Assembly (NCBI GenBank): GCA_001774685.1
Contig: MFAS01000001.1
Span: 479,557-543,556 of the forward strand
Direction of reading: 5' to 3'
DNA length: 64,000 bases
From: Candidatus Collierbacteria bacterium RIFOXYD2_FULL_45_13
Lineage (GTDB): Bacteria; Patescibacteriota; Microgenomatia; UBA1400; MFAQ01
Shown: one piece after another, positions 1 through 64,000 of the stretch
Numbering within the stretch: position 1 is the first letter of the stretch
Layout: each line of letters opens with the position of its first letter
Notes under the pieces: model-generated
Database searches by the model: none
Told to the model about the DNA's origin: nothing
What the model saw: only the letters and a program-made list of their open reading frames with translations
Position numbers and translations under genes: made by a program

Positions 1-3000
1 TATCCAGTACACCTCTCACTTGTACCTTCAACAACGCCCGCGATACAGGGACAATAGTTGTTTACAAAGACGTCCAGGGGCCTGCCGGGGAGGACGTTAC
101 GGATAATTCAAATTATTTTGAAGTGAGTTTGGATTCCGGCACGGGACAAACTATTTCGGACAACCTCACGGTTACTTACAATGACATACCTGTTGGAAGT
201 CACACTATTACGGAATCATTAATCGATTCAGACTACACTCTTTACGGAATAAGCAATACTGCCGGAGGATCCGGAAATACTGGCGGACTAACACTTAATG
301 TTACCACCGGAACAAACAATGTCTATGTAACCAACAGACAGAAAACCGGAAAAATAATAGTCATTAAAGATGTTGTAAATCCTAACGGTGGTGAAGTTTC
401 AGATTCTCATCCCTTTACAGCCAATCTCAGCCCGGGAGGTCAATCCTCATCAATTGCTGAAGGAAGTAACGCAGAGTTTACCGTCAATCCGGGAACATAT
501 ACTGTTTCGGAATCCGAGGATGGAGATTACACAAACTTTGGGTGTCTAACTGCCACAGGAAAAACCGACATTGTTGTCGCTTCAGGCGGGGAAGTCTCCA
601 TCACATGCAAAAATCAACAGAAACCAGCCACCATCACAGTCTATAAAAATGTTTTGAAGGCCGATGGTGTCACTGAAGTGTCCGATTCAAACGTATTCTC
701 CGTCACCTTAAGTGGTGAAACTAAAGATTTTTCGGAAGGTAACCCTGCCGTCTTCACTGTTAACCCCGGAGGTCCTTATGCTGCGGTCGAATCTCCTGAA
801 ACAAATTATCTTTGGGTTAGCCAGGACGGTTCCGTGACTGTATTTTCAAACGGCAGTGGAACTATTAATATCGTCAACAAGCAAAAAGCCGGTATCATTT
901 CCGGATATAAGTTTGACGCAACCAGCGGTTTGGGAATTTTAAATTGGGTAATCAACTTAACCGGTGCCTCAACCTTGACGACCTACACAGACGCTTCCGG
1001 TTTCTATGAATTCTTAGGTCTTAATGTTGGATCTTATACCGTTTCTGAAGATCAACCATCTGACTGGACACCAGTCGGAGTCACTTCTTACGATCTCACC
1101 GTCACTCCGGGAGATGAGCTTCTACAGAACAACTTTACCAACTTCCAAAACGGTTCTATTTCCGGTTACAAATATCATGATCTCAACCGCAACGGTACCA
1201 AAGACACAGACGAACCGGAACTTGACGGTTGGAGTATAAATCTGACTGGATCAGCATCAAATTCGGTAGTCACCGGCGCAGGCGACTGGCCTGATGGATA
1301 TTACGAATTTACCAATCTTGGACCGGGTACCTACCATGTTTCCGAGGAAAATCAAAACGGTTGGGTCCAGGAGGAACCTTCGGATAACGATCACGAAATC
1401 GTGATGACTTCAGGGGGAAATTTTACCGGCACAAACTTCGGCAATTTCCACCTTGAGCCGGAGCTATCCATCAACAAAGTCTTAGCCACTACCAGCCCCT
1501 CAGAAATTTTGGTTGGCGAGACCGCCACTTTTGAAATTACGATTACTAACGAAGGCAATGTCACTCTCCAAAATCCAATTATCTACGACACCTACGATGC
1601 AAGTTTCTTGGAATTTGTTTCCAGTTCCCCGGTCGCTCCGACCACTCACACCGGCGCAGTAGCCGACACCTCCGACTACGATGAAGATGGCGACACTACC
1701 GAGCTTATCCGCGACTTAACTTGGGAACTTCCTGTTTCCTTGGCTCCCGGAGAGTCGTACACGCTCACCGTGGTTTTCACCGCTATCCAGGCGACCGCCG
1801 AGCCTACGCTGACCGGGAACGAAGTCTATATGACCGCCTGCTACGAACAATGTGGCGATGGGCAGAGCCTTGAGACTCCTACTGATAACGCCTTTGTAGA
1901 TATTGATTCACTGGGTGGAGTATCCGGCCAAAAATGGATTGACACCGACGGGGACAGCGAATGGGACGAGAATGAGTCCACTCTCAATGGCGTTACCATA
2001 AATCTTCTCAATTCCGATGACGAAGTTACAAACACTACCACCACAGAAGATAACGGCAGCTACAGCTTCACCGATCTAGCTACCGGAACCTATACGGTTT
2101 GTGAGGAAGTTCCCACCGGACACACCCAAACTTACCCCAATGGCTGTCACAGTATCACTGTTACGGATGATGGTGACACTTTCGAGGGTAAAAACTTCGG
2201 CAACGCACCTTTAACAAATATCCACGGCTACAAATGGAGCGACGTAGACGGCAACGGTATTCGTGGGGGCGAGGGCGAAGACCTGCTTGGCGGTTGGACC
2301 ATCTTCCTGGACGAAAACGGCAATGAACGGTTGGACGAAGGTGAGCAATCGGATGTGACCGATTCAGAAGGGCATCACCTGGGTTGGTACGTCTTCAACA
2401 ACCTCATCCCCGGTGTCTATTCCATCTGCGAAATCATACAACCTGGTTGGTCTCAAACCTTCCCGATCAATAGTGAGGTTCAATCCGTCTGTCACTCCAT
2501 TACTTTGCCAAATGACGACCAACAGTCCGAAAACGGTACTGTTGGACCAGAATATCACTTTGGTAACGTCCGAATTGAGCCCGTAATTCAAATAAGTAAA
2601 ACCAACTTCGCCGGTGGAGACAAGACGCCCGGTGGGTCAGTTGGCTACCGAATTCTTATCAACATTTTGGACGCCGATGTAAACAATCTAGTCGTCAAAG
2701 ATCTTCTTCCCAAAGGTTTCGTCTACCGTACCGGCTCTTACCAAGTCGTCATCAACGAACTTGATGTTACCGGCGCCTTCTCAGCCCCTACCTACAGCTC
2801 TCCAGGTACCTGGAATCTGGGTAACGTTCACAAAGGTGACAATATCGAGCTTTTCTACACTGCCGATATTTCCTCAGATGAGTACCCCGGTACATACTTT
2901 GATGTTGCCATGGCACAAGGAAATTCTCTCAGCGGTTCAGAGGTTGTTGCCTTAGCGCAACTCGAAGGTTACATCGCTGACAACTTCGTTGGCACTAGCG

Positions 3001-3176
3001 TCAAAGTCGTCAAAGACCAGACTCGTGCCGAAGTCTACGATGTCGAGAAAAAAGTTGAAGGTCAAGTCCTCGGTGCCTCCACCAGTCTTCCGGCTACCGG
3101 AGCCAACGAACTATGGCTCCTGGCCTCGCTGATCTCCCTCTACTTTGGTCTTAGATTAATAAGAGCATCCAAATAA
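1..3176 (+). CDS. Giant LPXTG-anchored surface adhesin with DUF11 and Cna-B/SdrD-B-like repeats (5' end outside window)
   Basis: The frame is open from nt 3, and the upstream peptide TIVVYKDVQGPAGEDVTDNSNYFEV repeats the internal KIIVIKDVVNPNGGEVSD and TITVYKNVLKADGVTEVSD modules. There are repeated GYKW/GYKY..D.D.NG..D..E..L.GW SdrD-B-like units and a DUF11-like ISKTNFAGGDKTPGG..Y stretch. The C-terminus has LPATG (3087..3101) followed by a hydrophobic segment and an RLIRASK basic tail, which is a sortase cell-wall sorting signal. Confidence 0.8.
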   Translation, partial: SSTPLTCTFNNARDTGTIVVYKDVQGPAGEDVTDNSNYFEVSLDSGTGQTISDNLTVTYNDIPVGSHTITESLIDSDYTLYGISNTAGGSGNTGGLTLNVTTGTNNVYVTNRQKTGKIIVIKDVVNPNGGEVSDSHPFTANLSPGGQSSSIAEGSNAEFTVNPGTYTVSESEDGDYTNFGCLTATGKTDIVVASGGEVSITCKNQQKPATITVYKNVLKADGVTEVSDSNVFSVTLSGETKDFSEGNPAVFTVNPGGPYAAVESPETNYLWVSQDGSVTVFSNGSGTINIVNKQKAGIISGYKFDATSGLGILNWVINLTGASTLTTYTDASGFYEFLGLNVGSYTVSEDQPSDWTPVGVTSYDLTVTPGDELLQNNFTNFQNGSISGYKYHDLNRNGTKDTDEPELDGWSINLTGSASNSVVTGAGDWPDGYYEFTNLGPGTYHVSEENQNGWVQEEPSDNDHEIVMTSGGNFTGTNFGNFHLEPELSINKVLATTSPSEILVGETATFEITITNEGNVTLQNPIIYDTYDASFLEFVSSSPVAPTTHTGAVADTSDYDEDGDTTELIRDLTWELPVSLAPGESYTLTVVFTAIQATAEPTLTGNEVYMTACYEQCGDGQSLETPTDNAFVDIDSLGGVSGQKWIDTDGDSEWDENESTLNGVTINLLNSDDEVTNTTTTEDNGSYSFTDLATGTYTVCEEVPTGHTQTYPNGCHSITVTDDGDTFEGKNFGNAPLTNIHGYKWSDVDGNGIRGGEGEDLLGGWTIFLDENGNERLDEGEQSDVTDSEGHHLGWYVFNNLIPGVYSICEIIQPGWSQTFPINSEVQSVCHSITLPNDDQQSENGTVGPEYHFGNVRIEPVIQISKTNFAGGDKTPGGSVGYRILINILDADVNNLVVKDLLPKGFVYRTGSYQVVINELDVTGAFSAPTYSSPGTWNLGNVHKGDNIELFYTADISSDEYPGTYFDVAMAQGNSLSGSEVVALAQLEGYIADNFVGTSVKVVKDQTRAEVYDVEKKVEGQVLGASTSLPATGANELWLLASLISLYFGLRLIRASK

Positions 3177-3177
3177 A

Positions 3178-4143
3178 ATGAAACTAAAACTATTTCTTCT
3201 TGCTGCCCTTGCGGTATATATCTTCCCAAATGTTATTTTCGCCGCGAGTTTCTCGCTTACCATCGATCGGCCGAAATCCCCCTCAAGAATTGATAACTTC
3301 AATCTGACCGGCACATCCTTAGATCGGCCGAACGCGACTAGGAACATTACCGTTAAATGTTACAAGAAGGGTCCGTCAGACAGCAACTTCGTTCAATTTG
3401 ATACAGATCAGATTTTGATTCCGGGAGGAAATGTGTATTCATGTTCTGTCAACAATAGTACTTTGAATTCGGATGGAGTCTATTCTTTCAAAACAGTCGC
3501 CTCGGTAAGCGAACCGTCATTTGAACAGTTGACAAGCGACATTGTTAATTATGACTACAACACCTCCGGACCGAGTACTCCGGTCAATTACTCCAAAGAG
3601 CGCCTTAATAGTTGCGATTACAAGATCAAGTTTAAGACCGCCGATGATGGCAAGACCGTCAAAGTCCAGATTTTCCGTTCCGACACTCTCAGCATTCATG
3701 TCGACGCTGGTGCTGTGCTGACTTCCGTCAATATCTCACCGAACACCGAAGGGGAAATTACCAACAGTGTTCCGATTTGTGGCAAGGATTATTACTACGT
3801 TATCAGAGCTGTAGATAGCTCAGACAACGCTTCCGGCACTATCGGCGATAGTTTCACGACTACCACGACCACGAGTACCACCACCGGCTCTGTCGCCGGA
3901 AGTCAAACTGGTGGGACGGGTGCCATAGTTCTCACCGACGCTTCTGCTCAGGTCGCCGAACCGGGTCAAACAACTTCCGATACACCGGAACCAATTATCG
4001 ATAACTCTCAAGCCCCCACACCCTCGATTCTCGGTACTTCTACCGAAGACCGGAAAAAAATCACCAAGTGGTTGTTGGGAGCCGCAGCTATTATCGTCGG
4101 TTATCTGCTAATGAAGGCCCGCCGTAGATCAAAATCGAAGTAG
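3178..4143 (+). CDS. Secreted Ser/Thr-rich surface protein, Fn3-like, with C-terminal membrane anchor
   Basis: The N-terminal signal peptide is MKLKLFLLAALAVYIFPNVIFA. There is a T/S-rich linker (TTTTTSTTTGS), and the C-terminus is a hydrophobic helix plus a KARRRSKSK tail. No LPXTG motif is seen. Confidence 0.6.
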   Translation: MKLKLFLLAALAVYIFPNVIFAASFSLTIDRPKSPSRIDNFNLTGTSLDRPNATRNITVKCYKKGPSDSNFVQFDTDQILIPGGNVYSCSVNNSTLNSDGVYSFKTVASVSEPSFEQLTSDIVNYDYNTSGPSTPVNYSKERLNSCDYKIKFKTADDGKTVKVQIFRSDTLSIHVDAGAVLTSVNISPNTEGEITNSVPICGKDYYYVIRAVDSSDNASGTIGDSFTTTTTTSTTTGSVAGSQTGGTGAIVLTDASAQVAEPGQTTSDTPEPIIDNSQAPTPSILGTSTEDRKKITKWLLGAAAIIVGYLLMKARRRSKSK

Positions 4144-4152
4144 AATAGAATT

Positions 4153-4725
4153 GTGAAATATTTACTCGGCATTGCTCTCATTATCTTTGCCTTTGTTGTC
4201 TTGGGGGGAACTTTCCTCCCTGTTCTTCAGCAAGAGATCAGTTACGATCTGGCCAAGTATCAAAATCCATCCGACATCAAAGACCTCAAACCTCTGGATA
4301 CCGATTTCGGTGTCATCATTCCCAAGATTGGAGCCAACGCTCATGTCATCAAGAACGTCGATCCATACAACTCAGTCATATATCAGTCCGCACTTACCGG
4401 GGGAGTGGCTCACGCCAAAGGATCAGCCTTACCTGGCCAAACGGGTAATATCTTTTTATTTTCTCATTCTTCCGCCGATTTTCTCAACGCTACGAAATAC
4501 AACTCTATTTTCTATCTTCTAAGCAAGATGGAAAAAGATGATCCTATCAAACTATTTTACGAGGATAAAGAGTTCAGTTATCTTGTCCAAACGAAACAGA
4601 TTGTGGCTTCTGACGCCATTCAATTTTTAACCTATGAAGCCAAAGCGGAGACCCTTACTCTGATGACTTGTTGGCCCCCGGGAACATCGCTGAGGCGTCT
4701 CATCGTTCAGGCCACCAGACTGTAG
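4153..4725 (+). CDS. Sortase (transpeptidase), class A/E-like
   Basis: It has an N-terminal TM anchor, a conserved His in NIFLFSHS, the catalytic TLxTC motif (TLTLMTCWP) and a downstream conserved Arg (SLRRL). It sits directly downstream of the LPATG protein. Confidence 0.8.
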   Translation: MKYLLGIALIIFAFVVLGGTFLPVLQQEISYDLAKYQNPSDIKDLKPLDTDFGVIIPKIGANAHVIKNVDPYNSVIYQSALTGGVAHAKGSALPGQTGNIFLFSHSSADFLNATKYNSIFYLLSKMEKDDPIKLFYEDKEFSYLVQTKQIVASDAIQFLTYEAKAETLTLMTCWPPGTSLRRLIVQATRL

Positions 4726-4802
4726 TGTGCCGCACTCCCAGGTCTATTGTTTATCCTAACAATCCATCTTATAATTGCCACATTGAATTTTATCTTACAA
4801 AA

Positions 4803-6476
4803 ATGCTAATTTCAGATTCTGACCTAATCAAGCTGGTTCTCCATAAAAAGTTACTTTCCAAAAAAGACCTGGAGAACATAAAAGGGGGACAGAAGGAGTC
4901 ATCAGATTCCCTGCTCAGTCTTATTATGAACTCAGGTCTGGTCGCTGAGGAAGCCCTCTACTTGGAAATCGCTCGCAATCTTCACCTACCATACACCAAA
5001 CTCTCTCCGTCTAAAATCGAAAAAACCATTCTCGGTCTTCTTCCGGAAAAGGTCGCTAGAAATAAAAAGGCGATCGTTTTTGACCGGGATAAAAAATGTC
5101 TTAAGATAGCCGTTTCGGATTCCTCGAACAAGGAGCTCATTGGCCTCATCTCACAAAAGACCGGTCAGCGGGTTAAGCTATACTTGACCTTACCCTCCGA
5201 GATAAAAAAAATCCTCCCTCTCTATAGACTCCCTTTGCAGAAAGCGATAGATAATATTTTGAAAGACAAGTCCGATCTTGGTTTAGAAGCAGCTCCGGTT
5301 AAAAAAATTGTCGACTTACTCATTCTCTACGCTTATCAGGACGGAGCCTCCGATATTCATGTCGAGCCGGAGGAAAATAGTTTCGTCATCCGCTACCGTA
5401 TCGACGGCATTCTTCACGACGTTCTCACTCTTCCAAAAGACCTGTTGGACAGAGTCGCTACTCGTGTCAAAGTCCTGTCCCGCTTAAGAACCGATGAACA
5501 TCAAAATCCTCAAGACGGTAAGTTCAGGTTTCCCCTGGAAGAGGAGAATCTGGATCTTCGTGTTTCCATTATTCCGGTGGCCGATGGCGAAAAAGTGGTG
5601 ATGAGACTCTTAACTTCCAAGTCCCGCGAATATTCACTGGAAAATATTGGCTTTAACCCCATCGACTTAAAAACCATTCAAAAAGCCCTCAATCGTTCAT
5701 ACGGCATGATTCTTTCCACCGGACCCACAGGGTCGGGCAAGACCACCACCATCTATGCTCTAATCAAAACTCTAAACACCAGAGAAAGGAACATCACCAC
5801 AATCGAAGATCCCGTGGAGTACCGCATCAAAGGAGTGAATCAAATTCAGGTAAATCCAAAAACTAACCTCACCTTTGCCAACGGTTTGGGGTCTATTCTT
5901 CGTCAAGATCCCAATATTATCTTCGTTGGTGAAGTTCGCGATAGTGAGACAGCGGCTATTGCCGTCAATGCCGCCCTTACCGGTCACTTGGTTTTCTCCA
6001 CTCTCCACACCTCAGACGCTGTCGGGGCAGTTCCTCGTTTACTGGACATGGGGATAGAGCCCTTTCTCCTGACCTCCACCGTTAATGTTATCGTTGCCCA
6101 GAGACTTCTAAGGAAAGTGTGTGATGACTGCAAAGAATCCCTTGTTATCTCCCGCAAAGAACTAGCCAAGAATATCCCCCAGGATTCCATCAAGCGTATT
6201 TTTGGTTCTTCACAAAAAATCAAAATATTCCAGGGAAAAGGTTGCCCCACTTGTCACCAAACTGGCTATCTCGGTCGGGTGGGCATCGTTGAGGTTTTAA
6301 CCATGACCAAAAATATCAAAAAAATGATCATCGAAGGTCGAGACTCCGATCAAATATTAGAGGTTGCTGTCAAAGAAGGTATGGTTACCATGTTCGATGA
6401 TGGCCTAAAAAAAGCCGGTATGGGCATAACCACTATTGGGGAAGTGCTTCGAGTTACCAAGATTGAATCTTTATGA
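4803..6476 (+). CDS. pilB: Type IV pilus assembly ATPase PilB/GspE family
   Basis: It has a T2SSE_N-like N-terminus, Walker A GPTGSGKTT, Asp box, His box and a C-terminal tetracysteine (CDDC...CPTC). The internal ATG at 4803 was chosen because the ORF-track start at 4668 overlaps the sortase gene. Confidence 0.85.
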   Translation: MLISDSDLIKLVLHKKLLSKKDLENIKGGQKESSDSLLSLIMNSGLVAEEALYLEIARNLHLPYTKLSPSKIEKTILGLLPEKVARNKKAIVFDRDKKCLKIAVSDSSNKELIGLISQKTGQRVKLYLTLPSEIKKILPLYRLPLQKAIDNILKDKSDLGLEAAPVKKIVDLLILYAYQDGASDIHVEPEENSFVIRYRIDGILHDVLTLPKDLLDRVATRVKVLSRLRTDEHQNPQDGKFRFPLEEENLDLRVSIIPVADGEKVVMRLLTSKSREYSLENIGFNPIDLKTIQKALNRSYGMILSTGPTGSGKTTTIYALIKTLNTRERNITTIEDPVEYRIKGVNQIQVNPKTNLTFANGLGSILRQDPNIIFVGEVRDSETAAIAVNAALTGHLVFSTLHTSDAVGAVPRLLDMGIEPFLLTSTVNVIVAQRLLRKVCDDCKESLVISRKELAKNIPQDSIKRIFGSSQKIKIFQGKGCPTCHQTGYLGRVGIVEVLTMTKNIKKMIIEGRDSDQILEVAVKEGMVTMFDDGLKKAGMGITTIGEVLRVTKIESL

Positions 6477-7528
6477 AAACCTTAGACAAAGTTAGAATTA
6501 GCAACAACGACAAGTTAAACTTTCTTTCCAGCTTAGTCACCATGTTGAATGCCGGATTATCTGTTCTAGAGATAGTGGGATCTTTGGCTGAGGAGTCACA
6601 GGGTAATCTCAAAATATTTCTGGACGAACTTTACGAGGATATCTCTCAGGGACATACCATTTCGTCCACCATGTCCAAATTCCCTCGGATTTTCGACAAA
6701 ATCACCGTTAACGTTATTCGTTCCGCCGAAGAAAGCGGCACTTTGGAATCCACCATTCGGGAAGTCGAGTTAAGCCTAGAAAAATCCATCAAGTTTAACG
6801 ACAAGATCAAATCAGCGATGCTGTATCCCATGGTTGTCACCATCGTGTTCTTTGTAATTGTTATCGGTATTCTTGTTTTCGTCATCCCCAAAGTTACTTC
6901 AGTCTTTATTACTCTCAACATTGATCTGCCCTTACCCACCAAGATTCTCCTTTTTATCTCCAATATTCTAACTCAGCATACCTTGATTCTCTTAGCCTCA
7001 CTTCTCGTACTGGGTGCAGGAACCTTTTTAATCTATTTAAAGAAGCGTACCTGGTTCATCAATCGTCTAATCTCTCTTCCCTTTATCTCCAAGATTGTCG
7101 CCGATATTGATCTGGCCAGATTTTCTCACAACCTATCTCTTTTGCTGGACGCCGGCATCCCCATTATCACCAGTTTGGACTTGACCAGAGAAGTCATTAT
7201 CAGAGAAGATATCAGACTAGCCATAGAAGATACCAAAGAAATGGTTTCGTCAGGGAAAAGAATGTCCGAAGGTTTCAAAAAAGCCAAAAAGTTATTTCCC
7301 AAACTTATGGTTCTCATTGCCGATGCGGGGGAACACTCTGGATCTTTAAGTACGTCCATGGAATATATTTCCAAACATCTCGAATATCAGGTCGAGAAAA
7401 GACTGTTCTCGGCCGCCACCTTGATTGAGCCGGTCATGCTCGTCATTATTGGCTTGGTCGTTGGGGGGATGATGCTATCGATCATTAGCCCGATTTACTC
7501 TTTAATTGGCCAAATTGGACCACACTAA
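6473..7528 (+). CDS. pilC: Type IV pilus inner-membrane platform protein PilC/GspF
   Basis: It has a duplicated T2SSF domain architecture with three TM segments, and its start overlaps the pilB stop by 4 nt. Confidence 0.8.
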   Translation: MKTLDKVRISNNDKLNFLSSLVTMLNAGLSVLEIVGSLAEESQGNLKIFLDELYEDISQGHTISSTMSKFPRIFDKITVNVIRSAEESGTLESTIREVELSLEKSIKFNDKIKSAMLYPMVVTIVFFVIVIGILVFVIPKVTSVFITLNIDLPLPTKILLFISNILTQHTLILLASLLVLGAGTFLIYLKKRTWFINRLISLPFISKIVADIDLARFSHNLSLLLDAGIPIITSLDLTREVIIREDIRLAIEDTKEMVSSGKRMSEGFKKAKKLFPKLMVLIADAGEHSGSLSTSMEYISKHLEYQVEKRLFSAATLIEPVMLVIIGLVVGGMMLSIISPIYSLIGQIGPH

Positions 7529-7530
7529 AG

Positions 7531-8007
7531 ATGAGCCATCCCATCCACCATTCCGGACACACTTTAATCGAACTTCTGGTTGTCATGGGTATGTTCACTA
7601 TCCTTTTTGCCGTCTCTTCATTTAACCTTCTGGGGGCCAGATCGCACACCTCTTTGGGTACCACTGTCGACACCTTGCTTACCGATCTTCGTGGCCAACA
7701 AACCCGCGCCATGAACGGAGATACAGGCGGAAGCGGTTCTCCTTCAGACTACGGAGTCCATTTCTTGACGAATGGCTACACTCTCTTCCAAGCACCATAT
7801 TCTCCCTCCGATCCCTCAAATCTTACGGTGTCACTCGACGATGTCGTTATTACCAACACTTTTCCTTCGGACGAGGTTGTCTTTACCCGAGGCAGTGGCG
7901 AGGTTGCTGGGGGTGGTGCTTCAATCCGTCTCACCGGGACCACTTCTCCGGTAGGCCCCCTGATTATTACTCTCAATCGTTTTGGTGTTATTCAGTCAGT
8001 TAATTAA
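7531..8007 (+). CDS. Pseudopilin (GspH/FimT-like minor pilin)
   Basis: The N-terminal prepilin-type segment is GHTLIELLVVMGMFTIL (class III signal, Glu at +5). Confidence 0.65.
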   Translation: MSHPIHHSGHTLIELLVVMGMFTILFAVSSFNLLGARSHTSLGTTVDTLLTDLRGQQTRAMNGDTGGSGSPSDYGVHFLTNGYTLFQAPYSPSDPSNLTVSLDDVVITNTFPSDEVVFTRGSGEVAGGGASIRLTGTTSPVGPLIITLNRFGVIQSVN

Positions 8008-9876
8008 ATGACGAACACTAATCACAAAGGCCAGTCACTTATCGAACTTCTCGTCACCATGGGCTTGCTGACAATTTTTATGCCGGCTCTGGTCAGTGGT
8101 CTGGGTGCTTCTCGTCTCGGCAAAGCTCAACAATCACAAAGATTGGATGCTTTGGAAATACTCAAGGAAACCGAGGAAGCTACTCGCGCCGTGAGGGACA
8201 ATGACTGGGAGAATGTCAAAACCGACGGCACTTATCATCCGAACATTTCCGGAAACACCTGGATATTAAGCTCTGGAACGGATAATGTAAACGGTTTTAC
8301 CAGATCAATAGCCATTAGCGGTGTCCTGAGGGACTCTAGTACCGGAGTTATCTCTCCCACTGGTACCATTCCGGATCCCTCGGTTAAAAAAGTTGACTTA
8401 AGAATTTCTTGGACTACTCCAAATTATTCACATTTGGACACCACCTTTTATCTATCCAGATTCGTCGACAACACTGCTCTTCCAGGTTCAGGTACAATCC
8501 AACCACTTTCTGGTCACGGCGACTGGTGCAACCCTTTAACCGATAATTACAACCGTTTAAATCTTTACCACTCAAGCCAACCCAGTAGCATTATTGCCGG
8601 AATTAACAAGGTGTATGTCGGTACCACCAAAGACTCTTCGGGTTATGCCTTTGACGATGTCAGTATCGATCACAGCATAACCCCTTTTGCTCTCACTGGA
8701 GAAACAAATTACCAAAGTCCAGGATTACGGGCGAACGATGTTTTTACGGAATCAATCTATGCCTATATCGCTCCTGATAGTAACAATCAAGATGAAGTGA
8801 TCATTCTTGATGTTTCGGGAGCCAATCCCTCTCTTATTTCAGCGGTGAACTTCAACGGCAACAAAGGATCCAAGACACTTTATGTCTCGCACAACTCGAT
8901 AGTTAACAAAGATATTCTGTTCTTTGTTGCTTCCAACAACAATTTGTATTCATATGACATAACTGATCGCAATAATCCGATCGCCAAAGGCGTGCTTTTC
9001 GTTGGGGATACGAGCAGAATATTTGTAGTAGACAATTATGTCTTCTTAGCTCAAATATCCACGGCAAACCAGTTTCAAATCATCGACGCTTCGGATCCCA
9101 CTAATCTAAGAAAACCAGGAGGAAAGGGGTTCCTAAAACTAAACGACCAACCGGGGCAAGATGTGTTTGTAAATATTGATGGCACAAGAGCCTATTTTAT
9201 TACTCGAAAATCAGACTTAAATCCAGAGTTTTTTATTATAAATATTTCCGACAAAACCAATCCAGTCCAAATCGGTACCGGTTATGATACATATCTCCCT
9301 TCTGACCTCACCAAACAAATGGACCCAAAAGGGGTTACGGTAATTAACAAAAGAGCCATTGTCGTGGGTTTTGGTAGTCCACCTTATCAAGTATTTAGGA
9401 TTGAGAGTGATAATTATGATCTGTGCAAAGCAGTTACTACCCTAGGATCCTTTACTGTGGACAATTTATATGATGTTTCGTCTATTCTTAATAATGGTCA
9501 CGCTTATTCATACCTGATTGCGGACAACTCATCGGCAGAACTTCAAATAATTGAAGGGGGGAGCGGGGAACCGGGAGGTAGTGGTATGTATGAGTCGAGT
9601 ACTTTCGATGCCGGGCACGATGTTGCCTGGAACAACTTTACCGCCACGTCTGATCCAAATCTCTCTTACAAGTTCTCTCTCAAACACGGCTCTAGCGGTA
9701 GTTGTACGGGCGTAACCTTTACCGATACCGACTTTAATACTTTTACACCAGGACCTCTACCTCTTACCACTATTGGCTCAGGCTACACCAACCCGGCTCA
9801 ATGTATGCGTTATCGAGTGGTTAACTCTGGGTCGACTGCCGCCAGCTACACTATCACCATCAATTACTCACCATGA
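8008..9876 (+). CDS. Large pilin-like protein: prepilin N-terminus fused to LVIVD-type beta-propeller domain
   Basis: The N-terminus GQSLIELLVTMGLLTIF is a prepilin methylation-type helix. Residues about 195-430 carry reiterated VIILDVSGANP, IFVVDNY, FQIIDASDPTN and FFIINISDKTNP motifs, typical of LVIVD beta-propeller blades. Confidence 0.6.
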   Translation: MTNTNHKGQSLIELLVTMGLLTIFMPALVSGLGASRLGKAQQSQRLDALEILKETEEATRAVRDNDWENVKTDGTYHPNISGNTWILSSGTDNVNGFTRSIAISGVLRDSSTGVISPTGTIPDPSVKKVDLRISWTTPNYSHLDTTFYLSRFVDNTALPGSGTIQPLSGHGDWCNPLTDNYNRLNLYHSSQPSSIIAGINKVYVGTTKDSSGYAFDDVSIDHSITPFALTGETNYQSPGLRANDVFTESIYAYIAPDSNNQDEVIILDVSGANPSLISAVNFNGNKGSKTLYVSHNSIVNKDILFFVASNNNLYSYDITDRNNPIAKGVLFVGDTSRIFVVDNYVFLAQISTANQFQIIDASDPTNLRKPGGKGFLKLNDQPGQDVFVNIDGTRAYFITRKSDLNPEFFIINISDKTNPVQIGTGYDTYLPSDLTKQMDPKGVTVINKRAIVVGFGSPPYQVFRIESDNYDLCKAVTTLGSFTVDNLYDVSSILNNGHAYSYLIADNSSAELQIIEGGSGEPGGSGMYESSTFDAGHDVAWNNFTATSDPNLSYKFSLKHGSSGSCTGVTFTDTDFNTFTPGPLPLTTIGSGYTNPAQCMRYRVVNSGSTAASYTITINYSP

Positions 9877-10352
9877 AGCAAATATCTATCAACCACCCGG
9901 GTTTTACCATTGTCGAGTTGCTAATTTACATGGGGGTTTCGGCGATTATTCTGGTTTCTCTGACACAGGTTTTTGTCATGATAGGCCGCCTAAGATTAGA
10001 ATCACAATCGTACTCTCTGCTTCAACAAGACGGCGTTTATTTACTATCCAGACTTAGCTACGATGTTGCCCGGTCCGGTAGCATTTCCACCCCGATCCTT
10101 GGAGCACAGGGTAACGTTCTTCAAACAGACAAGGTTAGATATTTCTTGGATAGTAACCGTCTCCGGATCACCGACTCTGTTGGCACGGAGTTTCTTACCG
10201 GTGGCGATATCACCATCTCCAACTTAAACTTTCATCACCTGGACGGAGGCACTCATGAAAACGTCAGGGTGTCTTTCACTCTTACTAGCCAAATCAAAGA
10301 ACCATCAGGTTTACAAACAAAAGATTTTAGTACCACCGTCGGGACTAGATAA
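9873..10352 (+). CDS. Pseudopilin (PilV/PilW/GspJ-like minor pilin)
   Basis: It has the PGFTIVELLIYMGVSAIIL prepilin N-terminus and a 4-nt overlap with the upstream gene. Confidence 0.65.
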   Translation: MKQISINHPGFTIVELLIYMGVSAIILVSLTQVFVMIGRLRLESQSYSLLQQDGVYLLSRLSYDVARSGSISTPILGAQGNVLQTDKVRYFLDSNRLRITDSVGTEFLTGGDITISNLNFHHLDGGTHENVRVSFTLTSQIKEPSGLQTKDFSTTVGTR

Positions 10353-10357
10353 AGAAT

Positions 10358-10747
10358 ATGGCCAAGAAACAACCTCAAGGAAACATTTTAATCACCTTAA
10401 TCGTTTTTATGTTGATATCTTCAATCGTTGTTTCTTCTGCTGTGGCGATCATAATTACGAACTCTACCGCAGCTTCAAAAGTCGAGCAGGGGCAGATGGC
10501 TTACGAGGCGGCCGAAAGCGGTCTTGAAGAGGCCATCATTCAGTTACTTCGTAATCCGGATTTTTCAGGCACGGTCAGCCATGTTTCTACCGGACTTTCC
10601 GAATTTTCCTATACCATTGGACCTATTTATCCGAAGACCATCGATTCATACGGCTCGTATCACCAATTCACCAGACATTTAAACACCACCGCCACGTATA
10701 ATCTTCAGGGTAGTTTAATAATTGGTAGGTGGCAGGAAATCTACTAA
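10358..10747 (+). CDS. Minor pilin, PilX-N-like
   Basis: There is a hydrophobic N-terminal helix after a short basic leader, followed by an AYEAAESGLEEAI motif resembling the PilX N-terminal domain. Confidence 0.45.
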   Translation: MAKKQPQGNILITLIVFMLISSIVVSSAVAIIITNSTAASKVEQGQMAYEAAESGLEEAIIQLLRNPDFSGTVSHVSTGLSEFSYTIGPIYPKTIDSYGSYHQFTRHLNTTATYNLQGSLIIGRWQEIY

Positions 10748-10752
10748 TCTAT

Positions 10753-11775
10753 ATGAAAAACACCAATCAAAAATCCTTTCTATATCTGGACTCCGGCCAT
10801 CTTTATTTTGTTTATCCGGGCTTGGAAAAACCAATCAAGTTCAATTATCCCCCCAAAGCAATCTCTGATTTGGAAATCAATGACCGATCTTTGTTGGTTA
10901 ACGGTTTGGATGCCTCACTTTTTTCCCAGAAAGTTACTCCTGGACCCCTAATTATTATTTTGTCCAAAAACATCACTTTTCAAAAAAAGATGGAGATCGG
11001 TACCCAAGAAGAAACAAAACAAGAATTTTTGGAAAGTATCCCTTTTGAGAACGTGAGTATCAAGCACTACAATGCTCACAATGGCGGGCCTCTCCTCGTC
11101 ACCAATAAGGATTTTTTTCAGGAGTTCCAAACTATTTTTTCGGCGCGTGGATTTTCGATTGAGGCGATCATTCCTGAAGCTGTTTTGACCTCCAGTACCA
11201 ATAGTTTTAACCCAAAGCAAATAAATTCATATGCGACGCTACATCTCACAGCATCGCTAGTTCACAGTCTCAGTCTCATCGGTGTCTATAACCGCTATGA
11301 GCCCAGAATCCAAAGGATAGCCCGCAAACAATTTGCTCTCAACAAAAACTTGCGAACCTTGATCATCGTCTTCATCTTTGCTCTCCTGATTCTGGCCGGC
11401 TCCTTCGCCTATTCCCGGATTAAATATTCCCGTCCAATTCCGGAAGTATCCCGTCCTGTCGTGGTCACCCCGGTCAAAATGGTCACGGACGATCCGCTCT
11501 TAGTGAACATCCGGATCTATTATTTTGGTAAAAACGAAAAACAGGCGAGAACACTCCAAAGCAATCTTTGGGCCGCTGGTTTCAAAAATACGGACTTGGT
11601 TGCTTCCTCCTCCGCGATTATTAAATCCAATCTTTTCGTTTCTTCGCAATTATCGACCAATATAACTCAACAAATTCGTCTGGAATTGGATAAGGTGGAT
11701 CGCAATTATAGCTTGATGCAAACGTCCAATTCAGTGTCGGAATCGAGCATCTTCTTATCCTCACCTGCCAAGTGA
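10753..11775 (+). CDS. Pilus assembly protein, PilM-like N-domain fused to PilN-like TM/periplasmic domain
   Basis: It is about 340 aa, with a cytoplasmic N-half (FLYLDSGHLYFV as a possible actin-like phosphate-1 motif), a single central TM (LIIVFIFALLILAGSFAY) and a C-terminal periplasmic domain. Its position in the T4P operon supports the call. Confidence 0.4.
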   Translation: MKNTNQKSFLYLDSGHLYFVYPGLEKPIKFNYPPKAISDLEINDRSLLVNGLDASLFSQKVTPGPLIIILSKNITFQKKMEIGTQEETKQEFLESIPFENVSIKHYNAHNGGPLLVTNKDFFQEFQTIFSARGFSIEAIIPEAVLTSSTNSFNPKQINSYATLHLTASLVHSLSLIGVYNRYEPRIQRIARKQFALNKNLRTLIIVFIFALLILAGSFAYSRIKYSRPIPEVSRPVVVTPVKMVTDDPLLVNIRIYYFGKNEKQARTLQSNLWAAGFKNTDLVASSSAIIKSNLFVSSQLSTNITQQIRLELDKVDRNYSLMQTSNSVSESSIFLSSPAK

Positions 11776-11804
11776 TTGACAAGCCTGTATAAAAGTGCTT
11801 AAAT
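11776..11804 (+). promoter_or_regulatory. Sigma70-like promoter for major pilin gene (TTGACA -17 nt- TTAAAT)
   Basis: TTGACA at 11776..11781 sits immediately after the upstream stop, followed by a 17-nt spacer and TTAAAT at 11799..11804, then a 31-nt leader to the ATG at 11836. Confidence 0.45.
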
Positions 11805-11835
11805 ATGCGCAATTAATAAAAATTAGTACAAGTCT

Positions 11836-12306
11836 ATGGCTAAAACCAAACAAAATCAAAAAGGTTTTACTCTTATCGAGCTCTTAGTCGTCATGGGAAT
11901 CCTCGCCGTCCTGTTAGCCGCCGTTCTTATCGCCATCAACCCTGATCGTCAGTTCAAGCAGGCTAGAGACAGTCAACGCCGCAGTGATGTCTTGACCATC
12001 CTCAACGCCGTCCAGCAAAACATTGCAGACAACAAGGGTACCTTCTCAGGTGCCGCATTGGGAGCAGTCAAAACTATTGCCAAATCAACTCCACCCGCTG
12101 CAGGTGAGATTGATATTTGTGGCGCGATCTCTCCCGTCTACACCTCAATGCTGCCTTCAGATCCAAACTCCAGCAATCCTAATGGTGTTGTCGACTGTAC
12201 TGCCGACTACAATACCGAATACACCATTTCCCAAACCGGTGGCCGCATTACCGTTGCCGCCTCCGCTGAGACAGCAGGAGTCGATCCCATCTCGGTCACT
12301 CGATAA
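11836..12306 (+). CDS. pilA: Type IV major pilin (PilA-like)
   Basis: The leader is MAKTKQNQKG followed by FTLIELLVVMGILAVLLAAVLIA. The protein is 156 aa, with two Cys (CGAIS...DCTAD) forming a likely D-region disulfide. It has its own promoter and terminator. Confidence 0.85.
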   Translation: MAKTKQNQKGFTLIELLVVMGILAVLLAAVLIAINPDRQFKQARDSQRRSDVLTILNAVQQNIADNKGTFSGAALGAVKTIAKSTPPAAGEIDICGAISPVYTSMLPSDPNSSNPNGVVDCTADYNTEYTISQTGGRITVAASAETAGVDPISVTR

Positions 12307-12330
12307 AGTTATCAAAGCTTAACTTTTAAA

Positions 12331-12360
12331 AATACTCCGCCGAAAGGCGGAGTATTTTGT
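12331..12360 (+). terminator. Rho-independent terminator after pilin gene
   Basis: The stem AATACTCCGCC / GGCGGAGTATT flanks a GAAA loop and is followed by TTTTG. Confidence 0.65.
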
Positions 12361-12386
12361 GGATAATCTTGGCTATAATTTGCAGT

Positions 12387-12689
12387 ATGATCAGTCTCAA
12401 AAAACTCCAAAAACAAATCTACGCCAATAAAATTAAAAAGGGTTTCAATACCACCGATATTTACAAAGAGTTTTGTTTGATTCACGAAGAGGTTACCGAA
12501 GCCTGCCGTGCCCACTATCGAAAAGAATATTCCGTCGGCGAAGAGCTGGCCGATGTTGCTATATACCTTCTTGGCTTGTCGGAGATTCTCAATATCAATC
12601 TGGAGAAAGAGATCAAAAGAAAGGTTCTGAAAAATCATAAACGCGTATACAAACGAATTGGTGGCGTTTTAACCAAAACACGGGCATAA
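12387..12689 (+). CDS. MazG-like nucleotide pyrophosphohydrolase
   Basis: It has the EEVTEA...EELADVAIYLLGLSEILNINLEKEI helix pair typical of the MazG/NTP-PPase fold. The ATG at 12387 was chosen because the ORF-track TTG start overlaps the terminator. Confidence 0.55.
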   Translation: MISLKKLQKQIYANKIKKGFNTTDIYKEFCLIHEEVTEACRAHYRKEYSVGEELADVAIYLLGLSEILNINLEKEIKRKVLKNHKRVYKRIGGVLTKTRA

Positions 12690-12730
12690 CTATATTCAAA
12701 GAAATCATCCTGTGACATAATGGTTTTGTT

Positions 12731-13621
12731 ATGGCACATCCTGCCCTCACCCTGTTCTTTCCTCATCCACACAACAATCACAAGGCTAAGGTCCTCTGGC
12801 CAAAGTCCATTGTCATCTTGATCGGGCTCTTTATCATGGGCCGCTCCATTGTGGACATTACCATCGGACTTCTTCCTGGCGTTCTCGGTTATGCTTCTCA
12901 AATCGACCCCGCCAAAGTAATTGAGCTAACAAACAACGAGCGTCTCAACGCCGGGCTAACTATCGTCAAACAAAATCAGGAACTAAATCAAGCCGCTCTG
13001 GCCAAGGCTTCCGATATGTTTGCTCACAACTACTGGGCCCACGTATCTCCCGCCGGTACCGAGCCTTGGTCCTTTGTCATTTCTTCCGGTTACAAATATC
13101 AGCATGCGGGAGAAAACCTTGCTCGGGACTTTGGCAATCCTTCCGATATTGTCAAAGCTTGGATGGCCTCTCCAACCCATCGCCAAAACCTACTGGACAA
13201 TCGTTACAAAGATATTGGGGTTGCCGTCATGGATGGTTATCTCAACGGGGTCGAGACTACTATCGTTGTCCAAATGTTTGGCACACCCCAAACTTCGGTC
13301 TCCAATATTGCTTCGGATCGTGTCGAGGTCAAGCCGGCTCTAGCGGTCGAAAAGGCGGTCCTACCTGCCCAAAACACGGAAGTGGTTCCCCTGCCGTCTC
13401 CTACCAAGCTGATTCCTTCTTCCGGTTTATCTCCTTTGGATCTAAAGCGGTCATGGTCCTTGGCCTTTGCCATCATTGTTCTCTTTGCCCTTAGTTTGGA
13501 CTGGATCTTTGTCCTTAGGTACAATATCATCCGTATCTCAGGAGATACCTGGGCCCACCTAACCTACTTCTTAGGTATGGCTGCCATTTTGATTATCATT
13601 AGACAAGGCATCATACTATGA
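12731..13621 (+). CDS. CAP/SCP/PR-1 domain protein, membrane-anchored
   Basis: The CAP-domain motifs HNYWAHVSP...GENLA...W..SPTHRQNLL...IGVAV are present. It has an N-terminal TM and a C-terminal double TM. Confidence 0.7.
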   Translation: MAHPALTLFFPHPHNNHKAKVLWPKSIVILIGLFIMGRSIVDITIGLLPGVLGYASQIDPAKVIELTNNERLNAGLTIVKQNQELNQAALAKASDMFAHNYWAHVSPAGTEPWSFVISSGYKYQHAGENLARDFGNPSDIVKAWMASPTHRQNLLDNRYKDIGVAVMDGYLNGVETTIVVQMFGTPQTSVSNIASDRVEVKPALAVEKAVLPAQNTEVVPLPSPTKLIPSSGLSPLDLKRSWSLAFAIIVLFALSLDWIFVLRYNIIRISGDTWAHLTYFLGMAAILIIIRQGIIL

Positions 13622-13869
13622 AAAAGCCTATAGGAAAAATAGTTGACTATTTGATTCTCAGTTTACTAGTCTCGACCGCTATTCTTTTGACCCTTATTTT
13701 CAATGGAAACCGTACATACCAGCTAATAACTATCATTGGTGTATCTCTTATATATATCATATGGGGCATCACTCACCACTTCAAAGAGCACACCTTTTAC
13801 CCGCAAATCATCCTCGAATACCTCCTGTTTGCACTTCTCGGGTGTGTCATTGTTATAGGACTATTATAG
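13618..13869 (+). CDS. Small integral membrane protein (2-3 TM)
   Basis: The ORF has hydrophobic helices and overlaps the upstream stop by 4 nt. Confidence 0.4.
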   Translation: MKKPIGKIVDYLILSLLVSTAILLTLIFNGNRTYQLITIIGVSLIYIIWGITHHFKEHTFYPQIILEYLLFALLGCVIVIGLL

Positions 13870-13906
13870 TGAAAAAAGTTGCGCTGTATCGTATAATATA
13901 CCCTGT

Positions 13907-14989
13907 ATGAAAGCTATTATTCCCACAGGAGGAATGGGTACCAGGATGAGACCCTTAACGTTTACTGCTAACAAGCATCTTATTCCTGTGGCCAATAAAC
14001 CCTTAATTCTTTACCCCGTAGAAACAATAGCCGCTACCGGAATCAAAGAGATTGCCCTCACCTATAATCCAGGTCAATTGGATATTATCCAAAACTTTCT
14101 GGGCGATGGTTCAAAGTGGGGAGTCAAATTTACTTACATTCTTCAAGAAAATCCCCGGGGTGGACTAGCAAATATTTTTCAAGTTTGCGAAAAGTTCATC
14201 GATGGAGATTCCTTTGTCATGCATCTTGGAGATAATGTTTTTACCGGTGGTATCAAAAATCTCGCCGATCATTTTAGAAAGCACAAACCGAAGGGTTTAG
14301 TCGGGTTGGTTCATCACCCGGAGAACGTGCGTTTGGGAGTCCCGTATTTTGATGAAAACGGTAAGCTTGTCAAATATGTCGAGAAGCCTGAGAACCCGCC
14401 TCACGACTTTGCCGTTCCCGGTGTCTATTTCTTTGACCCTATTATCTTTAATTGTTTCAAAGGTAAGGAAAAGATCACTCCCTCACCCAGAGGAGAACTG
14501 GAGATTTCTTCCGCTTACCAATGGCTCATCGACCACAAGTATGACGTGGATACTCTGGAAATAGAGGGCGCCTGGTTGGATCCGGGTAAAGTCCAAGACT
14601 GGCTTGAAGCCAACTTCTACTTACTCGACTTAAACACCAAGACCAAGATCGATTCCGAGTTCGACAAGACGGTTAAGGTTACCGGTCGTGTTACTGTTGG
14701 CAAAAACTGTGTCATCACCAACTCGCATCTCAAGGGACCTCTTAATATCGGTGACAATGTCAATATCACCAATAGTACGGTTGGTCCTTTTACCTCCGTC
14801 TACAACAACTGTGTCATTATCGATAGTACAGTGACCGAATCGGTACTCATGGAATCGGTAGTCATTGATAAGGTTCGCAAGAACATCGAGAACAGTATCA
14901 TTGGCCCCAACTCCAACATTTCTCAAAGCAATCACTCAGAGCACTATTCGGAATTACTAGTCGGTGAACTTAGCAAAATCTCACTTTAA
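13907..14989 (+). CDS. rmlA: Glucose-1-phosphate thymidylyltransferase, long form with C-terminal left-handed beta-helix
   Basis: The N-terminus is IIPTGGMGTRMRPLT...NKHLIPVANKPLI and the HLGDN motif is present. C-terminal hexapeptide repeats are present. It is the first gene of the rml operon. Confidence 0.75.
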   Translation: MKAIIPTGGMGTRMRPLTFTANKHLIPVANKPLILYPVETIAATGIKEIALTYNPGQLDIIQNFLGDGSKWGVKFTYILQENPRGGLANIFQVCEKFIDGDSFVMHLGDNVFTGGIKNLADHFRKHKPKGLVGLVHHPENVRLGVPYFDENGKLVKYVEKPENPPHDFAVPGVYFFDPIIFNCFKGKEKITPSPRGELEISSAYQWLIDHKYDVDTLEIEGAWLDPGKVQDWLEANFYLLDLNTKTKIDSEFDKTVKVTGRVTVGKNCVITNSHLKGPLNIGDNVNITNSTVGPFTSVYNNCVIIDSTVTESVLMESVVIDKVRKNIENSIIGPNSNISQSNHSEHYSELLVGELSKISL

Positions 14990-14992
14990 TCT

Positions 14993-15988
14993 ATGAAATT
15001 ATTAATTACCGGCGGAGCAGGTTTCATCGGCAGTAACTTCATCCATTATTGGTTGAAGAAGCATGCCGGAGATCAGATTATCAATCTAGATAGTCTTACC
15101 TATGCCGGGCATCTGGAGTCACTCAAAGATGTGTCCCATCGTCATCATTACACCTTCGTTAAAGGAGACATCAACAACAGCGAGTTGGTTGATTCTTTAA
15201 TGTCTCAAGTCGACATTGTCGTTCACTTTGCAGCTGAGACCCATGTGGATCGTTCCATTACGGACCCCATGATCTTCACCAGGACCAACGTCATCGGTAC
15301 CCAAACCCTCCTGGAAGCCGCCAAAAAGTACGGCACCAGATTTCACCACATTTCCACCGATGAGGTTTTTGGTGCCCTCAAGCTAGAGTCCAAAAACAAA
15401 TTCAATACCAAAACCAGATATCAGCCAAACTCGCCCTACTCTGCTTCTAAGGCCGCCTCGGACCATCTCGTCATGTCCTACCACACTACTTTTGGTGTGC
15501 CGGTCACCATCACCAACTGTAGCAACAACTTTGGACCTTATCAGGATACCGAAAAATTCATTCCCAGAACGATCACCAACCTCTTGGAGGGGAAAAATAT
15601 TTTGATTTATGGTGACGGCAAATATGTCCGTGATTGGATGCACGTCGAAGATCACTGCCGTGCCATCGAGCTGGTACTTCTCAAAGGTAAAGTTGGCGCA
15701 TCTTACACCGTGGGCGGTATGAATAAGGATGTCAGCAATTTAGAAGTATCCAAGAAAATTCTCAAAATTATGAAACTCCCGGAAAGCCGTATCGACTATA
15801 TTAAAGATCGTCCCGGTCACGATCGACGCTACGCCGTCAGTTGGAAGAAAATCAACAAAGAACTTGGTTGGGAGCCGAAAGAAAAGTTCTCCAAACGTCT
15901 CAAGCAAACCATTGACTGGTATCGAGCCAATGAGTGGTGGTGGAAAGACATGAAAGTAAAATCAGAAGACTTTTATAAAACTAAATAA
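14993..15988 (+). CDS. rmlB: dTDP-glucose 4,6-dehydratase
   Basis: It has the TGGAGFIGSN Rossmann motif, the YSASKAASD catalytic YxxxK and an RmlB-like C-terminus. Confidence 0.9.
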   Translation: MKLLITGGAGFIGSNFIHYWLKKHAGDQIINLDSLTYAGHLESLKDVSHRHHYTFVKGDINNSELVDSLMSQVDIVVHFAAETHVDRSITDPMIFTRTNVIGTQTLLEAAKKYGTRFHHISTDEVFGALKLESKNKFNTKTRYQPNSPYSASKAASDHLVMSYHTTFGVPVTITNCSNNFGPYQDTEKFIPRTITNLLEGKNILIYGDGKYVRDWMHVEDHCRAIELVLLKGKVGASYTVGGMNKDVSNLEVSKKILKIMKLPESRIDYIKDRPGHDRRYAVSWKKINKELGWEPKEKFSKRLKQTIDWYRANEWWWKDMKVKSEDFYKTK

Positions 15989-15991
15989 AAA

Positions 15992-16555
15992 ATGGGATTC
16001 AAAAAGATTAGCCACAAAAATATTGCCCTACCCAAAAAGACTAAACTCTACCGTCAAACGTATGAGAAGGTCGAAGGTATCCAAAATGTTCATATTTTGA
16101 AGGCCAATACTTTTGCCGACGATTATGGTGGCTGGTTCAAAGAAACCCTCCGCCTCGACGGCCAAGGTTTCAATGTCGCCCTCAAAGAACTGGGTGTCAG
16201 TTTCCGTATGATTCAGGCGAACACCTCTTTCTTAGCACCCAAAACCAAGCGTTTTTGGCACATTCACCCGACTCAAAACGAAATCTGGACAACCAACGGC
16301 ACCATCCTTTTGGGACTAATAGATTACCGGCCGGAGTCTGTTTCCTACCAGACAAAAATGAAGGTAGTCTTATCTGCGGACAAGTGTATCTATATCCCAG
16401 CCGGTGTTGCTCATGGCTTCATGAATCCTACTCAGGATTTTGTCACCATCAACTACTTTACTGATCAGTTTTTTGTTGCCAACGAAAATACCCAGGAGTG
16501 CCGGATCGATCCCGAGACCGTCCCCTTCGATTTCGTCAAACCTGAGTTAATGTAA
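15992..16555 (+). CDS. rmlC: dTDP-4-dehydrorhamnose 3,5-epimerase (cupin)
   Basis: It is 187 aa and cupin-like, with the FWHIHP...AGVAHGF motif. It lies between rmlB and rmlD. Confidence 0.7.
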   Translation: MGFKKISHKNIALPKKTKLYRQTYEKVEGIQNVHILKANTFADDYGGWFKETLRLDGQGFNVALKELGVSFRMIQANTSFLAPKTKRFWHIHPTQNEIWTTNGTILLGLIDYRPESVSYQTKMKVVLSADKCIYIPAGVAHGFMNPTQDFVTINYFTDQFFVANENTQECRIDPETVPFDFVKPELM

Positions 16556-16560
16556 TCACT

Positions 16561-17472
16561 ATGTCCAAAACAAAAGTTCTCGTCACCGGAGCTTCAGGAT
16601 TGGTTGGCTCCCGCTTCCTGGAACTGGCTCAAGTTTTTGATTTTGTCGCCCCGGATCTGCCAGAGTTCGATCTTGCAGATGCCGAAGCGGTCAGGGTGCT
16701 AGTTGAAAAAGAAAATCCGGACTGGATTATCAACTTTGCCGCCTTTACTGATGTCAATGCCGCCGAGCAGCAAGCCGGGGATGAGAACGGACCGGCATGG
16801 AGAATAAACGTTACCGGAGTCGAAAACCTTCTCAAGGCCTTCAAATCGAAAAACTTTCTTCAGATTTCGACAGATATGGTTTTCTCTGGTGATCTGGACC
16901 AGCCCGGACCATACGACGAAACCCAAATCCCTCCGGATTCAAACGAGAAGCTTACCTGGTATGGCTGGACCAAGAATCGAGCCGAAAAGATAGTCAAAGA
17001 AAGAAATGGTTCGGTACTAAGGATCATCTATCCCGTCAGAACCGGGCATGATAAAAAACCGGACTATATCCGAGGTGCTCTCAAAAAATATGCTGACGGC
17101 AAAATGTATCCTCTCTTTATGGATCAGCAGATATGCATCGCCTTTATCGACGAAATTTCGGAAACCATTCAAAAAATCATCGAAACGGAATCAAATGGAA
17201 CCTTCCATTGTTCTTCCGACACCACCACTCCATACGAATTGATTACCTATGTCATCGACCAGTTGGGCGCCGATCCATCGGTTATCAAGTCTGCCTCTGT
17301 GTTGGAGTTCCTGAAGACTCAGACGAATCCCAATCGATACCCCGTCTGGGGAGGTCTCAAGACCAACATTACCGAAGAGCAACTCGACCTTCACCATTCA
17401 ACTTGGCAAACTATTGTCGAGCATTTAATCGGTCAGGGCCTAAGTCTGCCGGAAGCTACGCCTCAGTCATAA
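16561..17472 (+). CDS. rmlD: dTDP-4-dehydrorhamnose reductase
   Basis: It has the VLVTGASGLVGS Rossmann motif, is about 300 aa with an RmlD-like substrate domain, and is the last gene of the operon. Confidence 0.7.
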   Translation: MSKTKVLVTGASGLVGSRFLELAQVFDFVAPDLPEFDLADAEAVRVLVEKENPDWIINFAAFTDVNAAEQQAGDENGPAWRINVTGVENLLKAFKSKNFLQISTDMVFSGDLDQPGPYDETQIPPDSNEKLTWYGWTKNRAEKIVKERNGSVLRIIYPVRTGHDKKPDYIRGALKKYADGKMYPLFMDQQICIAFIDEISETIQKIIETESNGTFHCSSDTTTPYELITYVIDQLGADPSVIKSASVLEFLKTQTNPNRYPVWGGLKTNITEEQLDLHHSTWQTIVEHLIGQGLSLPEATPQS

Positions 17473-17491
17473 TCAGGTATACTATTATCAG

Positions 17492-18262
17492 ATGAGATTC
17501 CTTTACGTCATTTGTCTATCATTTATCGTCTTATTTTTTGCACCTTCTGTCCTCGCGGACGCCAAATCGGACTACGACTACCAGTACGGTCAATACCGCA
17601 CTGGGTACTCCGAGTTTGTTGTTCTCAAGCAGGACTATCTCAATACTCCCAGTTTGGACAATCAGCAAAAAGCCATGCTTTCTGCCAAGCAAACTATCCT
17701 AGCGAGAGATCTGGCCAAAGCCTCACTCCATTGGTACCTCATGGATCTCATTGCCGGCTACCAGGTGGACTATGGTCCCATCAAGCCGATTACCACGTCA
17801 TTAAATATCGCCCGGGAATATTTTCTTGCTCAAGCTCAGAAATCTCAAAGCGTGATTACCCAAGAAGATCTCAAAAAATTCACCCAAAACTATCAGAGCA
17901 CTGTTCAGGGTAACGACAGTATCATCAAGTTCGGTATTGTAGCCAACAAAATCACAGCGCTCGTCAGAATTCAGAGGGATTCAAAAACTGCCTTAGATTC
18001 AATTATTCCCAAACTTCCCACCCCCATACCCGCCAGTTTGACTGCCCGAATTCAAGAGCTCAAAGATTCCGCTCAAATTATCGATGGAAAGATCGATCTT
18101 CTGGCAAACAATCTCAACTTGGCCGATGCGGTCGCCGAATCTGTGACCGAGATATTCTTCACCGCCAGGGTCGAGAAGCTAGTCGAAATCCGTGAATTAC
18201 AGCTTGATTGGATAAACCGTCTAATCGATATTGATATAAACTATGTCCAACCCCAAATTTGA
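17492..18262 (+). CDS. Secreted hypothetical protein
   Basis: It has the signal peptide MRFLYVICLSFIVLFFAPSVLA. No recognisable domain was found. Confidence 0.45.
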   Translation: MRFLYVICLSFIVLFFAPSVLADAKSDYDYQYGQYRTGYSEFVVLKQDYLNTPSLDNQQKAMLSAKQTILARDLAKASLHWYLMDLIAGYQVDYGPIKPITTSLNIAREYFLAQAQKSQSVITQEDLKKFTQNYQSTVQGNDSIIKFGIVANKITALVRIQRDSKTALDSIIPKLPTPIPASLTARIQELKDSAQIIDGKIDLLANNLNLADAVAESVTEIFFTARVEKLVEIRELQLDWINRLIDIDINYVQPQI

Positions 18263-18608
18263 GATCACCAACCCGGAAGCCATCAAGCTTCTAAATGACA
18301 TCAAGAGTGGTGCGGCTTTCGCACCGGTGAAGGCTTGGTTGGTTCGTTATAAATGGTTTTGGATTAGTGGGCTGATGGTTATTGTTCTTTTGATCTTTTT
18401 ATCTATCGGAAAAGCCATTTCTCGGAACAGACGCCCCCCCGTTTTCTTACCGCCGGATATCGGGACCCCGGTTCCCACCACCGGGAAAACAGTCAAGTCC
18501 GATTACGAGTGGATTCGTCAAAATATACAGAACTTTAGTACCGATCTCCCCGATCCGGTGATTCCGCCATTCGACAACTCAATTGATCTTGAAAGTGTTA
18601 ATATATAA
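18243..18608 (+). CDS. Single-pass membrane hypothetical protein
   Basis: It has the TM helix WFWISGLMVIVLLIFLSIG and a proline-rich extracytoplasmic tail. Confidence 0.4.
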   Translation: MSNPKFEITNPEAIKLLNDIKSGAAFAPVKAWLVRYKWFWISGLMVIVLLIFLSIGKAISRNRRPPVFLPPDIGTPVPTTGKTVKSDYEWIRQNIQNFSTDLPDPVIPPFDNSIDLESVNI

Positions 18609-18611
18609 CCT

Positions 18612-19349
18612 ATGGCAAAATCAAAGTCTCCAAAAACAATTAATAAAGTCAAAACTGAAATGGCAGAACTCAAATCCAGAACCAAAAAACCGGTGAAGGT
18701 CATTAAAAAACTACGTGTCGACTCGAATATCGTATCTCTACCTGAGATAAAAGAAGTTAAGAAACCACCGTTTGGGTTTGCTGTAAAGCTAGTCCTGATT
18801 GTCACTTTGGGTGTCGCCCTTTACTTGCTGGCTCAAAAATATCGAGGTCACTTCTTGGCCGGGACGGTGAACTCTTCACCGATTTCACGCTGGGAACTAA
18901 ATCAAAAAATGGCCGAAAAATATGGCAAACAAACCTTTGATGAAATTGTCAACCAAAGACTTCTGGATGCAGAGCTCAAAAAGGAGAAGATCGTAGTAAC
19001 CGATAAAGAGGTTTCCGATGAAACTGCCAAGATCATCGCAGAGTATGGAGGAGAGGAAGCCTTCAAAGCAGCTTTGACTCAGTATGGATTAACCGAGGAA
19101 AAGGCCAAAGACTCTATCAAGCAAAGCCTAAGTCTCAAAAAGATTATCGAAAAGAACTACAAGATTGAGGTATCCGAGGATCAAATCAAGAAATACTTTG
19201 ATGACAACAAAACCCTCTTTTCCGGCAAGAAACTCGAGGATGTTAGTGGCGACATCAAAGACACTTTATATCAGCAAGAGGTATACACCAAAACCCAAGA
19301 ATGGTTTGCCGGTATAAGGAAAGCGGCCAAGATCGTCCCTTATATCTAA
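18612..19349 (+). CDS. Membrane-anchored SurA-N/PrsA-like chaperone domain protein
   Basis: It has a Lys-rich N-terminus, one TM, then SPISRWELNQKMAEKYGKQTFDEIVNQRLLDAELKK, which is typical of the SurA N-terminal chaperone domain. Confidence 0.5.
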   Translation: MAKSKSPKTINKVKTEMAELKSRTKKPVKVIKKLRVDSNIVSLPEIKEVKKPPFGFAVKLVLIVTLGVALYLLAQKYRGHFLAGTVNSSPISRWELNQKMAEKYGKQTFDEIVNQRLLDAELKKEKIVVTDKEVSDETAKIIAEYGGEEAFKAALTQYGLTEEKAKDSIKQSLSLKKIIEKNYKIEVSEDQIKKYFDDNKTLFSGKKLEDVSGDIKDTLYQQEVYTKTQEWFAGIRKAAKIVPYI

Positions 19350-19355
19350 AGAGCT

Positions 19356-20150
19356 GTGAAAAAAACTGCCCAACATCTATTTCTAAAGGTAACAAGCCCA
19401 CAAGTTAAGCGCTGGATTATTCCGGCGCTTACCTCTTTGGTGGTAGTCTCCATCTTCGTGGCTGTCCTACTCACTCGCCAAACAGCTCCCACGAAACAAA
19501 CACCAAATCAACCGGTGGCTACTACCACTCTCACTTCGGAAGATATTGGACTACCCTCGCCTGAATTACGTAGTGGTAACTCTATCGAAGCGGTCTTGAA
19601 AGCGAGACGCACCAGAAGAGACTTTCTAGACAAAGAGCTAACTCTCAAGCAGGTTTCGCAAATGCTCTGGGCAGGCCAGGGAGTTACTGTAGACTGGGGA
19701 GGTCGTACCGCTCCCTCCGCCAAATCTACTTATCCTTTGACTTTATTTCTGATAGCCAACAAAGTTGCCGGTCTGGAAGCGGGAGAATACCAATATATTC
19801 CGGAGGATAGGACTCCCGTCCACCGCCTCAAGCCCATCAAGGCAGTCGATCTTCAGCAAGCCATCTACGAGGCACTAAAGGAAAGCTCTTTTAAGAATGC
19901 GCCGGCCGTCATCGTCATCACCGGTAATATGGACAAGATGGCCGAGTCATATGGTGGTATCCCTCATGATAAAGAAGTCTATCTTGAAGCCGGTCATGCC
20001 GGTGAGAATCTGTACCTTCAGGCCGAAAGTCTCAAGCTGGGTATGGTTACCATTTCCGGTTTTGATGAGGCTAAGGTCAAAGACCTGGTTACAATTCCGG
20101 CCGGTGATACTATAATCTACCTCGTTCCCTTTGGAATACCTAAACAATAA
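19356..20150 (+). CDS. Membrane-anchored nitroreductase-family protein (SagB-type dehydrogenase-like)
   Basis: It has an N-terminal TM, then RRTRRDFLDKELTLKQVSQMLWAGQG and a C-terminal nitroreductase fold signature (GHAGENLYLQAESLKLG). Confidence 0.55.
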   Translation: MKKTAQHLFLKVTSPQVKRWIIPALTSLVVVSIFVAVLLTRQTAPTKQTPNQPVATTTLTSEDIGLPSPELRSGNSIEAVLKARRTRRDFLDKELTLKQVSQMLWAGQGVTVDWGGRTAPSAKSTYPLTLFLIANKVAGLEAGEYQYIPEDRTPVHRLKPIKAVDLQQAIYEALKESSFKNAPAVIVITGNMDKMAESYGGIPHDKEVYLEAGHAGENLYLQAESLKLGMVTISGFDEAKVKDLVTIPAGDTIIYLVPFGIPKQ

Positions 20151-20153
20151 GAA

Positions 20154-20396
20154 ATGGAAAACCACGAGAGAATCGTCCACAACTATTGGAGTGATCAGGA
20201 AAAGTTTAAAACTCAAGAGTTTAAGACACTAGTGGCTGATGCTGAGAAAATAGCCGAGAAAACGAAACGCTGCACTCCGGAAGAACTTCTTAAAATTGCC
20301 CGTGAGGGTCGAGCGATGACTGCCGCCGATGCTTACCAAATTTTGATTCAGGATAGAACTGCCGCTAAAGCGAGCCAGCACTGGACAGACAACTAA
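20154..20396 (+). CDS. Small hypothetical protein
   Basis: It is an 80-aa ORF, charged and helical, lying 3 nt after the upstream stop. Confidence 0.35.
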   Translation: MENHERIVHNYWSDQEKFKTQEFKTLVADAEKIAEKTKRCTPEELLKIAREGRAMTAADAYQILIQDRTAAKASQHWTDN

Positions 20397-20399
20397 CAT

Positions 20400-21035
20400 C
20401 TATTTCCCTTTTCTCCACGCGGAAATTTTCTTGTGGTCCCCTGAGAGCAACACCTCCGGCACTTTCCAGCCGTTATACTCCGCCGGACGTGTGTACTGCG
20501 GGTATTCCGTTGCCATTTCCTCACTGTAAGACTCCTCTTTTAGAGACTCCGGATTCCCCAGCACCCCGGGCATTAGCCGGCAGATACTGTCAACTACGAC
20601 CATCACCGGGAGTTCGCCACCGCTGAGGACATACGGTCCAATACTGTAAATCTCATCAGCCAGATATTCATGTACACGGTGATCGATCCCTTCAAAATGA
20701 GGCGCAATAAAGATCAGGTGCTCCTCCGTTCTCAGCATTTCGGCTGCTTTCTGATCGTACATTTTGCCCTTAGTATCCATCAAAATCACCCTAGCCTCTA
20801 CGTTTTGATTTTTTAAGTCTTTTACGGCCCTCTCTACCACATCTACCCTCATCACCATTCCTGCCCCACCACCAAAAGGCCGGTCGTCGACACTCTTATA
20901 GCCATCATCACTCCAGTCACGCAAATTACGGACGTTTATCTGTACAGCCTCGGTCCCCACAGCCCTTCCAATTATCGAGGTTTTAAACACCCCCTCAAAC
21001 ATCTCCGGAAATATGGTCAAAATATCTATCTTCAT
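20400..21035 (-). CDS. trmD: tRNA (guanine37-N1)-methyltransferase
   Basis: The protein begins MKIDILTIFPEMFEGVF and carries the GGGAGMVM and LSGGELP SPOUT-knot motifs. Confidence 0.9.
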   Translation of the reverse strand: MKIDILTIFPEMFEGVFKTSIIGRAVGTEAVQINVRNLRDWSDDGYKSVDDRPFGGGAGMVMRVDVVERAVKDLKNQNVEARVILMDTKGKMYDQKAAEMLRTEEHLIFIAPHFEGIDHRVHEYLADEIYSIGPYVLSGGELPVMVVVDSICRLMPGVLGNPESLKEESYSEEMATEYPQYTRPAEYNGWKVPEVLLSGDHKKISAWRKGK

Positions 21036-21112
21036 ACCCTAATTATACTTTTAATTTGTTTTGAGTTTTCGAATCTTTGAGTTTTTGAGCTTTAGGGTCG
21101 TATAATATCCCT

Positions 21113-21349
21113 ATGCCAAGACTTGTACAGAAGACAGCTCACGGACCTATGAAAGTGGGGGATAAAGACATTTGTATGTGTGGTTTGTCGGAGAATCAGC
21201 CGTTTTGTGACCTGTCTCACAAAAAGACCCTGCCGGAGGACGAAAACAAGCTCTACTGGTATGTTGACGGCAAGGCAGAAGAAATCGTAACCGAGAATGA
21301 CAATAGCTGTTGCGAAGAGGGCTGTTGCGGGGGCAAATGTCAACACTAA
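21113..21349 (+). CDS. CDGSH-type iron-sulfur domain protein with Cys-rich tail
   Basis: C-x-C-x(8)-P-x-C-D-x-S-H (CMCGLSENQPFCDLSH) matches the CDGSH 2Fe-2S signature. The C-terminus is CCEEGCCGGKC. Confidence 0.55.
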   Translation: MPRLVQKTAHGPMKVGDKDICMCGLSENQPFCDLSHKKTLPEDENKLYWYVDGKAEEIVTENDNSCCEEGCCGGKCQH

Positions 21350-21354
21350 TATCT

Positions 21355-22533
21355 ATGAACAAGACCCCCGTCGCCGTCATTGTCATCCCTACTTACAACG
21401 AAGCCGGCTCGATCAAAAAGATGATCGATCATTTATTCACTAATACTTTCCCCAAGACCAAAGGCTGGGACTGTCAAGTGCTGGTGGTGGACGACACCTC
21501 TCCTGATGGCACTTACAAAGTAGTCCAATCTCTGCAAAAGCGTTACAAAAAACTTTTTCTGTCACTAAGTGCCAAAAAAGCCGGTATTGGCGGTGCCTAT
21601 GTCCGTGGTTTTCGGTATGCCATGAACGAGCTCCACGCAGATGTCGTCATCGAGTTTGACGGCGATTTCCAACATCCTCCCAAGACCATCCCGGTGATGC
21701 TCGAAGGGATCTCGGAGGGTTATGATTATGTATTGGGTTCACGTAAAATCAAAGGTGGCAGCAATCCCAAAGGTTGGGGTTTCAAAAGACTCTTCTTCAG
21801 CGAGATTGGAGGAATGGTGGCACGTTTCGTCTTGTTCTTCCCGACCAAAAACTTTTTCAAAATTACCGATCCGACGACAGGTCTCAAAGCCTCAAGGGTA
21901 AAAGGATTTGTGGACACCATGGACATGGACCACCTTTACTCTCATAGTTTTGGCTACAAACTCGAGTTTCTTTATAAAATGACGGCTTTAGGAGCTAAGA
22001 TCAAAGAAGTTCCTCTTCAATTTTTCGTTCGAGAGGCAGGGGAATCCAAGATCGAACCCCAAACGGCCAAGGATATTTTCCGTACTGTTTTTTTACTCAG
22101 GCTGAACGACCCCATGACAAAAAAGTTTATTAAATTTGGCACCATCGGCTTGTTTGGTTTTGTTATTAACAAAGTCGGTCTCGATGTTTTTGCCACTCTG
22201 CTGAAGAACGTTATCGGGAGCGTGGGTATTAGAAACGCCCTGGCAAACGCCATGGCCGCCGAGATCTCCATCATCAGCAACTTTACCTTTAACAATCTCT
22301 GGACCTTCAAGAATGAGAAATTGGTCTGGGGTGCCAAATTGATCAAGAAGTTCACCACTTTTAATCTAAGTTCGGTCGTTTCCGGTATTATCCTCCCCAG
22401 TCTGGTTATCGGTGCCGGCACCCATGTTTTCGGGGATCAATATCGCTTCCTCTTCCTGATCATTGGCGTCTTCTTCATCACTGTTCCTCTTAACTGGTTT
22501 ATCTACAACGTCGTGATCTGGAAAAAGAAGTAG
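21355..22533 (+). CDS. GT2 polyprenol-phosphate sugar synthase (DPM1/Ppm1-like) fused to GtrA-like C-terminal membrane domain
   Basis: The N-terminal half has VIVIPTYNEAGSI...VLVVDDTSPDGT...FDGDFQHPP (a GT-A fold with DxD). The C-terminal roughly 130 aa has four TMs with a GtrA-family pattern (FIKFGTIGLFGFVINKVGL). Confidence 0.8.
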   Translation: MNKTPVAVIVIPTYNEAGSIKKMIDHLFTNTFPKTKGWDCQVLVVDDTSPDGTYKVVQSLQKRYKKLFLSLSAKKAGIGGAYVRGFRYAMNELHADVVIEFDGDFQHPPKTIPVMLEGISEGYDYVLGSRKIKGGSNPKGWGFKRLFFSEIGGMVARFVLFFPTKNFFKITDPTTGLKASRVKGFVDTMDMDHLYSHSFGYKLEFLYKMTALGAKIKEVPLQFFVREAGESKIEPQTAKDIFRTVFLLRLNDPMTKKFIKFGTIGLFGFVINKVGLDVFATLLKNVIGSVGIRNALANAMAAEISIISNFTFNNLWTFKNEKLVWGAKLIKKFTTFNLSSVVSGIILPSLVIGAGTHVFGDQYRFLFLIIGVFFITVPLNWFIYNVVIWKKK

Positions 22534-22590
22534 TCAAGCTCTTGCCGATCTTCTTTTTGTAGTTTTCTTACCGTAAATTCCATAAAGATA

Positions 22591-23706
22591 CTATAAATAT
22601 GGTGCCCAATCAGCTACCGGAGCGGTATTGTTTAGAAGAAAGTTCCAGGTAAAAAGCATAATCGGGACGATCAATAGGAAAGCGATCACTTTGAACTCTC
22701 TTTTTTGAACCAACTTATCCCAACCGATCAAGACGAATGGTGCAACGGGTAGAATATAACGGCTAATATCCCGGTGGGCTACAAACAGGGTGGACAGAAA
22801 AAACAAACCGGCAAAATAATACTCGATTGTTAGTTTCTTCTCCTTAAGTTTCATAATCCCGACACCAAAAACAATCCAGGTCCAAATCACATCTTCAAGC
22901 CAAAAGTTTCCGACCCACACTTGACCTTGTGGTACAAACACACTAAACGGCGGCCAAAACAAATGAATATTGTCGCCGCTGTGGAGATAAGCCCAAAGAT
23001 CTCCTGTTCGCAATTTGAAAAACCAAAACAAACCGCCAACCGCCGCTAGCTGAATCAACAGCGGCCAATATTTCCAGACAATTCGTTTCTCCTTTATCGA
23101 CTCGACCAGAGCATACACGCCATAAGCTGCCAAAAGTATCACAGCCGGACTTTTTGTAATCTGTGCCAAAGCTCCGAAGATTCCGGCTAACAAATATTTG
23201 CCTTTTTTAAAATAAAATAGACTGGCGAGAATAAAAAGTATGAACCATGGTTCCGGAGAACCGATAGCCCGGATAGCTACCCAGCGGGCAGGCAAGATCA
23301 TAAAAACGAGCGACAGCCAAAAAGGATCGAGACTGAGTTTAAATTCCGACAGGTACTTGTGAAACATCCCAAAGCACAGCAACGAGCCCAGTAGGGTTGC
23401 CAATAGCATAGCTGTCGGTCCTTTCAGGAAGGGATCCAAAACAGCGATTATAGTCGGGTAAAAAGGAAAATGTGCCGGGAAATACTCGGCCGGCTCGGTC
23501 ACCGAAAAATAATTCACAATTTTTTCTTTGTTGTACCAAGTCTTCTCCACAATCAGATAGTTCGGTCCATCATAGTTTTGCCATAGAGTAAAGTTGCCTT
23601 TGGTAAAGTCCAAATCCCAGCCAGGCAATTTTGTTTTCAGACTAAAAGGCAACCAGATTAGTAGAGAAAACAATAGAATGGTGAGTAATAAATACGCTCG
23701 TTTCAT
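22591..23706 (-). CDS. Polytopic membrane protein, GT-C-like glycosyltransferase candidate
   Basis: It is 371 aa with at least 9 TMs and aromatic-rich loops. There is no cytoplasmic GT-A domain. Confidence 0.4.
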   Translation of the reverse strand: MKRAYLLLTILLFSLLIWLPFSLKTKLPGWDLDFTKGNFTLWQNYDGPNYLIVEKTWYNKEKIVNYFSVTEPAEYFPAHFPFYPTIIAVLDPFLKGPTAMLLATLLGSLLCFGMFHKYLSEFKLSLDPFWLSLVFMILPARWVAIRAIGSPEPWFILFILASLFYFKKGKYLLAGIFGALAQITKSPAVILLAAYGVYALVESIKEKRIVWKYWPLLIQLAAVGGLFWFFKLRTGDLWAYLHSGDNIHLFWPPFSVFVPQGQVWVGNFWLEDVIWTWIVFGVGIMKLKEKKLTIEYYFAGLFFLSTLFVAHRDISRYILPVAPFVLIGWDKLVQKREFKVIAFLLIVPIMLFTWNFLLNNTAPVADWAPYL

Positions 23707-23725
23707 CTACCTCTAGTATATACTT

Positions 23726-24442
23726 GTGAGTATGTCGCGACAAATAGACAAATTATCGGTATTCTTACCTGCCTACAACGAGGGTGCCAATCTGGATAAG
23801 ACAGTCCAAAATGTGGTCACGAATCTGAAAAAAAATGTCACCGACTGGGAGCTTATTATCGTGAATGATGGCTCCAAGGATCACACCGGAAAAATCGCCG
23901 ACAGCTGGAGCAAGAAAGATAATCGTATCTCAGTCATTCATCATAGTCCAAACCGCGGTTACGGCGCCGCCCTCAAGAGTGGTTTATACGCCTGTAAATA
24001 CCCCTGGATTTCCTTTATTGATTCTGATGGTCAGTTTGACTTCTCCGAGATTAATCGCTTTATTGATACTCAGCAGAGAACCGGCGCCGACATGATTATT
24101 GGTTTCTACCTTGGCCGGAAAGTTTCATTCAGTCGTAAACTAAACACTTTTATCTGGCAAGTCATAGTTCGTCTCTTATTTGGTCTCAATGTCCGCGACA
24201 TTGATTGTGGTTTCAAGCTGATTTCCAAAAAAATTGTCGACACCATCGAACCTCTCCAAAGTGAAAGGGGTGCCTTTATAAGCAGTGAGTTCTTGATCAA
24301 ATCCAAAAAAGCAGGCTTCAAAATTATCGAGATCGGAGTCAATCATTATCCCAGGAAGCAGGGAGAAGGTACTGGAGCCAATCTCGACGTCATCATCCAA
24401 AGTTTCGTCGATCTATTTAAACTTTGGTACAAGCTTAAATAA
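23726..24442 (+). CDS. GT2 glycosyltransferase (GtrB/ArnC-like polyprenol-phosphate glycosyltransferase)
   Basis: It has the LSVFLPAYNEGANL...LIIVNDGSKDHT...DSDGQFD motifs. Confidence 0.8.
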   Translation: MSMSRQIDKLSVFLPAYNEGANLDKTVQNVVTNLKKNVTDWELIIVNDGSKDHTGKIADSWSKKDNRISVIHHSPNRGYGAALKSGLYACKYPWISFIDSDGQFDFSEINRFIDTQQRTGADMIIGFYLGRKVSFSRKLNTFIWQVIVRLLFGLNVRDIDCGFKLISKKIVDTIEPLQSERGAFISSEFLIKSKKAGFKIIEIGVNHYPRKQGEGTGANLDVIIQSFVDLFKLWYKLK

Positions 24443-24456
24443 GCCAGACTTGTGAC

Positions 24457-25944
24457 ATGATCAACTTCATCAAAAAAAACAAGCTTGAGTCTCTCTTCAT
24501 TTTATTAATCACTCTCCTGTCTCTATATCTCCGCCTGTACCGTATTGGTGAGTTTATGACTTTCTTGGGCGACGAGGGGAGAGATGTCCGTATCGTGCGG
24601 GATCTGATCACCAAAGGTAACCTTGTCTTTATTGGACCGCGAACCAGTATCGGCAACATGTATCTCGGCCCACTTTACTACTACATGATGGCCCCTGCTC
24701 TTTTTCTCTCTCGACTGAATCCAGTTGGTCCGGCCGTTCTGAACGCCATTATTGGTGCCTTTACTGTTTTTATTACATATTTTATCGGCCGAAAACTTTT
24801 CAACCGATGGTCCGGTCTGCTTGCCGCCCTACTATATGCCGTTTCACCCGTAGCTATTATTTATTCTCGTTCTTCCTGGAATCCAAACCCCATGCCTCTA
24901 TTTGCTTTGCTTTGTGTTTGGGGCATATACGAAGTTTGGCAAAACAAGCAATATTTCTGGCTTCCTCTTGTGGGGATTTTCTTTGCTTTTGCCTTGCAGA
25001 TGCATTATCTAGGCTTACTGCTGGGACCGGTTCTCGGTCTGTTTTGGTTCCTTACTCTAATTTCAGTCAATAAGTCAAAGAGCCACTCAGAGAAAAAAAC
25101 CTTTTTAAGTTTTACTCTTTTTGCGTTTTTGAGTTTTTTCATCCTTATGTCGCCACTGTTGCTATTTGACCTCAAACACCAAGGGATGAACTTCAACGCC
25201 TTCAAAATGTTTTTCACCGACAGGCAGACTACCGTCAATCTCAATCCTGCCAGATCAGATCGCTTTCTTCCCGTCATACTCATGACCGTCTCGGACCTGG
25301 TACTATCTCGGCAGACCATGTGGGCTCCGCTGGCTTCCGTTCTGACTCTTGTACTTTCCGTCTGGCTCTATCTCAAATCAAAGTGGCTCAGTCCTCTCAA
25401 AACCGTTTTTGTCTGGCTTGGCTTTGCGATACTCGGTCTTAGTATTTACAAACAGCACGTCTACATTCATTATCTTGGCTTTATTTATCCGGCTGTGTAT
25501 CTGCTGATTGGGGCCATACTCGGCTTTCTCCTCAATCAAAAAACCATCTTCAGATTGATTGCTTCCGTCTTAATCATTTTTCTCTTTACTAATAGTTTAA
25601 TTTTTAGCCCGGTAAAGGAAAACCCCAACCGTCAGCTCCAAAGGACAGAGCAGGCTGTGGATCTGATTGTTAAAGAGGCGAACGGTCAGCCCTTCAACTT
25701 CGGACTGATCGCGAAACAAAACTACGATGAGTCCTACCGTTATTTTTTGGAAAACAAAAATACGGGTTTGGTCAGGGGAGAGGATGAAATAGTCGACCAG
25801 CTTTTCGTTATCTGTGAAGATGGTGACAGTTGTCAGCCCGAAGGTCACCCTGATTGGCAGATAGCAATTTTTGGCCCGTCTCACGTTGTTGGCCAGTGGC
25901 AGATTGATTATCTAAAAATTTATCGCTTAATTCATACCAAATGA
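24457..25944 (+). CDS. PMT/ArnT-like GT-C glycosyltransferase (GT39/GT83 family)
   Basis: It has an N-terminal TM, then RLYRIGEFMTFLGDEGRD (DE loop-1 motif), about 11 TMs and a C-terminal soluble domain. Confidence 0.7.
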   Translation: MINFIKKNKLESLFILLITLLSLYLRLYRIGEFMTFLGDEGRDVRIVRDLITKGNLVFIGPRTSIGNMYLGPLYYYMMAPALFLSRLNPVGPAVLNAIIGAFTVFITYFIGRKLFNRWSGLLAALLYAVSPVAIIYSRSSWNPNPMPLFALLCVWGIYEVWQNKQYFWLPLVGIFFAFALQMHYLGLLLGPVLGLFWFLTLISVNKSKSHSEKKTFLSFTLFAFLSFFILMSPLLLFDLKHQGMNFNAFKMFFTDRQTTVNLNPARSDRFLPVILMTVSDLVLSRQTMWAPLASVLTLVLSVWLYLKSKWLSPLKTVFVWLGFAILGLSIYKQHVYIHYLGFIYPAVYLLIGAILGFLLNQKTIFRLIASVLIIFLFTNSLIFSPVKENPNRQLQRTEQAVDLIVKEANGQPFNFGLIAKQNYDESYRYFLENKNTGLVRGEDEIVDQLFVICEDGDSCQPEGHPDWQIAIFGPSHVVGQWQIDYLKIYRLIHTK

Positions 25945-26486
25945 CCACAAACTACACCAATGGTCCTCTTGTTTGGTTGGATTTGGAATTCACCGATCTC
26001 GACGTCAAAAGAGCCCAGATCGTGGAGATTGCCACGGTCATCACCGATGCCAAGCTCAACATCAAGGCCGTAGGTCCGGACTTGGTTATTCATCAGCCCG
26101 AATCGGTTCTGAGAGGGATGGTTCGCTGGAATCAAGAGCATTTTTCCCAGTCAGGGCTAATGGAGAAAATAGTCTCCTCCAAGATAACCCTGAAACGGGC
26201 CTACGAAGAAACCTTAAAGTTTGTCAAAGCCCATTGTGCCTTCAAGACTGGTGTTTTGGCCGGTTCATCGGTCTATATTGACCGTGAGTTTCTGGGAGAA
26301 TACATGCCTCTTCTTTATGACTACTTACATTTCAGGATCATTGACACCAATACCATTAAGGAGCTCATGCATCGCTGGTACCCTCGGGTTCCCGACTACC
26401 CAAAGATCGAGGCCCATCGGGCAGGAAAAGACATCATTGAGTCCATCAATGAGTTAAAATATTACCAGTCGGAGATCTTCAAGTAG
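25941..26486 (+). CDS. orn: Oligoribonuclease (DEDDh 3'-5' exonuclease)
   Basis: It has the LVWLDLEFTDLD exo I motif, an exo II/III YH..D pattern and is 181 aa. Confidence 0.85.
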   Translation: MTTNYTNGPLVWLDLEFTDLDVKRAQIVEIATVITDAKLNIKAVGPDLVIHQPESVLRGMVRWNQEHFSQSGLMEKIVSSKITLKRAYEETLKFVKAHCAFKTGVLAGSSVYIDREFLGEYMPLLYDYLHFRIIDTNTIKELMHRWYPRVPDYPKIEAHRAGKDIIESINELKYYQSEIFK

Positions 26487-26496
26487 CCGACCATTC

Positions 26497-27258
26497 ATGA
26501 AACCAATGCTTTCCATTGTTGTCAGTAACTACAACGAACACGCCAATTTAGAGCGCGGTGTCCTGGAACAAATGTATCGGCACCTTAAGGGTGTCAGTTA
26601 CTCTTGGGAAGTGATCATCAATGATGATGGTTCCACGGATGGTGGAGACAAAATTATCGAGGATTACGCCAAGAACCACCCTGGTTTTCGGATGATCAGA
26701 GGCAAACACGGTGGGAAAGCGGCCGGTATTTGGAACGGTATACAAGCCGCCAAAGGCGGGATCGTTCTCTTTACGGACATGGATCAGTCTACCCCACTAA
26801 AGGAAGTCGACAAGCTACTGCCTTCCTTTGAATTGGGCTACGATGTTGTTTTTGGTTCCCGCGGTAAAATGCGACACAATTTTTCACCTCTACGTCAAAT
26901 TTCTTCCTGGGCTTTTCGTTCCTTCAGGCGCATGCTCTTGCTTCACGACGTTGTAGATACTCAGTGTGGTTTCAAAGCTCTAAAAACGGAAGTTGCCAGG
27001 AAGATTTTTCCTTTGCTTAGTGTTATCAAAAACAAAAGAACTATCAGTAAAGGTTGGACAGTTTCCGCCTTCGATGTCGAACTACTGTTTCTAGCCGAGA
27101 AACTTGGCTTCAGGCTCAAAGAGATTGATGTCACCTGGAAAAACGAAGACACCTCTGTTAGTAAACAAAAAAGTTTCATTGGCGAGTCCGTTGACATGCT
27201 CAAACAAATTATTCAAGTGAAGATCAACGATCTCTCAGGAAAATATGACCAAAAATAA
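26497..27258 (+). CDS. GT2 glycosyltransferase (dolichyl-phosphate glucosyl/mannosyltransferase-like)
   Basis: It has the LSIVVSNYNEHANL...VIINDDGSTDGG...TDMDQSTP motifs. Confidence 0.8.
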   Translation: MKPMLSIVVSNYNEHANLERGVLEQMYRHLKGVSYSWEVIINDDGSTDGGDKIIEDYAKNHPGFRMIRGKHGGKAAGIWNGIQAAKGGIVLFTDMDQSTPLKEVDKLLPSFELGYDVVFGSRGKMRHNFSPLRQISSWAFRSFRRMLLLHDVVDTQCGFKALKTEVARKIFPLLSVIKNKRTISKGWTVSAFDVELLFLAEKLGFRLKEIDVTWKNEDTSVSKQKSFIGESVDMLKQIIQVKINDLSGKYDQK

Positions 27259-28747
27259 AATCTTTTGGCTACTCGGTTTGGCAGTTATTTCCCTAGCCCT
27301 CTTTTTATTTTTTAGGCTTTATCGTCTGGGGCAAGTCCCTGTTTTTGTTGACGAGGCCATTTATATCCGTTGGTCCCAGGTAATGCGTGCGGAGCCTACG
27401 CTTCGCTTCCTACCACTGTCGGATGGTAAACAGCCCCTCTTTATGTGGTCCACTATGCCCTTTCTCAAGTTCGTCTCAGATCCCTTGCTTGCCGGTCGTT
27501 TGGTCTCCGTCTTTACCGGTTTTGGTTCCTTGGTGGGTATAGGATTGCTGTCATTTCTACTCTTTTCAAATCCCTTTATCGCCCTTTTTTCTTCCCTAAT
27601 TTATGCCATCATTCCCTTCACCGTGTTTTTTGACCGGATGGCTCTAGCGGACAGTATGTTAGCCATGTTTGGAGTCTGGTCTCTGGTCTTTGCCGTCAAA
27701 TTTACCAAATCTCTTCAAACCGAATACGCCCTCTACCTTGGCTTCGCCATTGGAGCCGGCCTCCTGACCAAGTCTCCGGCCATGATCTTTTATTTTTGGG
27801 CCATTCTGGCGGTTTTCTTTTCTCTGGATCAAAAGAAGATTGATTCAAAATTAATCGGCAAACTTGCTTGGGGCTTGTTGCTCGTACTGATTGTCTCTCA
27901 AGCCATGTACGCCATTCTCCGGCTGGGAGTTGGGTTCCAAATGATCGGTGCCCGTAATCAAGACTACGTTTTCTCTATCAAAGAGGTCTTGTCTCACCCT
28001 TTGACACCCTTTGTCGGCAACGCCCGAACTACCCTAAACTGGTTATTCCTTTTGTTAACACCTACGGTGTTGTTGCTAGGCGGACTTGGCTACCTAAACT
28101 CAAAAGTCAGACGCCAATATGTGTTATTGATTGTTGTGGCCCTGATACCTCTCCTGTACCAGGCCTTCATCGCCAAGGTTTACACCAGTCGCTATATTTT
28201 GTATGCCGTCCTGCCTTTAATTCCACTGGCGGGACTGGGTCTTCACTGGCTCTTCAGTCGCAAAGGACTCCTTATCAAATCATCGATCGCCCTTTTTCTT
28301 TCCGTACCATTTCTCATTACTCTTGTCTATTTATTCAAGCCCACTCTAGCGCCCATGCCATTTGACATGCGTAATGGTTATTTTGAGGAATGGACTGCGG
28401 GCTACGGTCAAAGAGAAGTTGCTCAGTACTTGATTACCAAAGCTTCCCAAGGTAAGAAAATAGTCGTATTTACCGAAGGTTTCTTTGGTACACTCCCCGA
28501 TGGTCTGCAGATATACACAGAAGGTAATAAAAACATCACCATTGTTGGCTCTACCTATTATGTTTCTGAAATTCCTTCCGGACTCCTAAACACTTCCGGT
28601 GATAATCTGCGATTCTTGGTTATCAACAAATCCCGGAATCATCTTTCTGCTGCCGACTTATCTAAGTTAGAGTTAGTTAAGGAGTATCCCAAGATGGTCC
28701 GCTCCGACGGCAGTCGGGAGTTCCTCCAGTTCTTCCGCCTGAAATAA
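27245..28747 (+). CDS. PMT/ArnT-like GT-C glycosyltransferase
   Basis: It has RLYRLGQVPVFVDEAIYIRW (DE motif) and about 12 TMs. Confidence 0.7.
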   Translation: MTKNKIFWLLGLAVISLALFLFFRLYRLGQVPVFVDEAIYIRWSQVMRAEPTLRFLPLSDGKQPLFMWSTMPFLKFVSDPLLAGRLVSVFTGFGSLVGIGLLSFLLFSNPFIALFSSLIYAIIPFTVFFDRMALADSMLAMFGVWSLVFAVKFTKSLQTEYALYLGFAIGAGLLTKSPAMIFYFWAILAVFFSLDQKKIDSKLIGKLAWGLLLVLIVSQAMYAILRLGVGFQMIGARNQDYVFSIKEVLSHPLTPFVGNARTTLNWLFLLLTPTVLLLGGLGYLNSKVRRQYVLLIVVALIPLLYQAFIAKVYTSRYILYAVLPLIPLAGLGLHWLFSRKGLLIKSSIALFLSVPFLITLVYLFKPTLAPMPFDMRNGYFEEWTAGYGQREVAQYLITKASQGKKIVVFTEGFFGTLPDGLQIYTEGNKNITIVGSTYYVSEIPSGLLNTSGDNLRFLVINKSRNHLSAADLSKLELVKEYPKMVRSDGSREFLQFFRLK

Positions 28748-28778
28748 TCCTTTTCACCTGCGTATATAATTAAGCCAC

Positions 28779-30530
28779 ATGCGTTATTTTCTCCAATCTA
28801 TTTCTTATCTCGCCAAACTGGTCTGGCGCTTTCGATTGGAGTTATTCTTGTTCTTACTGTTACTTCCTGCCATTGTTGATATCTTCAAGCCAGGCTTCTT
28901 TCCGATGCACGATGATCTCCAGGTTTTTCGTCTCTACGAGGTTCATAAGTGTATTCTCGACGGTCAGATACCTTGTCGTTGGGTTCCCGATGCCGGTTAT
29001 GGTTATGGCTACCCCTTAATGCAGTTTTATCCACCCATGCCGTACTATCCCATGGAGCTCATGGTTTTATTGGGAGCCGGCTATTTCTTACCAGTCAAAA
29101 TCATGTTTGCTCTGGCCTTTTTACTCTCAGGTCTGGGGATGTATCTTTTGGCTAAGGAGTTCTTTGGTCGATGGGGAGGTGTCCTGGCCGGCGTTATCTA
29201 TGTTTACTCTCCTTATCACTCGGTCGATATTTATGTTCGCGGGGCCATGAATGAAGGGTGGGGCATGGTCTGGTTCCCGTTTGTCCTTCTATATATTTAT
29301 CGGTTAATTACCAAAGAAAAATCCAAAACCAATTTTATTCTGTTGAGCCTTGCTTTAGCTTTGCAGCTTACCTCTCACAACGTGATGACCTTGGTTTTTG
29401 CACCCACAGCCATCATCTGGGCCATTTTCTGGATGTGGAAAACCGGTAAATTTATGGCAATCAAAAATCTTTTTCTGTCCGGTCTTCTTGGAATTGGACT
29501 CTCAGCCTTTTTCTTTATTCCGGTCGTTTTGGAACAAAAATTTGTCCATGTCGATTCGATGACCGTCGGTTATTTCAATTACCTCGCCCACTTTGCCGAT
29601 ATCAAACAATTATTTTTGTCCCGTTTTTGGGGCTATGGTGGTTCCACCTGGGGCCCTGAGGATGGTATGTCTTTTTCTATCGGTCATGTCCAATGGATCG
29701 GGGCGATTCTCGTCTCGATTGTCGCTTTGGGGAGGATGTATCGAACCAAGTTTTACAAAAAAGCTATCATCACCTCGAGTATCGCCGAGAAATCACACAC
29801 ACTATCCCTGATGATTATCATGTTAGTTTCTTTTGGATTTTTATACGCCTTCCTTACTCATAGCCGCTCAAACTTTATTTGGGAACGGCTGAGCATCCTT
29901 CAGTTTGCGCAGTTTCCCTGGCGTTTAGTTGCCTTGATAGTTTTCTATTTTTCCTTCGCCACCGGTTATCTTGCCACCGTCGCTATTCCCAAGATTCTAA
30001 AACCGTTTGCCTTCTCCGTTCTTGTTGTCGGTACAATTCTTTTTAATGTTGGGTTTTTCCGCTTCGAAAGGCACGTCAGAATCACCATTCAAGAAAAGCT
30101 TTCCAGTCTTCAATGGGAACTCCAGGTTACCGGTGGGATTTTCGACTACTTACCCCGATCCGCTCCCAAGCCACCCGGCGATCCGGCCTTTACCGTTCCC
30201 CAGTTTTTGTCCGGGCAGGGTGGTATTCTAAACTTCCGGTCCGGGTCAAATTGGATGACTTTTGACGTTAACTCTTCAACCCAGGAGGTGAAGGTGATGT
30301 TACCGCTCTATACTTTTCCGGGTCTCGTTACCAAGATAGACGACCAAAAAGTTGTCACCGAGATAGATCCGAACCTGGGCCGTGTCGTGGTGACTCTCGG
30401 AAAGGGTATGCACCATGTTGATTCAAAAATACGCTATACCCGTACCAGACTATTTTCGGATCTCATCACTTTGATTTCGGCTCTTATATTATTCAAACTA
30501 ATTTCCGATGATCGAAAACACACCGCCTGA
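28779..30530 (+). CDS. Polytopic membrane protein, GT-C/YfhO-like glycosyltransferase candidate
   Basis: The N-terminal loop carries the MHDDLQVFRL motif. It has more than 10 TMs and a C-terminal soluble beta-rich domain. Confidence 0.45.
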   Translation: MRYFLQSISYLAKLVWRFRLELFLFLLLLPAIVDIFKPGFFPMHDDLQVFRLYEVHKCILDGQIPCRWVPDAGYGYGYPLMQFYPPMPYYPMELMVLLGAGYFLPVKIMFALAFLLSGLGMYLLAKEFFGRWGGVLAGVIYVYSPYHSVDIYVRGAMNEGWGMVWFPFVLLYIYRLITKEKSKTNFILLSLALALQLTSHNVMTLVFAPTAIIWAIFWMWKTGKFMAIKNLFLSGLLGIGLSAFFFIPVVLEQKFVHVDSMTVGYFNYLAHFADIKQLFLSRFWGYGGSTWGPEDGMSFSIGHVQWIGAILVSIVALGRMYRTKFYKKAIITSSIAEKSHTLSLMIIMLVSFGFLYAFLTHSRSNFIWERLSILQFAQFPWRLVALIVFYFSFATGYLATVAIPKILKPFAFSVLVVGTILFNVGFFRFERHVRITIQEKLSSLQWELQVTGGIFDYLPRSAPKPPGDPAFTVPQFLSGQGGILNFRSGSNWMTFDVNSSTQEVKVMLPLYTFPGLVTKIDDQKVVTEIDPNLGRVVVTLGKGMHHVDSKIRYTRTRLFSDLITLISALILFKLISDDRKHTA

Positions 30531-31986
30531 CGCACCATCACCGCTGGAAGTGCAGGAAGTTAAACGACGTTCTGTTTCTGGTGTTATGGCTCTAATTTCC
30601 CGGACTTTTATCATTCAGATTATTTCCTTTGTTGCCACCCTCGCCCTCACGATCTTTCTCGATCCCAAGACGTACGGAGTCTTCTATCTGGTTTCCTCGG
30701 TCGTCAATTTTCTTGCCTATTTTTCGGATGTTGGTTTGGCCGCCGCCCTCATTCAAAAGAAAGAGGGAATTACCAAGGAAGACTTGTCGACCACATTTAC
30801 CATCCAGCAGCTATTGGTCGTTTCGATTCTCGTCATTCTTTTTATTCTCTCTCCGTTTATCCGCACTCAGTACCAGATCGATCAGACCGGGATGTATCTA
30901 CTTTTTGCCATGGGGGTTTCGCTTTTCCTCAGTTCGCTAAAGACTATCCCTTCTATTATGCTGGAAAGAGAAATCAAGTTCAGCAGGCTAATTCTACCTC
31001 AGGTACTGGAAACACTTACCTTCAATGCCATTGCTGTTTATTGTGCTTGGAAAGGTTTTGGGGTTACCTCTTTTACTCTAGCAGTTCTCGGTCGGGGGGT
31101 TGTCGGTCTCATCGCTATGTACCTTGTATATCCTTGGATGCCGTCGTTTGGTATTAGCCGGTCCTCACTTTCGCACTTACTACGCTTCGGTTTACCTTAC
31201 CAGGTGAACACTTTCTTGGCCGTTCTCAAAGATGATGGCATGACCATCATCCTCACCCGCATCATTGGTACTCAAGGACTCGGTTATATCGGTTGGGCCT
31301 CGCGTTGGGCCGGCCTACCTTTAAGAATCGTTATGGACAATCTCACGAAAGTTTCTTTCCCCACCTTCGCCAGGTTGCAACACGACAAAGAAAGGCTGGC
31401 GAAAGCGGTCGAAATCAGTCTGAAGTACATGTGTTTGTTGGCGTTTCCCATTCTTGTCGGTATGGGTTTTTTGGCTCTCCCTATGACCCACCTCATTCCC
31501 CGATATGTCAAATGGCTTCCAGCCATCATTCCCCTATATATCTATCTCTACAACTCGGCCTGGGCCAGTATTAGTACCAGTCTTACTAATCTCCTCAATG
31601 CTACAGGACACATCAAGTCCACTTTCAAACTAATGCTGATGTGGACCGGTCTTACCTGGCTTATTATGCCTTTTTCGGCCCTGAAGTTTGGTTACCTGGG
31701 CGTTGCCTATGCCACCGGGATTATCGCCACCTCTTCTCTAATCACCATACTGCTTGCCAAAAAACATATAGATTTTAGTTTCTCCAATATTATTAGGACG
31801 CCCGTTTTGGCCTTGCTGCCTATGATCGCCTGGCTTTATTTCTCCGCTGGCTCAATTTCCTCTGTCTTTTCCCTCATTATTGTTATTACGTTCGCTGTCA
31901 CAATTTATACCCTAGCCATTTTGATTCTCGAGGGAAAATCATTTTTCCGGGATACTCTTAGTTACTTTAAGATAAGACATGCTTAG
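30508..31986 (+). CDS. Wzx-type oligosaccharide flippase (MOP/PST family polysaccharide biosynthesis protein)
   Basis: It has a 12-14 TM topology with a PST-family N-terminus (LISRTFIIQIISFVATLALTIFLDPKTYGVFYLVSSVVNF...AALIQKK). The real start may be an internal Met near 30586. Confidence 0.7.
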   Translation: MIENTPPDAPSPLEVQEVKRRSVSGVMALISRTFIIQIISFVATLALTIFLDPKTYGVFYLVSSVVNFLAYFSDVGLAAALIQKKEGITKEDLSTTFTIQQLLVVSILVILFILSPFIRTQYQIDQTGMYLLFAMGVSLFLSSLKTIPSIMLEREIKFSRLILPQVLETLTFNAIAVYCAWKGFGVTSFTLAVLGRGVVGLIAMYLVYPWMPSFGISRSSLSHLLRFGLPYQVNTFLAVLKDDGMTIILTRIIGTQGLGYIGWASRWAGLPLRIVMDNLTKVSFPTFARLQHDKERLAKAVEISLKYMCLLAFPILVGMGFLALPMTHLIPRYVKWLPAIIPLYIYLYNSAWASISTSLTNLLNATGHIKSTFKLMLMWTGLTWLIMPFSALKFGYLGVAYATGIIATSSLITILLAKKHIDFSFSNIIRTPVLALLPMIAWLYFSAGSISSVFSLIIVITFAVTIYTLAILILEGKSFFRDTLSYFKIRHA

Positions 31987-34900
31987 AAAATCTTTTATCA
32001 TCTTCCTTTTGCTTCTCTCTTGTTTTTCTGGAAAGGCTCACGCTTTCAAGGCAGAGACTTATATCTCTTTTGCCAACCAGGTGAGGGGGCCGGAAGGATG
32101 GAATAATTCCAAGCAGACACCTTTGGATCTGCCCATGTTTCAATATCAGGAGTCAACCCATTCGGCTTTTCCGGTAACATGGCTTCTCCGTTTTGATGCC
32201 GTAAATGATGCCACCATGTCTGCTTTTTTCAACCGCTTGGTCGGCAAAGACAAAAACCAATCATTAGGTGCCCTCCTGGAAATTACACCATCTTTATCCG
32301 AAGCTGCCAATGTCGTGTATCCGCCGGGCAACTCTCTTCTAAACGCCAATCGCCTATTCCTTTCCGGGTACTCTATTTTAGATAGAGAGCTGTTGATTGA
32401 TACCTACATGGATATCTTCTTTGCTCGTTTCGGTTATTATCCAAAGTCTGTTTCCGCTCACCATCTGGATAGTTATTCTCTGCAGTATCTCCAATCCAAA
32501 TATTCCGTTCTGACGGCGATGAGTGGGGGAGAAGCATACCAAAGCCCATATTTCCCGGACAAGCACAATTCTTCAATCCCGGCCGGCAGTTTTGCAAATC
32601 GGGTCAACCTCGTACTCGTTCCCCGGAATCCCGGTCCTGGCCAAGAGACTCTTGATTCTCTTCTGAACTTTTTTTCCCAAAGGGGTTTCAACGAGTTTTC
32701 ATTCGTGAACCTTGGTTTGGAAAATGATTTGGATCTCAGTCTGTTCAAAAAAGATATCGAGTCAACCAACCGAACTGTGGCCGAGACTCGGGGAAAATAT
32801 GACCTCCACCCCATCGGCCTGGCCGAGTTTGGAGATTGGATGAAAAGCCGTTACCCCGAAAGCTCACCCGCTTATTTCTACCATTCCCCGGACGCCACCT
32901 CTATTGTGCCAGTCAAGATTTACTGGTATCAAAGTCCTTTTTACCGCCTGGGTCTAAAGTCCGTCAGTGGAAAGACATATATCACCGATTTCCGGGTCTA
33001 CAACCGCGAAATCTATGAAGATTATTTTGTCACCCCAAATCAGGACCTCAATCTACACCGTGAAATTCCCGCCATTATTGATTCAGAGAAGTTTCCTTCC
33101 ACTGAAGTTAGTCTGGACATAGATCTGAAAAATGCCGACATCGTCCGCTCCAAGCAATGGGATTATTGGCAGACTGCTCTATGGGTGGATGGCAAAATGC
33201 TCACTCTTCAGCCGGACAAAATTGTTTTCTCCAATTTTCAAGCTCCACCGGTCAACTCAAAAGATATCAAACTCTTGGTTACCAAGGCCCAGACCGTTTG
33301 GGAACTCACGCCCCATACACCATTCAAAAATACCTCCAGACCCACTTGGCTCCTCTGGTTACTCATTGCGGTTGTCGTACTCAAACTGCTAAAGCGCAAC
33401 AAAGGTTCCAGGAAGCCCCGCCTTCCTGTTTATTTGATTGTTGGCGTGTTAATTTCTTTAATTGGCGGTCTGACGGTTTTTCGCAGCGGTCTCCATTATC
33501 CCTTTGGAATGGGTTTCTGGGGTCCCAATGGCCATGACGCCCTATTTCATTTGTCTTTAATCGAAAAGTTCTCCGCCAATCCTTTTAGTTTTTCCCATCC
33601 CCAGATTGCCGGTGAAAAGATCACCAACTATCATTTTCTTTTCGACTTTATTTCCGGGATCATTGCTAAACTTTCCGGTCTCTCCGCCTTAGATCTCTAT
33701 TTCCGTGTCTTTCCTGTTTTGGCCGGCATAGCTATCGTTTTGCTACTGGACCGACTTCTCACCACTTGGCAGTACTCCCGACCCGTGAGGCTATTGTCCA
33801 TGCTGTTGGTATTCTTGGCCGGCTCCTTCGGCTTCATCCCCAAACTACTGATGGGTCAGGATATATTCACCGGAGAATCGGCTTTCTGGTCCAATCAGTC
33901 TATCTCAATTTTCTTAAACCCTCCCTACACCCTGTCTATCATCATCCTCCTTCTCTTCCTGAACAAGCTAAATGGTAAACCAAGAACCAATAACTCTGAA
34001 CTAATAACTCTCTCCCTCATCGGTGGTCTTCTGGCCCAGACCAAAGTTTACGCCTTTATCCTTTTACTCGGAGCACTTTTGCTTAGTAAGAAATACAAAC
34101 TCTTCTTTGGGGTTCTTGCCGTCGGTATTCTAATATCTTTGCCATTTATCACTCTGGGCGGGCCGGCTCCTTTTATTTTTTCTCCGTTATGGTTCCCTCG
34201 CAGTCTATTCGCCTCGTTCGATCGCGCCTATTGGCCTCGTCTGGTGGAAGCCTGGCAGGCTTACGAAGCCTCAGGCAACTTCATCAAACTTAGTTTAATC
34301 AACTTGTTTGCTCTAATGGTATTCTTGGTGGGCAATCTCGGAGTCCGCCTGCTTGGACTAATTGATATTAGCCGGACCAAGTCACGTTTTGACTCGGAAA
34401 CAATAGTTCGTTGGCTAATCTTTCTTGGTCTATTATTACCCCTCCTCTTCGTCCAAAATATCAATCCCTGGAACACCATCCAGTTTATGTATTACGCTCT
34501 GTTCTTCTTGGGCATTTTTACCGCTAAGTATATTTCTTCGTTGCGGCCATTTTTCGTCACAATTCTCCTCCTTCTCGCCGTTGCCTCCAGTGTCGGTACT
34601 CTCAAAGACTACATTGGTTACTTCTCATCTTCTCGAATAAGCTATTCCGAACTCTTATCCCTGGATACACTCCGAGATCTGCCGAAGGGGGTTGTCCTAT
34701 CTCCACTCTATGACGAGGTCTCAGCCAGTCGTGTTTCAACCCCCAAACCACTATATGCCTACGTTTCTACTGCATATATCTCCGCCCTTTCCGGTCAGCC
34801 GGAATTCTTGGCCGATACTATCAATCTTGACATCACCGGATTTGATTATGCGGAGAGAGCCAGAGACGCCCAAAGATTTTTTGACACCCAGGACGCAAAC

Positions 34901-35041
34901 TGGGCCATATCCTTTTTGCAAAACAACCATATCCGATATGTTTACGAAACTAGAATCAAGAAAATGAAACTTACTCCAGCAGACCTAAACTTAGTAAAAA
35001 TCTTTGACTCTGGTGAAGTCACCGTATATAACTTTAACTAA
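31979..35041 (+). CDS. Large bipartite membrane protein: N-terminal extracytoplasmic domain plus C-terminal GT-C-like polytopic domain
   Basis: It is 1020 aa, with a signal or TM segment, then an approximately 440-aa soluble domain, then at least 12 TMs beginning GHDALFHLSLIEKF. Confidence 0.5.
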   Translation: MLRKSFIIFLLLLSCFSGKAHAFKAETYISFANQVRGPEGWNNSKQTPLDLPMFQYQESTHSAFPVTWLLRFDAVNDATMSAFFNRLVGKDKNQSLGALLEITPSLSEAANVVYPPGNSLLNANRLFLSGYSILDRELLIDTYMDIFFARFGYYPKSVSAHHLDSYSLQYLQSKYSVLTAMSGGEAYQSPYFPDKHNSSIPAGSFANRVNLVLVPRNPGPGQETLDSLLNFFSQRGFNEFSFVNLGLENDLDLSLFKKDIESTNRTVAETRGKYDLHPIGLAEFGDWMKSRYPESSPAYFYHSPDATSIVPVKIYWYQSPFYRLGLKSVSGKTYITDFRVYNREIYEDYFVTPNQDLNLHREIPAIIDSEKFPSTEVSLDIDLKNADIVRSKQWDYWQTALWVDGKMLTLQPDKIVFSNFQAPPVNSKDIKLLVTKAQTVWELTPHTPFKNTSRPTWLLWLLIAVVVLKLLKRNKGSRKPRLPVYLIVGVLISLIGGLTVFRSGLHYPFGMGFWGPNGHDALFHLSLIEKFSANPFSFSHPQIAGEKITNYHFLFDFISGIIAKLSGLSALDLYFRVFPVLAGIAIVLLLDRLLTTWQYSRPVRLLSMLLVFLAGSFGFIPKLLMGQDIFTGESAFWSNQSISIFLNPPYTLSIIILLLFLNKLNGKPRTNNSELITLSLIGGLLAQTKVYAFILLLGALLLSKKYKLFFGVLAVGILISLPFITLGGPAPFIFSPLWFPRSLFASFDRAYWPRLVEAWQAYEASGNFIKLSLINLFALMVFLVGNLGVRLLGLIDISRTKSRFDSETIVRWLIFLGLLLPLLFVQNINPWNTIQFMYYALFFLGIFTAKYISSLRPFFVTILLLLAVASSVGTLKDYIGYFSSSRISYSELLSLDTLRDLPKGVVLSPLYDEVSASRVSTPKPLYAYVSTAYISALSGQPEFLADTINLDITGFDYAERARDAQRFFDTQDANWAISFLQNNHIRYVYETRIKKMKLTPADLNLVKIFDSGEVTVYNFN

Positions 35042-35043
35042 AC

Positions 35044-35961
35044 ATGGCCAGGATAAAAATTTCAGCAGTAGTCAATACCCGAAATGAATCGGAAAACATT
35101 TTTGATTGTCTAAAAACACTCGGATTTTGTGATGAGATCGTGGTGGTCGATATGGAGTCGGAAGACAACACCAAGGAAATCGTCAAGCAGTTTACCGACC
35201 GCATTTATGACCACAAGATGGTGGGCTTTGTCGAGCCGGCCAGAAACTTTGCCATTAAAAAGGCATTGGGAGACTGGATCTTCATCGTCGACGCCGACGA
35301 GCGTGTGCCCAAAACTTTAGCCGCGAAATTAATTGAGATTGCCGACAAGAACGAAGTTGATTTCGTCCGCGTTCCTAGGAAAAACCTTGTTTTCGGCCAC
35401 TGGTTACAGCACTCCCGCTGGTGGCCAGACTATAATATACGCTTCTTCAAAAAGGGCTCGGTCGACTGGCAAGATGAGATTCATTCCGTCCCTATTACTT
35501 ATGGCAACGGCATCAATTTGGACGTAGAGCAGGGAACAGCATTAGAACATCACCACTACCGCACTATCGATGAATACTTCATCCGAGCTCTTCGTTATTC
35601 CGATCAGCAGTCCAAAGAGCTGATTGAATCAGGCTACAAATTTGATCCGGTCGATCTGATCAAAAAACCCACAGGCGAGTTTCTCTCTCGCTTCTTTGCC
35701 GGTGAAGGTTACAAAGACGGTCTCCACGGACTCGTTGTTGCCGTGCTTCAGTTTTTCTCGATCTTGCTTATTTATCTTAAAGTTTGGCAGAATGAAGGTA
35801 GCAAGCCAGTCAGTGAAAGAGTGTTTACCCAAACCTGGCAGTCAGTTTTTCTCGAAAAGTTCAAAGAGTTCCGCTACTGGTTCCTTACCTCCAAGATCCA
35901 AAACTCCAAAAACAAGACCGAAGCCTTCCTCCTCAAGCTCCAGCGACGCCTCCTGAAATAG
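35044..35961 (+). CDS. GT2 glycosyltransferase (LPS-core/KdtX-like subfamily)
   Basis: It has the ISAVVNTRNESENI...DEIVVVDMESEDNT motifs. It is paralogous to the GT2 genes at 37988 and 61333. Confidence 0.75.
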   Translation: MARIKISAVVNTRNESENIFDCLKTLGFCDEIVVVDMESEDNTKEIVKQFTDRIYDHKMVGFVEPARNFAIKKALGDWIFIVDADERVPKTLAAKLIEIADKNEVDFVRVPRKNLVFGHWLQHSRWWPDYNIRFFKKGSVDWQDEIHSVPITYGNGINLDVEQGTALEHHHYRTIDEYFIRALRYSDQQSKELIESGYKFDPVDLIKKPTGEFLSRFFAGEGYKDGLHGLVVAVLQFFSILLIYLKVWQNEGSKPVSERVFTQTWQSVFLEKFKEFRYWFLTSKIQNSKNKTEAFLLKLQRRLLK

Positions 35962-35988
35962 ACGATTTGTCTGATATATAATACCTTT

Positions 35989-37041
35989 ATGCATTTTTCC
36001 CAAGTATCGGCGGAATTCGCCGATAAATTTTTTGAGCTTGTTGATTCGGTAAACAACATCGTGGTGACTGCCCACGTCTCCCCGGATAGTGATTCTATCG
36101 CTTCGGTGTTATCGGTTTACGAAATTCTCACCACCAGAAATCCCCAAAAAAACATTCGTATTATTTATTCGGCAGAGCCCCAAGATCATTTCTGCGTTTT
36201 TCAAAACCACGAAAAGATCGAATTTGTACAAGATAACGCTGACCATCTCGATCAAACCGAACTTCTCATCATGCTGGATGGGGGCCAGTACTCCAGGTTC
36301 TCTATATATCCGGAAAAGCTCCAGCGCATTCCTTACACAGTCTGCATAGATCATCACTCTTCTCCTATCTCCGACTTTTCCCTCAGTCTGGTTGTTCCTT
36401 CGTCGTCTTCTTGTGCCCAGCTCGTTTATTCGGCTTTATGTGGTGATCTGACCATTAGTCCGCGGTTGGCCGAGGTGTTTCTGTTAGGCATCTTGGGAGA
36501 TACCGGCAACTTCAACTATCTCAAGCCGACCCAAACCGACACATTGATGATAGCCAAAAAAATGATAGAAATTGCTAACGTCGAAATTCAAGAGTTTCAA
36601 TCCAGATACCAATCAATCCCTAAGAGGGCTTTTGAATTGGTCAAAGTGCTCATGAAGAACACCGCCTTCTCGTCATCTCCAAACTGGCCGGACTACCAAT
36701 ATAGTTATATTGGTAAAGCGGTTATAGATACCGGAGAATTTTCCGATTCCGAAGTTAGCGAAGCCTGTGGTATCTATCTCTCGCATTTTCTACGGACCGT
36801 TACAGGCTTTACTTGGGGTTTTGTCATTACCCCTCGATCCTCAGGGGAGTGTAGTATTTCGCTCCGTTCTCTTCCCCGGTCTGTCAGTGTCCGGGATCTT
36901 ATGGAAAGGATGGGGCTGGGTGGAGGTCACGACCGTGCCGCCGGGGGTACTTTTAAGAAAACGGCTAAGGTTGTTCTAGTCTCCAAATGCCTCAAACAGA
37001 TCAGGGCATGGCTGAACCTCCACGATCCGGTCCTGGTTTAG
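35989..37041 (+). CDS. nrnA: DHH/DHHA1 phosphoesterase (NrnA-like nanoRNase/pAp phosphatase)
   Basis: It has the DHH motifs VVTAHVSPDSDSIAS and CIDHHSS, and the DHHA1 motif LGGGHDRAAGG. Confidence 0.75.
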   Translation: MHFSQVSAEFADKFFELVDSVNNIVVTAHVSPDSDSIASVLSVYEILTTRNPQKNIRIIYSAEPQDHFCVFQNHEKIEFVQDNADHLDQTELLIMLDGGQYSRFSIYPEKLQRIPYTVCIDHHSSPISDFSLSLVVPSSSSCAQLVYSALCGDLTISPRLAEVFLLGILGDTGNFNYLKPTQTDTLMIAKKMIEIANVEIQEFQSRYQSIPKRAFELVKVLMKNTAFSSSPNWPDYQYSYIGKAVIDTGEFSDSEVSEACGIYLSHFLRTVTGFTWGFVITPRSSGECSISLRSLPRSVSVRDLMERMGLGGGHDRAAGGTFKKTAKVVLVSKCLKQIRAWLNLHDPVLV

Positions 37042-37056
37042 GCTATAATTAAGTCA

Positions 37057-37986
37057 ATGAAACTTGGCTTTATTACGGTTAACTTTCACAGTGACGAGGA
37101 TACTATCGGAGTTGTCTCTCAGCTCGAGGAAAGCCTTTTGCCAAAAGGAGTGGAGATAATCACATACTGTGTGGACAACTCTCTCTCAGAAAGTCTTCCC
37201 AAAAAATTAGCCCAATACCCCCACGCGGTGTATCTGAATTCTCCCGGCAATGTGGGGTTCGCCGCCGGCAACAATATTGGTTTCCGGCGTGCCCTCAAAG
37301 ACAAGGTCGATATCGTGGTGCTAATTAATAATGACACGGTTGCCCCCAAAGATTTGGTGAAAAACATTCTTTCGTCGCCCATTTCCGATGAAAAGGTTGG
37401 AGTTGTCGGGGGACTCATCTATTTCGCCAAAGGTTTTGAGTTTAGGGAAAATTATTCATCCTCAGATCTGGGAAAAGTTATCTGGTATGCTGGTGGTATT
37501 CATGACTGGAATAATGTCTACGCCAGCCACTTGGGTGTCGACGAAGTTGATCATGGGCAGTTTGACGGTGTCCGCACCACCGATTTTGTGACCGGTTGCC
37601 TTTTTATCGTCAGGCGGGAAGTTCTGGAGAGGGTAGGATTTTTTGACGAACGTTATTGTCTTTATTTCGAAGATTCCGACCTGGGTAAAAGAATCGAGAA
37701 GGTTGGTCTCAGACTGGTCATCGACCCCAGAATCAAACTTTGGCACAAAGTAGCCCAAAGTTCTGGCATCGGCTCGCCCCTAAACGACTATTTTCTGACG
37801 AGAAACAGACTCCTTTTTGGCACCACTTATGCTACCACTCGCACCAAGTTCGCCCTTCTCCGCGAAGCTGTGAAAAAATTATTTATCGGCACACCGGCCC
37901 AAAAGATTGCCGTAAGGGATTTCTTTATGCGGAACTTTGGCTGGGGTAGCTGGAACAAAAAAGTCTCAGTACCCGGGAAACAATAA
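37057..37986 (+). CDS. GT2 glycosyltransferase (rhamnosyltransferase-like)
   Basis: It has the LGFITVNFHS...VVLINNDTV...YFEDSDL motifs. Confidence 0.8.
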   Translation: MKLGFITVNFHSDEDTIGVVSQLEESLLPKGVEIITYCVDNSLSESLPKKLAQYPHAVYLNSPGNVGFAAGNNIGFRRALKDKVDIVVLINNDTVAPKDLVKNILSSPISDEKVGVVGGLIYFAKGFEFRENYSSSDLGKVIWYAGGIHDWNNVYASHLGVDEVDHGQFDGVRTTDFVTGCLFIVRREVLERVGFFDERYCLYFEDSDLGKRIEKVGLRLVIDPRIKLWHKVAQSSGIGSPLNDYFLTRNRLLFGTTYATTRTKFALLREAVKKLFIGTPAQKIAVRDFFMRNFGWGSWNKKVSVPGKQ

Positions 37987-37987
37987 T

Positions 37988-38794
37988 ATGAAACTATCTG
38001 TCATTATCCTTACGTACAATGTCGAAGATGAGATTATTCCTGCCATCAAGTCATCTCAGTTTGCCGACGAAATTATCGCCGTGGATACCGGCTCTACGGA
38101 CGGGACCTTGGATATTTGCCGCAAGAATGGCGTAAAGATCGTCCATACCACTACCGATAGTTTTGCCAAATGGCGCAATGATGGTGCCAAAGCAGCCAAA
38201 GGGGACTGGCTTCTTTACCTGGACTCCGACGAAAGAATTCCGGTTAAGTTAGCTGATGAGATCTTGTCCACCATTCAAAATCCGTCCCATGATGCCTATA
38301 CCATTAGCCGTTACGAGGTTTTTTTGGGAAAACATCTCAGCCATTGGGGGGATCCCCGCGTCCTCCGGTTTATGAAACGGTCTGCCCTCAAACGCTGGGA
38401 AGGTAAGCTTCACGAACAGCCCAAAATTGACGGTACCGTTGGAGACCTGAGACAGCAAATGGTTCATCTCTCCCACAAAAACATTGACGAAAAACTACCC
38501 AATACTCTTCTCTGGTCAAAAACCGAGGCTTCCATGCTTTTTAATGCTGGTCATCCACCAATGGTTGGCTGGAGGTTTATCAGGATAATGTTTACCGAAT
38601 TTTGGGACCGTTGTATCAAACAGGGACTCTGGAAGGATGGTACCGAAGGCTGGATAGAAATCATTTATCAGATGTTTAGTAAGTTCGTGACCTACGAGCG
38701 TTTGTGGGAGATGCAGAGACAGCCATCTCTCAAAGAGACTTACAGAGATGTTGATAAGCAAATCTTGACTGAATGGGAAAAACAAAAAAAGTAA
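37988..38794 (+). CDS. GT2 glycosyltransferase (KdtX-like subfamily)
   Basis: It has LSVIILTYNVEDEI...DEIIAVDTGSTDGT. The ATG at 37988 was chosen because the ORF-track start at 37937 overlaps the upstream gene. Confidence 0.75.
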   Translation: MKLSVIILTYNVEDEIIPAIKSSQFADEIIAVDTGSTDGTLDICRKNGVKIVHTTTDSFAKWRNDGAKAAKGDWLLYLDSDERIPVKLADEILSTIQNPSHDAYTISRYEVFLGKHLSHWGDPRVLRFMKRSALKRWEGKLHEQPKIDGTVGDLRQQMVHLSHKNIDEKLPNTLLWSKTEASMLFNAGHPPMVGWRFIRIMFTEFWDRCIKQGLWKDGTEGWIEIIYQMFSKFVTYERLWEMQRQPSLKETYRDVDKQILTEWEKQKK

Positions 38795-40407
38795 GCCTCC
38801 TGGTTTTGTTAGTCTTAGCCGTTATTTTAGCCTCTCCTTTACTGGTTAGCTCGGTCCGTCCCGATGGTTCCATGCTCATCAATGGTAGTGGCGATAATTT
38901 GTGGCATCTTAGTTTGTCGGCCGAGGTCACCAAACAATTTCCACCCACCTTCCCCGGCATGAGTGGAGTAACTCTCCAAAACTATCATTACTTTAGCGAT
39001 GCTCTTTGGGGTATTTTAGGTGGCCTTACCGGTTTACCGATTCCTGTCATTTATTTTCAGGTTGGATCACTGCTCGTTTGTTTTTTACTGGTTTGGCTTG
39101 TTTTTAAGTTAGCCAAAGTGTATTCTCTAAATGATTTTTGGTCCATAGTTTGTGTGATTACCACTTTATTTGTCGGTTCGGCTGCCTTCATCAAGCCTCT
39201 CTTCATTAAGGATACGGCTTGGAGCGGAAACGCTTTTATGCTGGATCAGCCGTATGACCAGCTTATCAATTTGCACACCGGCATAGGTTATATCTTGTTA
39301 ATCTTAGGTACTCTATTCATGTTTAAGTGGTTCTCCACTAGATCAGTCAAGTTTGGATACCTGGCAGCTGCGGTTCTCTCTCTCCTTTTCGGTTTCAAAA
39401 TCTTTTTTGCCATTCCCATCGCGCTCGCTTTTGGAGTTACCTGTTTACTTCAGGTCAAGAGAAGTAGTTTTAGCAGTCTACTTCCGGCGTTATTGCTTTT
39501 TGTGCTCTCTACACTAATTTATTATCTGATTGTAGACACTACCGGCCCAGTACACTCCCCACCGATCTCATTTAGACCAGGGTGGCTTTTGACCAAGATG
39601 GTGGAGGATCCCGAGAGATTTAGTCTGGAAGGTTTCTATCTTAAATATCTTCATTACCAATCAAAAGGTAACTGGTTCAGAATTACCCAAATGGAAATCG
39701 AAAAAATTATTATTTATCTTTTGGGGAACTTTTGGGTCAAGTTGCTGGGTTTATTATATTTAGTCAAAACGTTCCGGAAACATATCTCGGCAAATATCTT
39801 TATTTCTCTAAGTATTCTATTTTCATTATCTATGCCACTCTTCATTACTCCTCAACCAGATCCTTTTAACGCCGTTCAGTTTGGTCAAGTAGCTGTCCTC
39901 TTCACGGGTTTTTCTCTTGGACTATTTCTATCTTCAGTTAATAAAGGGAAACTGCTGCTTTTATTACTTGCGCCAGTATTTATCTTCAGTCTCAGTAAAG
40001 ATTTTTTTAACTCCAACAAGTTTCACGAATACGTTATCACCAAGGATGAATACTCGGCTTTGCGGTACTTAAAAGAGAACACGGATAGATACTCGGTTGT
40101 CATGGTTGACCCGGTATTTGACAACAAAAAAATGAAAGTCACCGCTCTGGCTGAAAGACGAACCTTTTATTCCGGAGGCAATATAGCCTGGCTCTTAGGA
40201 GCTTATGATAGCCAGCGCGGGAGCATTCAGGAGTTATTCTTTGCCTCCGCTTCCGATAGTGCTTACATCAAGGGCATTGTGAACCAATATGGAATCAACT
40301 ATATTTACACCTCTACAGCGCCCAAATTCGGAAACACCGATTACCCGCTTGTTTTTTCAAACCCCACCGTTTCCATTTTTCAGACAGAAACTTCCTATTT
40401 AGACTAG
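38773..40407 (+). CDS. Polytopic membrane protein, GT-C-like candidate
   Basis: It is 544 aa with at least 12 TMs, and its N-terminal loop GSGDNLWHLSLSAEV resembles the loop of the 28779 and 31979 proteins. Confidence 0.45.
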   Translation: MGKTKKVSLLVLLVLAVILASPLLVSSVRPDGSMLINGSGDNLWHLSLSAEVTKQFPPTFPGMSGVTLQNYHYFSDALWGILGGLTGLPIPVIYFQVGSLLVCFLLVWLVFKLAKVYSLNDFWSIVCVITTLFVGSAAFIKPLFIKDTAWSGNAFMLDQPYDQLINLHTGIGYILLILGTLFMFKWFSTRSVKFGYLAAAVLSLLFGFKIFFAIPIALAFGVTCLLQVKRSSFSSLLPALLLFVLSTLIYYLIVDTTGPVHSPPISFRPGWLLTKMVEDPERFSLEGFYLKYLHYQSKGNWFRITQMEIEKIIIYLLGNFWVKLLGLLYLVKTFRKHISANIFISLSILFSLSMPLFITPQPDPFNAVQFGQVAVLFTGFSLGLFLSSVNKGKLLLLLLAPVFIFSLSKDFFNSNKFHEYVITKDEYSALRYLKENTDRYSVVMVDPVFDNKKMKVTALAERRTFYSGGNIAWLLGAYDSQRGSIQELFFASASDSAYIKGIVNQYGINYIYTSTAPKFGNTDYPLVFSNPTVSIFQTETSYLD

Positions 40408-40420
40408 AATATACATACCT

Positions 40421-41488
40421 GTGATGAAAAAAGCCTTAATATTTGATCCATATCTGGACACGCTCGGAGGAGGTGAGCGCTATGTCCTTACCTTTGCTCT
40501 TGGGCTTATCAAAAATAACTACGCCGTCACTCTCGCTTGGCCGGATAGAAAAGAACTGGATCTGGCACAGACCCGTTTTGGTCTGGATCTATCCCCAGTC
40601 GCCATTGACTCGGAAGCTTATGGACTATGCAGTCAAAAAACAGCTTATGCTGAGAGACTCAAGTTCACCAAGGACTACGATCTAATTTTCTGGGTCAGCG
40701 ATGGTAGCTTGCCTTTTTTATTCTCCAAAAATAATCTGATTCATCTCCAAGTTCCTTTTAAAAAGTTGGGAGGCAACTCTACTATCAACAACTTGAAAAC
40801 CGTCTTTATCAAGAAATTTGTTTACAACTCGAACTTCACCAGAAACGTACTTGAAAAAAATCTACAGAAAGACAAAGGCTTTGTGCTCTATCCCCCGATT
40901 GACACCAATGGCTTTGTCCCCGGTAAAAAGGAAAATATAATTCTCTCCGTTGCCCGGTTTGATTCACCGTCCCACAGTAAACGACAGGATATCTTGGTTG
41001 AGGCCTTTAGAGCTCTTTCGGAAAAGGTAAAAGGCTACACCCTGGTCCTGGCTGGTGGCTTAAAAGGGGACGAGATTCTCATGCAAAAACTAAGGACTTC
41101 TGCAAAGGGTTTAGCTGTAGAATTTCTCATCAATCCGGACTTCAATGAACTAAAGAAACTTTATTCCCAAGCCAAGTTCTTTTGGCACGCCGCGGGTTTT
41201 GGGATCAACGAACAAACAGACCCGGAAAAGGTTGAACATTTTGGCATGACTACTGTCGAGGCTATGGCTTCCGACTGTATTCCTGTGGTCATAAATAAAG
41301 GTGGTCAGAAAGAAATCATTACTGCAGGAACCGGCTATTTAGTTGAGGATAGCGACGAAATGGCGGAAAAAACGTTCGAACTAATAGGGAACCCGAAGGC
41401 TCTTACGAAAATGTCCAAAGCCGCCATCGACCGGTCTCAATTTTTTTCTATGGGTAATTTTTTTGAAAAAATAAAATTATTGTTATAA
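40421..41488 (+). CDS. GT4 (GT-B fold) glycosyltransferase
   Basis: It has the C-terminal EHFGMTTVEAMASDCIPVV..KGG motif (E-x7-E). Confidence 0.8.
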   Translation: MMKKALIFDPYLDTLGGGERYVLTFALGLIKNNYAVTLAWPDRKELDLAQTRFGLDLSPVAIDSEAYGLCSQKTAYAERLKFTKDYDLIFWVSDGSLPFLFSKNNLIHLQVPFKKLGGNSTINNLKTVFIKKFVYNSNFTRNVLEKNLQKDKGFVLYPPIDTNGFVPGKKENIILSVARFDSPSHSKRQDILVEAFRALSEKVKGYTLVLAGGLKGDEILMQKLRTSAKGLAVEFLINPDFNELKKLYSQAKFFWHAAGFGINEQTDPEKVEHFGMTTVEAMASDCIPVVINKGGQKEIITAGTGYLVEDSDEMAEKTFELIGNPKALTKMSKAAIDRSQFFSMGNFFEKIKLLL

Positions 41489-41492
41489 AAAG

Positions 41493-43157
41493 ATGCTCAG
41501 TCTTTTGAAGAAACACTGGTCCTTAATTTTCCTGTTGGTTATCCTCACCGCTAGCTCAGTCCTCAAGGTGCTGGAGGTTAGTCGCTATAATTTTCCTTTT
41601 ACCACCGACCAGGGCCGAGACATGGTGGATATGCGCCACATGGTCGTCACTCACACCCCTCGTTTGGTCGGTCCCACTACCAGTATCAATGGCGTCCTTC
41701 TGGGACCATTCTGGTATTACTTCAATATAATTCCTTTTGTTACCGGGGGAGGCGATCCGTCGTACATAGTCTACTGGCAGATACTCTGGTATCAGCTTTC
41801 GGTAGTTGCTTTATGGTATGTCTTGAAGAAGAACCACCCCTCACTGGCGATCTTAGTCTCTGTTTTACTACTTCTAATGCCCACTGGCTTTAACACCGCC
41901 AGATATTTTTGGAACGCCAACTCAATGGTCTTTTTTACTATTTTTTATTTTGCTTCCTTTCTTTGGTCTTTGGTTGCTTACAAATCCGAAACACTCCACG
42001 CGTCATTGCGAGGAGGTATTCCGACGTGGCAATCTCACACCACGAAGTTATTCATGCTCGGTCTTATCTCCGGCTTGGCCATGCAGATCGAAGCAGCCTT
42101 CGGCATTCTTTTCTTCCCCTTCGCCTTTCTCTATTTTGTGATCTCCTCGTGGCCGCGCGGCATGGCATGGTGGAAATCCATCAAAATTATTTTCAAACAA
42201 ACTCTCCCCTTGGTTGCCGGCTTTGGCCTTACACTACTTCCACAAATCCTCTTCGAACTCAAACACGGTTTTATCATGACAAAAATTCTCTTTGGAGAAT
42301 TTTCCGGCCAAGGCACTATGCTCGGAGAAAAAATTACTTTTGCCGAAAAATTGGCTCAGCGTTGGGAGCATTTTCAACTATTAATTCTCCGTTCCACCCA
42401 TCTGCCACCAAACTATGTTCCCTATTTATATCTTTCTGCCTTAGCTTTATTCTTATATCTCTATGTCACCTCCAAAAAATCAAAGTCAGAGGCTATCAAG
42501 CTTTGGTGTATTTCTTATTGGTTCATCTTATTTGCCGCTGTGTTTTATCTTCTCTTTCCTCAGAAGCTCAAGGAGTGGTATACCCTTGGACTTTCAGTTC
42601 CACTGGTGTTATTTCTTGGGTGCCTTCTGAGCTACCTTTGGGAGAGAAAATCCGTCATTCTCAAGACATTAATAATTGTTCTCATGAGTATGACGGTTTA
42701 TTACTCGCTTAAGTCTCAGTGGGACTACACCCGCGACGTTGCCTTCAAGCCTTCAGATGACCGTAGTAATATGAGAAACGAAATTGCCGCCCTTGACTGG
42801 GTCTATCAAAACGCCGAAGGCCAAGGGTTTAAAGTCTATAGCTACCTACCCTCTGTCTATGACTATCCATACAATCATCTCTTCTGGTGGTACGGCAACC
42901 ACAAATATGGCTACGAGCCCGTCGAAACAGCTTATTTACCCGGTCAGCCGGAATATATTCGGGACGTTGATAAAATCTGGACCAACAAGAGAGAACTAGG
43001 TTCTCAAGAGTTAGTTTTTCTCATCATCGAAGAGGATATGGATATGCCCAAAAGGACAGAAGCTTGGTTAGGAAACTTTTCGAAGCTCTGCCTACTCAAA
43101 GAGCAAGTTTTTCCCTGGCACGCCTCAGTCCGCCTGCTGTCTCCGTGTTCTAAATAG
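41493..43157 (+). CDS. PMT/ArnT-like GT-C glycosyltransferase (divergent, DQ loop)
   Basis: It has an N-terminal TM, then RYNFPFTTDQGRDMVDMRH and more than 11 TMs. Confidence 0.65.
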   Translation: MLSLLKKHWSLIFLLVILTASSVLKVLEVSRYNFPFTTDQGRDMVDMRHMVVTHTPRLVGPTTSINGVLLGPFWYYFNIIPFVTGGGDPSYIVYWQILWYQLSVVALWYVLKKNHPSLAILVSVLLLLMPTGFNTARYFWNANSMVFFTIFYFASFLWSLVAYKSETLHASLRGGIPTWQSHTTKLFMLGLISGLAMQIEAAFGILFFPFAFLYFVISSWPRGMAWWKSIKIIFKQTLPLVAGFGLTLLPQILFELKHGFIMTKILFGEFSGQGTMLGEKITFAEKLAQRWEHFQLLILRSTHLPPNYVPYLYLSALALFLYLYVTSKKSKSEAIKLWCISYWFILFAAVFYLLFPQKLKEWYTLGLSVPLVLFLGCLLSYLWERKSVILKTLIIVLMSMTVYYSLKSQWDYTRDVAFKPSDDRSNMRNEIAALDWVYQNAEGQGFKVYSYLPSVYDYPYNHLFWWYGNHKYGYEPVETAYLPGQPEYIRDVDKIWTNKRELGSQELVFLIIEEDMDMPKRTEAWLGNFSKLCLLKEQVFPWHASVRLLSPCSK

Positions 43158-45380
43158 TGCTATCAAAGTAAGAAAGGCGCTAACTATGCTTATCTTTAAC
43201 CCCAGCCAAAAGCTGGCTGGCTGATAGTCAAAAACCACCTCTCCACTTTCATCTGTCAAATTAAGGCAACGAAAAATACTGTTACATTTTTCAATGTTTA
43301 CTTCTTTATTGTTTACAAAAGCTTTCCAGTCCGGGTACCAGGTGTCAGCTAACAACAGCGTTTTATTGGCGCCATCACTGTAGGTAATCTTTATCGTATT
43401 CGGGGTATAGGAGGTGATCTTTATTTCTCCGTCTTCATCACCCACATATCTGGCCCTGGGTTGGTAATCCAAGTTCTCCAGTACGGCCGTGGCTTCCGAT
43501 TCGTAAACCTTTTTCCATCTTTTTTGGTCAATAGAGTAGGTAATGTTGTTGCCTCCCAATTTACCCACAGAATCCCTTTTAACGGCCAGCAGATATTTAA
43601 CGTTAAAGTTACCCAGTGCTTTCGAGTCATATCTTTCCAGTTCCGAATATCTTCCAACCTGTCCACTCAGATTGCCATTTATTTCCTCCTGATAGGCCTT
43701 AGCGTAGTCCTTAATCGCCATTGGGTCATATCCAGATGGACTCATGAAACGGTACTGCATCCAGGTCGCCGGTGGCATAACCTCCGCTCTTTCTCGATCA
43801 ATTCTGAAGACTTCTGTTTTGGCTTTCTCTTTCAAAAAGGTGATTACCGGGGTATCGGGGTAGACGATTCTTTCCGGCACAAAAGGAATGTACTTCCAGC
43901 CAAATCGGAACATTTCCAAACAAATCACCACTATCAGCACACCGGTCAAGCCCTTCCATTTCTTTGTCAAAAGGAATATCAGTGAATAGAGACCGACAAA
44001 AGCACCGGGTAAAATCAGGTTCCTCATGGTTACGGCTCGTCTCTGGGCTAATAGCATATTGGGATTATTGGGCGACAGGAGTATCTCATCGGTAAAACGA
44101 GCTAAGTAATAAATGGTCACGTAGGCCACACTAAGCACCCCGACAGTGAAAACTATTTTCTTAAAGCTAATCTTTTCCAGGTTGGACAAAACAATTCCCG
44201 ATAAAACAGCCAAGCTCATGGAGAAGATCACTGCTATCCGGCCAGCAGCGCTGGTCGACAGCCCGGGTACGTTAAAGGTATAGACGGCCTTCCCGAGTGG
44301 TGTATCGAAGCCAAACAAAAAGGCGATGATTGCGGTCACCACGAAGAATCGGACATATTTATTGGATCTAAATAGAAAAAGAGACAGAACAAAACAGAAA
44401 ACCGCTAATACACCGGTATAAAAGATCGCTTCATGATAATTGAAGACTCCAAAAAAGTTTCCTGTAGCCGGGTTGCCAAAATAATCAGGCGCTATTAAGG
44501 TAGTTAAGTATTTTATGGGTAGCAAGCCGTAATTGTATCCAGAGATATAATTTTCGACCGATCTCAGGCCATATTTAGTTAGTTCCAGAGTCGGTAACAT
44601 TTGAAAGGCGGCCAACCCGAGCGTCAGTAGTCCGGGAATAATGGTCGCTAAGATCAGCTTAAAGTGCTTTTCCTCCAACCATTTCCAAACAAAATAGAAA
44701 ACCGTCAACACTGAGATGTAGACCATTATCTGGAAATGTCCTGAGGTAATCAGCAAAAAGAAGATAATCGGTAGGGAGAAAAGATAGTAAGTCTTTTTCG
44801 AATCGAAGAATTTTTCCAAAACAATAAATATTAATGGCATCCAGATCATGGCATGAGCCGCGGTTACAAACTGGGCCCAGCTGATGGCAAAGCCGGAATA
44901 AGCATATATTAGGCCACCTACCACCGCTCCAACAGTCTTTACTTTTATTTGACGGAGATATAAATACATGGTGATGGCAGTGGCAAACGCAGGCAGGACC
45001 ACCAAAAAGTCCCAGCCCTTAATATCTCCCAGCAGGAGGTACAGAAAGCCAAGTGGATAAAATGCACCTGAGTGAAAATTAGCCATCAAAGGGTAACCTG
45101 AATACGAGAACGGATTCCAAAGAGGGATCTGTAGATGTCTCCATGATTCGGCCACCAAACTTTTCCACATATAGAACTGTGAAAAGATATCCGATATCAG
45201 TGGGTTTTTTACCGGCACACCGGTGGGGAACCCCCATTTGTTTTCCAGCCAAGGCAGATAGGCCCCCACCATCAGGTCTCCGGGGAAGGGGACATCACCC
45301 CTAAAAAACACCTTCCAATAATAAACCAGACAAGCAACAGCAAATACCAAAAACGGCCAAAACTTTAATATCTTTTTCAT
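43125..45380 (-). CDS. YfhO-like GT-C membrane glycosyltransferase
   Basis: It is 751 aa, with the N-terminal loop FPGDLMVGAYLPW...WNPFSYSGYPLMANFHSGAFYPL typical of the YfhO family, at least 13 TMs and a C-terminal soluble domain. It converges on the upstream + gene with a 33-nt overlap. Confidence 0.55.
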   Translation of the reverse strand: MKKILKFWPFLVFAVACLVYYWKVFFRGDVPFPGDLMVGAYLPWLENKWGFPTGVPVKNPLISDIFSQFYMWKSLVAESWRHLQIPLWNPFSYSGYPLMANFHSGAFYPLGFLYLLLGDIKGWDFLVVLPAFATAITMYLYLRQIKVKTVGAVVGGLIYAYSGFAISWAQFVTAAHAMIWMPLIFIVLEKFFDSKKTYYLFSLPIIFFLLITSGHFQIMVYISVLTVFYFVWKWLEEKHFKLILATIIPGLLTLGLAAFQMLPTLELTKYGLRSVENYISGYNYGLLPIKYLTTLIAPDYFGNPATGNFFGVFNYHEAIFYTGVLAVFCFVLSLFLFRSNKYVRFFVVTAIIAFLFGFDTPLGKAVYTFNVPGLSTSAAGRIAVIFSMSLAVLSGIVLSNLEKISFKKIVFTVGVLSVAYVTIYYLARFTDEILLSPNNPNMLLAQRRAVTMRNLILPGAFVGLYSLIFLLTKKWKGLTGVLIVVICLEMFRFGWKYIPFVPERIVYPDTPVITFLKEKAKTEVFRIDRERAEVMPPATWMQYRFMSPSGYDPMAIKDYAKAYQEEINGNLSGQVGRYSELERYDSKALGNFNVKYLLAVKRDSVGKLGGNNITYSIDQKRWKKVYESEATAVLENLDYQPRARYVGDEDGEIKITSYTPNTIKITYSDGANKTLLLADTWYPDWKAFVNNKEVNIEKCNSIFRCLNLTDESGEVVFDYQPASFWLGLKISIVSAFLTLIALFRTRRQQAD

Positions 45381-45444
45381 CTTTCACAATTATATCTCTT
45401 AGAATATTAGTCTAGTACCAATGTACCCTTTAACCGGTCTAAGC

Positions 45445-45473
45445 TTGCCACACTGATATAGAAGTTGTAAAGT
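45445..45473 (+). promoter_or_regulatory. Putative sigma70 promoter of DUF4256 gene (TTGCCA -17- TAAAGT)
   Basis: The hexamers are spaced 17 nt apart, and the -10 ends 9 nt before the ATG at 45483. Confidence 0.35.
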
Positions 45474-45482
45474 AAAAAAACC

Positions 45483-46043
45483 ATGTCTCACCCAACACTT
45501 TCTGCGGACCACCGCAAAGAACTACTCGGGATCCTGAAAACCCGTTTTGAAAAAAATCCAAAGCGTCACATGGGTATTGAATGGGAAAAAGTGCTAGGCA
45601 GGTTGGAAGCCAATGCCGAAAAGCTTTGGTCTCTAAATGAGATGGAGAGAACCGGCGGTGAGCCAGATGTTGCCGGGCAAGACGCAAAGACCGGCGATTA
45701 TCTTTTTTACGATTGTTCGGCCGAGTCGCCCAAAGATCGCCGAAATGTCTGTTATGACCATGATGCCCTGGAGGCAAGGAAAACCTTTAAGCCCAAAGAT
45801 AGTGCCACGAATATTGCTTCAGTGATGGGTATCGAACTTTTGACGGAATCGCAGTATCGGGAGTTACAGAAACTTGGAGCATTTGATACAAAAACTTCAA
45901 GCTGGTTAAAGACCCATGCCGATATCAGGAAGCTCGGTGGAGCTGTCTTTGGAGACCGTCGCTACGATACTGTCTTTGTGTATCACAACGGAGCAGAGTC
46001 TTACTATGGTTCAAGAGGTTTTCGTGGCTGTCTAAGAATTTGA
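45483..46043 (+). CDS. DUF4256-family protein
   Basis: It is 186 aa and carries the strongly conserved LWSLNEMERTGGEPDV...YLFYDCSAESPK...RYDTVFVYHNGAESYY blocks that I recognise as DUF4256 (function unknown). Confidence 0.55.
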   Translation: MSHPTLSADHRKELLGILKTRFEKNPKRHMGIEWEKVLGRLEANAEKLWSLNEMERTGGEPDVAGQDAKTGDYLFYDCSAESPKDRRNVCYDHDALEARKTFKPKDSATNIASVMGIELLTESQYRELQKLGAFDTKTSSWLKTHADIRKLGGAVFGDRRYDTVFVYHNGAESYYGSRGFRGCLRI

Positions 46044-46079
46044 TGGGCTCACTTTTGGTTCCACCTATCCCATAACAAA

Positions 46080-46133
46080 TTGACACTTGCCTTGTCTGGG
46101 TGTAAAATACGGCAAGCACAATAACATTGGAGG
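46080..46133 (+). promoter_or_regulatory. Canonical sigma70 promoter (TTGACA -17- TAAAAT) plus GGAGG Shine-Dalgarno for TIR-like gene
   Basis: TTGACA is at 46080..46085 and TAAAAT at 46103..46108. GGAGG is at 46129..46133, 7 nt before the ATG at 46141. Confidence 0.5.
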
Positions 46134-46140
46134 TTAAAAT

Positions 46141-46644
46141 ATGAATATAGTTAGTAGTATCTCTCAGGCTCTTGGAGAGCTGAAGTTCCCCAAATGCAAG
46201 ATCTTTGTTCTTAACGCCTCTTCGGATGACAGACTCGCCTGGGAAATGATTGCGATGTTCCGTCGGCATGGCATTCTTTGCTGGGACAGTCAAAATTCCT
46301 TGATGCCTGGTAGCGACCGACATAATGAACAGGAAAAAGCCATGTACGAAGCCGATTTCATTGTTGCCATCTTTTCGCGAGGTTCTCAGAGTGCCGAAGG
46401 CAGATATGCCAAACTCTTGAAGGTTGCCTTCGATGCTCAGTTAGAGAAATTAGACGGCGGTATCAAACTGATTTCTATCCTGGTTGAGACATGCGATCTT
46501 CCGTATGAATATAAAAAGTATCTTCCGCTAGACATGTCAGAGCCAGACAGCGCAGAAAAAATAATCAGATCCTTTCAGTACGAGTATGCGCGCCGTACTC
46601 GGCTGAATATTAAACCCACCAAGCCTCAAGCCATCTGGCTGTAA
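46141..46644 (+). CDS. Standalone TIR-like domain protein
   Basis: Its secondary-structure-ordered motifs match TIR/TIR_2: betaA KIFVLNASSDD, alphaA RLAWEMIAMFRRHGI, betaB LCWDS, BB-loop LMPGSD, betaC FIVAIFSRGSQSAEGRY and betaD LISILVETCDLP. Confidence 0.5.
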   Translation: MNIVSSISQALGELKFPKCKIFVLNASSDDRLAWEMIAMFRRHGILCWDSQNSLMPGSDRHNEQEKAMYEADFIVAIFSRGSQSAEGRYAKLLKVAFDAQLEKLDGGIKLISILVETCDLPYEYKKYLPLDMSEPDSAEKIIRSFQYEYARRTRLNIKPTKPQAIWL

Positions 46645-46706
46645 CATCAAAAGTCCTCGATAAACGATCGGGGGCTTTTCTTATGTCCTGATATACTTTA
46701 GGCAGG

Positions 46707-47582
46707 ATGAAACCAACTGTCGATGTCATTATTCCCAGCTTCAACGGCAAGTATCTGCTGGAAAAACATCTCCCCAAGGTCATTCGATACACCGAATATC
46801 TTAATAAAGTGATCATTATCGAAAACGGGAGTACCGACGAGACTATCCCTTGGCTCCAAAAGAACTTTCCGGAGGTGGTTGTTGTCAAAAACAATTCCAA
46901 TCTCGGCTTTACTAAGCCGGTTAATCAGGGGGTTGCCGTTTCCAAATCAGACTACCTCATACTTCTAAATAACGATGTTGAGCCCAAAAAGGATTATCTA
47001 AAAAATATCTTTGACTACTTCAAAGACGAGATGGTTTTTGCCGTTTCCTTTAACGAAGACGGTTCCTCATGGCCATTGGTTTCCTGGCACGATGGCAAGC
47101 TTCAATTCATCAGAGGAGTGGACAAGGCTCAGCCAATGTATTCGGCTTGGGCCTCAGGCGGTAGTGGCATCTTTCGCCGGAGTATCTGGGACAAGTTGGG
47201 CGGACTAAACGAAATCTATGCACCTTTCTACTGGGAAGATATCGGTATTGGTTACCGGGCCTGGAAAATGGGTTACAAAATCATTTGGGACAACCGCTCT
47301 ATTGTGTATCATCAGCATGAATCCACCGCCAACAAAATCAACCAAAATTATGTCAAACTTATCAGGCAAAGAAACGAGCTCCTATTCAATTGGATAAATA
47401 TCACCGACAAAGACTTACTCAGATCTCATTTATACTTCCTCATTCGACATTCTTTAAGACATCCCCGCTACCTTCAGGTGATCTTCGCGGCCTTGTTTAG
47501 ACTGCCACAAAACCGACAAAGCAAAGATTTTGTCATATCTGACAGTGAAGTCTTAAGTAGAGTCAACAAAAAATATGAATAA
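46707..47582 (+). CDS. GT2 glycosyltransferase
   Basis: It has the VIIPSFNGKYLL...VIIIENGSTDET...LNNDVEP motifs. Confidence 0.75.
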   Translation: MKPTVDVIIPSFNGKYLLEKHLPKVIRYTEYLNKVIIIENGSTDETIPWLQKNFPEVVVVKNNSNLGFTKPVNQGVAVSKSDYLILLNNDVEPKKDYLKNIFDYFKDEMVFAVSFNEDGSSWPLVSWHDGKLQFIRGVDKAQPMYSAWASGGSGIFRRSIWDKLGGLNEIYAPFYWEDIGIGYRAWKMGYKIIWDNRSIVYHQHESTANKINQNYVKLIRQRNELLFNWINITDKDLLRSHLYFLIRHSLRHPRYLQVIFAALFRLPQNRQSKDFVISDSEVLSRVNKKYE

Positions 47583-48393
47583 AGTAGAACTATCCATTAT
47601 TACCGTAGGTTACAAATCCGAGGATACCATCGTGCCTTTTCTGGATTCCATTCAGAAAAATCGCGACAAAATCACTAAGGAAATCATCGTAGTTGATAAC
47701 TATCCTGGAGACAAAGGAGCCGACAAAGCTCAGAAGCATCCATTAAAGCCGACTGTCATTCGAAATACCGAAAATATTGGTTTTTCCAAGGCCATCAACC
47801 AAGGTATTAAGATCTGTCATGGAGAGTATGTTCTAATCATCAACCCGGACACTCGCATAGTTGGCTCTGCCTTGAAATATTTGTTGGACTTTGCCAGAAA
47901 AACTTCCAAGCTTGGCGCGGTCGCCCCTCGTCTTCTTAATAACGACGGCAACATTCAGCCATCGTGTTTCAAATTCCCCACCATCTGGAACGCCATTCGG
48001 TATTACTTTTTTGGTTGTAAAGATTGTTTTAACAAATATAACCCTGGCGATGAAATCACCACCGTCGATGTCGCTGTCATGGCCGCCTTTCTGGTCCCTA
48101 AGTCAGTCATTGATTATGTCGGAGGGTTGGATGAGCGCTTTTTCCTCTACTACGAGGACGTTGAGTATTGCCGGCGACTTCGTCAATTTGGTTTACCTGT
48201 TTACTACTTACCAAAAGCCAAAGTTCAACACGCCCATGGTGTCAGTGGTAACTTCACCAATCATCTAAAGTCCCCTTTGGCCAGATCGGCTCAGATTTAT
48301 CACGGTGTACTTGGATCGGCCCTTCTCAACTTTGTACTGCGTGTAGGCCAAAGATGGCAGAAGATAATTAAGTACCGTAAGTTCCGTGGTTAA
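47575..48393 (+). CDS. GT2 glycosyltransferase
   Basis: It has the LSIITVGYKSEDTI...IIVVDNYPGD...IINPDTR...YYEDVEY motifs. Confidence 0.75.
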   Translation: MNKVELSIITVGYKSEDTIVPFLDSIQKNRDKITKEIIVVDNYPGDKGADKAQKHPLKPTVIRNTENIGFSKAINQGIKICHGEYVLIINPDTRIVGSALKYLLDFARKTSKLGAVAPRLLNNDGNIQPSCFKFPTIWNAIRYYFFGCKDCFNKYNPGDEITTVDVAVMAAFLVPKSVIDYVGGLDERFFLYYEDVEYCRRLRQFGLPVYYLPKAKVQHAHGVSGNFTNHLKSPLARSAQIYHGVLGSALLNFVLRVGQRWQKIIKYRKFRG

Positions 48394-48430
48394 TTTATAG
48401 ACGGCAAAATTGCTATACTAAATCATCTAA

Positions 48431-49681
48431 ATGAAACTTACCAAGTCCCTTTGGGTCTCTCTAATTATCGCCATCATACTGAGGCTAGTCATTTCGGGTT
48501 TCACTTTTCATCCCGATTTATCCGGACAGGTGCTTACTAGCTATTTTTTTGGATACAAAAACGTCTTCAACATTTACGACCATCTTGTAAGTCTCCCGGA
48601 CACTCATCCGTTGGTTCAGAACTTCGGAATTGGTGATATTTTCATCTACCCACCTCTGACATACTTCACATTAGGTGGTTTTCTCAAATTTTTCTCCTGG
48701 ATTATTCCCGAAAAGTTCTTTTTGGATTTGATGAATGGAGTGTCGGTATATACTCTTCCCAATTTATCTTTTAATCTAATTCTGATAAAACTCCCATATC
48801 TTCTGATCGATATCGGTATGGCTTTTGGTTTGGCCTCTCTCTTTGATGAGGAGAAGCAAAAGAGGTGGGCTTTCCTGCTCTGGTTATTTAATCCGGTCAC
48901 TTTCTACGCTACTTTTTCCATGGGTGTTTTCGATATTATCCCGGCTCTTTTCACCGTCCTTTCTCTCTACTTCGCCAAAAAGAAAAATCTTTATTTGGCG
49001 GCTATCATGATCTCTCTCGGTGCGGCGTACAAACAATATCCCATTTTTCTCCTGCCCTTTATTGTCTTTGCCGGTAAAGATTTCTGGGAGCGTCTGAAGA
49101 TCGCCCTTTGCGGTTTAATTCCTTATCTCCTTACCGTTGCTCCATTTCTATCCTCCTCAGCTTTCAAATACATGGTTTTTGGGGCCAAATCACAAAAGAT
49201 GTTCTATATGGAATGGATGGTAACAGCCGCCGAAGGCGTCTATCCTTATCTTCTCGGAGTGGTCCTCATCTATTTACACGCTTTCAGGGCTTCCCACCCA
49301 ATTCAGAAATTATGGAAATATTATCTGGGTTATTTCCTTCTTCTATTTGCGGTCACTCATTATCACCCTCAGTGGTTTCTTTGGATTTCTCCTTTTATCA
49401 TTATTGAGTTGGTCGCCAATCGATGGCGCAACCTTTGGCTCAATTTAACGTTACTTGCCTGTTACATCTTTATTGTACTTACCTTCGATAACTCTCTTTC
49501 GGTAGGGCTCTTCGCTGTGGCCAATCAAAGCTTAAATAATTTTCCCGGTATCGACAAACTCTTAGCAGCCAAAACCGACTTGGTTTTCTTGAAAAGTTCG
49601 GTGAGAAGCCTATTCGCAGGTGTTAGCCTTTTTCTACTATTTGACCTTCTTCAGACAAGAAGGAGGGGGCACCTTAAATAG
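48431..49681 (+). CDS. Polytopic membrane protein, GT-C-like (DUF2029/GT87-like) candidate
   Basis: It is 416 aa with about 11 TMs and carries WLFNPVTFYATF and YPP loop motifs. Confidence 0.4.
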   Translation: MKLTKSLWVSLIIAIILRLVISGFTFHPDLSGQVLTSYFFGYKNVFNIYDHLVSLPDTHPLVQNFGIGDIFIYPPLTYFTLGGFLKFFSWIIPEKFFLDLMNGVSVYTLPNLSFNLILIKLPYLLIDIGMAFGLASLFDEEKQKRWAFLLWLFNPVTFYATFSMGVFDIIPALFTVLSLYFAKKKNLYLAAIMISLGAAYKQYPIFLLPFIVFAGKDFWERLKIALCGLIPYLLTVAPFLSSSAFKYMVFGAKSQKMFYMEWMVTAAEGVYPYLLGVVLIYLHAFRASHPIQKLWKYYLGYFLLLFAVTHYHPQWFLWISPFIIIELVANRWRNLWLNLTLLACYIFIVLTFDNSLSVGLFAVANQSLNNFPGIDKLLAAKTDLVFLKSSVRSLFAGVSLFLLFDLLQTRRRGHLK

Positions 49682-49683
49682 GT

Positions 49684-50388
49684 ATGCCAAAAATCGGCCT
49701 CTTAGGCATTCTCTATCTTTTCTTAGTACCCTTTATTGTCTTTTCTGGGCAACCGCCTTTTCTTCTCTTTCTCTCTTTATTGCTTGGCTATCTGCTTTAT
49801 TGTCTTTTCCAAAAACCATCTCTCAGTCAATTTCTTATTTTCCTGGCAATCGTCGTCCTTGCTCTCATCATTCTCAGGCCACATCTTGGTCTTGATATGG
49901 GTTTACTAAATGCTATCAATTCCCAAAGAGGGGAACACCCAGATTTTCAAAACAGTATTATCTCTCGTCTCGTTCATAACAAGTCGGAACTGGCCCATTC
50001 TTTTATTTCCAATTTCAATAAACTTTTATCACCGGTAGCCATTTTTGCTTCAGGATTTTGGCACTGGCTCGATCCATATTATCCACTGGGTTATCTTTTT
50101 CCGTGGGATATCTATTTTATTTATCGCTATTTTCGAAATACCCATCAAGGCAAAACTAACAGCAATCTAGCCTTTTTTGTTCCAGCCCTAAGCATTCTCC
50201 TCTTAGTCACCGGTTTGATCTATGTGGACCAAGCCATTGTCTTCAGTTTTGCCATTCTCTTTTTTCTCGCCTTACTTTCAGTTATTGGCTACTCCACCAC
50301 TTCGAAAAAAAACCAACTCGGTTTCCTGGTTGCCAACATCGTTTATCTTCTATACCAGCTAAATATCACTGCCTACTTTAAGTTATGA
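49684..50388 (+). CDS. Integral membrane hypothetical protein
   Basis: It is 234 aa with at least 6 TMs, and it overlaps the downstream gene by 4 nt. Confidence 0.35.
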   Translation: MPKIGLLGILYLFLVPFIVFSGQPPFLLFLSLLLGYLLYCLFQKPSLSQFLIFLAIVVLALIILRPHLGLDMGLLNAINSQRGEHPDFQNSIISRLVHNKSELAHSFISNFNKLLSPVAIFASGFWHWLDPYYPLGYLFPWDIYFIYRYFRNTHQGKTNSNLAFFVPALSILLLVTGLIYVDQAIVFSFAILFFLALLSVIGYSTTSKKNQLGFLVANIVYLLYQLNITAYFKL

Positions 50389-52067
50389 CCAAACAGAGAA
50401 TCTTATTTTGGGTCATCATCCTCGTTATCATCTTTTTTACCCGTTTTTATCGGCTGACAGAGTATCCTCCACATCTAACCATAGATGAAGTCTCCATTGG
50501 TTATAACGCTTTTTCTATTTTGAAAACTGGTAGAGATGAGTGGGGAACCCCCTTCCCTGTCTCGTTCCGTTCAGTAGGGGATTACAAGGCTCCCGTTCTC
50601 GTTTATCTCACCATTCCTTTTGTTTGGCTTCTGGGTCTAAACGAGTTGAGTGTGCGGCTTCCGGTGGCCATCTTCTCCGCCTTCAACGTTTTTTTGGTTT
50701 GGTATCTCATTCGTCGTCATATCTTTGATCACAAATACTCCTACTTGTCTTACCTCGCCGCCATTATTTTCTCGCTATCACCTTGGTTAACGATCTTTTC
50801 TCGCTCCGGTTTCGAGGCTGTTATTGCCCTTACTTTTTTGTTGGCCAATGTCCTCTTTGCCTTTGAGTTTCGAAAGTCAGGATATCTAATCCACTTCTTT
50901 TATATGTTTGTCTTTGCTTATCTCTCGGCAATTGCCTACCACTCCACCAAGATTGTTGTTCCTCTGCTGAACCTTTTCTTTATTTTGACCAACTACCATT
51001 TCTTTCTTAATTGTGTCACCGGGTGGTATGCCCGGAAAAAGTTTACCTTTCTGTTCGCCATCCTTCTCTTAGTCGGTGTTACTGTCTTTTTTCTCCAAAA
51101 CTTTATACTCGGACCCGGTGCCTCCAGAGCCGGCATGACCTTTCTATCAAAAGATTACGACTTTACCAATGGTCTTCTGCCGAAGTTTTCTGGCCATCCC
51201 ATGGCTTCACTTACCTCCACCGTCGGCCTCGCTGGTTTATGGTTCAAAAGATATCTGGAATATTTTTCCGCCAATTTTTATCTTTCAAACGGCCTAGGCC
51301 TAGCGACACCCGGGCACCCCGGGCAAGGAGTGATCTTTGCCGTTGAATACCCCTTTCTAATCATTGGATTCTTTATCTTACTTTTTGGTCGCCGTTTCTT
51401 TGCTTCTTCCGTTTCCCATTATTTTGTCACCACCATTCTCACCGGCTGGTTTTTCTTCTCTTTATTACCGGCCTCAATTACCAACAATAGCCAGCACGCT
51501 TTACGGACTCTAAACATCGTCCCGGTAATCTCTATCCTTATTACCATAGGGTTTATTTATTGTTTTGAATTTTTCCGATCGAAACTAGCTAAGTCTCTCT
51601 TGGTTTCTTTTGTTATCCTTGGCTATCTATTCGGTCTCATCAGATTTACCGATTACTACACACTTCATTACCCAATTGAGCTTTCGGAAACCCGTTCCTA
51701 TGGCTGGAAACAAATCGCTATTTTTGCCAATGACCATTACACGGAGTATGACCATGTTTATGTCGATCCTCAGTTTGGGACTCAAGGTCCCTACACTTAC
51801 GGCGTACCCTATTTGTATTTCCTATTCTACTCACGGTACGACCCTAATCTATACAATTCCGATCCTCGCCGGAGACTTGGCGGTAGTGACTTTGAAAATT
51901 ACCTTTTTACGCCAATCAACTGGCCAGACCTCGACCACAGTCAAAATAATTTATACATTGCCAGCCCCTGGAGTCTCCCCAAAGAGATGATCGGATCTTC
52001 CCGACAAAAATACTACGTACCATTTCTCAATCAATCCTCAGGCTTATATGTCGTTTCCGATCGATAA
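50385..52067 (+). CDS. PMT/ArnT-like GT-C glycosyltransferase
   Basis: It has RFYRLTEYPPHLTIDEVSIGYNAFSILKTGRDEWGTPFPV. Confidence 0.75.
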   Translation: MTKQRILFWVIILVIIFFTRFYRLTEYPPHLTIDEVSIGYNAFSILKTGRDEWGTPFPVSFRSVGDYKAPVLVYLTIPFVWLLGLNELSVRLPVAIFSAFNVFLVWYLIRRHIFDHKYSYLSYLAAIIFSLSPWLTIFSRSGFEAVIALTFLLANVLFAFEFRKSGYLIHFFYMFVFAYLSAIAYHSTKIVVPLLNLFFILTNYHFFLNCVTGWYARKKFTFLFAILLLVGVTVFFLQNFILGPGASRAGMTFLSKDYDFTNGLLPKFSGHPMASLTSTVGLAGLWFKRYLEYFSANFYLSNGLGLATPGHPGQGVIFAVEYPFLIIGFFILLFGRRFFASSVSHYFVTTILTGWFFFSLLPASITNNSQHALRTLNIVPVISILITIGFIYCFEFFRSKLAKSLLVSFVILGYLFGLIRFTDYYTLHYPIELSETRSYGWKQIAIFANDHYTEYDHVYVDPQFGTQGPYTYGVPYLYFLFYSRYDPNLYNSDPRRRLGGSDFENYLFTPINWPDLDHSQNNLYIASPWSLPKEMIGSSRQKYYVPFLNQSSGLYVVSDR

Positions 52068-52091
52068 CGAATATAATTCTATTAGACTAAC

Positions 52092-52907
52092 ATGAAGAAT
52101 CTAATTTTTTGGACATCCACCATTCTCATATTTGTCTTCTGGCCGTTTTCATTTGTTCTTTCGAATCGGTCCGACTCGGTCATCTTTATCCTCGCTGCCT
52201 TAGTTTTGTTGGTGGACCGGTTTCTTTATCTTCGGAAGTACCAATATCACTATTTTACTTACCTGGTTTTGCCGTTACTTCATCCGGCCTACTTATTCTT
52301 TCCGATAGTCGCCATTCTTTTTTACTGGTCTGATATCAAAAAAATGTCTCTGGTTATTTACGCCGTATTCTTGATATTTATCTCCCTGTTTTCCTGGCAA
52401 TCCTTTTACGCCTACTCCATCTTTACTCCCGATCCGCTAGCCTTCGACACTCTAAACAAAAAAATCTCCCTTATTCCGAACAGGAACCTTGCCCGAATCT
52501 TTCACAACAAAACCGACCTTTTTCAGGATAAATTCAAGTCAAACGTTTTAACTTCTCTAGATCCAAACAACTATTTTTTTGCTCTTCACCCTCGGGAAAT
52601 TTTTGAAAACCAAAATCTCCACAAGTTCCCCTTCTTGGCCATAGTTCTCTTCTTGATTGGACTCTATCTCTTGATCAAGAGCCAGGATAGACTGTGGATA
52701 GTGTCTACACTCTTAGCCGGAATATTTTCCATTGCTCTGATCAATAATCAAGACAAGTTCGATCTGATTTTATATCTGCCCATCGCTCTCATCTGTTTAA
52801 TTGGCTTGAGAAAAATCTTTACTCTTTGCCAAGCATATTACCTTATTTTTTCCTTTCTCTTCTTACCTCTATCAATTATCGAACTGGCTCGCATAATCTT
52901 TAGATAA
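52092..52907 (+). CDS. Integral membrane hypothetical protein
   Basis: It is 271 aa with at least 7 TMs, and sits immediately upstream of the PMT-like tandem array. Confidence 0.35.
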   Translation: MKNLIFWTSTILIFVFWPFSFVLSNRSDSVIFILAALVLLVDRFLYLRKYQYHYFTYLVLPLLHPAYLFFPIVAILFYWSDIKKMSLVIYAVFLIFISLFSWQSFYAYSIFTPDPLAFDTLNKKISLIPNRNLARIFHNKTDLFQDKFKSNVLTSLDPNNYFFALHPREIFENQNLHKFPFLAIVLFLIGLYLLIKSQDRLWIVSTLLAGIFSIALINNQDKFDLILYLPIALICLIGLRKIFTLCQAYYLIFSFLFLPLSIIELARIIFR

Positions 52908-54581
52908 ATGAAGTTCTCGCATAAATATCTGCCGACCATTCTCATACTATTTGCTTTCTTGATTGGAGCTTTCTTCCGTTTTTACAAACTGGGGGAAACC
53001 CCCATAGGCCTCTATGTGGATGAAGCTTCACTTGGCTACAACGCCTATTCTGTCTACAAAACCGGCCTGGACGAATACGGTAAAAGTTTTCCTGTGATGT
53101 TCCGCTCCTTTTCCACCTTTCAGAGCCCAATATATTCTTACCTTCTGATTCCTGTTATTCACTTTCTGGATCTATCAATTTTTTCGGTGCGGCTACCCTC
53201 AGCCTTGTTCGGAGTTCTTACCATACCCTTAATTTATTTACTCGTCCGCCAACTTGCACCTCGCACTAAATACTTCGCACCAATCTCCGCCTTTCTCCTC
53301 GCAATTTCCCCGTGGCATATCAACTATAGCCGTACTGCCTATGAAGCAAATGTGGCCTTGTTTTTCTTGTTGCTGGGTTCCCTCTTTCTTCTAAATGCTC
53401 TCAAAAAATCTTGGTTCTTTCTCCCCGCCGCTTTATCATTCGTTATCTCCATGATGGCTTATCGGGCGGAAATAATCATCGTGCCGCTACTGGTCATCAC
53501 TTTCGCCCTTCGTTTTTCTGGCACAATCCTAGCTGAATCAAAACGGTATGCGTTACCCATCTTTATCAGTCTGGTCTTAGCCTTCGTCATTTTTTTTCCG
53601 ACTCTTCAAATTATGGGGACGCCGGGTTTCCAGGCCAGATCTTCTGTCCTCAATATTTTTGCCACCTCAGGACAACGTCCTTGGGGTGTTGGTGAAGGGC
53701 AGGGTCTGGTCCATGCTTTCACAAACAATCCTCAGATATTGGCAATCAGAGAGTTTCTCTCGCTATATAGTTCCTATCTGTCTCCTCGGTATATGTTTTC
53801 ACTTGGAGATTCTGGGCCTCGTCTGCCTTATCCCGGTATGGGCACCTTTTTTGTTTGGCAGTTTCCGCTTTATTTAATCGGTTTATATTTTTTGATCAAA
53901 GAGAAACAGCTGAAAGAGCTTACCTTCTTTATTTTCACCTTTCTCCTAGCCTCTCCCATTCCAGCCGCTCTTACCAGAGATCCATACTCCACACTTAGAT
54001 CACTTCCTTTAGTTATACCGCAGATACTGATTATTTCTTTTGGTTTGGTTAAACTCTGGGAACTACTTCCCTCCCTTTCTTCAAAAATGAAGTATTTGGT
54101 AGTTATCTTTGCCGTCAGTTTTTCCTCGGTCAGAATGTTCATCTCTATTTTCTACTTTAATGATTATTTCAACTCCAAGTTCTGGAACTACGGCTGGGAA
54201 ACAGTAGCCAAGGAAATTAAAGAGCTAGATCCCAGACTTCCGGTGGTGGTCGATAGTTCCCGCGGAGACAGCTATATCCTGATGATGTTCTTCCTTAAGT
54301 ACGACCCCTCCCTCTATCAGCGAGATAACTTTGAAGTCTCACCAGCAGAGTACTACACCAGCCTCACTAGAAAAGAGTCTAAAAATTTAGGAAACATTAC
54401 CATCAAGAGTATTGTCTGGGGTCCGGATACCGACGAGACAGAGCAGTTCTTGGTGGCAGATTATTTGGCCATGTCGGAAGTTCAGATTGATGCCCACAAT
54501 TTGACTATAATCAAAGAGATACCCTTCCCAGACGGCAAGGTGGCCTTGAGGATATTAAAAACAAATCCAAAGCGAAAATGA
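52908..54581 (+). CDS. PMT/ArnT-like GT-C glycosyltransferase (tandem array member 1)
   Basis: It has RFYKLGETPIGLYVDEASLGYNAYSVYKTGLDEYGKSFPV and an ISPWH loop. Confidence 0.75.
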   Translation: MKFSHKYLPTILILFAFLIGAFFRFYKLGETPIGLYVDEASLGYNAYSVYKTGLDEYGKSFPVMFRSFSTFQSPIYSYLLIPVIHFLDLSIFSVRLPSALFGVLTIPLIYLLVRQLAPRTKYFAPISAFLLAISPWHINYSRTAYEANVALFFLLLGSLFLLNALKKSWFFLPAALSFVISMMAYRAEIIIVPLLVITFALRFSGTILAESKRYALPIFISLVLAFVIFFPTLQIMGTPGFQARSSVLNIFATSGQRPWGVGEGQGLVHAFTNNPQILAIREFLSLYSSYLSPRYMFSLGDSGPRLPYPGMGTFFVWQFPLYLIGLYFLIKEKQLKELTFFIFTFLLASPIPAALTRDPYSTLRSLPLVIPQILIISFGLVKLWELLPSLSSKMKYLVVIFAVSFSSVRMFISIFYFNDYFNSKFWNYGWETVAKEIKELDPRLPVVVDSSRGDSYILMMFFLKYDPSLYQRDNFEVSPAEYYTSLTRKESKNLGNITIKSIVWGPDTDETEQFLVADYLAMSEVQIDAHNLTIIKEIPFPDGKVALRILKTNPKRK

Positions 54582-56281
54582 AATTCAAAAACATCCTTAG
54601 CCGATACTGGCCCCTTCTTTTAGTTCTTCTTCTGGGCGCCACTCTCAGACTCTATGGCTTACTTCAAAATCCAATCAGTCTATTTTCCGATGAGGTGGAC
54701 ATTGGTTATCAAGCATATTCCTTTTTATCCACTGGCAAGGATTATCAGGGGAACTGGCTACCTTTACAATTCCACTCCTTCTCCGACGTTCGTACGGCTT
54801 TACCCATCTACGCGACAGCTCTCGTCTCCCTCATCCCCAATGTGAGTTTGGATCTAGCCATTCGTCTTACGCCAGCTATCTTCGCTATTCTCGGCCTACT
54901 GGTAATCTATTTTTTGGCCAATAACATTTCCGAGCTGTTTGGACTTGGTGCCCGTGGCAATCTACTTTCTCTCGGTTTCTGGTCTACACTGATTTTATCG
55001 GTACTCCCTTGGCACTTCACTTATTCACGGATTGGTTTCGAACTTTCTATGCTAATTACGTTTTATCTGTTGGGTTTATTTTTCTACACACATTTCTTAA
55101 TCCACAATAGAGTCTGGGCTTTCATAGTCTCTTTGATATTGTTTTCGCTCACTCCCATGATTTACAGCACAGCCAAGCTTGCTCTGATATTTGTTCCTCT
55201 GACTTTATATATCCTTCCCGGTGCCAAAGAACTTTTGTGGGGTAAGAAGATCTCCCTTTGGCTTCTGCTACTGTTTATACCGCTCGGTTTTATTTTTATA
55301 AACGGAGGCGCGGCTCAACGTTTCAGTGAGATATCCATTTTTACGGACCCCACGACTCCCACCGAAATTAATTTTTTAAGAAAAGAGGACTTGGGTCCGC
55401 AGGCCCCTGTTGGATCACAGACCAACTTCTTTAGTAAAGCCATCCACAACAAAGTCATTTATCCTCTGGATGTTTTTCTAAAGAACATAGTAAGACCTCT
55501 TTCTTTTGACTATCTTTTTCTTCAGGGAGACACCAACCCCAGACATGCGGTTCAAGGCTGGGGCATGATGGAAAAAGCCCTCATTATTCCGCTTCTATTT
55601 GGTCTCTACAAGTTGGCTGAAGGCAAGCAAAAAAGGTTCCTCGTTTTTCTTTTCATACTAACGGTTGCCGCTATTATTCCTTCCGCTCTGACTCGAGATG
55701 GCGCCACCCATTCCTCTAGAACGTTTATGCTTATACTGCCTTTGGTCTTGGTCACCTCCTTTGGTTTTTATAATCTTTTTTCATCTTCGAGGTGGTTGGC
55801 TCTTTTGATTTTCTTGATGCTTCTGGTAGACACTTCTTACTACCTTCATGACTACTGGTCCCATTATCGGTACACGTCAGAGAGGTCTTGGAGTGCCGGC
55901 ATGAAAGGATTGATGGAATCAGTTGGTAAACACCCTGATCAGCCGGTAACTATCTCTCCAAAGTACGAGTATCCACTCATCTTCTATTTGTATTACACCC
56001 GCTTAGATCCACGAAAATTCCAAGCTTACTCCCAAAACCATACTGTTTATAACTCTACCTCAGGAAACTTTAACCTGGATGGCAACCGGATCGGGGACTC
56101 CAATTTCTACATTGCTTCGCTGGTGGATTACAAAAACAAACCTTCCGCATTATTACCAAACGCAGTTTATTACCTCACCAGGTCCGAGGTTGACACCAGT
56201 GCAATTGGTTCTGTGGCGACGATCGATGACATTATTAGTTTGCCCTCCGGCGAACCACTTTATTATGAACTCCATTACTAA
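54578..56281 (+). CDS. PMT/ArnT-like GT-C glycosyltransferase (array member 2)
   Basis: It has RLYGLLQNPISLFSDEVDIGYQAYSFLSTGKDYQGNWLP and an LPWH loop. Confidence 0.75.
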   Translation: MKFKNILSRYWPLLLVLLLGATLRLYGLLQNPISLFSDEVDIGYQAYSFLSTGKDYQGNWLPLQFHSFSDVRTALPIYATALVSLIPNVSLDLAIRLTPAIFAILGLLVIYFLANNISELFGLGARGNLLSLGFWSTLILSVLPWHFTYSRIGFELSMLITFYLLGLFFYTHFLIHNRVWAFIVSLILFSLTPMIYSTAKLALIFVPLTLYILPGAKELLWGKKISLWLLLLFIPLGFIFINGGAAQRFSEISIFTDPTTPTEINFLRKEDLGPQAPVGSQTNFFSKAIHNKVIYPLDVFLKNIVRPLSFDYLFLQGDTNPRHAVQGWGMMEKALIIPLLFGLYKLAEGKQKRFLVFLFILTVAAIIPSALTRDGATHSSRTFMLILPLVLVTSFGFYNLFSSSRWLALLIFLMLLVDTSYYLHDYWSHYRYTSERSWSAGMKGLMESVGKHPDQPVTISPKYEYPLIFYLYYTRLDPRKFQAYSQNHTVYNSTSGNFNLDGNRIGDSNFYIASLVDYKNKPSALLPNAVYYLTRSEVDTSAIGSVATIDDIISLPSGEPLYYELHY

Positions 56282-57992
56282 AAATCGACCACTCCTCTTC
56301 CTCTTTTTGTTCACCTTGCTCGGTGGTCTGCTCCGTTTTTGGAAATTAGACTCCTTTCCCGTTTCCCCAAACTGGGATGAAGCAAGTCACGGTTATAACG
56401 CTTTCTCGATTTTATTGACTGGCAAGGACGAATGGGGGGTCAGACTTCCTCTAATTTTTCGAGCCTTTGGTGATTACAAGCTACCTCTATATATCTACCT
56501 CACTGCTATACCTGTTTGGTTATTCGGATTAACCACCTTTTCGGTCCGCTTCATTTCTGCCTTGGCCGGCACTCTTGCCATCCCAGGCATTTACTTATTA
56601 ACCCGTGAGCTCTTTTCTCCATCACCAACCACTTCGCACTCCGCACCTCGCACTAACTACTCACTTTTCTCCGCTCTCCTCTTGGCCCTTTCTCCCTGGC
56701 ACTTTTTCATTTCCCGCCCGGCTTTGGAAGCCAACCTTTCTCTTACCTTAATCATTTTCGGCTTCTATTTCTTACTTAAATTCTTCCACTCAATTTCTCG
56801 CACCAATCACTACGCACTAATCACTTCTGTGGTTCTTCTCGGTCTCTCTCTCCATACTTACAATACGGCACGAGTCTTCGTGCCCTTACTCGTCATCGCG
56901 TCGTTTCTTATTTTTCGCCCCTCGTTCCGTGCACTTCGCACTCCGCACCTCGCACTAATAAGTTCCACCTTTCTTGCCCTTCTTTTCTCCGGTCTGGTTA
57001 TCTTTCAAGTATTTCTTGGTGCTGGTACCGCCCGTTATGAGAAACTCAAGATACTTTCTCCGGCCACTGTCTTCCAAATAGGGGAACAGAGAGCCCACAG
57101 CACTCTTAGTCCGCTCATCTCCAAATTAGTCCATAACCGCCCCATCTATTTCTTATCTGCTTTTACCAAAAATTATCTTGGATATTTCTCGCCACAATTT
57201 TTTTCTCAGCAATGGGGAGCCCAGTTCCAATTCGCCATTCCCGGTCAAAGTCTCTTAACTCTCCCCATCTTTCTTCTTGCTCTTCTCGGTTTTTCATTAC
57301 ACCTGCCGTCACTACGAGGTTCCTGGTCTTCGTTAAAATTCCTTTACGCTTGGTTACTTCTTTCCCCAGTAGCGGCCAGTCTTACTATCGACCCTCCCCA
57401 GGCACTCCGTCCGAATCCCATGATCCCGGCCATCATTATTTTTGCGGGTCTTGGTTTGTCTTGGCTGTTGACTGTTATTCCTGCCAAATTCATTAAACTC
57501 TTTACGATACTACTAGTACTATGGATCGGTGTCTCTTTTGGCTATTATCTCAGACAGTATTTTGGGAGCTATGCCTTGACGTATTCTTCTTCCTGGCAAT
57601 ACGGCTACGCCGAAGCCATGAACTTTGTTAAGGATCATCGGAATGAATATGATCGTGTTTTTATTACCAAACGTTTCGGAGAACCACACATTTTCTATGC
57701 CTTTTTCAATAGAGTTTCTCCACTATCAATACAACCAGGTGGGGACAATATTCGTTTTCAAAAATCGGATTGGTACTGGACGGATAAGATAGATAACATC
57801 TATTTCATCAATGATTGGCAAATTCCGGTCACTTCCATCAAGACTCTTCCTTTGGAGAGTGGGGGAGAGGTATCAACCCAAAAGAGCCTCTTAATTACTT
57901 CTGCCGGTCATGTCCCTGTCAACGCCCATGTCATTAAGACAGTCAATTTTCTCGATGGATCCCCAGCGTTTATAATTACCTCAGTACCTTAG
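56265..57992 (+). CDS. PMT/ArnT-like GT-C glycosyltransferase (array member 3)
   Basis: It has RFWKLDSFPVSPNWDEASHGYNAFSILLTGKDEWGVRLP. The ATG at 56265 is used because the ORF-track N-extension overlaps the upstream gene in another frame. Confidence 0.7.
   Translation: MNSITKNRPLLFLFLFTLLGGLLRFWKLDSFPVSPNWDEASHGYNAFSILLTGKDEWGVRLPLIFRAFGDYKLPLYIYLTAIPVWLFGLTTFSVRFISALAGTLAIPGIYLLTRELFSPSPTTSHSAPRTNYSLFSALLLALSPWHFFISRPALEANLSLTLIIFGFYFLLKFFHSISRTNHYALITSVVLLGLSLHTYNTARVFVPLLVIASFLIFRPSFRALRTPHLALISSTFLALLFSGLVIFQVFLGAGTARYEKLKILSPATVFQIGEQRAHSTLSPLISKLVHNRPIYFLSAFTKNYLGYFSPQFFSQQWGAQFQFAIPGQSLLTLPIFLLALLGFSLHLPSLRGSWSSLKFLYAWLLLSPVAASLTIDPPQALRPNPMIPAIIIFAGLGLSWLLTVIPAKFIKLFTILLVLWIGVSFGYYLRQYFGSYALTYSSSWQYGYAEAMNFVKDHRNEYDRVFITKRFGEPHIFYAFFNRVSPLSIQPGGDNIRFQKSDWYWTDKIDNIYFINDWQIPVTSIKTLPLESGGEVSTQKSLLITSAGHVPVNAHVIKTVNFLDGSPAFIITSVP
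56630..56958 (+). repeat. Exact 27-nt direct repeat CACTTCGCACTCCGCACCTCGCACTAA (56630..56656 and 56932..56958) inside one PMT-like gene
   Basis: The two copies are identical and lie 302 nt apart, so they are read in different frames (TSHSAPRTN versus ALRTPHLAL). Degenerate relatives occur at about 56796..56825 and in the paralog at 53256..53281. Confidence 0.7.
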
Positions 57993-59666
57993 GTGCTACT
58001 CATGAAGAAATACTTACTCTTAATTACCGCTCTAGTCATTGGCGCTTTCCTCCGCCTTTGGATGCTTTCTTCGGTTCCCAACGGACTAACCTGGGACGAG
58101 GCCGCCATTGGCTACAACGCCTACTCTCTTTTGAAGACCGGGCGCGATGAGCATGGCGCCATATTACCCATTGTTTTCAAAAGTTTTGGTGATTTCAAAC
58201 CTGGTGCTTACATTTACCTGACAGTACCATCGGTGGCCATCTTTGGTCTAAATGAGTTTGCTGTGCGTTTCCCCAGTGCTCTTGCCGGCATCCTAGCTAT
58301 TTGGGGTATTTATCTCCTAACTCGCGAAATCTTCGCAACCTTTGCAAAAGAACACAGTAACCAATTGGCTTCCTTTGCCGCCCTCGCCTTGGCCTTGTCA
58401 CCTTGGCATGTACATTTTAGTCACGGAGCTTGGGAGGTTAACGTTTTCACCACCCTGACCATCTTCGCCCTTTACTACTTTCTCAGGTTTGTCAAAGGCA
58501 AGTCCACACTCTATCCCACGCTCTTCTTCGCTTGTTTCTCGCTTGCCATGTATCAAGCGGCCAAACTTTTGACACCCCTAGTGTACTTACTTTTTGTCAT
58601 CCCTTTCTGGAAAGAGTTCTGGTATCAGCTGACCCCATATTTCAAGCCCAAAAAAATTCTACTAACTTCCCCCTTTATTCTATTTGGTCTCTGGATCTTC
58701 TTTGGTTCGTTGTTCGGTAGCGCGGGCAACCGACTGACCACCCTGAGTATCTTCAACTACAAACCAGGAATATCCGCCGAAACGAAGGCCATAGACAATC
58801 AAAATCCGGTTACTTTAGATCTGTTTCATAACCAAAAAGAGCTTTCTACCAGACTTGTTCTTTCCCGCTACTTGTATCACTTTTCACCGGAGGTCCTTTT
58901 CTATGAAGGCCCCATTGTCTCCGAGAGAGGCCATCTCCCTGGTCTCGGGGTCCTTAATCCCTTAGAGTTCATCTGGTTAGTAATTGGTTTTATCTGGCTG
59001 GTCAAAAGTCTCTCCCCTGGAAGTCACGACACACCGGACAGATCCACCGCCTTGGTTTTGGGGTTGCTTCTCGTCGCCCCCATTCCTGCTTCGTTGACCC
59101 TAGCCGAATTTTCTACCGTTCGAGCACTATTCATGGCCGTCCCTCTAGCCATGATCTCAGGCGTCGGTATCTACTATCTATATACAAACTCGAAAATATT
59201 TTTCTCCCTTTTCGCCGGTGTCTATATACTTTGCACCATATATGTTTTTGATAACTATTTCTTTCACTCCCAAACCGTTTTCGCCAAGGAGTTCAACTAC
59301 GGCTACAAACAAGTAATTCAAATAATCAAAGAAAATCCAACCAAACGAGTAGTCTTTACCGATGTCTATGGCCAGCCATACATCTACTATGTGTTCTATA
59401 CGGCTTATGATCCTGCTACCTACCAAAAAAATAACGAATTTATCAGTGGTGGTTTGGATGTCGGCCGAGTGGATCACGTTGGGAATGTTGAGTTCCATCA
59501 ATTTGGCTCATCGGATATGATGACGCAACCAGACACCCTCTTTATCGGTTCCGAAGGGAATATTAATAACCAATTCGACATCGCCGGGCCAAAAGTTGAC
59601 CTTTTTAGACAAATCGAAACTCCGGACCATCACATTCTTTTCCGGGTCATTAAAACCAAACCTTAA
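57993..59666 (+). CDS. PMT/ArnT-like GT-C glycosyltransferase (array member 4)
   Basis: It has RLWMLSSVPNGLTWDEAAIGYNAYSLLKTGRDEHGAILPIVF. Confidence 0.75.
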   Translation: MLLMKKYLLLITALVIGAFLRLWMLSSVPNGLTWDEAAIGYNAYSLLKTGRDEHGAILPIVFKSFGDFKPGAYIYLTVPSVAIFGLNEFAVRFPSALAGILAIWGIYLLTREIFATFAKEHSNQLASFAALALALSPWHVHFSHGAWEVNVFTTLTIFALYYFLRFVKGKSTLYPTLFFACFSLAMYQAAKLLTPLVYLLFVIPFWKEFWYQLTPYFKPKKILLTSPFILFGLWIFFGSLFGSAGNRLTTLSIFNYKPGISAETKAIDNQNPVTLDLFHNQKELSTRLVLSRYLYHFSPEVLFYEGPIVSERGHLPGLGVLNPLEFIWLVIGFIWLVKSLSPGSHDTPDRSTALVLGLLLVAPIPASLTLAEFSTVRALFMAVPLAMISGVGIYYLYTNSKIFFSLFAGVYILCTIYVFDNYFFHSQTVFAKEFNYGYKQVIQIIKENPTKRVVFTDVYGQPYIYYVFYTAYDPATYQKNNEFISGGLDVGRVDHVGNVEFHQFGSSDMMTQPDTLFIGSEGNINNQFDIAGPKVDLFRQIETPDHHILFRVIKTKP

Positions 59667-61336
59667 TGAAAAAAAACCTTCCCATTATTCTTATCTTGAT
59701 ATTAGCCGCCGCTCTTAGACTCTTTGCTTTAGACAAGTTTCCTGCTGGACTAAATGCTGACGAGGCGGCCATCGGTTACAACGCTTGGTCTCTGATCCAG
59801 ACAGGGAAAGATGAACATGCCATGTCTTGGCCACTCGTGTTTCGGTCTTTTGATGACTACAAACCCCCAATTTATTTTTACCTAGTTGTTCCCTTTGTAA
59901 AAATTCTTGGACTAAATGTTTGGTCTGTCCGTCTCCCATCAGCTCTACTCGGCACAGCCACTGTTTATTTGCTGTACTTAGTGGTCTATCTTTTATTCAA
60001 GAAAAAAACTACCGACGAGTCCTGCCACATCAAAACAAATAATTTTGCACTGATAACTGCCCTTATTTTGGCAGTGTCCCCATGGCATCTACAGTTTTCT
60101 CGTGGAGGATGGGAAGTCAACGCTGCTTTGTTTTTTATCCTTTTGGGTATTTGGGGGTTTTTAAAAGGCTTGGAGAAGCCAAGATATTTCTTCTTATACG
60201 TCACTTCAATGGCCATCAGTCTTTATACTTATCACTCGGCCCGTGTAATTTCACCACTTATCTCTCTTACTCTGATCATTCTTTATTGGAAATCTCTTTT
60301 CCCAATTTCGTCGTTGCGCTTGCCCACCAAAACCTTTCTCCTTTCCTGTCTTGTTGGAGTTTTATTAGCTCTTCCCCTTGCCTCTCAATTATTATCCAAA
60401 GAAGGACAATCCCGCTTTACCGGTGTTTCAGTCTTTTCCGATACCGGCCCTCTTTGGCAAGCATTGGAGATGCGCCGAGCTCATCAGGGAGATACGGTCT
60501 ATGTCAAAGCTCTTCACAATCAATACCTTTCTTATGGTCTTAGATTCGTCAAGAATTACTTGTCTCATTTTTCACCCAGATTCCTATTTGTTACAGGGGA
60601 TGAAATTGCCAGAAGCAAAGTCCCCGAAATGGGACAAACCTACTTATTTCTGATCCCATTTTATTTTCTTGGTCTCTTTTCTCTTTTAAAGTTAGACTCC
60701 AAGGGCAAGGTATTCACTCTGGTTTGGATTTTGATCGCCCCACTCGCGGCCGCACTTACCTTCCAGTCCCCTCACGCCCTCAGGTCGCAGAACATGGTCA
60801 TTCCTCTGAGTATCATTTCCGGTTTGGGTTTTTCGGTGGTTCTCAATCTTTTATTCAGGTCCGGTAAAAAGTGGCTTGTAGGATCCATCTCCGCCCTCTT
60901 GCTCATTCTTGGTGGGTATTCGGTTGGCAGATACCTACATCTCTATTATGTTCACTACCCCAAAACACTACCTTATGCTTGGCAATACGGTTTTGACCAG
61001 ATTGCTGATTATGTGGGTCAGCAGTATTACAACTACGACCGAATCCTCATCTCCGACCGTTACGATCAGCCATATATCCTCATGGCATTTTTCCTGAAGT
61101 ATGATCCAAGAGTGCTTCAGCAAGAGCTGGTCATGACTCCCCGAGACAAGTTTGGCTTTTCCACTGTCAGAAAGTTCGGCAGGATGGAGTTCCGTCAGAT
61201 AAATTACCAGGAAGACAAAAAACTATCCAATACCCTTATAATCTCAGCTGATGAGCCGGTAGATGACAAGGCCGTTATTTATACCATAAACGACCCCGCC
61301 GGCCTCCCCATGTACAAATTCGTCTCCACCAAATGA
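59666..61336 (+). CDS. PMT/ArnT-like GT-C glycosyltransferase (array member 5)
   Basis: It has RLFALDKFPAGLNADEAAIGYNAWSLIQTGKDEHAMSWPLVF. Confidence 0.75.
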   Translation: MKKNLPIILILILAAALRLFALDKFPAGLNADEAAIGYNAWSLIQTGKDEHAMSWPLVFRSFDDYKPPIYFYLVVPFVKILGLNVWSVRLPSALLGTATVYLLYLVVYLLFKKKTTDESCHIKTNNFALITALILAVSPWHLQFSRGGWEVNAALFFILLGIWGFLKGLEKPRYFFLYVTSMAISLYTYHSARVISPLISLTLIILYWKSLFPISSLRLPTKTFLLSCLVGVLLALPLASQLLSKEGQSRFTGVSVFSDTGPLWQALEMRRAHQGDTVYVKALHNQYLSYGLRFVKNYLSHFSPRFLFVTGDEIARSKVPEMGQTYLFLIPFYFLGLFSLLKLDSKGKVFTLVWILIAPLAAALTFQSPHALRSQNMVIPLSIISGLGFSVVLNLLFRSGKKWLVGSISALLLILGGYSVGRYLHLYYVHYPKTLPYAWQYGFDQIADYVGQQYYNYDRILISDRYDQPYILMAFFLKYDPRVLQQELVMTPRDKFGFSTVRKFGRMEFRQINYQEDKKLSNTLIISADEPVDDKAVIYTINDPAGLPMYKFVSTK

Positions 61337-62214
61337 AACCAAAACGACAAACTATCTCCGTCACCATGGCTTCGTTTAATAACGAGGACTGTATTACCGA
61401 TTGTCTTACTTCGGTGAAGGGTTGGGTCGATGAGATCATCGTGGTCGACGGCACCTCTACGGATAAGACAGCCGAGATTGCCAAAAAAACGGGTGCCAAA
61501 GTCCTGATTAGAGAAAACAATCCAGTTTTTCATATCCAGAAGAATATTGCCAATCAAGAAGCCAAATCCGACTGGATTCTTCAGCTGGACACAGACGAAC
61601 GAGTTACACCAGGAATGAAAAAAGAAATACTCGGTATTCTGGAAGGAAAATATTTTGGATATGATGGCTGGATCTCTCCCTTGCGGGCGTCAATTAACAA
61701 AATCGTCAAATTATTTCCGGAGCCAAACAAATTAACCCAACCTGCAGCAGCCTACTGGTTGCCCAGAAAAAACTTTTTTTTGAATCGATACCAAAAATAC
61801 GGTGGTCAGTACCCCGATCCGGTGATTCGTCTTTTTCAAAGAGGCAAAGCCGAGTTACCGGCCAAGGATGTCCACGAGCAAATGGTCGTCCGTGGAGTTA
61901 CCGGCTGGTTGGTATCGGACCTGGATCATTACGCCACCCCGACCTTCTCGCGATATTTACTCCGGGAAAATCGTTATTCAAGCTTGAAGGCTACTCAAAT
62001 GAAAGCCGCCGGAGTCAAAATCACAGTCTTTAATACCTTAAATTATTTATTTTTCAAACCTTTTGGCACCTTCTTTAGTCTCTACTTCCGTTACCGCGGT
62101 TTCCTGGATGGTTTTCCCGGTTTTGTTTTTTCACTCTACTCCGGTCTGCATCATGCTTTTTCCTATATGAAGCTCTGGGAATTATATAAAGATGAAGAAT
62201 ATGCCCACCGTTAA
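61333..62214 (+). CDS. GT2 glycosyltransferase (KdtX-like subfamily)
   Basis: It has the ISVTMASFNNEDCI...DEIIVVDGTSTDKT motifs and is the third paralog of this subfamily in the window. Confidence 0.75.
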   Translation: MKPKRQTISVTMASFNNEDCITDCLTSVKGWVDEIIVVDGTSTDKTAEIAKKTGAKVLIRENNPVFHIQKNIANQEAKSDWILQLDTDERVTPGMKKEILGILEGKYFGYDGWISPLRASINKIVKLFPEPNKLTQPAAAYWLPRKNFFLNRYQKYGGQYPDPVIRLFQRGKAELPAKDVHEQMVVRGVTGWLVSDLDHYATPTFSRYLLRENRYSSLKATQMKAAGVKITVFNTLNYLFFKPFGTFFSLYFRYRGFLDGFPGFVFSLYSGLHHAFSYMKLWELYKDEEYAHR

Positions 62215-63223
62215 AATCTATATCGCCGGCAGCGATCACTCTTCAGGTAGGGGAGTGGGCATCTATGCCGACCACTTAATTCAGTCTTTGGGCAAACTCT
62301 CTGACATCATATTGACAGATAAAGATCCGGATATTATTCACTACCCCTTTTTTGATCTTTTCTATCCAACTCTTCCACTAAAGAAAGAAAAACCAACCAT
62401 AGTCACCATCCACGATCTTACTCCACTGGTGATGTCCGACCGCTACCCGAAAGGAATTAGGGGAACTATCAATCTACTTCGACAGTGGTACTCACTGCGC
62501 TCTGTCTCCGCCATAATTACCGACTCCGAAAGCTCCAAGAGAGATATCGAAAAATATTTTCGCGTTTCCCCTGAAAAAATATTTGTTACCCCACTTGCCG
62601 TGGATGACGATTACAAGAAGTTGCCTTCAGCTTCAAAGCTGGCCGATGTTAAAGCAAAATATCACCTACCGGACAAGTTTGTTCTTACTTTGGCGGCTGG
62701 ACCAAACCCCAACAAGAATCTACCTTCACTGGCAGAAGTGACCGATCGGCTGGGAATCCCGCTGGTGATCGTTGGCAAAGGAATGCTCAAAGAAGTGGTC
62801 AAGCCGGTACACCCGGAGCTCATCGATCTAGTCCGTCTGCAGGTCTACAACCATGTGCTCTATCCAGGGTTTGTCAGCAACGAAGATTTCAGTGCAATGT
62901 TTCACCTGACCTCCCTCTATGCCCAACCTTCCTATTACGAAGGCTTTGGTTTACCGCTACTGGAGGCCATGACCTCCGGTTGTCTCATTGCTAGCTCCAA
63001 AACTTCCAGTTTGCCGGAGATATATCATGATGAAGCTATCACTTTTAATCCTCGGAAACTAAAATCTATGGAAAAAGCGATTAAAAAAGCCTTGAGTCTT
63101 TCCCCGTCAGCCAAAGCCAAACAAATTTCTCTGGCCAAAGATAAAGCCAAGACGTTTTCTTGGTCCAAAACCGCCAAGCTTACCCTCGATATCTACCAAA
63201 AATGTCTAGCCTCCGAAGTTTAA
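62192..63223 (+). CDS. GT4 (GT-B fold) glycosyltransferase
   Basis: It has the YYEGFGLPLLEAMTSGCLIASS motif (E-x7-E). Confidence 0.8.
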   Translation: MKNMPTVKIYIAGSDHSSGRGVGIYADHLIQSLGKLSDIILTDKDPDIIHYPFFDLFYPTLPLKKEKPTIVTIHDLTPLVMSDRYPKGIRGTINLLRQWYSLRSVSAIITDSESSKRDIEKYFRVSPEKIFVTPLAVDDDYKKLPSASKLADVKAKYHLPDKFVLTLAAGPNPNKNLPSLAEVTDRLGIPLVIVGKGMLKEVVKPVHPELIDLVRLQVYNHVLYPGFVSNEDFSAMFHLTSLYAQPSYYEGFGLPLLEAMTSGCLIASSKTSSLPEIYHDEAITFNPRKLKSMEKAIKKALSLSPSAKAKQISLAKDKAKTFSWSKTAKLTLDIYQKCLASEV

Positions 63224-63235
63224 CTAATTCATAAA

Positions 63236-63703
63236 ATGCCGACTTTAACGGAGATTGTGAACCATATTGTCGATAAGGGAAATGAAATGGTTACCGGTTC
63301 ATTTCCTCACGAACATTTTGTTCTCGACTTTGTGGCGATCTTCACCAAAGACGAAAATGAAAAAAATAGTCTGGAACATGAAATTAATAATTTGGGCAGC
63401 ATTGTTCATACTACCTCTACCGGTAATATTTACCGGCTAACATCACCACTCGAAACATCGGCAGGTAAAGTATTCTTAATTCAACTTCGCAACCCTGATA
63501 GTACTAGACCTCAAAGAGGGGAGCCGGATTTTAGGGTTAAGGATTATGAACAGTTCAAGCATAAATACGGTCAGCTCCCTGGCATGAGGTTAATCGAAAG
63601 ACCAGAATATGAAATGTTGGAACTGCGAGATCCCCAGTCAGATGTCTTAGTTTATTTTCCGAACAAGCCACTAGGTCTAGAGTTGGGAGTTGATGGCCAA
63701 TGA
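63236..63703 (+). CDS. Hypothetical cytoplasmic protein
   Basis: It is a 155-aa ORF with no recognisable motif. Confidence 0.35.
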   Translation: MPTLTEIVNHIVDKGNEMVTGSFPHEHFVLDFVAIFTKDENEKNSLEHEINNLGSIVHTTSTGNIYRLTSPLETSAGKVFLIQLRNPDSTRPQRGEPDFRVKDYEQFKHKYGQLPGMRLIERPEYEMLELRDPQSDVLVYFPNKPLGLELGVDGQ

Positions 63704-63708
63704 CGATC

Positions 63709-64000
63709 TTACAACTTTTTTACTAGCGCAAAATATTCCATGAAAATTTGATAAGTGACGGTATCTCTTGGCGCGTTTGGGTCAGTCAAAAACCGGAAGG
63801 CTAGATTCTTATACTGCCTAACAGCCTTGGAAGATAAAAAAGATGATAAGCGCTTTGAGGTTAGTTCAATGAAATATTTCACTTCTGTTTCCAAAATTAG
63901 CTTCTCGATGCTCACACGATCTTCCTCTTCGCGCCCATCTCTAATTGCATCAATACCATATCTTCCCATCTCCATAAGCAGTCGATCTTTATACTCAAAG
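63709..64000 (-). CDS. Hypothetical protein, 3' portion (start lies beyond window end)
   Basis: The minus-strand frame is open to the window edge and the C-terminus ends at 63709. It converges on the upstream + gene. Confidence 0.3.
   Translation of the reverse strand, partial: FEYKDRLLMEMGRYGIDAIRDGREEEDRVSIEKLILETEVKYFIELTSKRLSSFLSSKAVRQYKNLAFRFLTDPNAPRDTVTYQIFMEYFALVKKL

What the first reader, a model, noticed from the sequence alone, without database searches (positions are those of the whole stretch)
45381..46706. Two-gene DUF4256 and TIR-like insert with E. coli-style expression signals inside the glycosylation locus
Two small cytoplasmic proteins sit between convergent glycosylation genes, each behind its own -35/-10 pair. 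The TIR-like gene also has a perfect GGAGG Shine-Dalgarno 7 nt from its ATG, whereas almost no other gene in the window has one, which argues for foreign origin. Prokaryotic TIR domains are best known as NAD-consuming effectors or signal generators in antiphage systems such as Thoeris and CBASS. A minimal 167-aa TIR paired with a DUF4256 protein is not a described system as far as I know. The canonical TIR catalytic Glu is not obviously aligned, so activity is uncertain.
Basis: partly seen in the sequence, partly recalled or inferred. Interest (0 to 1): 0.65.

Follow-up and report, generated by a model that had tools for sequence, protein, structure and literature searches.

The report
Hypervariable stand-alone TIR gene beside DUF4256
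The two genes are real (a DUF4256 protein and a small TIR-domain protein) but they are separate, self-contained gene cassettes in a shuffling-prone gap of a Collierbacteria (CPR) cell-envelope cluster, not a two-gene system. The interesting part is the TIR gene, which lacks the usual catalytic glutamate and is swapped between very different versions in near-identical genomes.

Summary
Both ORFs are real: 45483..46043 is a full-length DUF4256 protein (E 7e-86), and 46141..46644 is a TIR_2 domain (36 bits against a cut-off of 28; AF2 pLDDT 88; Foldseek hits SPARTA, MAL, MyD88 and SARM1 TIRs). The GGAGG Shine-Dalgarno claim holds: it is the only one among 55 genes, in a genome that looks mostly leaderless. 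The flanking genes are divergent, not convergent, and composition is native. The pair is not an operon. In a sister Collierbacteria genome the same two cassettes sit in reverse order with two genes between them. Six other TIR lineages lack DUF4256. None of 78 DUF4256 loci shows a member of this TIR subfamily within 5 kb, and none of the 150 immediate neighbours gave a recurrent TIR_2 hit. One distant CPR lineage does have TIR directly followed by DUF4256, so a loose link is not excluded. The TIR belongs to a small family of 150-175 aa stand-alone proteins found so far only on CPR-type contigs. In every locus it carries its own promoter, leader, SD and terminator. In three clades with conserved flanks (up to 96% identity) the TIR alleles are only 26-35% identical, which indicates allele replacement, as seen in conflict genes. 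The canonical catalytic Glu (SPARTA E77) aligns to Lys91. A family-specific Glu86 is common but not universal, so NADase activity is uncertain. No partner defence genes occur in the window.

The parts
45440..46050 (+). DUF4256 cassette. This DNA block is homologous, as a unit, to L002:9670-10283 (87% identity).
   Evidence: blastn
45445..45473 (+). Weak sigma-70-like site TTGCCA-17-TAAAGT, ending 9 nt before the DUF4256 ATG. This is the near-leaderless style typical of this genome.
45483..46043 (+). DUF4256 (PF14066) protein, 186 aa. It is ultra-conserved: 70-77% identical to homologues in Acidobacteriota, Bacteroidota, Bacillota, Chloroflexota and DPANN/Nitrososphaeraceae archaea.
46066..46691 (+). 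TIR cassette (promoter, leader, CDS, terminator). It is homologous, as a unit, to L002:7926-8552 (73% identity).
   Evidence: blastn
46080..46108 (+). TTGACA-17-TAAAAT promoter-like site, 11 of 12 positions. It is the only match of this quality in the window and is conserved in L002, L006 and L090.
46113..46126 (+). Leader motif CAAGCACAATAACA. It is identical in L002 and in L094, whose TIR is only 36% identical. The leader is predicted to be unstructured.
46129..46133 (+). GGAGG Shine-Dalgarno sequence, 7 nt before the ATG. An SD is present in 9 of 9 TIR loci, against 0 of 54 other genes in the window and 12 of 99 other genes in the related loci.
46141..46644 (+). Stand-alone TIR-domain protein, 167 aa. 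Family invariants are D29, W48 and P56-G57 (BB loop). The canonical catalytic position is K91. E86-G87 is invariant in its own clade.
46649..46684 (+). Intrinsic terminator: a 13-bp hairpin (-16.5 kcal/mol, z -3.95) followed by CUUUUCUU. Equivalent hairpins follow the stop codon in all nine TIR loci.
43125..45380 (-). yfhO-family membrane protein, forming the conserved left border of the variable slot (88-91% identical in L002 and L098).
46707..47582 (+). GT2 glycosyltransferase, forming the conserved right border of the slot (83% identical in L002).

Best explanation
The interval holds two independent single-gene cassettes. They sit in a recombination-prone variable slot between yfhO (-) and a GT2 gene (+) in the envelope-glycosylation cluster of a Candidatus Collierbacteria (CPR) genome.

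Cassette 1 encodes DUF4256. This is an extremely conserved, patchily distributed protein of unknown function. It has no conserved neighbour elsewhere and is expressed from a native-style, near-leaderless promoter.

Cassette 2 is a complete monocistronic unit: promoter, unstructured leader of about 25-30 nt, GGAGG, CDS and terminator. It encodes a 167-aa stand-alone TIR protein from a small family that I found only on CPR-type contigs. The TIR gene is the fixed resident of the slot. Its coding sequence has repeatedly been replaced by very divergent alleles (26-35% identity) in otherwise near-identical backgrounds. That is the pattern expected for a gene under diversifying or frequency-dependent selection in a biological conflict.

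Inferred mechanism (not shown): the protein acts on its own as a self-associating TIR. Once triggered, for example by phage infection, it cleaves NAD+ or a related nucleotide, like an abortive-infection module. Because the canonical alpha-C glutamate is Lys91, catalysis would have to use the clade-invariant Glu86 in the EG[RE][YF] motif just before alpha-C.

My probabilities:
- about 0.7 that the two genes are independent cassettes;
- about 0.6 that the TIR is a conflict gene;
- only about 0.3-0.35 that it is an active NAD+/nucleotide-cleaving enzyme.
For: Shown:
- Domain identities.
- TIR fold: pLDDT 88.4, pTM 0.85. Foldseek probability is 1.00 to SPARTA TIR-APAZ, Hydra TRR-2, MAL, MyD88, TLR1, SARM1, BtpA and RUN1.
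- The family profile finds 7,697 TIR proteins at E<=1e-3, but only about a dozen clusters share the stand-alone architecture of about 170 aa.
- Cassette boundaries, and the swapped order relative to L002.
- Flanking proteins in window, L002 and L098 are 73-93% identical (yfhO 88-91%), and DUF4256 in window and L002 is 88%. The TIR is 69% (window vs L002) and 31% (vs L098), and is inverted in L098.
- L007 vs L103: flanks are 92-96% identical (dS 0.06-0.28) and promoter and terminator DNA are conserved, but the TIR is 31% identical.
- In the clade that shares OpgC/HhH-GPD synteny (L005, L006, L090, L092), TIRs are 27-35% identical except for one pair at 64%. Both TIR subclades occur in that clade and in Collierbacteria.
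- In all 9 loci the TIR gene has a -10 box, a leader, GGAGG or AGGAG, and a hairpin plus T-run. An SD occurs in 9 of 9 TIR genes, against 12 of 153 other genes.
- Other SD-led small cassettes share the slots. One is a 122/123-aa protein that is 72% identical between two CPR clades. In L090 the slot also holds an OLD/GajA-like ATPase, a resolvase and a NUDIX protein resembling PADLOC PDC-S07.
- DUF4256: 78 loci show no conserved neighbour. None has a member of this TIR subfamily within 5 kb, and TIR_2 is not recurrent among the immediate neighbours.
Against: - TIR and DUF4256 are adjacent again in an independent lineage (L090, 56 nt apart). They also lie in the same slot in L002. That is more than chance would easily give if DUF4256 is rare in CPR.
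- The window has no terminator between DUF4256 and the TIR, so read-through co-transcription is possible here.
- Between the window and L002 alleles, dN/dS is 0.16. This is the highest in the region but far below 1, so the conflict inference rests on allele replacement and not on positive selection.
- The canonical catalytic Glu is absent, and no acidic residue in that region is universal. E86 or E88 is missing in P0134 and P0276, which argues against a conserved NADase.
- PADLOC finds no hit for the TIR, and no defence genes lie in the 64 kb window.
- The family is small: about 9 distinct loci were examined.
Confidence: 0.6

Rival explanations
1. One reading: DUF4256 and the TIR form a two-gene antiphage system. 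DUF4256 would sense infection, or process the TIR product, and the TIR would consume NAD+ or make a signal.
For: - Both genes lie in the same slot in the window and in L002.
- They are directly adjacent (TIR, 56 nt, DUF4256, then NUDIX) in L090, whose TIR is only about 28-30% identical and whose DUF4256 is only 61-63% identical to the window's proteins. This suggests an independent association.
- The L090 slot also carries defence-type genes.
- The window has no terminator between the two genes.
Against: - Order, spacing and orientation are not conserved.
- In L090 a terminator separates the two genes and DUF4256 has its own -10 box.
- Six TIR lineages lack DUF4256.
- None of 78 DUF4256 loci has this TIR subfamily within 5 kb, and TIR_2 is not recurrent among their immediate neighbours.
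- DUF4256 is 70-77% identical across phyla, whereas the TIR alleles fall to 26-31%. A specific protein partner would be expected to co-vary.
- PADLOC gives no hit.
Confidence: 0.12
2. Neither gene is involved in conflict. The TIR is a non-immune, housekeeping-like nucleotide or nucleoside-processing or regulatory protein of CPR bacteria, which depend on salvage. DUF4256 is a separate nucleotide 'house-cleaning' enzyme. They share a slot only because small accessory metabolic genes accumulate there.
For: - The TIR occupies a fixed chromosomal position in three CPR clades.
- It is under purifying selection, dN/dS 0.16-0.19.
- It lacks the NADase Glu, and no partner or defence genes lie in the window.
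- DUF4256 is translationally coupled to dut, downstream of two nrnA genes, in Mycoplasmopsis, and is followed by a NUDIX gene in L090.
- DUF4256 neighbours elsewhere are small detoxification or metabolic genes: OmdA, DUF1801, GNAT, VOC, SnoaL.
Against: - Housekeeping genes are not replaced by alleles 31% identical between strains whose flanks are 92-96% identical.
- The TIR is the only leadered, SD-driven gene in a largely leaderless genome, and it shares its slots with mobile and defence genes.
- The family is very rare: the word-index searches found about a dozen clusters (5 with the single protein; 11 full-length members with the family profile).
Confidence: 0.18
3. The TIR is a host-directed effector, like Tcp/BtpA, used by the episymbiotic CPR cell against its bacterial host. 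Its alleles would diversify to escape host countermeasures.
For: - Hypervariable alleles.
- Location within an envelope, pilus and sortase gene cluster.
- Foldseek matches include the Brucella effector BtpA.
- From background knowledge, CPR bacteria live attached to hosts.
Against: - By reading the sequence, I see no signal peptide, secretion motif or carrier domain in the 167-aa protein.
- In other clades the gene is not near envelope genes in any consistent way.
- This reading is purely inferential.
Confidence: 0.08

Closest known systems
TIR domain of SPARTA TIR-APAZ (short pAgo systems; e.g. PDB 8z92, 8isy, 8qlp)
   Same: These are the best sequence and fold matches in the PDB: profile E 5e-8 to 4e-5 and Foldseek E 7e-5, TM about 0.58. 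The alignment runs through alpha-C and shares the E-G pair that precedes it (SPARTA E72-G73 = E86-G87).
   Different: There is no APAZ domain and no Argonaute partner. SPARTA's catalytic E77, whose E77A mutant lacks NADase activity (PMC9097488), aligns to Lys91 here. Sequence identity is only 17-20%.
Thoeris ThsB and other bacterial TIR-only proteins (AbTir, PdTIR, BtpA/TcpB)
   Same: These are small cytoplasmic proteins consisting essentially of one TIR domain. PdTIR (3h16) and AbTIR (8g83) match the N-terminal half of the profile.
   Different: PADLOC ThsB models do not hit. No ThsA, SIR2, SLOG or Macro partner lies in the 64 kb window. Alignments to PdTIR and AbTIR stop before alpha-C, so the catalytic region diverges. 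This family has extra N-terminal (residues 3-11) and C-terminal (137-154) helices and a conserved C-terminal Trp166.
Non-catalytic animal adaptor TIRs (MAL, MyD88, TLR1, Hydra TRR-2)
   Same: Foldseek TM is 0.54-0.61. Like them, this protein lacks the alpha-C catalytic Glu while keeping the BB-loop Pro-Gly used for TIR-TIR assembly.
   Different: This is a bacterial single-domain protein with no receptor or death domain. Whether it acts as a scaffold is untested.
Pfam DUF4256 (PF14066)
   Same: The match is full-length, E 6.9e-86, with 73-77% identity to homologues from many phyla.
   Different: Nothing differs: this is an ordinary member. The family itself has no known function, no solved structure and no literature.

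Membership tests
TIR domain (Pfam PF13676 TIR_2) | HMM score above the curated gathering threshold | tested here: met
   36.3 bits against a cut-off of 28, E 9.3e-9, profile positions 1-116 of 122. The family profile hits 2,085 proteins at E<=1e-10.
TIR domain (Pfam PF13676 TIR_2) | Flavodoxin-like alternating beta/alpha fold that superimposes on solved TIR structures | tested here: met
   AF2 pLDDT 88.4, pTM 0.85, with elements bA-aA-bB-aB-bC-aC-bD-aD-aE. Foldseek probability is 1.00 to SPARTA, TRR-2, MAL, MyD88, SARM1 and RUN1 TIRs, TM 0.5-0.6.
TIR domain (Pfam PF13676 TIR_2) | BB-loop Pro-Gly after beta-B | tested here: met
   W48, P56 and G57 are invariant in 17-22 family members.
Catalytic (NADase) TIR subclass | Glutamate in alpha-C, equivalent to SPARTA E77 / SARM1 E642 | tested here: not met
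   The HMM alignment places CrtTIR-APAZ E77 opposite K91. Positions 90-95 hold no conserved acidic residue in the family. The role of E77 is taken from PMC9097488.
Catalytic (NADase) TIR subclass | NAD+ cleavage activity | not testable with these tools
   This needs a biochemical assay. E86 (or E88) is a candidate substitute, present in 20 of 22 members.
Thoeris | A ThsB-type TIR together with a neighbouring ThsA (SIR2 or Macro/SLOG) effector | tested here: not met
   PADLOC gives no ThsB or ThsA hit for the TIR or for any of the 55 window proteins. The Pfam survey of the window shows no SIR2, SLOG or Macro domain among the families listed.
CBASS / Pycsar TIR effectors | TIR fused to a signal-sensing domain (SAVED, STING, cNMP-binding), with a cyclase gene nearby | tested here: not met
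   The 167-aa protein is filled by the TIR domain plus two short helices. The SAVED_TIR hit has E 0.026 over 60 residues only. No cyclase is present.
SPARTA | TIR fused to APAZ and encoded next to a short pAgo | tested here: not met
   There is no APAZ region (167 aa against about 450 aa) and no Argonaute in the window.
DUF4256 (PF14066) | Full-length HMM match above threshold | tested here: met
   286.7 bits against a cut-off of 27, profile positions 1-173 of 173.
Two-gene operon or system (DUF4256 + TIR) | Adjacency and gene order conserved across lineages | tested here: not met
   The genes are adjacent in the window and L090 but in opposite order. In L002 two genes lie between them. DUF4256 is absent from six other TIR lineages. 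None of 78 DUF4256 loci has this TIR subfamily nearby.
Two-gene operon or system (DUF4256 + TIR) | Co-transcription and physical or functional interaction | not testable with these tools
   The separate promoters and the TIR terminators are predicted, not measured.

The most novel reading that the evidence does not exclude
The stand-alone TIR family (found here only on CPR-type contigs) is a new kind of single-gene immune or antagonism module. It would be a TIR that has lost the canonical alpha-C glutamate. It would work either through a relocated catalytic Glu (the EG[RE][YF] motif) or without catalysis. It would be kept as a promoter-to-terminator cassette whose coding part is exchanged between CPR lineages under frequency-dependent selection. 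Its slot would serve as the anchor of a small CPR 'island' that recruits accessory cassettes such as DUF4256, the 122-aa protein, a methyltransferase and a NUDIX protein. Some of these could modulate its nucleotide chemistry.
Probability: 0.25. Interest if true: 0.65.

Novelty: new variant of a known kind. Interest (0 to 1): 0.4.

Why it matters
CPR bacteria have tiny genomes and few recognisable defence systems. A conserved yet allele-swapping single-domain TIR would give a concrete handle on how these episymbionts handle phage or host conflict. A TIR family without the canonical glutamate could also help separate the scaffolding and catalytic roles of bacterial TIR domains. In addition, the analysis removes a tempting but unsupported 'new two-gene defence system' call. 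It also flags DUF4256 as one of the most strongly conserved proteins of unknown function (about 70% identity from Bacillota to DPANN archaea), which deserves study in its own right.

Tried and rejected
- PADLOC, NCBIfam and PHROGs scans of both proteins gave nothing significant.
- Literature searches for DUF4256 and PF14066 found no relevant paper; the PF14066 hits are Plasmodium gene IDs.
- The AF2 model of DUF4256 is poor (pLDDT 64.6). Foldseek against the PDB gave no match below E 1, and the profile search against PDB sequences gave none below E 0.36.
- Alignment A2 was too diverse for the search for related loci.
- The metagenome scan with A1 recovered only the known P0002 loci. The viral-contig scan found no TIR relative.
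- GC, GC3 and codon-usage tests for foreign origin were negative.
- I considered whether the unannotated 185-aa (L006) and 174-aa (L007) neighbours of the TIR are cryptic DUF4256 proteins. They have no Pfam hit and no BLAST relation to DUF4256.
- I considered a structured regulatory leader. The leader is predicted to be unstructured, and Rfam finds nothing in the window.
- Residue-level 3D placement of E86 was not possible, because model coordinates are not exposed.
Full report
**Observation**

The interval contains two + strand ORFs, 45483..46043 (186 aa) and 46141..46644 (167 aa).
- The first matches Pfam DUF4256 end to end (E 6.9e-86).
- The second matches TIR_2 above the curated threshold (36.3 against 28 bits).
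- The proteins occur with exactly these sequences in Candidatus Collierbacteria bacterium RIFOXYB2_FULL_46_14, a CPR/Microgenomates genome, and on a 257-kb JGI contig with the same gene order.
yfhO (43125..45380) is on the minus strand and the GT2 gene (46707..) on the plus strand, so the two genes occupy a divergent gap.

**Expression signals**

- GGAGG lies at 46129..46133, 7 nt before the ATG. It is the only SD core of 5 nt or more at proper spacing among the 55 genes of the window.
- By contrast, 22 of 55 genes carry a TATAAT-like box ending 0-16 nt (mostly 6-11 nt) before the start codon, against 8% of random positions. The genome therefore looks largely leaderless, and the TIR is its one clearly leadered, SD-driven gene.
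- TTGACA-17-TAAAAT at 46080..46108 matches 11 of 12 positions and is the only such match in the 64 kb window. About 1.2 are expected by chance, so its position and conservation are the evidence, not its count.
- The DUF4256 site at 45445..45473 matches 9 of 12 positions and ends 9 nt before the ATG, which is the native style.
- A 13-bp hairpin (-16.5 kcal/mol, z -3.95) followed by a U-run comes directly after the TIR stop codon. No hairpin separates DUF4256 from the TIR, and the TIR leader is unstructured.
- GC, GC3 and codon usage of both genes lie within 1.3 sd of the other genes.

**Are the two genes a unit?**

No, on the evidence available.
- The sister Collierbacteria genome (L002-L004; TIR 69% and DUF4256 88% identical) has this order: yfhO, TIR, methyltransferase, a 93-aa gene on the minus strand, DUF4256, a 123-aa gene on the minus strand, a 165-aa gene, GT2.
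- blastn resolves the window into four blocks: the yfhO end, a DUF4256 cassette (45440-46050 = L002 9670-10283, 87%), a TIR cassette (46066-46691 = L002 7926-8552, 73%, including promoter and terminator) and the GT2 start. The order of the two cassettes is swapped between the genomes.
- A third Collierbacteria lineage (L093, L098-L100) has a methyltransferase and an inverted TIR next to yfhO, and no DUF4256 within 8 kb.
- TIR homologues in L005, L006, L007/L103, L092 and L094 have no DUF4256 nearby. Their unannotated neighbours are not cryptic DUF4256 proteins.
- From the other side, I examined 78 DUF4256 loci from Acidobacteriota, Bacteroidota, Bacillota, Chloroflexota, Myxococcota, Cyanobacteria and archaea.
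  - No conserved neighbour emerged; the largest neighbour cluster has 5 members.
  - No locus has a match to the TIR-subfamily HMM within 5 kb.
  - The Pfam spectrum of the 150 immediate neighbours is dominated by small accessory genes (OmdA/YdeI, DUF1801, GNAT, DoxX, VOC, SnoaL and methyltransferases), and TIR_2 is not among the recurrent families.
- The one observation in favour of a link is L090/L091. There a TIR only about 28-30% identical is followed, after its own terminator and 56 nt, by a DUF4256 gene (61-63% identical, with its own -10 box) and then a NUDIX gene.
- That slot also contains a resolvase and an OLD/GajA-like ATPase-TOPRIM (PADLOC E 2e-28), and its NUDIX protein resembles PADLOC candidate PDC-S07. 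It is evidently an integration hot spot.
- I therefore read the recurrence as co-location of circulating accessory cassettes. I retain about 12% for a true functional pair.

**The TIR protein**

- The AF2 model is confident (pLDDT 88.4, pTM 0.85) and has the canonical TIR element order plus an N-terminal helix (3-11) and a long C-terminal helix (137-154).
- Foldseek returns only TIR domains at the top: SPARTA TIR-APAZ, Hydra TRR-2, MAL, MyD88, TLR1, SARM1, BtpA and RUN1 (probability 1.00, TM 0.5-0.6).
- A profile of five close homologues finds 7,697 proteins at E<=1e-3 among 1.8 billion representatives. Only about a dozen clusters share the stand-alone 150-175 aa architecture.
- Family invariants are D29, W48 and P56-G57 (BB loop); A67, S79, I111, P121 and the C-terminal W166 are nearly invariant.
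- In the HMM alignment to CrtTIR-APAZ, the catalytic Glu77 (E77A abolishes NADase activity; PMC9097488) falls opposite Lys91. SPARTA E72-G73 aligns with E86-G87.
- Alignments to PdTIR and AbTIR end before alpha-C.
- No acidic residue is conserved at positions 90-95. E86 is invariant in the window's own clade. In several clade-B members an E at position 88 takes its place, but P0134 and P0276 have neither.

**Evolutionary behaviour of the TIR gene**

- Every one of the nine loci examined has the same unit: a -10 box, a leader of about 25-35 nt, GGAGG or AGGAG 5-8 nt before the start, and a hairpin plus T-run right after the stop.
- This also shows that the database start codons of P0003 and P0277/P0288 are called too far upstream.
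- An SD occurs in 9 of 9 TIR genes, against 12 of 99 other genes in these loci and 0 of 54 in the window. The other SD-led genes are mostly the small genes sharing the variable slot.
- A leader motif, CAAGCACAATAACA, is identical in the window, in L002 and in L094, whose TIR is only 36% identical.
- The TIR alleles are far more divergent than their surroundings:

| Comparison | Flanking proteins | TIR identity |
|---|---|---|
| Collierbacteria: window, L002, L098 | 73-93% identical (yfhO 88-91%) | 69% (window vs L002); 31% (vs L098) |
| L007 vs L103 | 92-96% identical, dS 0.06-0.28; promoter and terminator DNA conserved | 31% |
| OpgC/HhH-GPD synteny clade: L005, L006, L090, L092 | flanks 42-87% identical | 27-35%, except one pair at 64% |

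- The family splits into two subclades, and both occur in Collierbacteria and in the OpgC-synteny clade.
- Between the two close alleles (window vs L002), dN is fourfold that of yfhO, and dN/dS is 0.16, the highest locally but clearly purifying.
- The pattern is therefore replacement of the coding sequence inside a fixed cassette, not runaway positive selection. Such allele replacement at a fixed locus is typical of conflict genes.
- A 122/123-aa protein that is 72% identical between L002 and L006 shows that other slot cassettes also move between CPR clades.

**Context**

- The window is a large envelope-glycosylation cluster, with nine GT2, seven PMT_2, yfhO, GT87 and type IV pilus genes and a sortase.
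- It has no ThsA, SIR2, SLOG, cyclase, Argonaute or other partner. PADLOC gives three marginal, unrelated hits among the 55 proteins.

**DUF4256**

- The word-index search returned 8,000 scored hits, which is its candidate cap. The listed homologues are 73-77% identical to the query and come from many bacterial phyla. The genome scan added DPANN and Nitrososphaeraceae archaea at 70-76% identity. Mean column identity in a 27-sequence alignment is 77%.
- The family is rare on plasmids (14 records) and in phage records (2).
- In Mycoplasmopsis gallopavonis its start overlaps the stop of dut, downstream of two nrnA genes. In L090 it precedes a NUDIX gene. These are weak hints of a nucleotide-related role.
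- There is no literature, no solved relative and no usable model.

**Verdict**

- The interpretation as a two-gene TIR system is not supported.
- What is present is an ordinary DUF4256 gene next to an unusual TIR: a stand-alone protein lacking the canonical catalytic Glu, found here only on CPR-type contigs, carried in a promoter-to-terminator cassette, and subject to allele replacement.
- I classify it as a new variant of a known kind, with moderate interest (0.4).

Noticed in passing
whole window (e.g. 13907, 20400-21035(-), 28779, 35989, 37057, 43125-45380(-), 52092, 57993): 22 of 55 genes have a TATAAT-like box ending 0-16 nt (mostly 6-11 nt) before the start codon, against 8% of random positions. 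None except the TIR has an SD of 5 nt or more. The genome appears to use mostly leaderless or near-leaderless mRNAs.
   Followed up: partly
L007:8001-8507 vs L103:1418-1867: Two contigs have flanking genes 92-96% identical (dS 0.06-0.28) but carry TIR alleles only 31% identical. The promoter and terminator DNA around them is conserved, so this is a clean replacement of the coding sequence.
   Followed up: yes
L002:10472-10843(-) and L006:9583-9951(-): An unannotated 122/123-aa protein is 72% identical between two different CPR clades. In both it lies 1-2 kb from the TIR and is SD-led. It has no Pfam or PADLOC hit.
   Followed up: partly
L090:6001-12382: The gene order is TIR, DUF4256, NUDIX (PADLOC PDC-S07, E 2e-12), large serine resolvase, a 263-aa protein, and an OLD/GajA/AriA-like ATPase-TOPRIM (E 2e-28). 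This is a defence or mobile island abutting the TIR in a distant CPR lineage.
   Followed up: partly
L102 (Mycoplasmopsis gallopavonis NZ_LR215032.1) 2262-5531: The gene order is nrnA, nrnA, dut, DUF4256, and the DUF4256 start overlaps the dut stop. This hints that DUF4256 acts in nucleotide metabolism.
   Followed up: no
window 45483-46043 vs L010-L089: DUF4256 is 68-76% identical between this CPR bacterium and Acidobacteriota, Bacillota, Chloroflexota, Cyanobacteria, and Micrarchaeota, Iainarchaeum and Nitrososphaeraceae archaea. That is exceptional conservation for a protein of unknown function. Its dS between the window and L002 (0.52) is lower than that of neighbouring genes (0.9-1.0).
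   Followed up: partly
L003:5099-5640 and L004:5213-5640: An IS200/IS605-type Y1 transposase sits at the 3' end of yfhO. The DNA further left differs between two contigs of the same sample (FemAB genes in one, a ribosomal protein operon in the other), which points to rearrangement at this border.
   Followed up: no
L005:8001-8537; L098:8001-8627: The database start codons of the TIR homologues P0003 and P0277/P0288 are too far upstream. The true starts (TTG at L005:8031, ATG at L098:8118) follow a GGAGG, giving proteins of 168-169 aa.
   Followed up: yes
window 43125-43157: The 3' ends of the 554-aa gene (+) and of yfhO (-) overlap convergently by 33 nt. The same overlap is seen in L098.
   Followed up: no
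window 50385-61336: The window holds seven PMT_2-type membrane glycosyltransferase genes, most of them in a tandem series of 557-637 aa paralogues in this stretch, plus nine GT2 genes, type IV pilus ATPase and platform genes and a sortase. This is an unusually large envelope-glycosylation region for a small genome.
   Followed up: no
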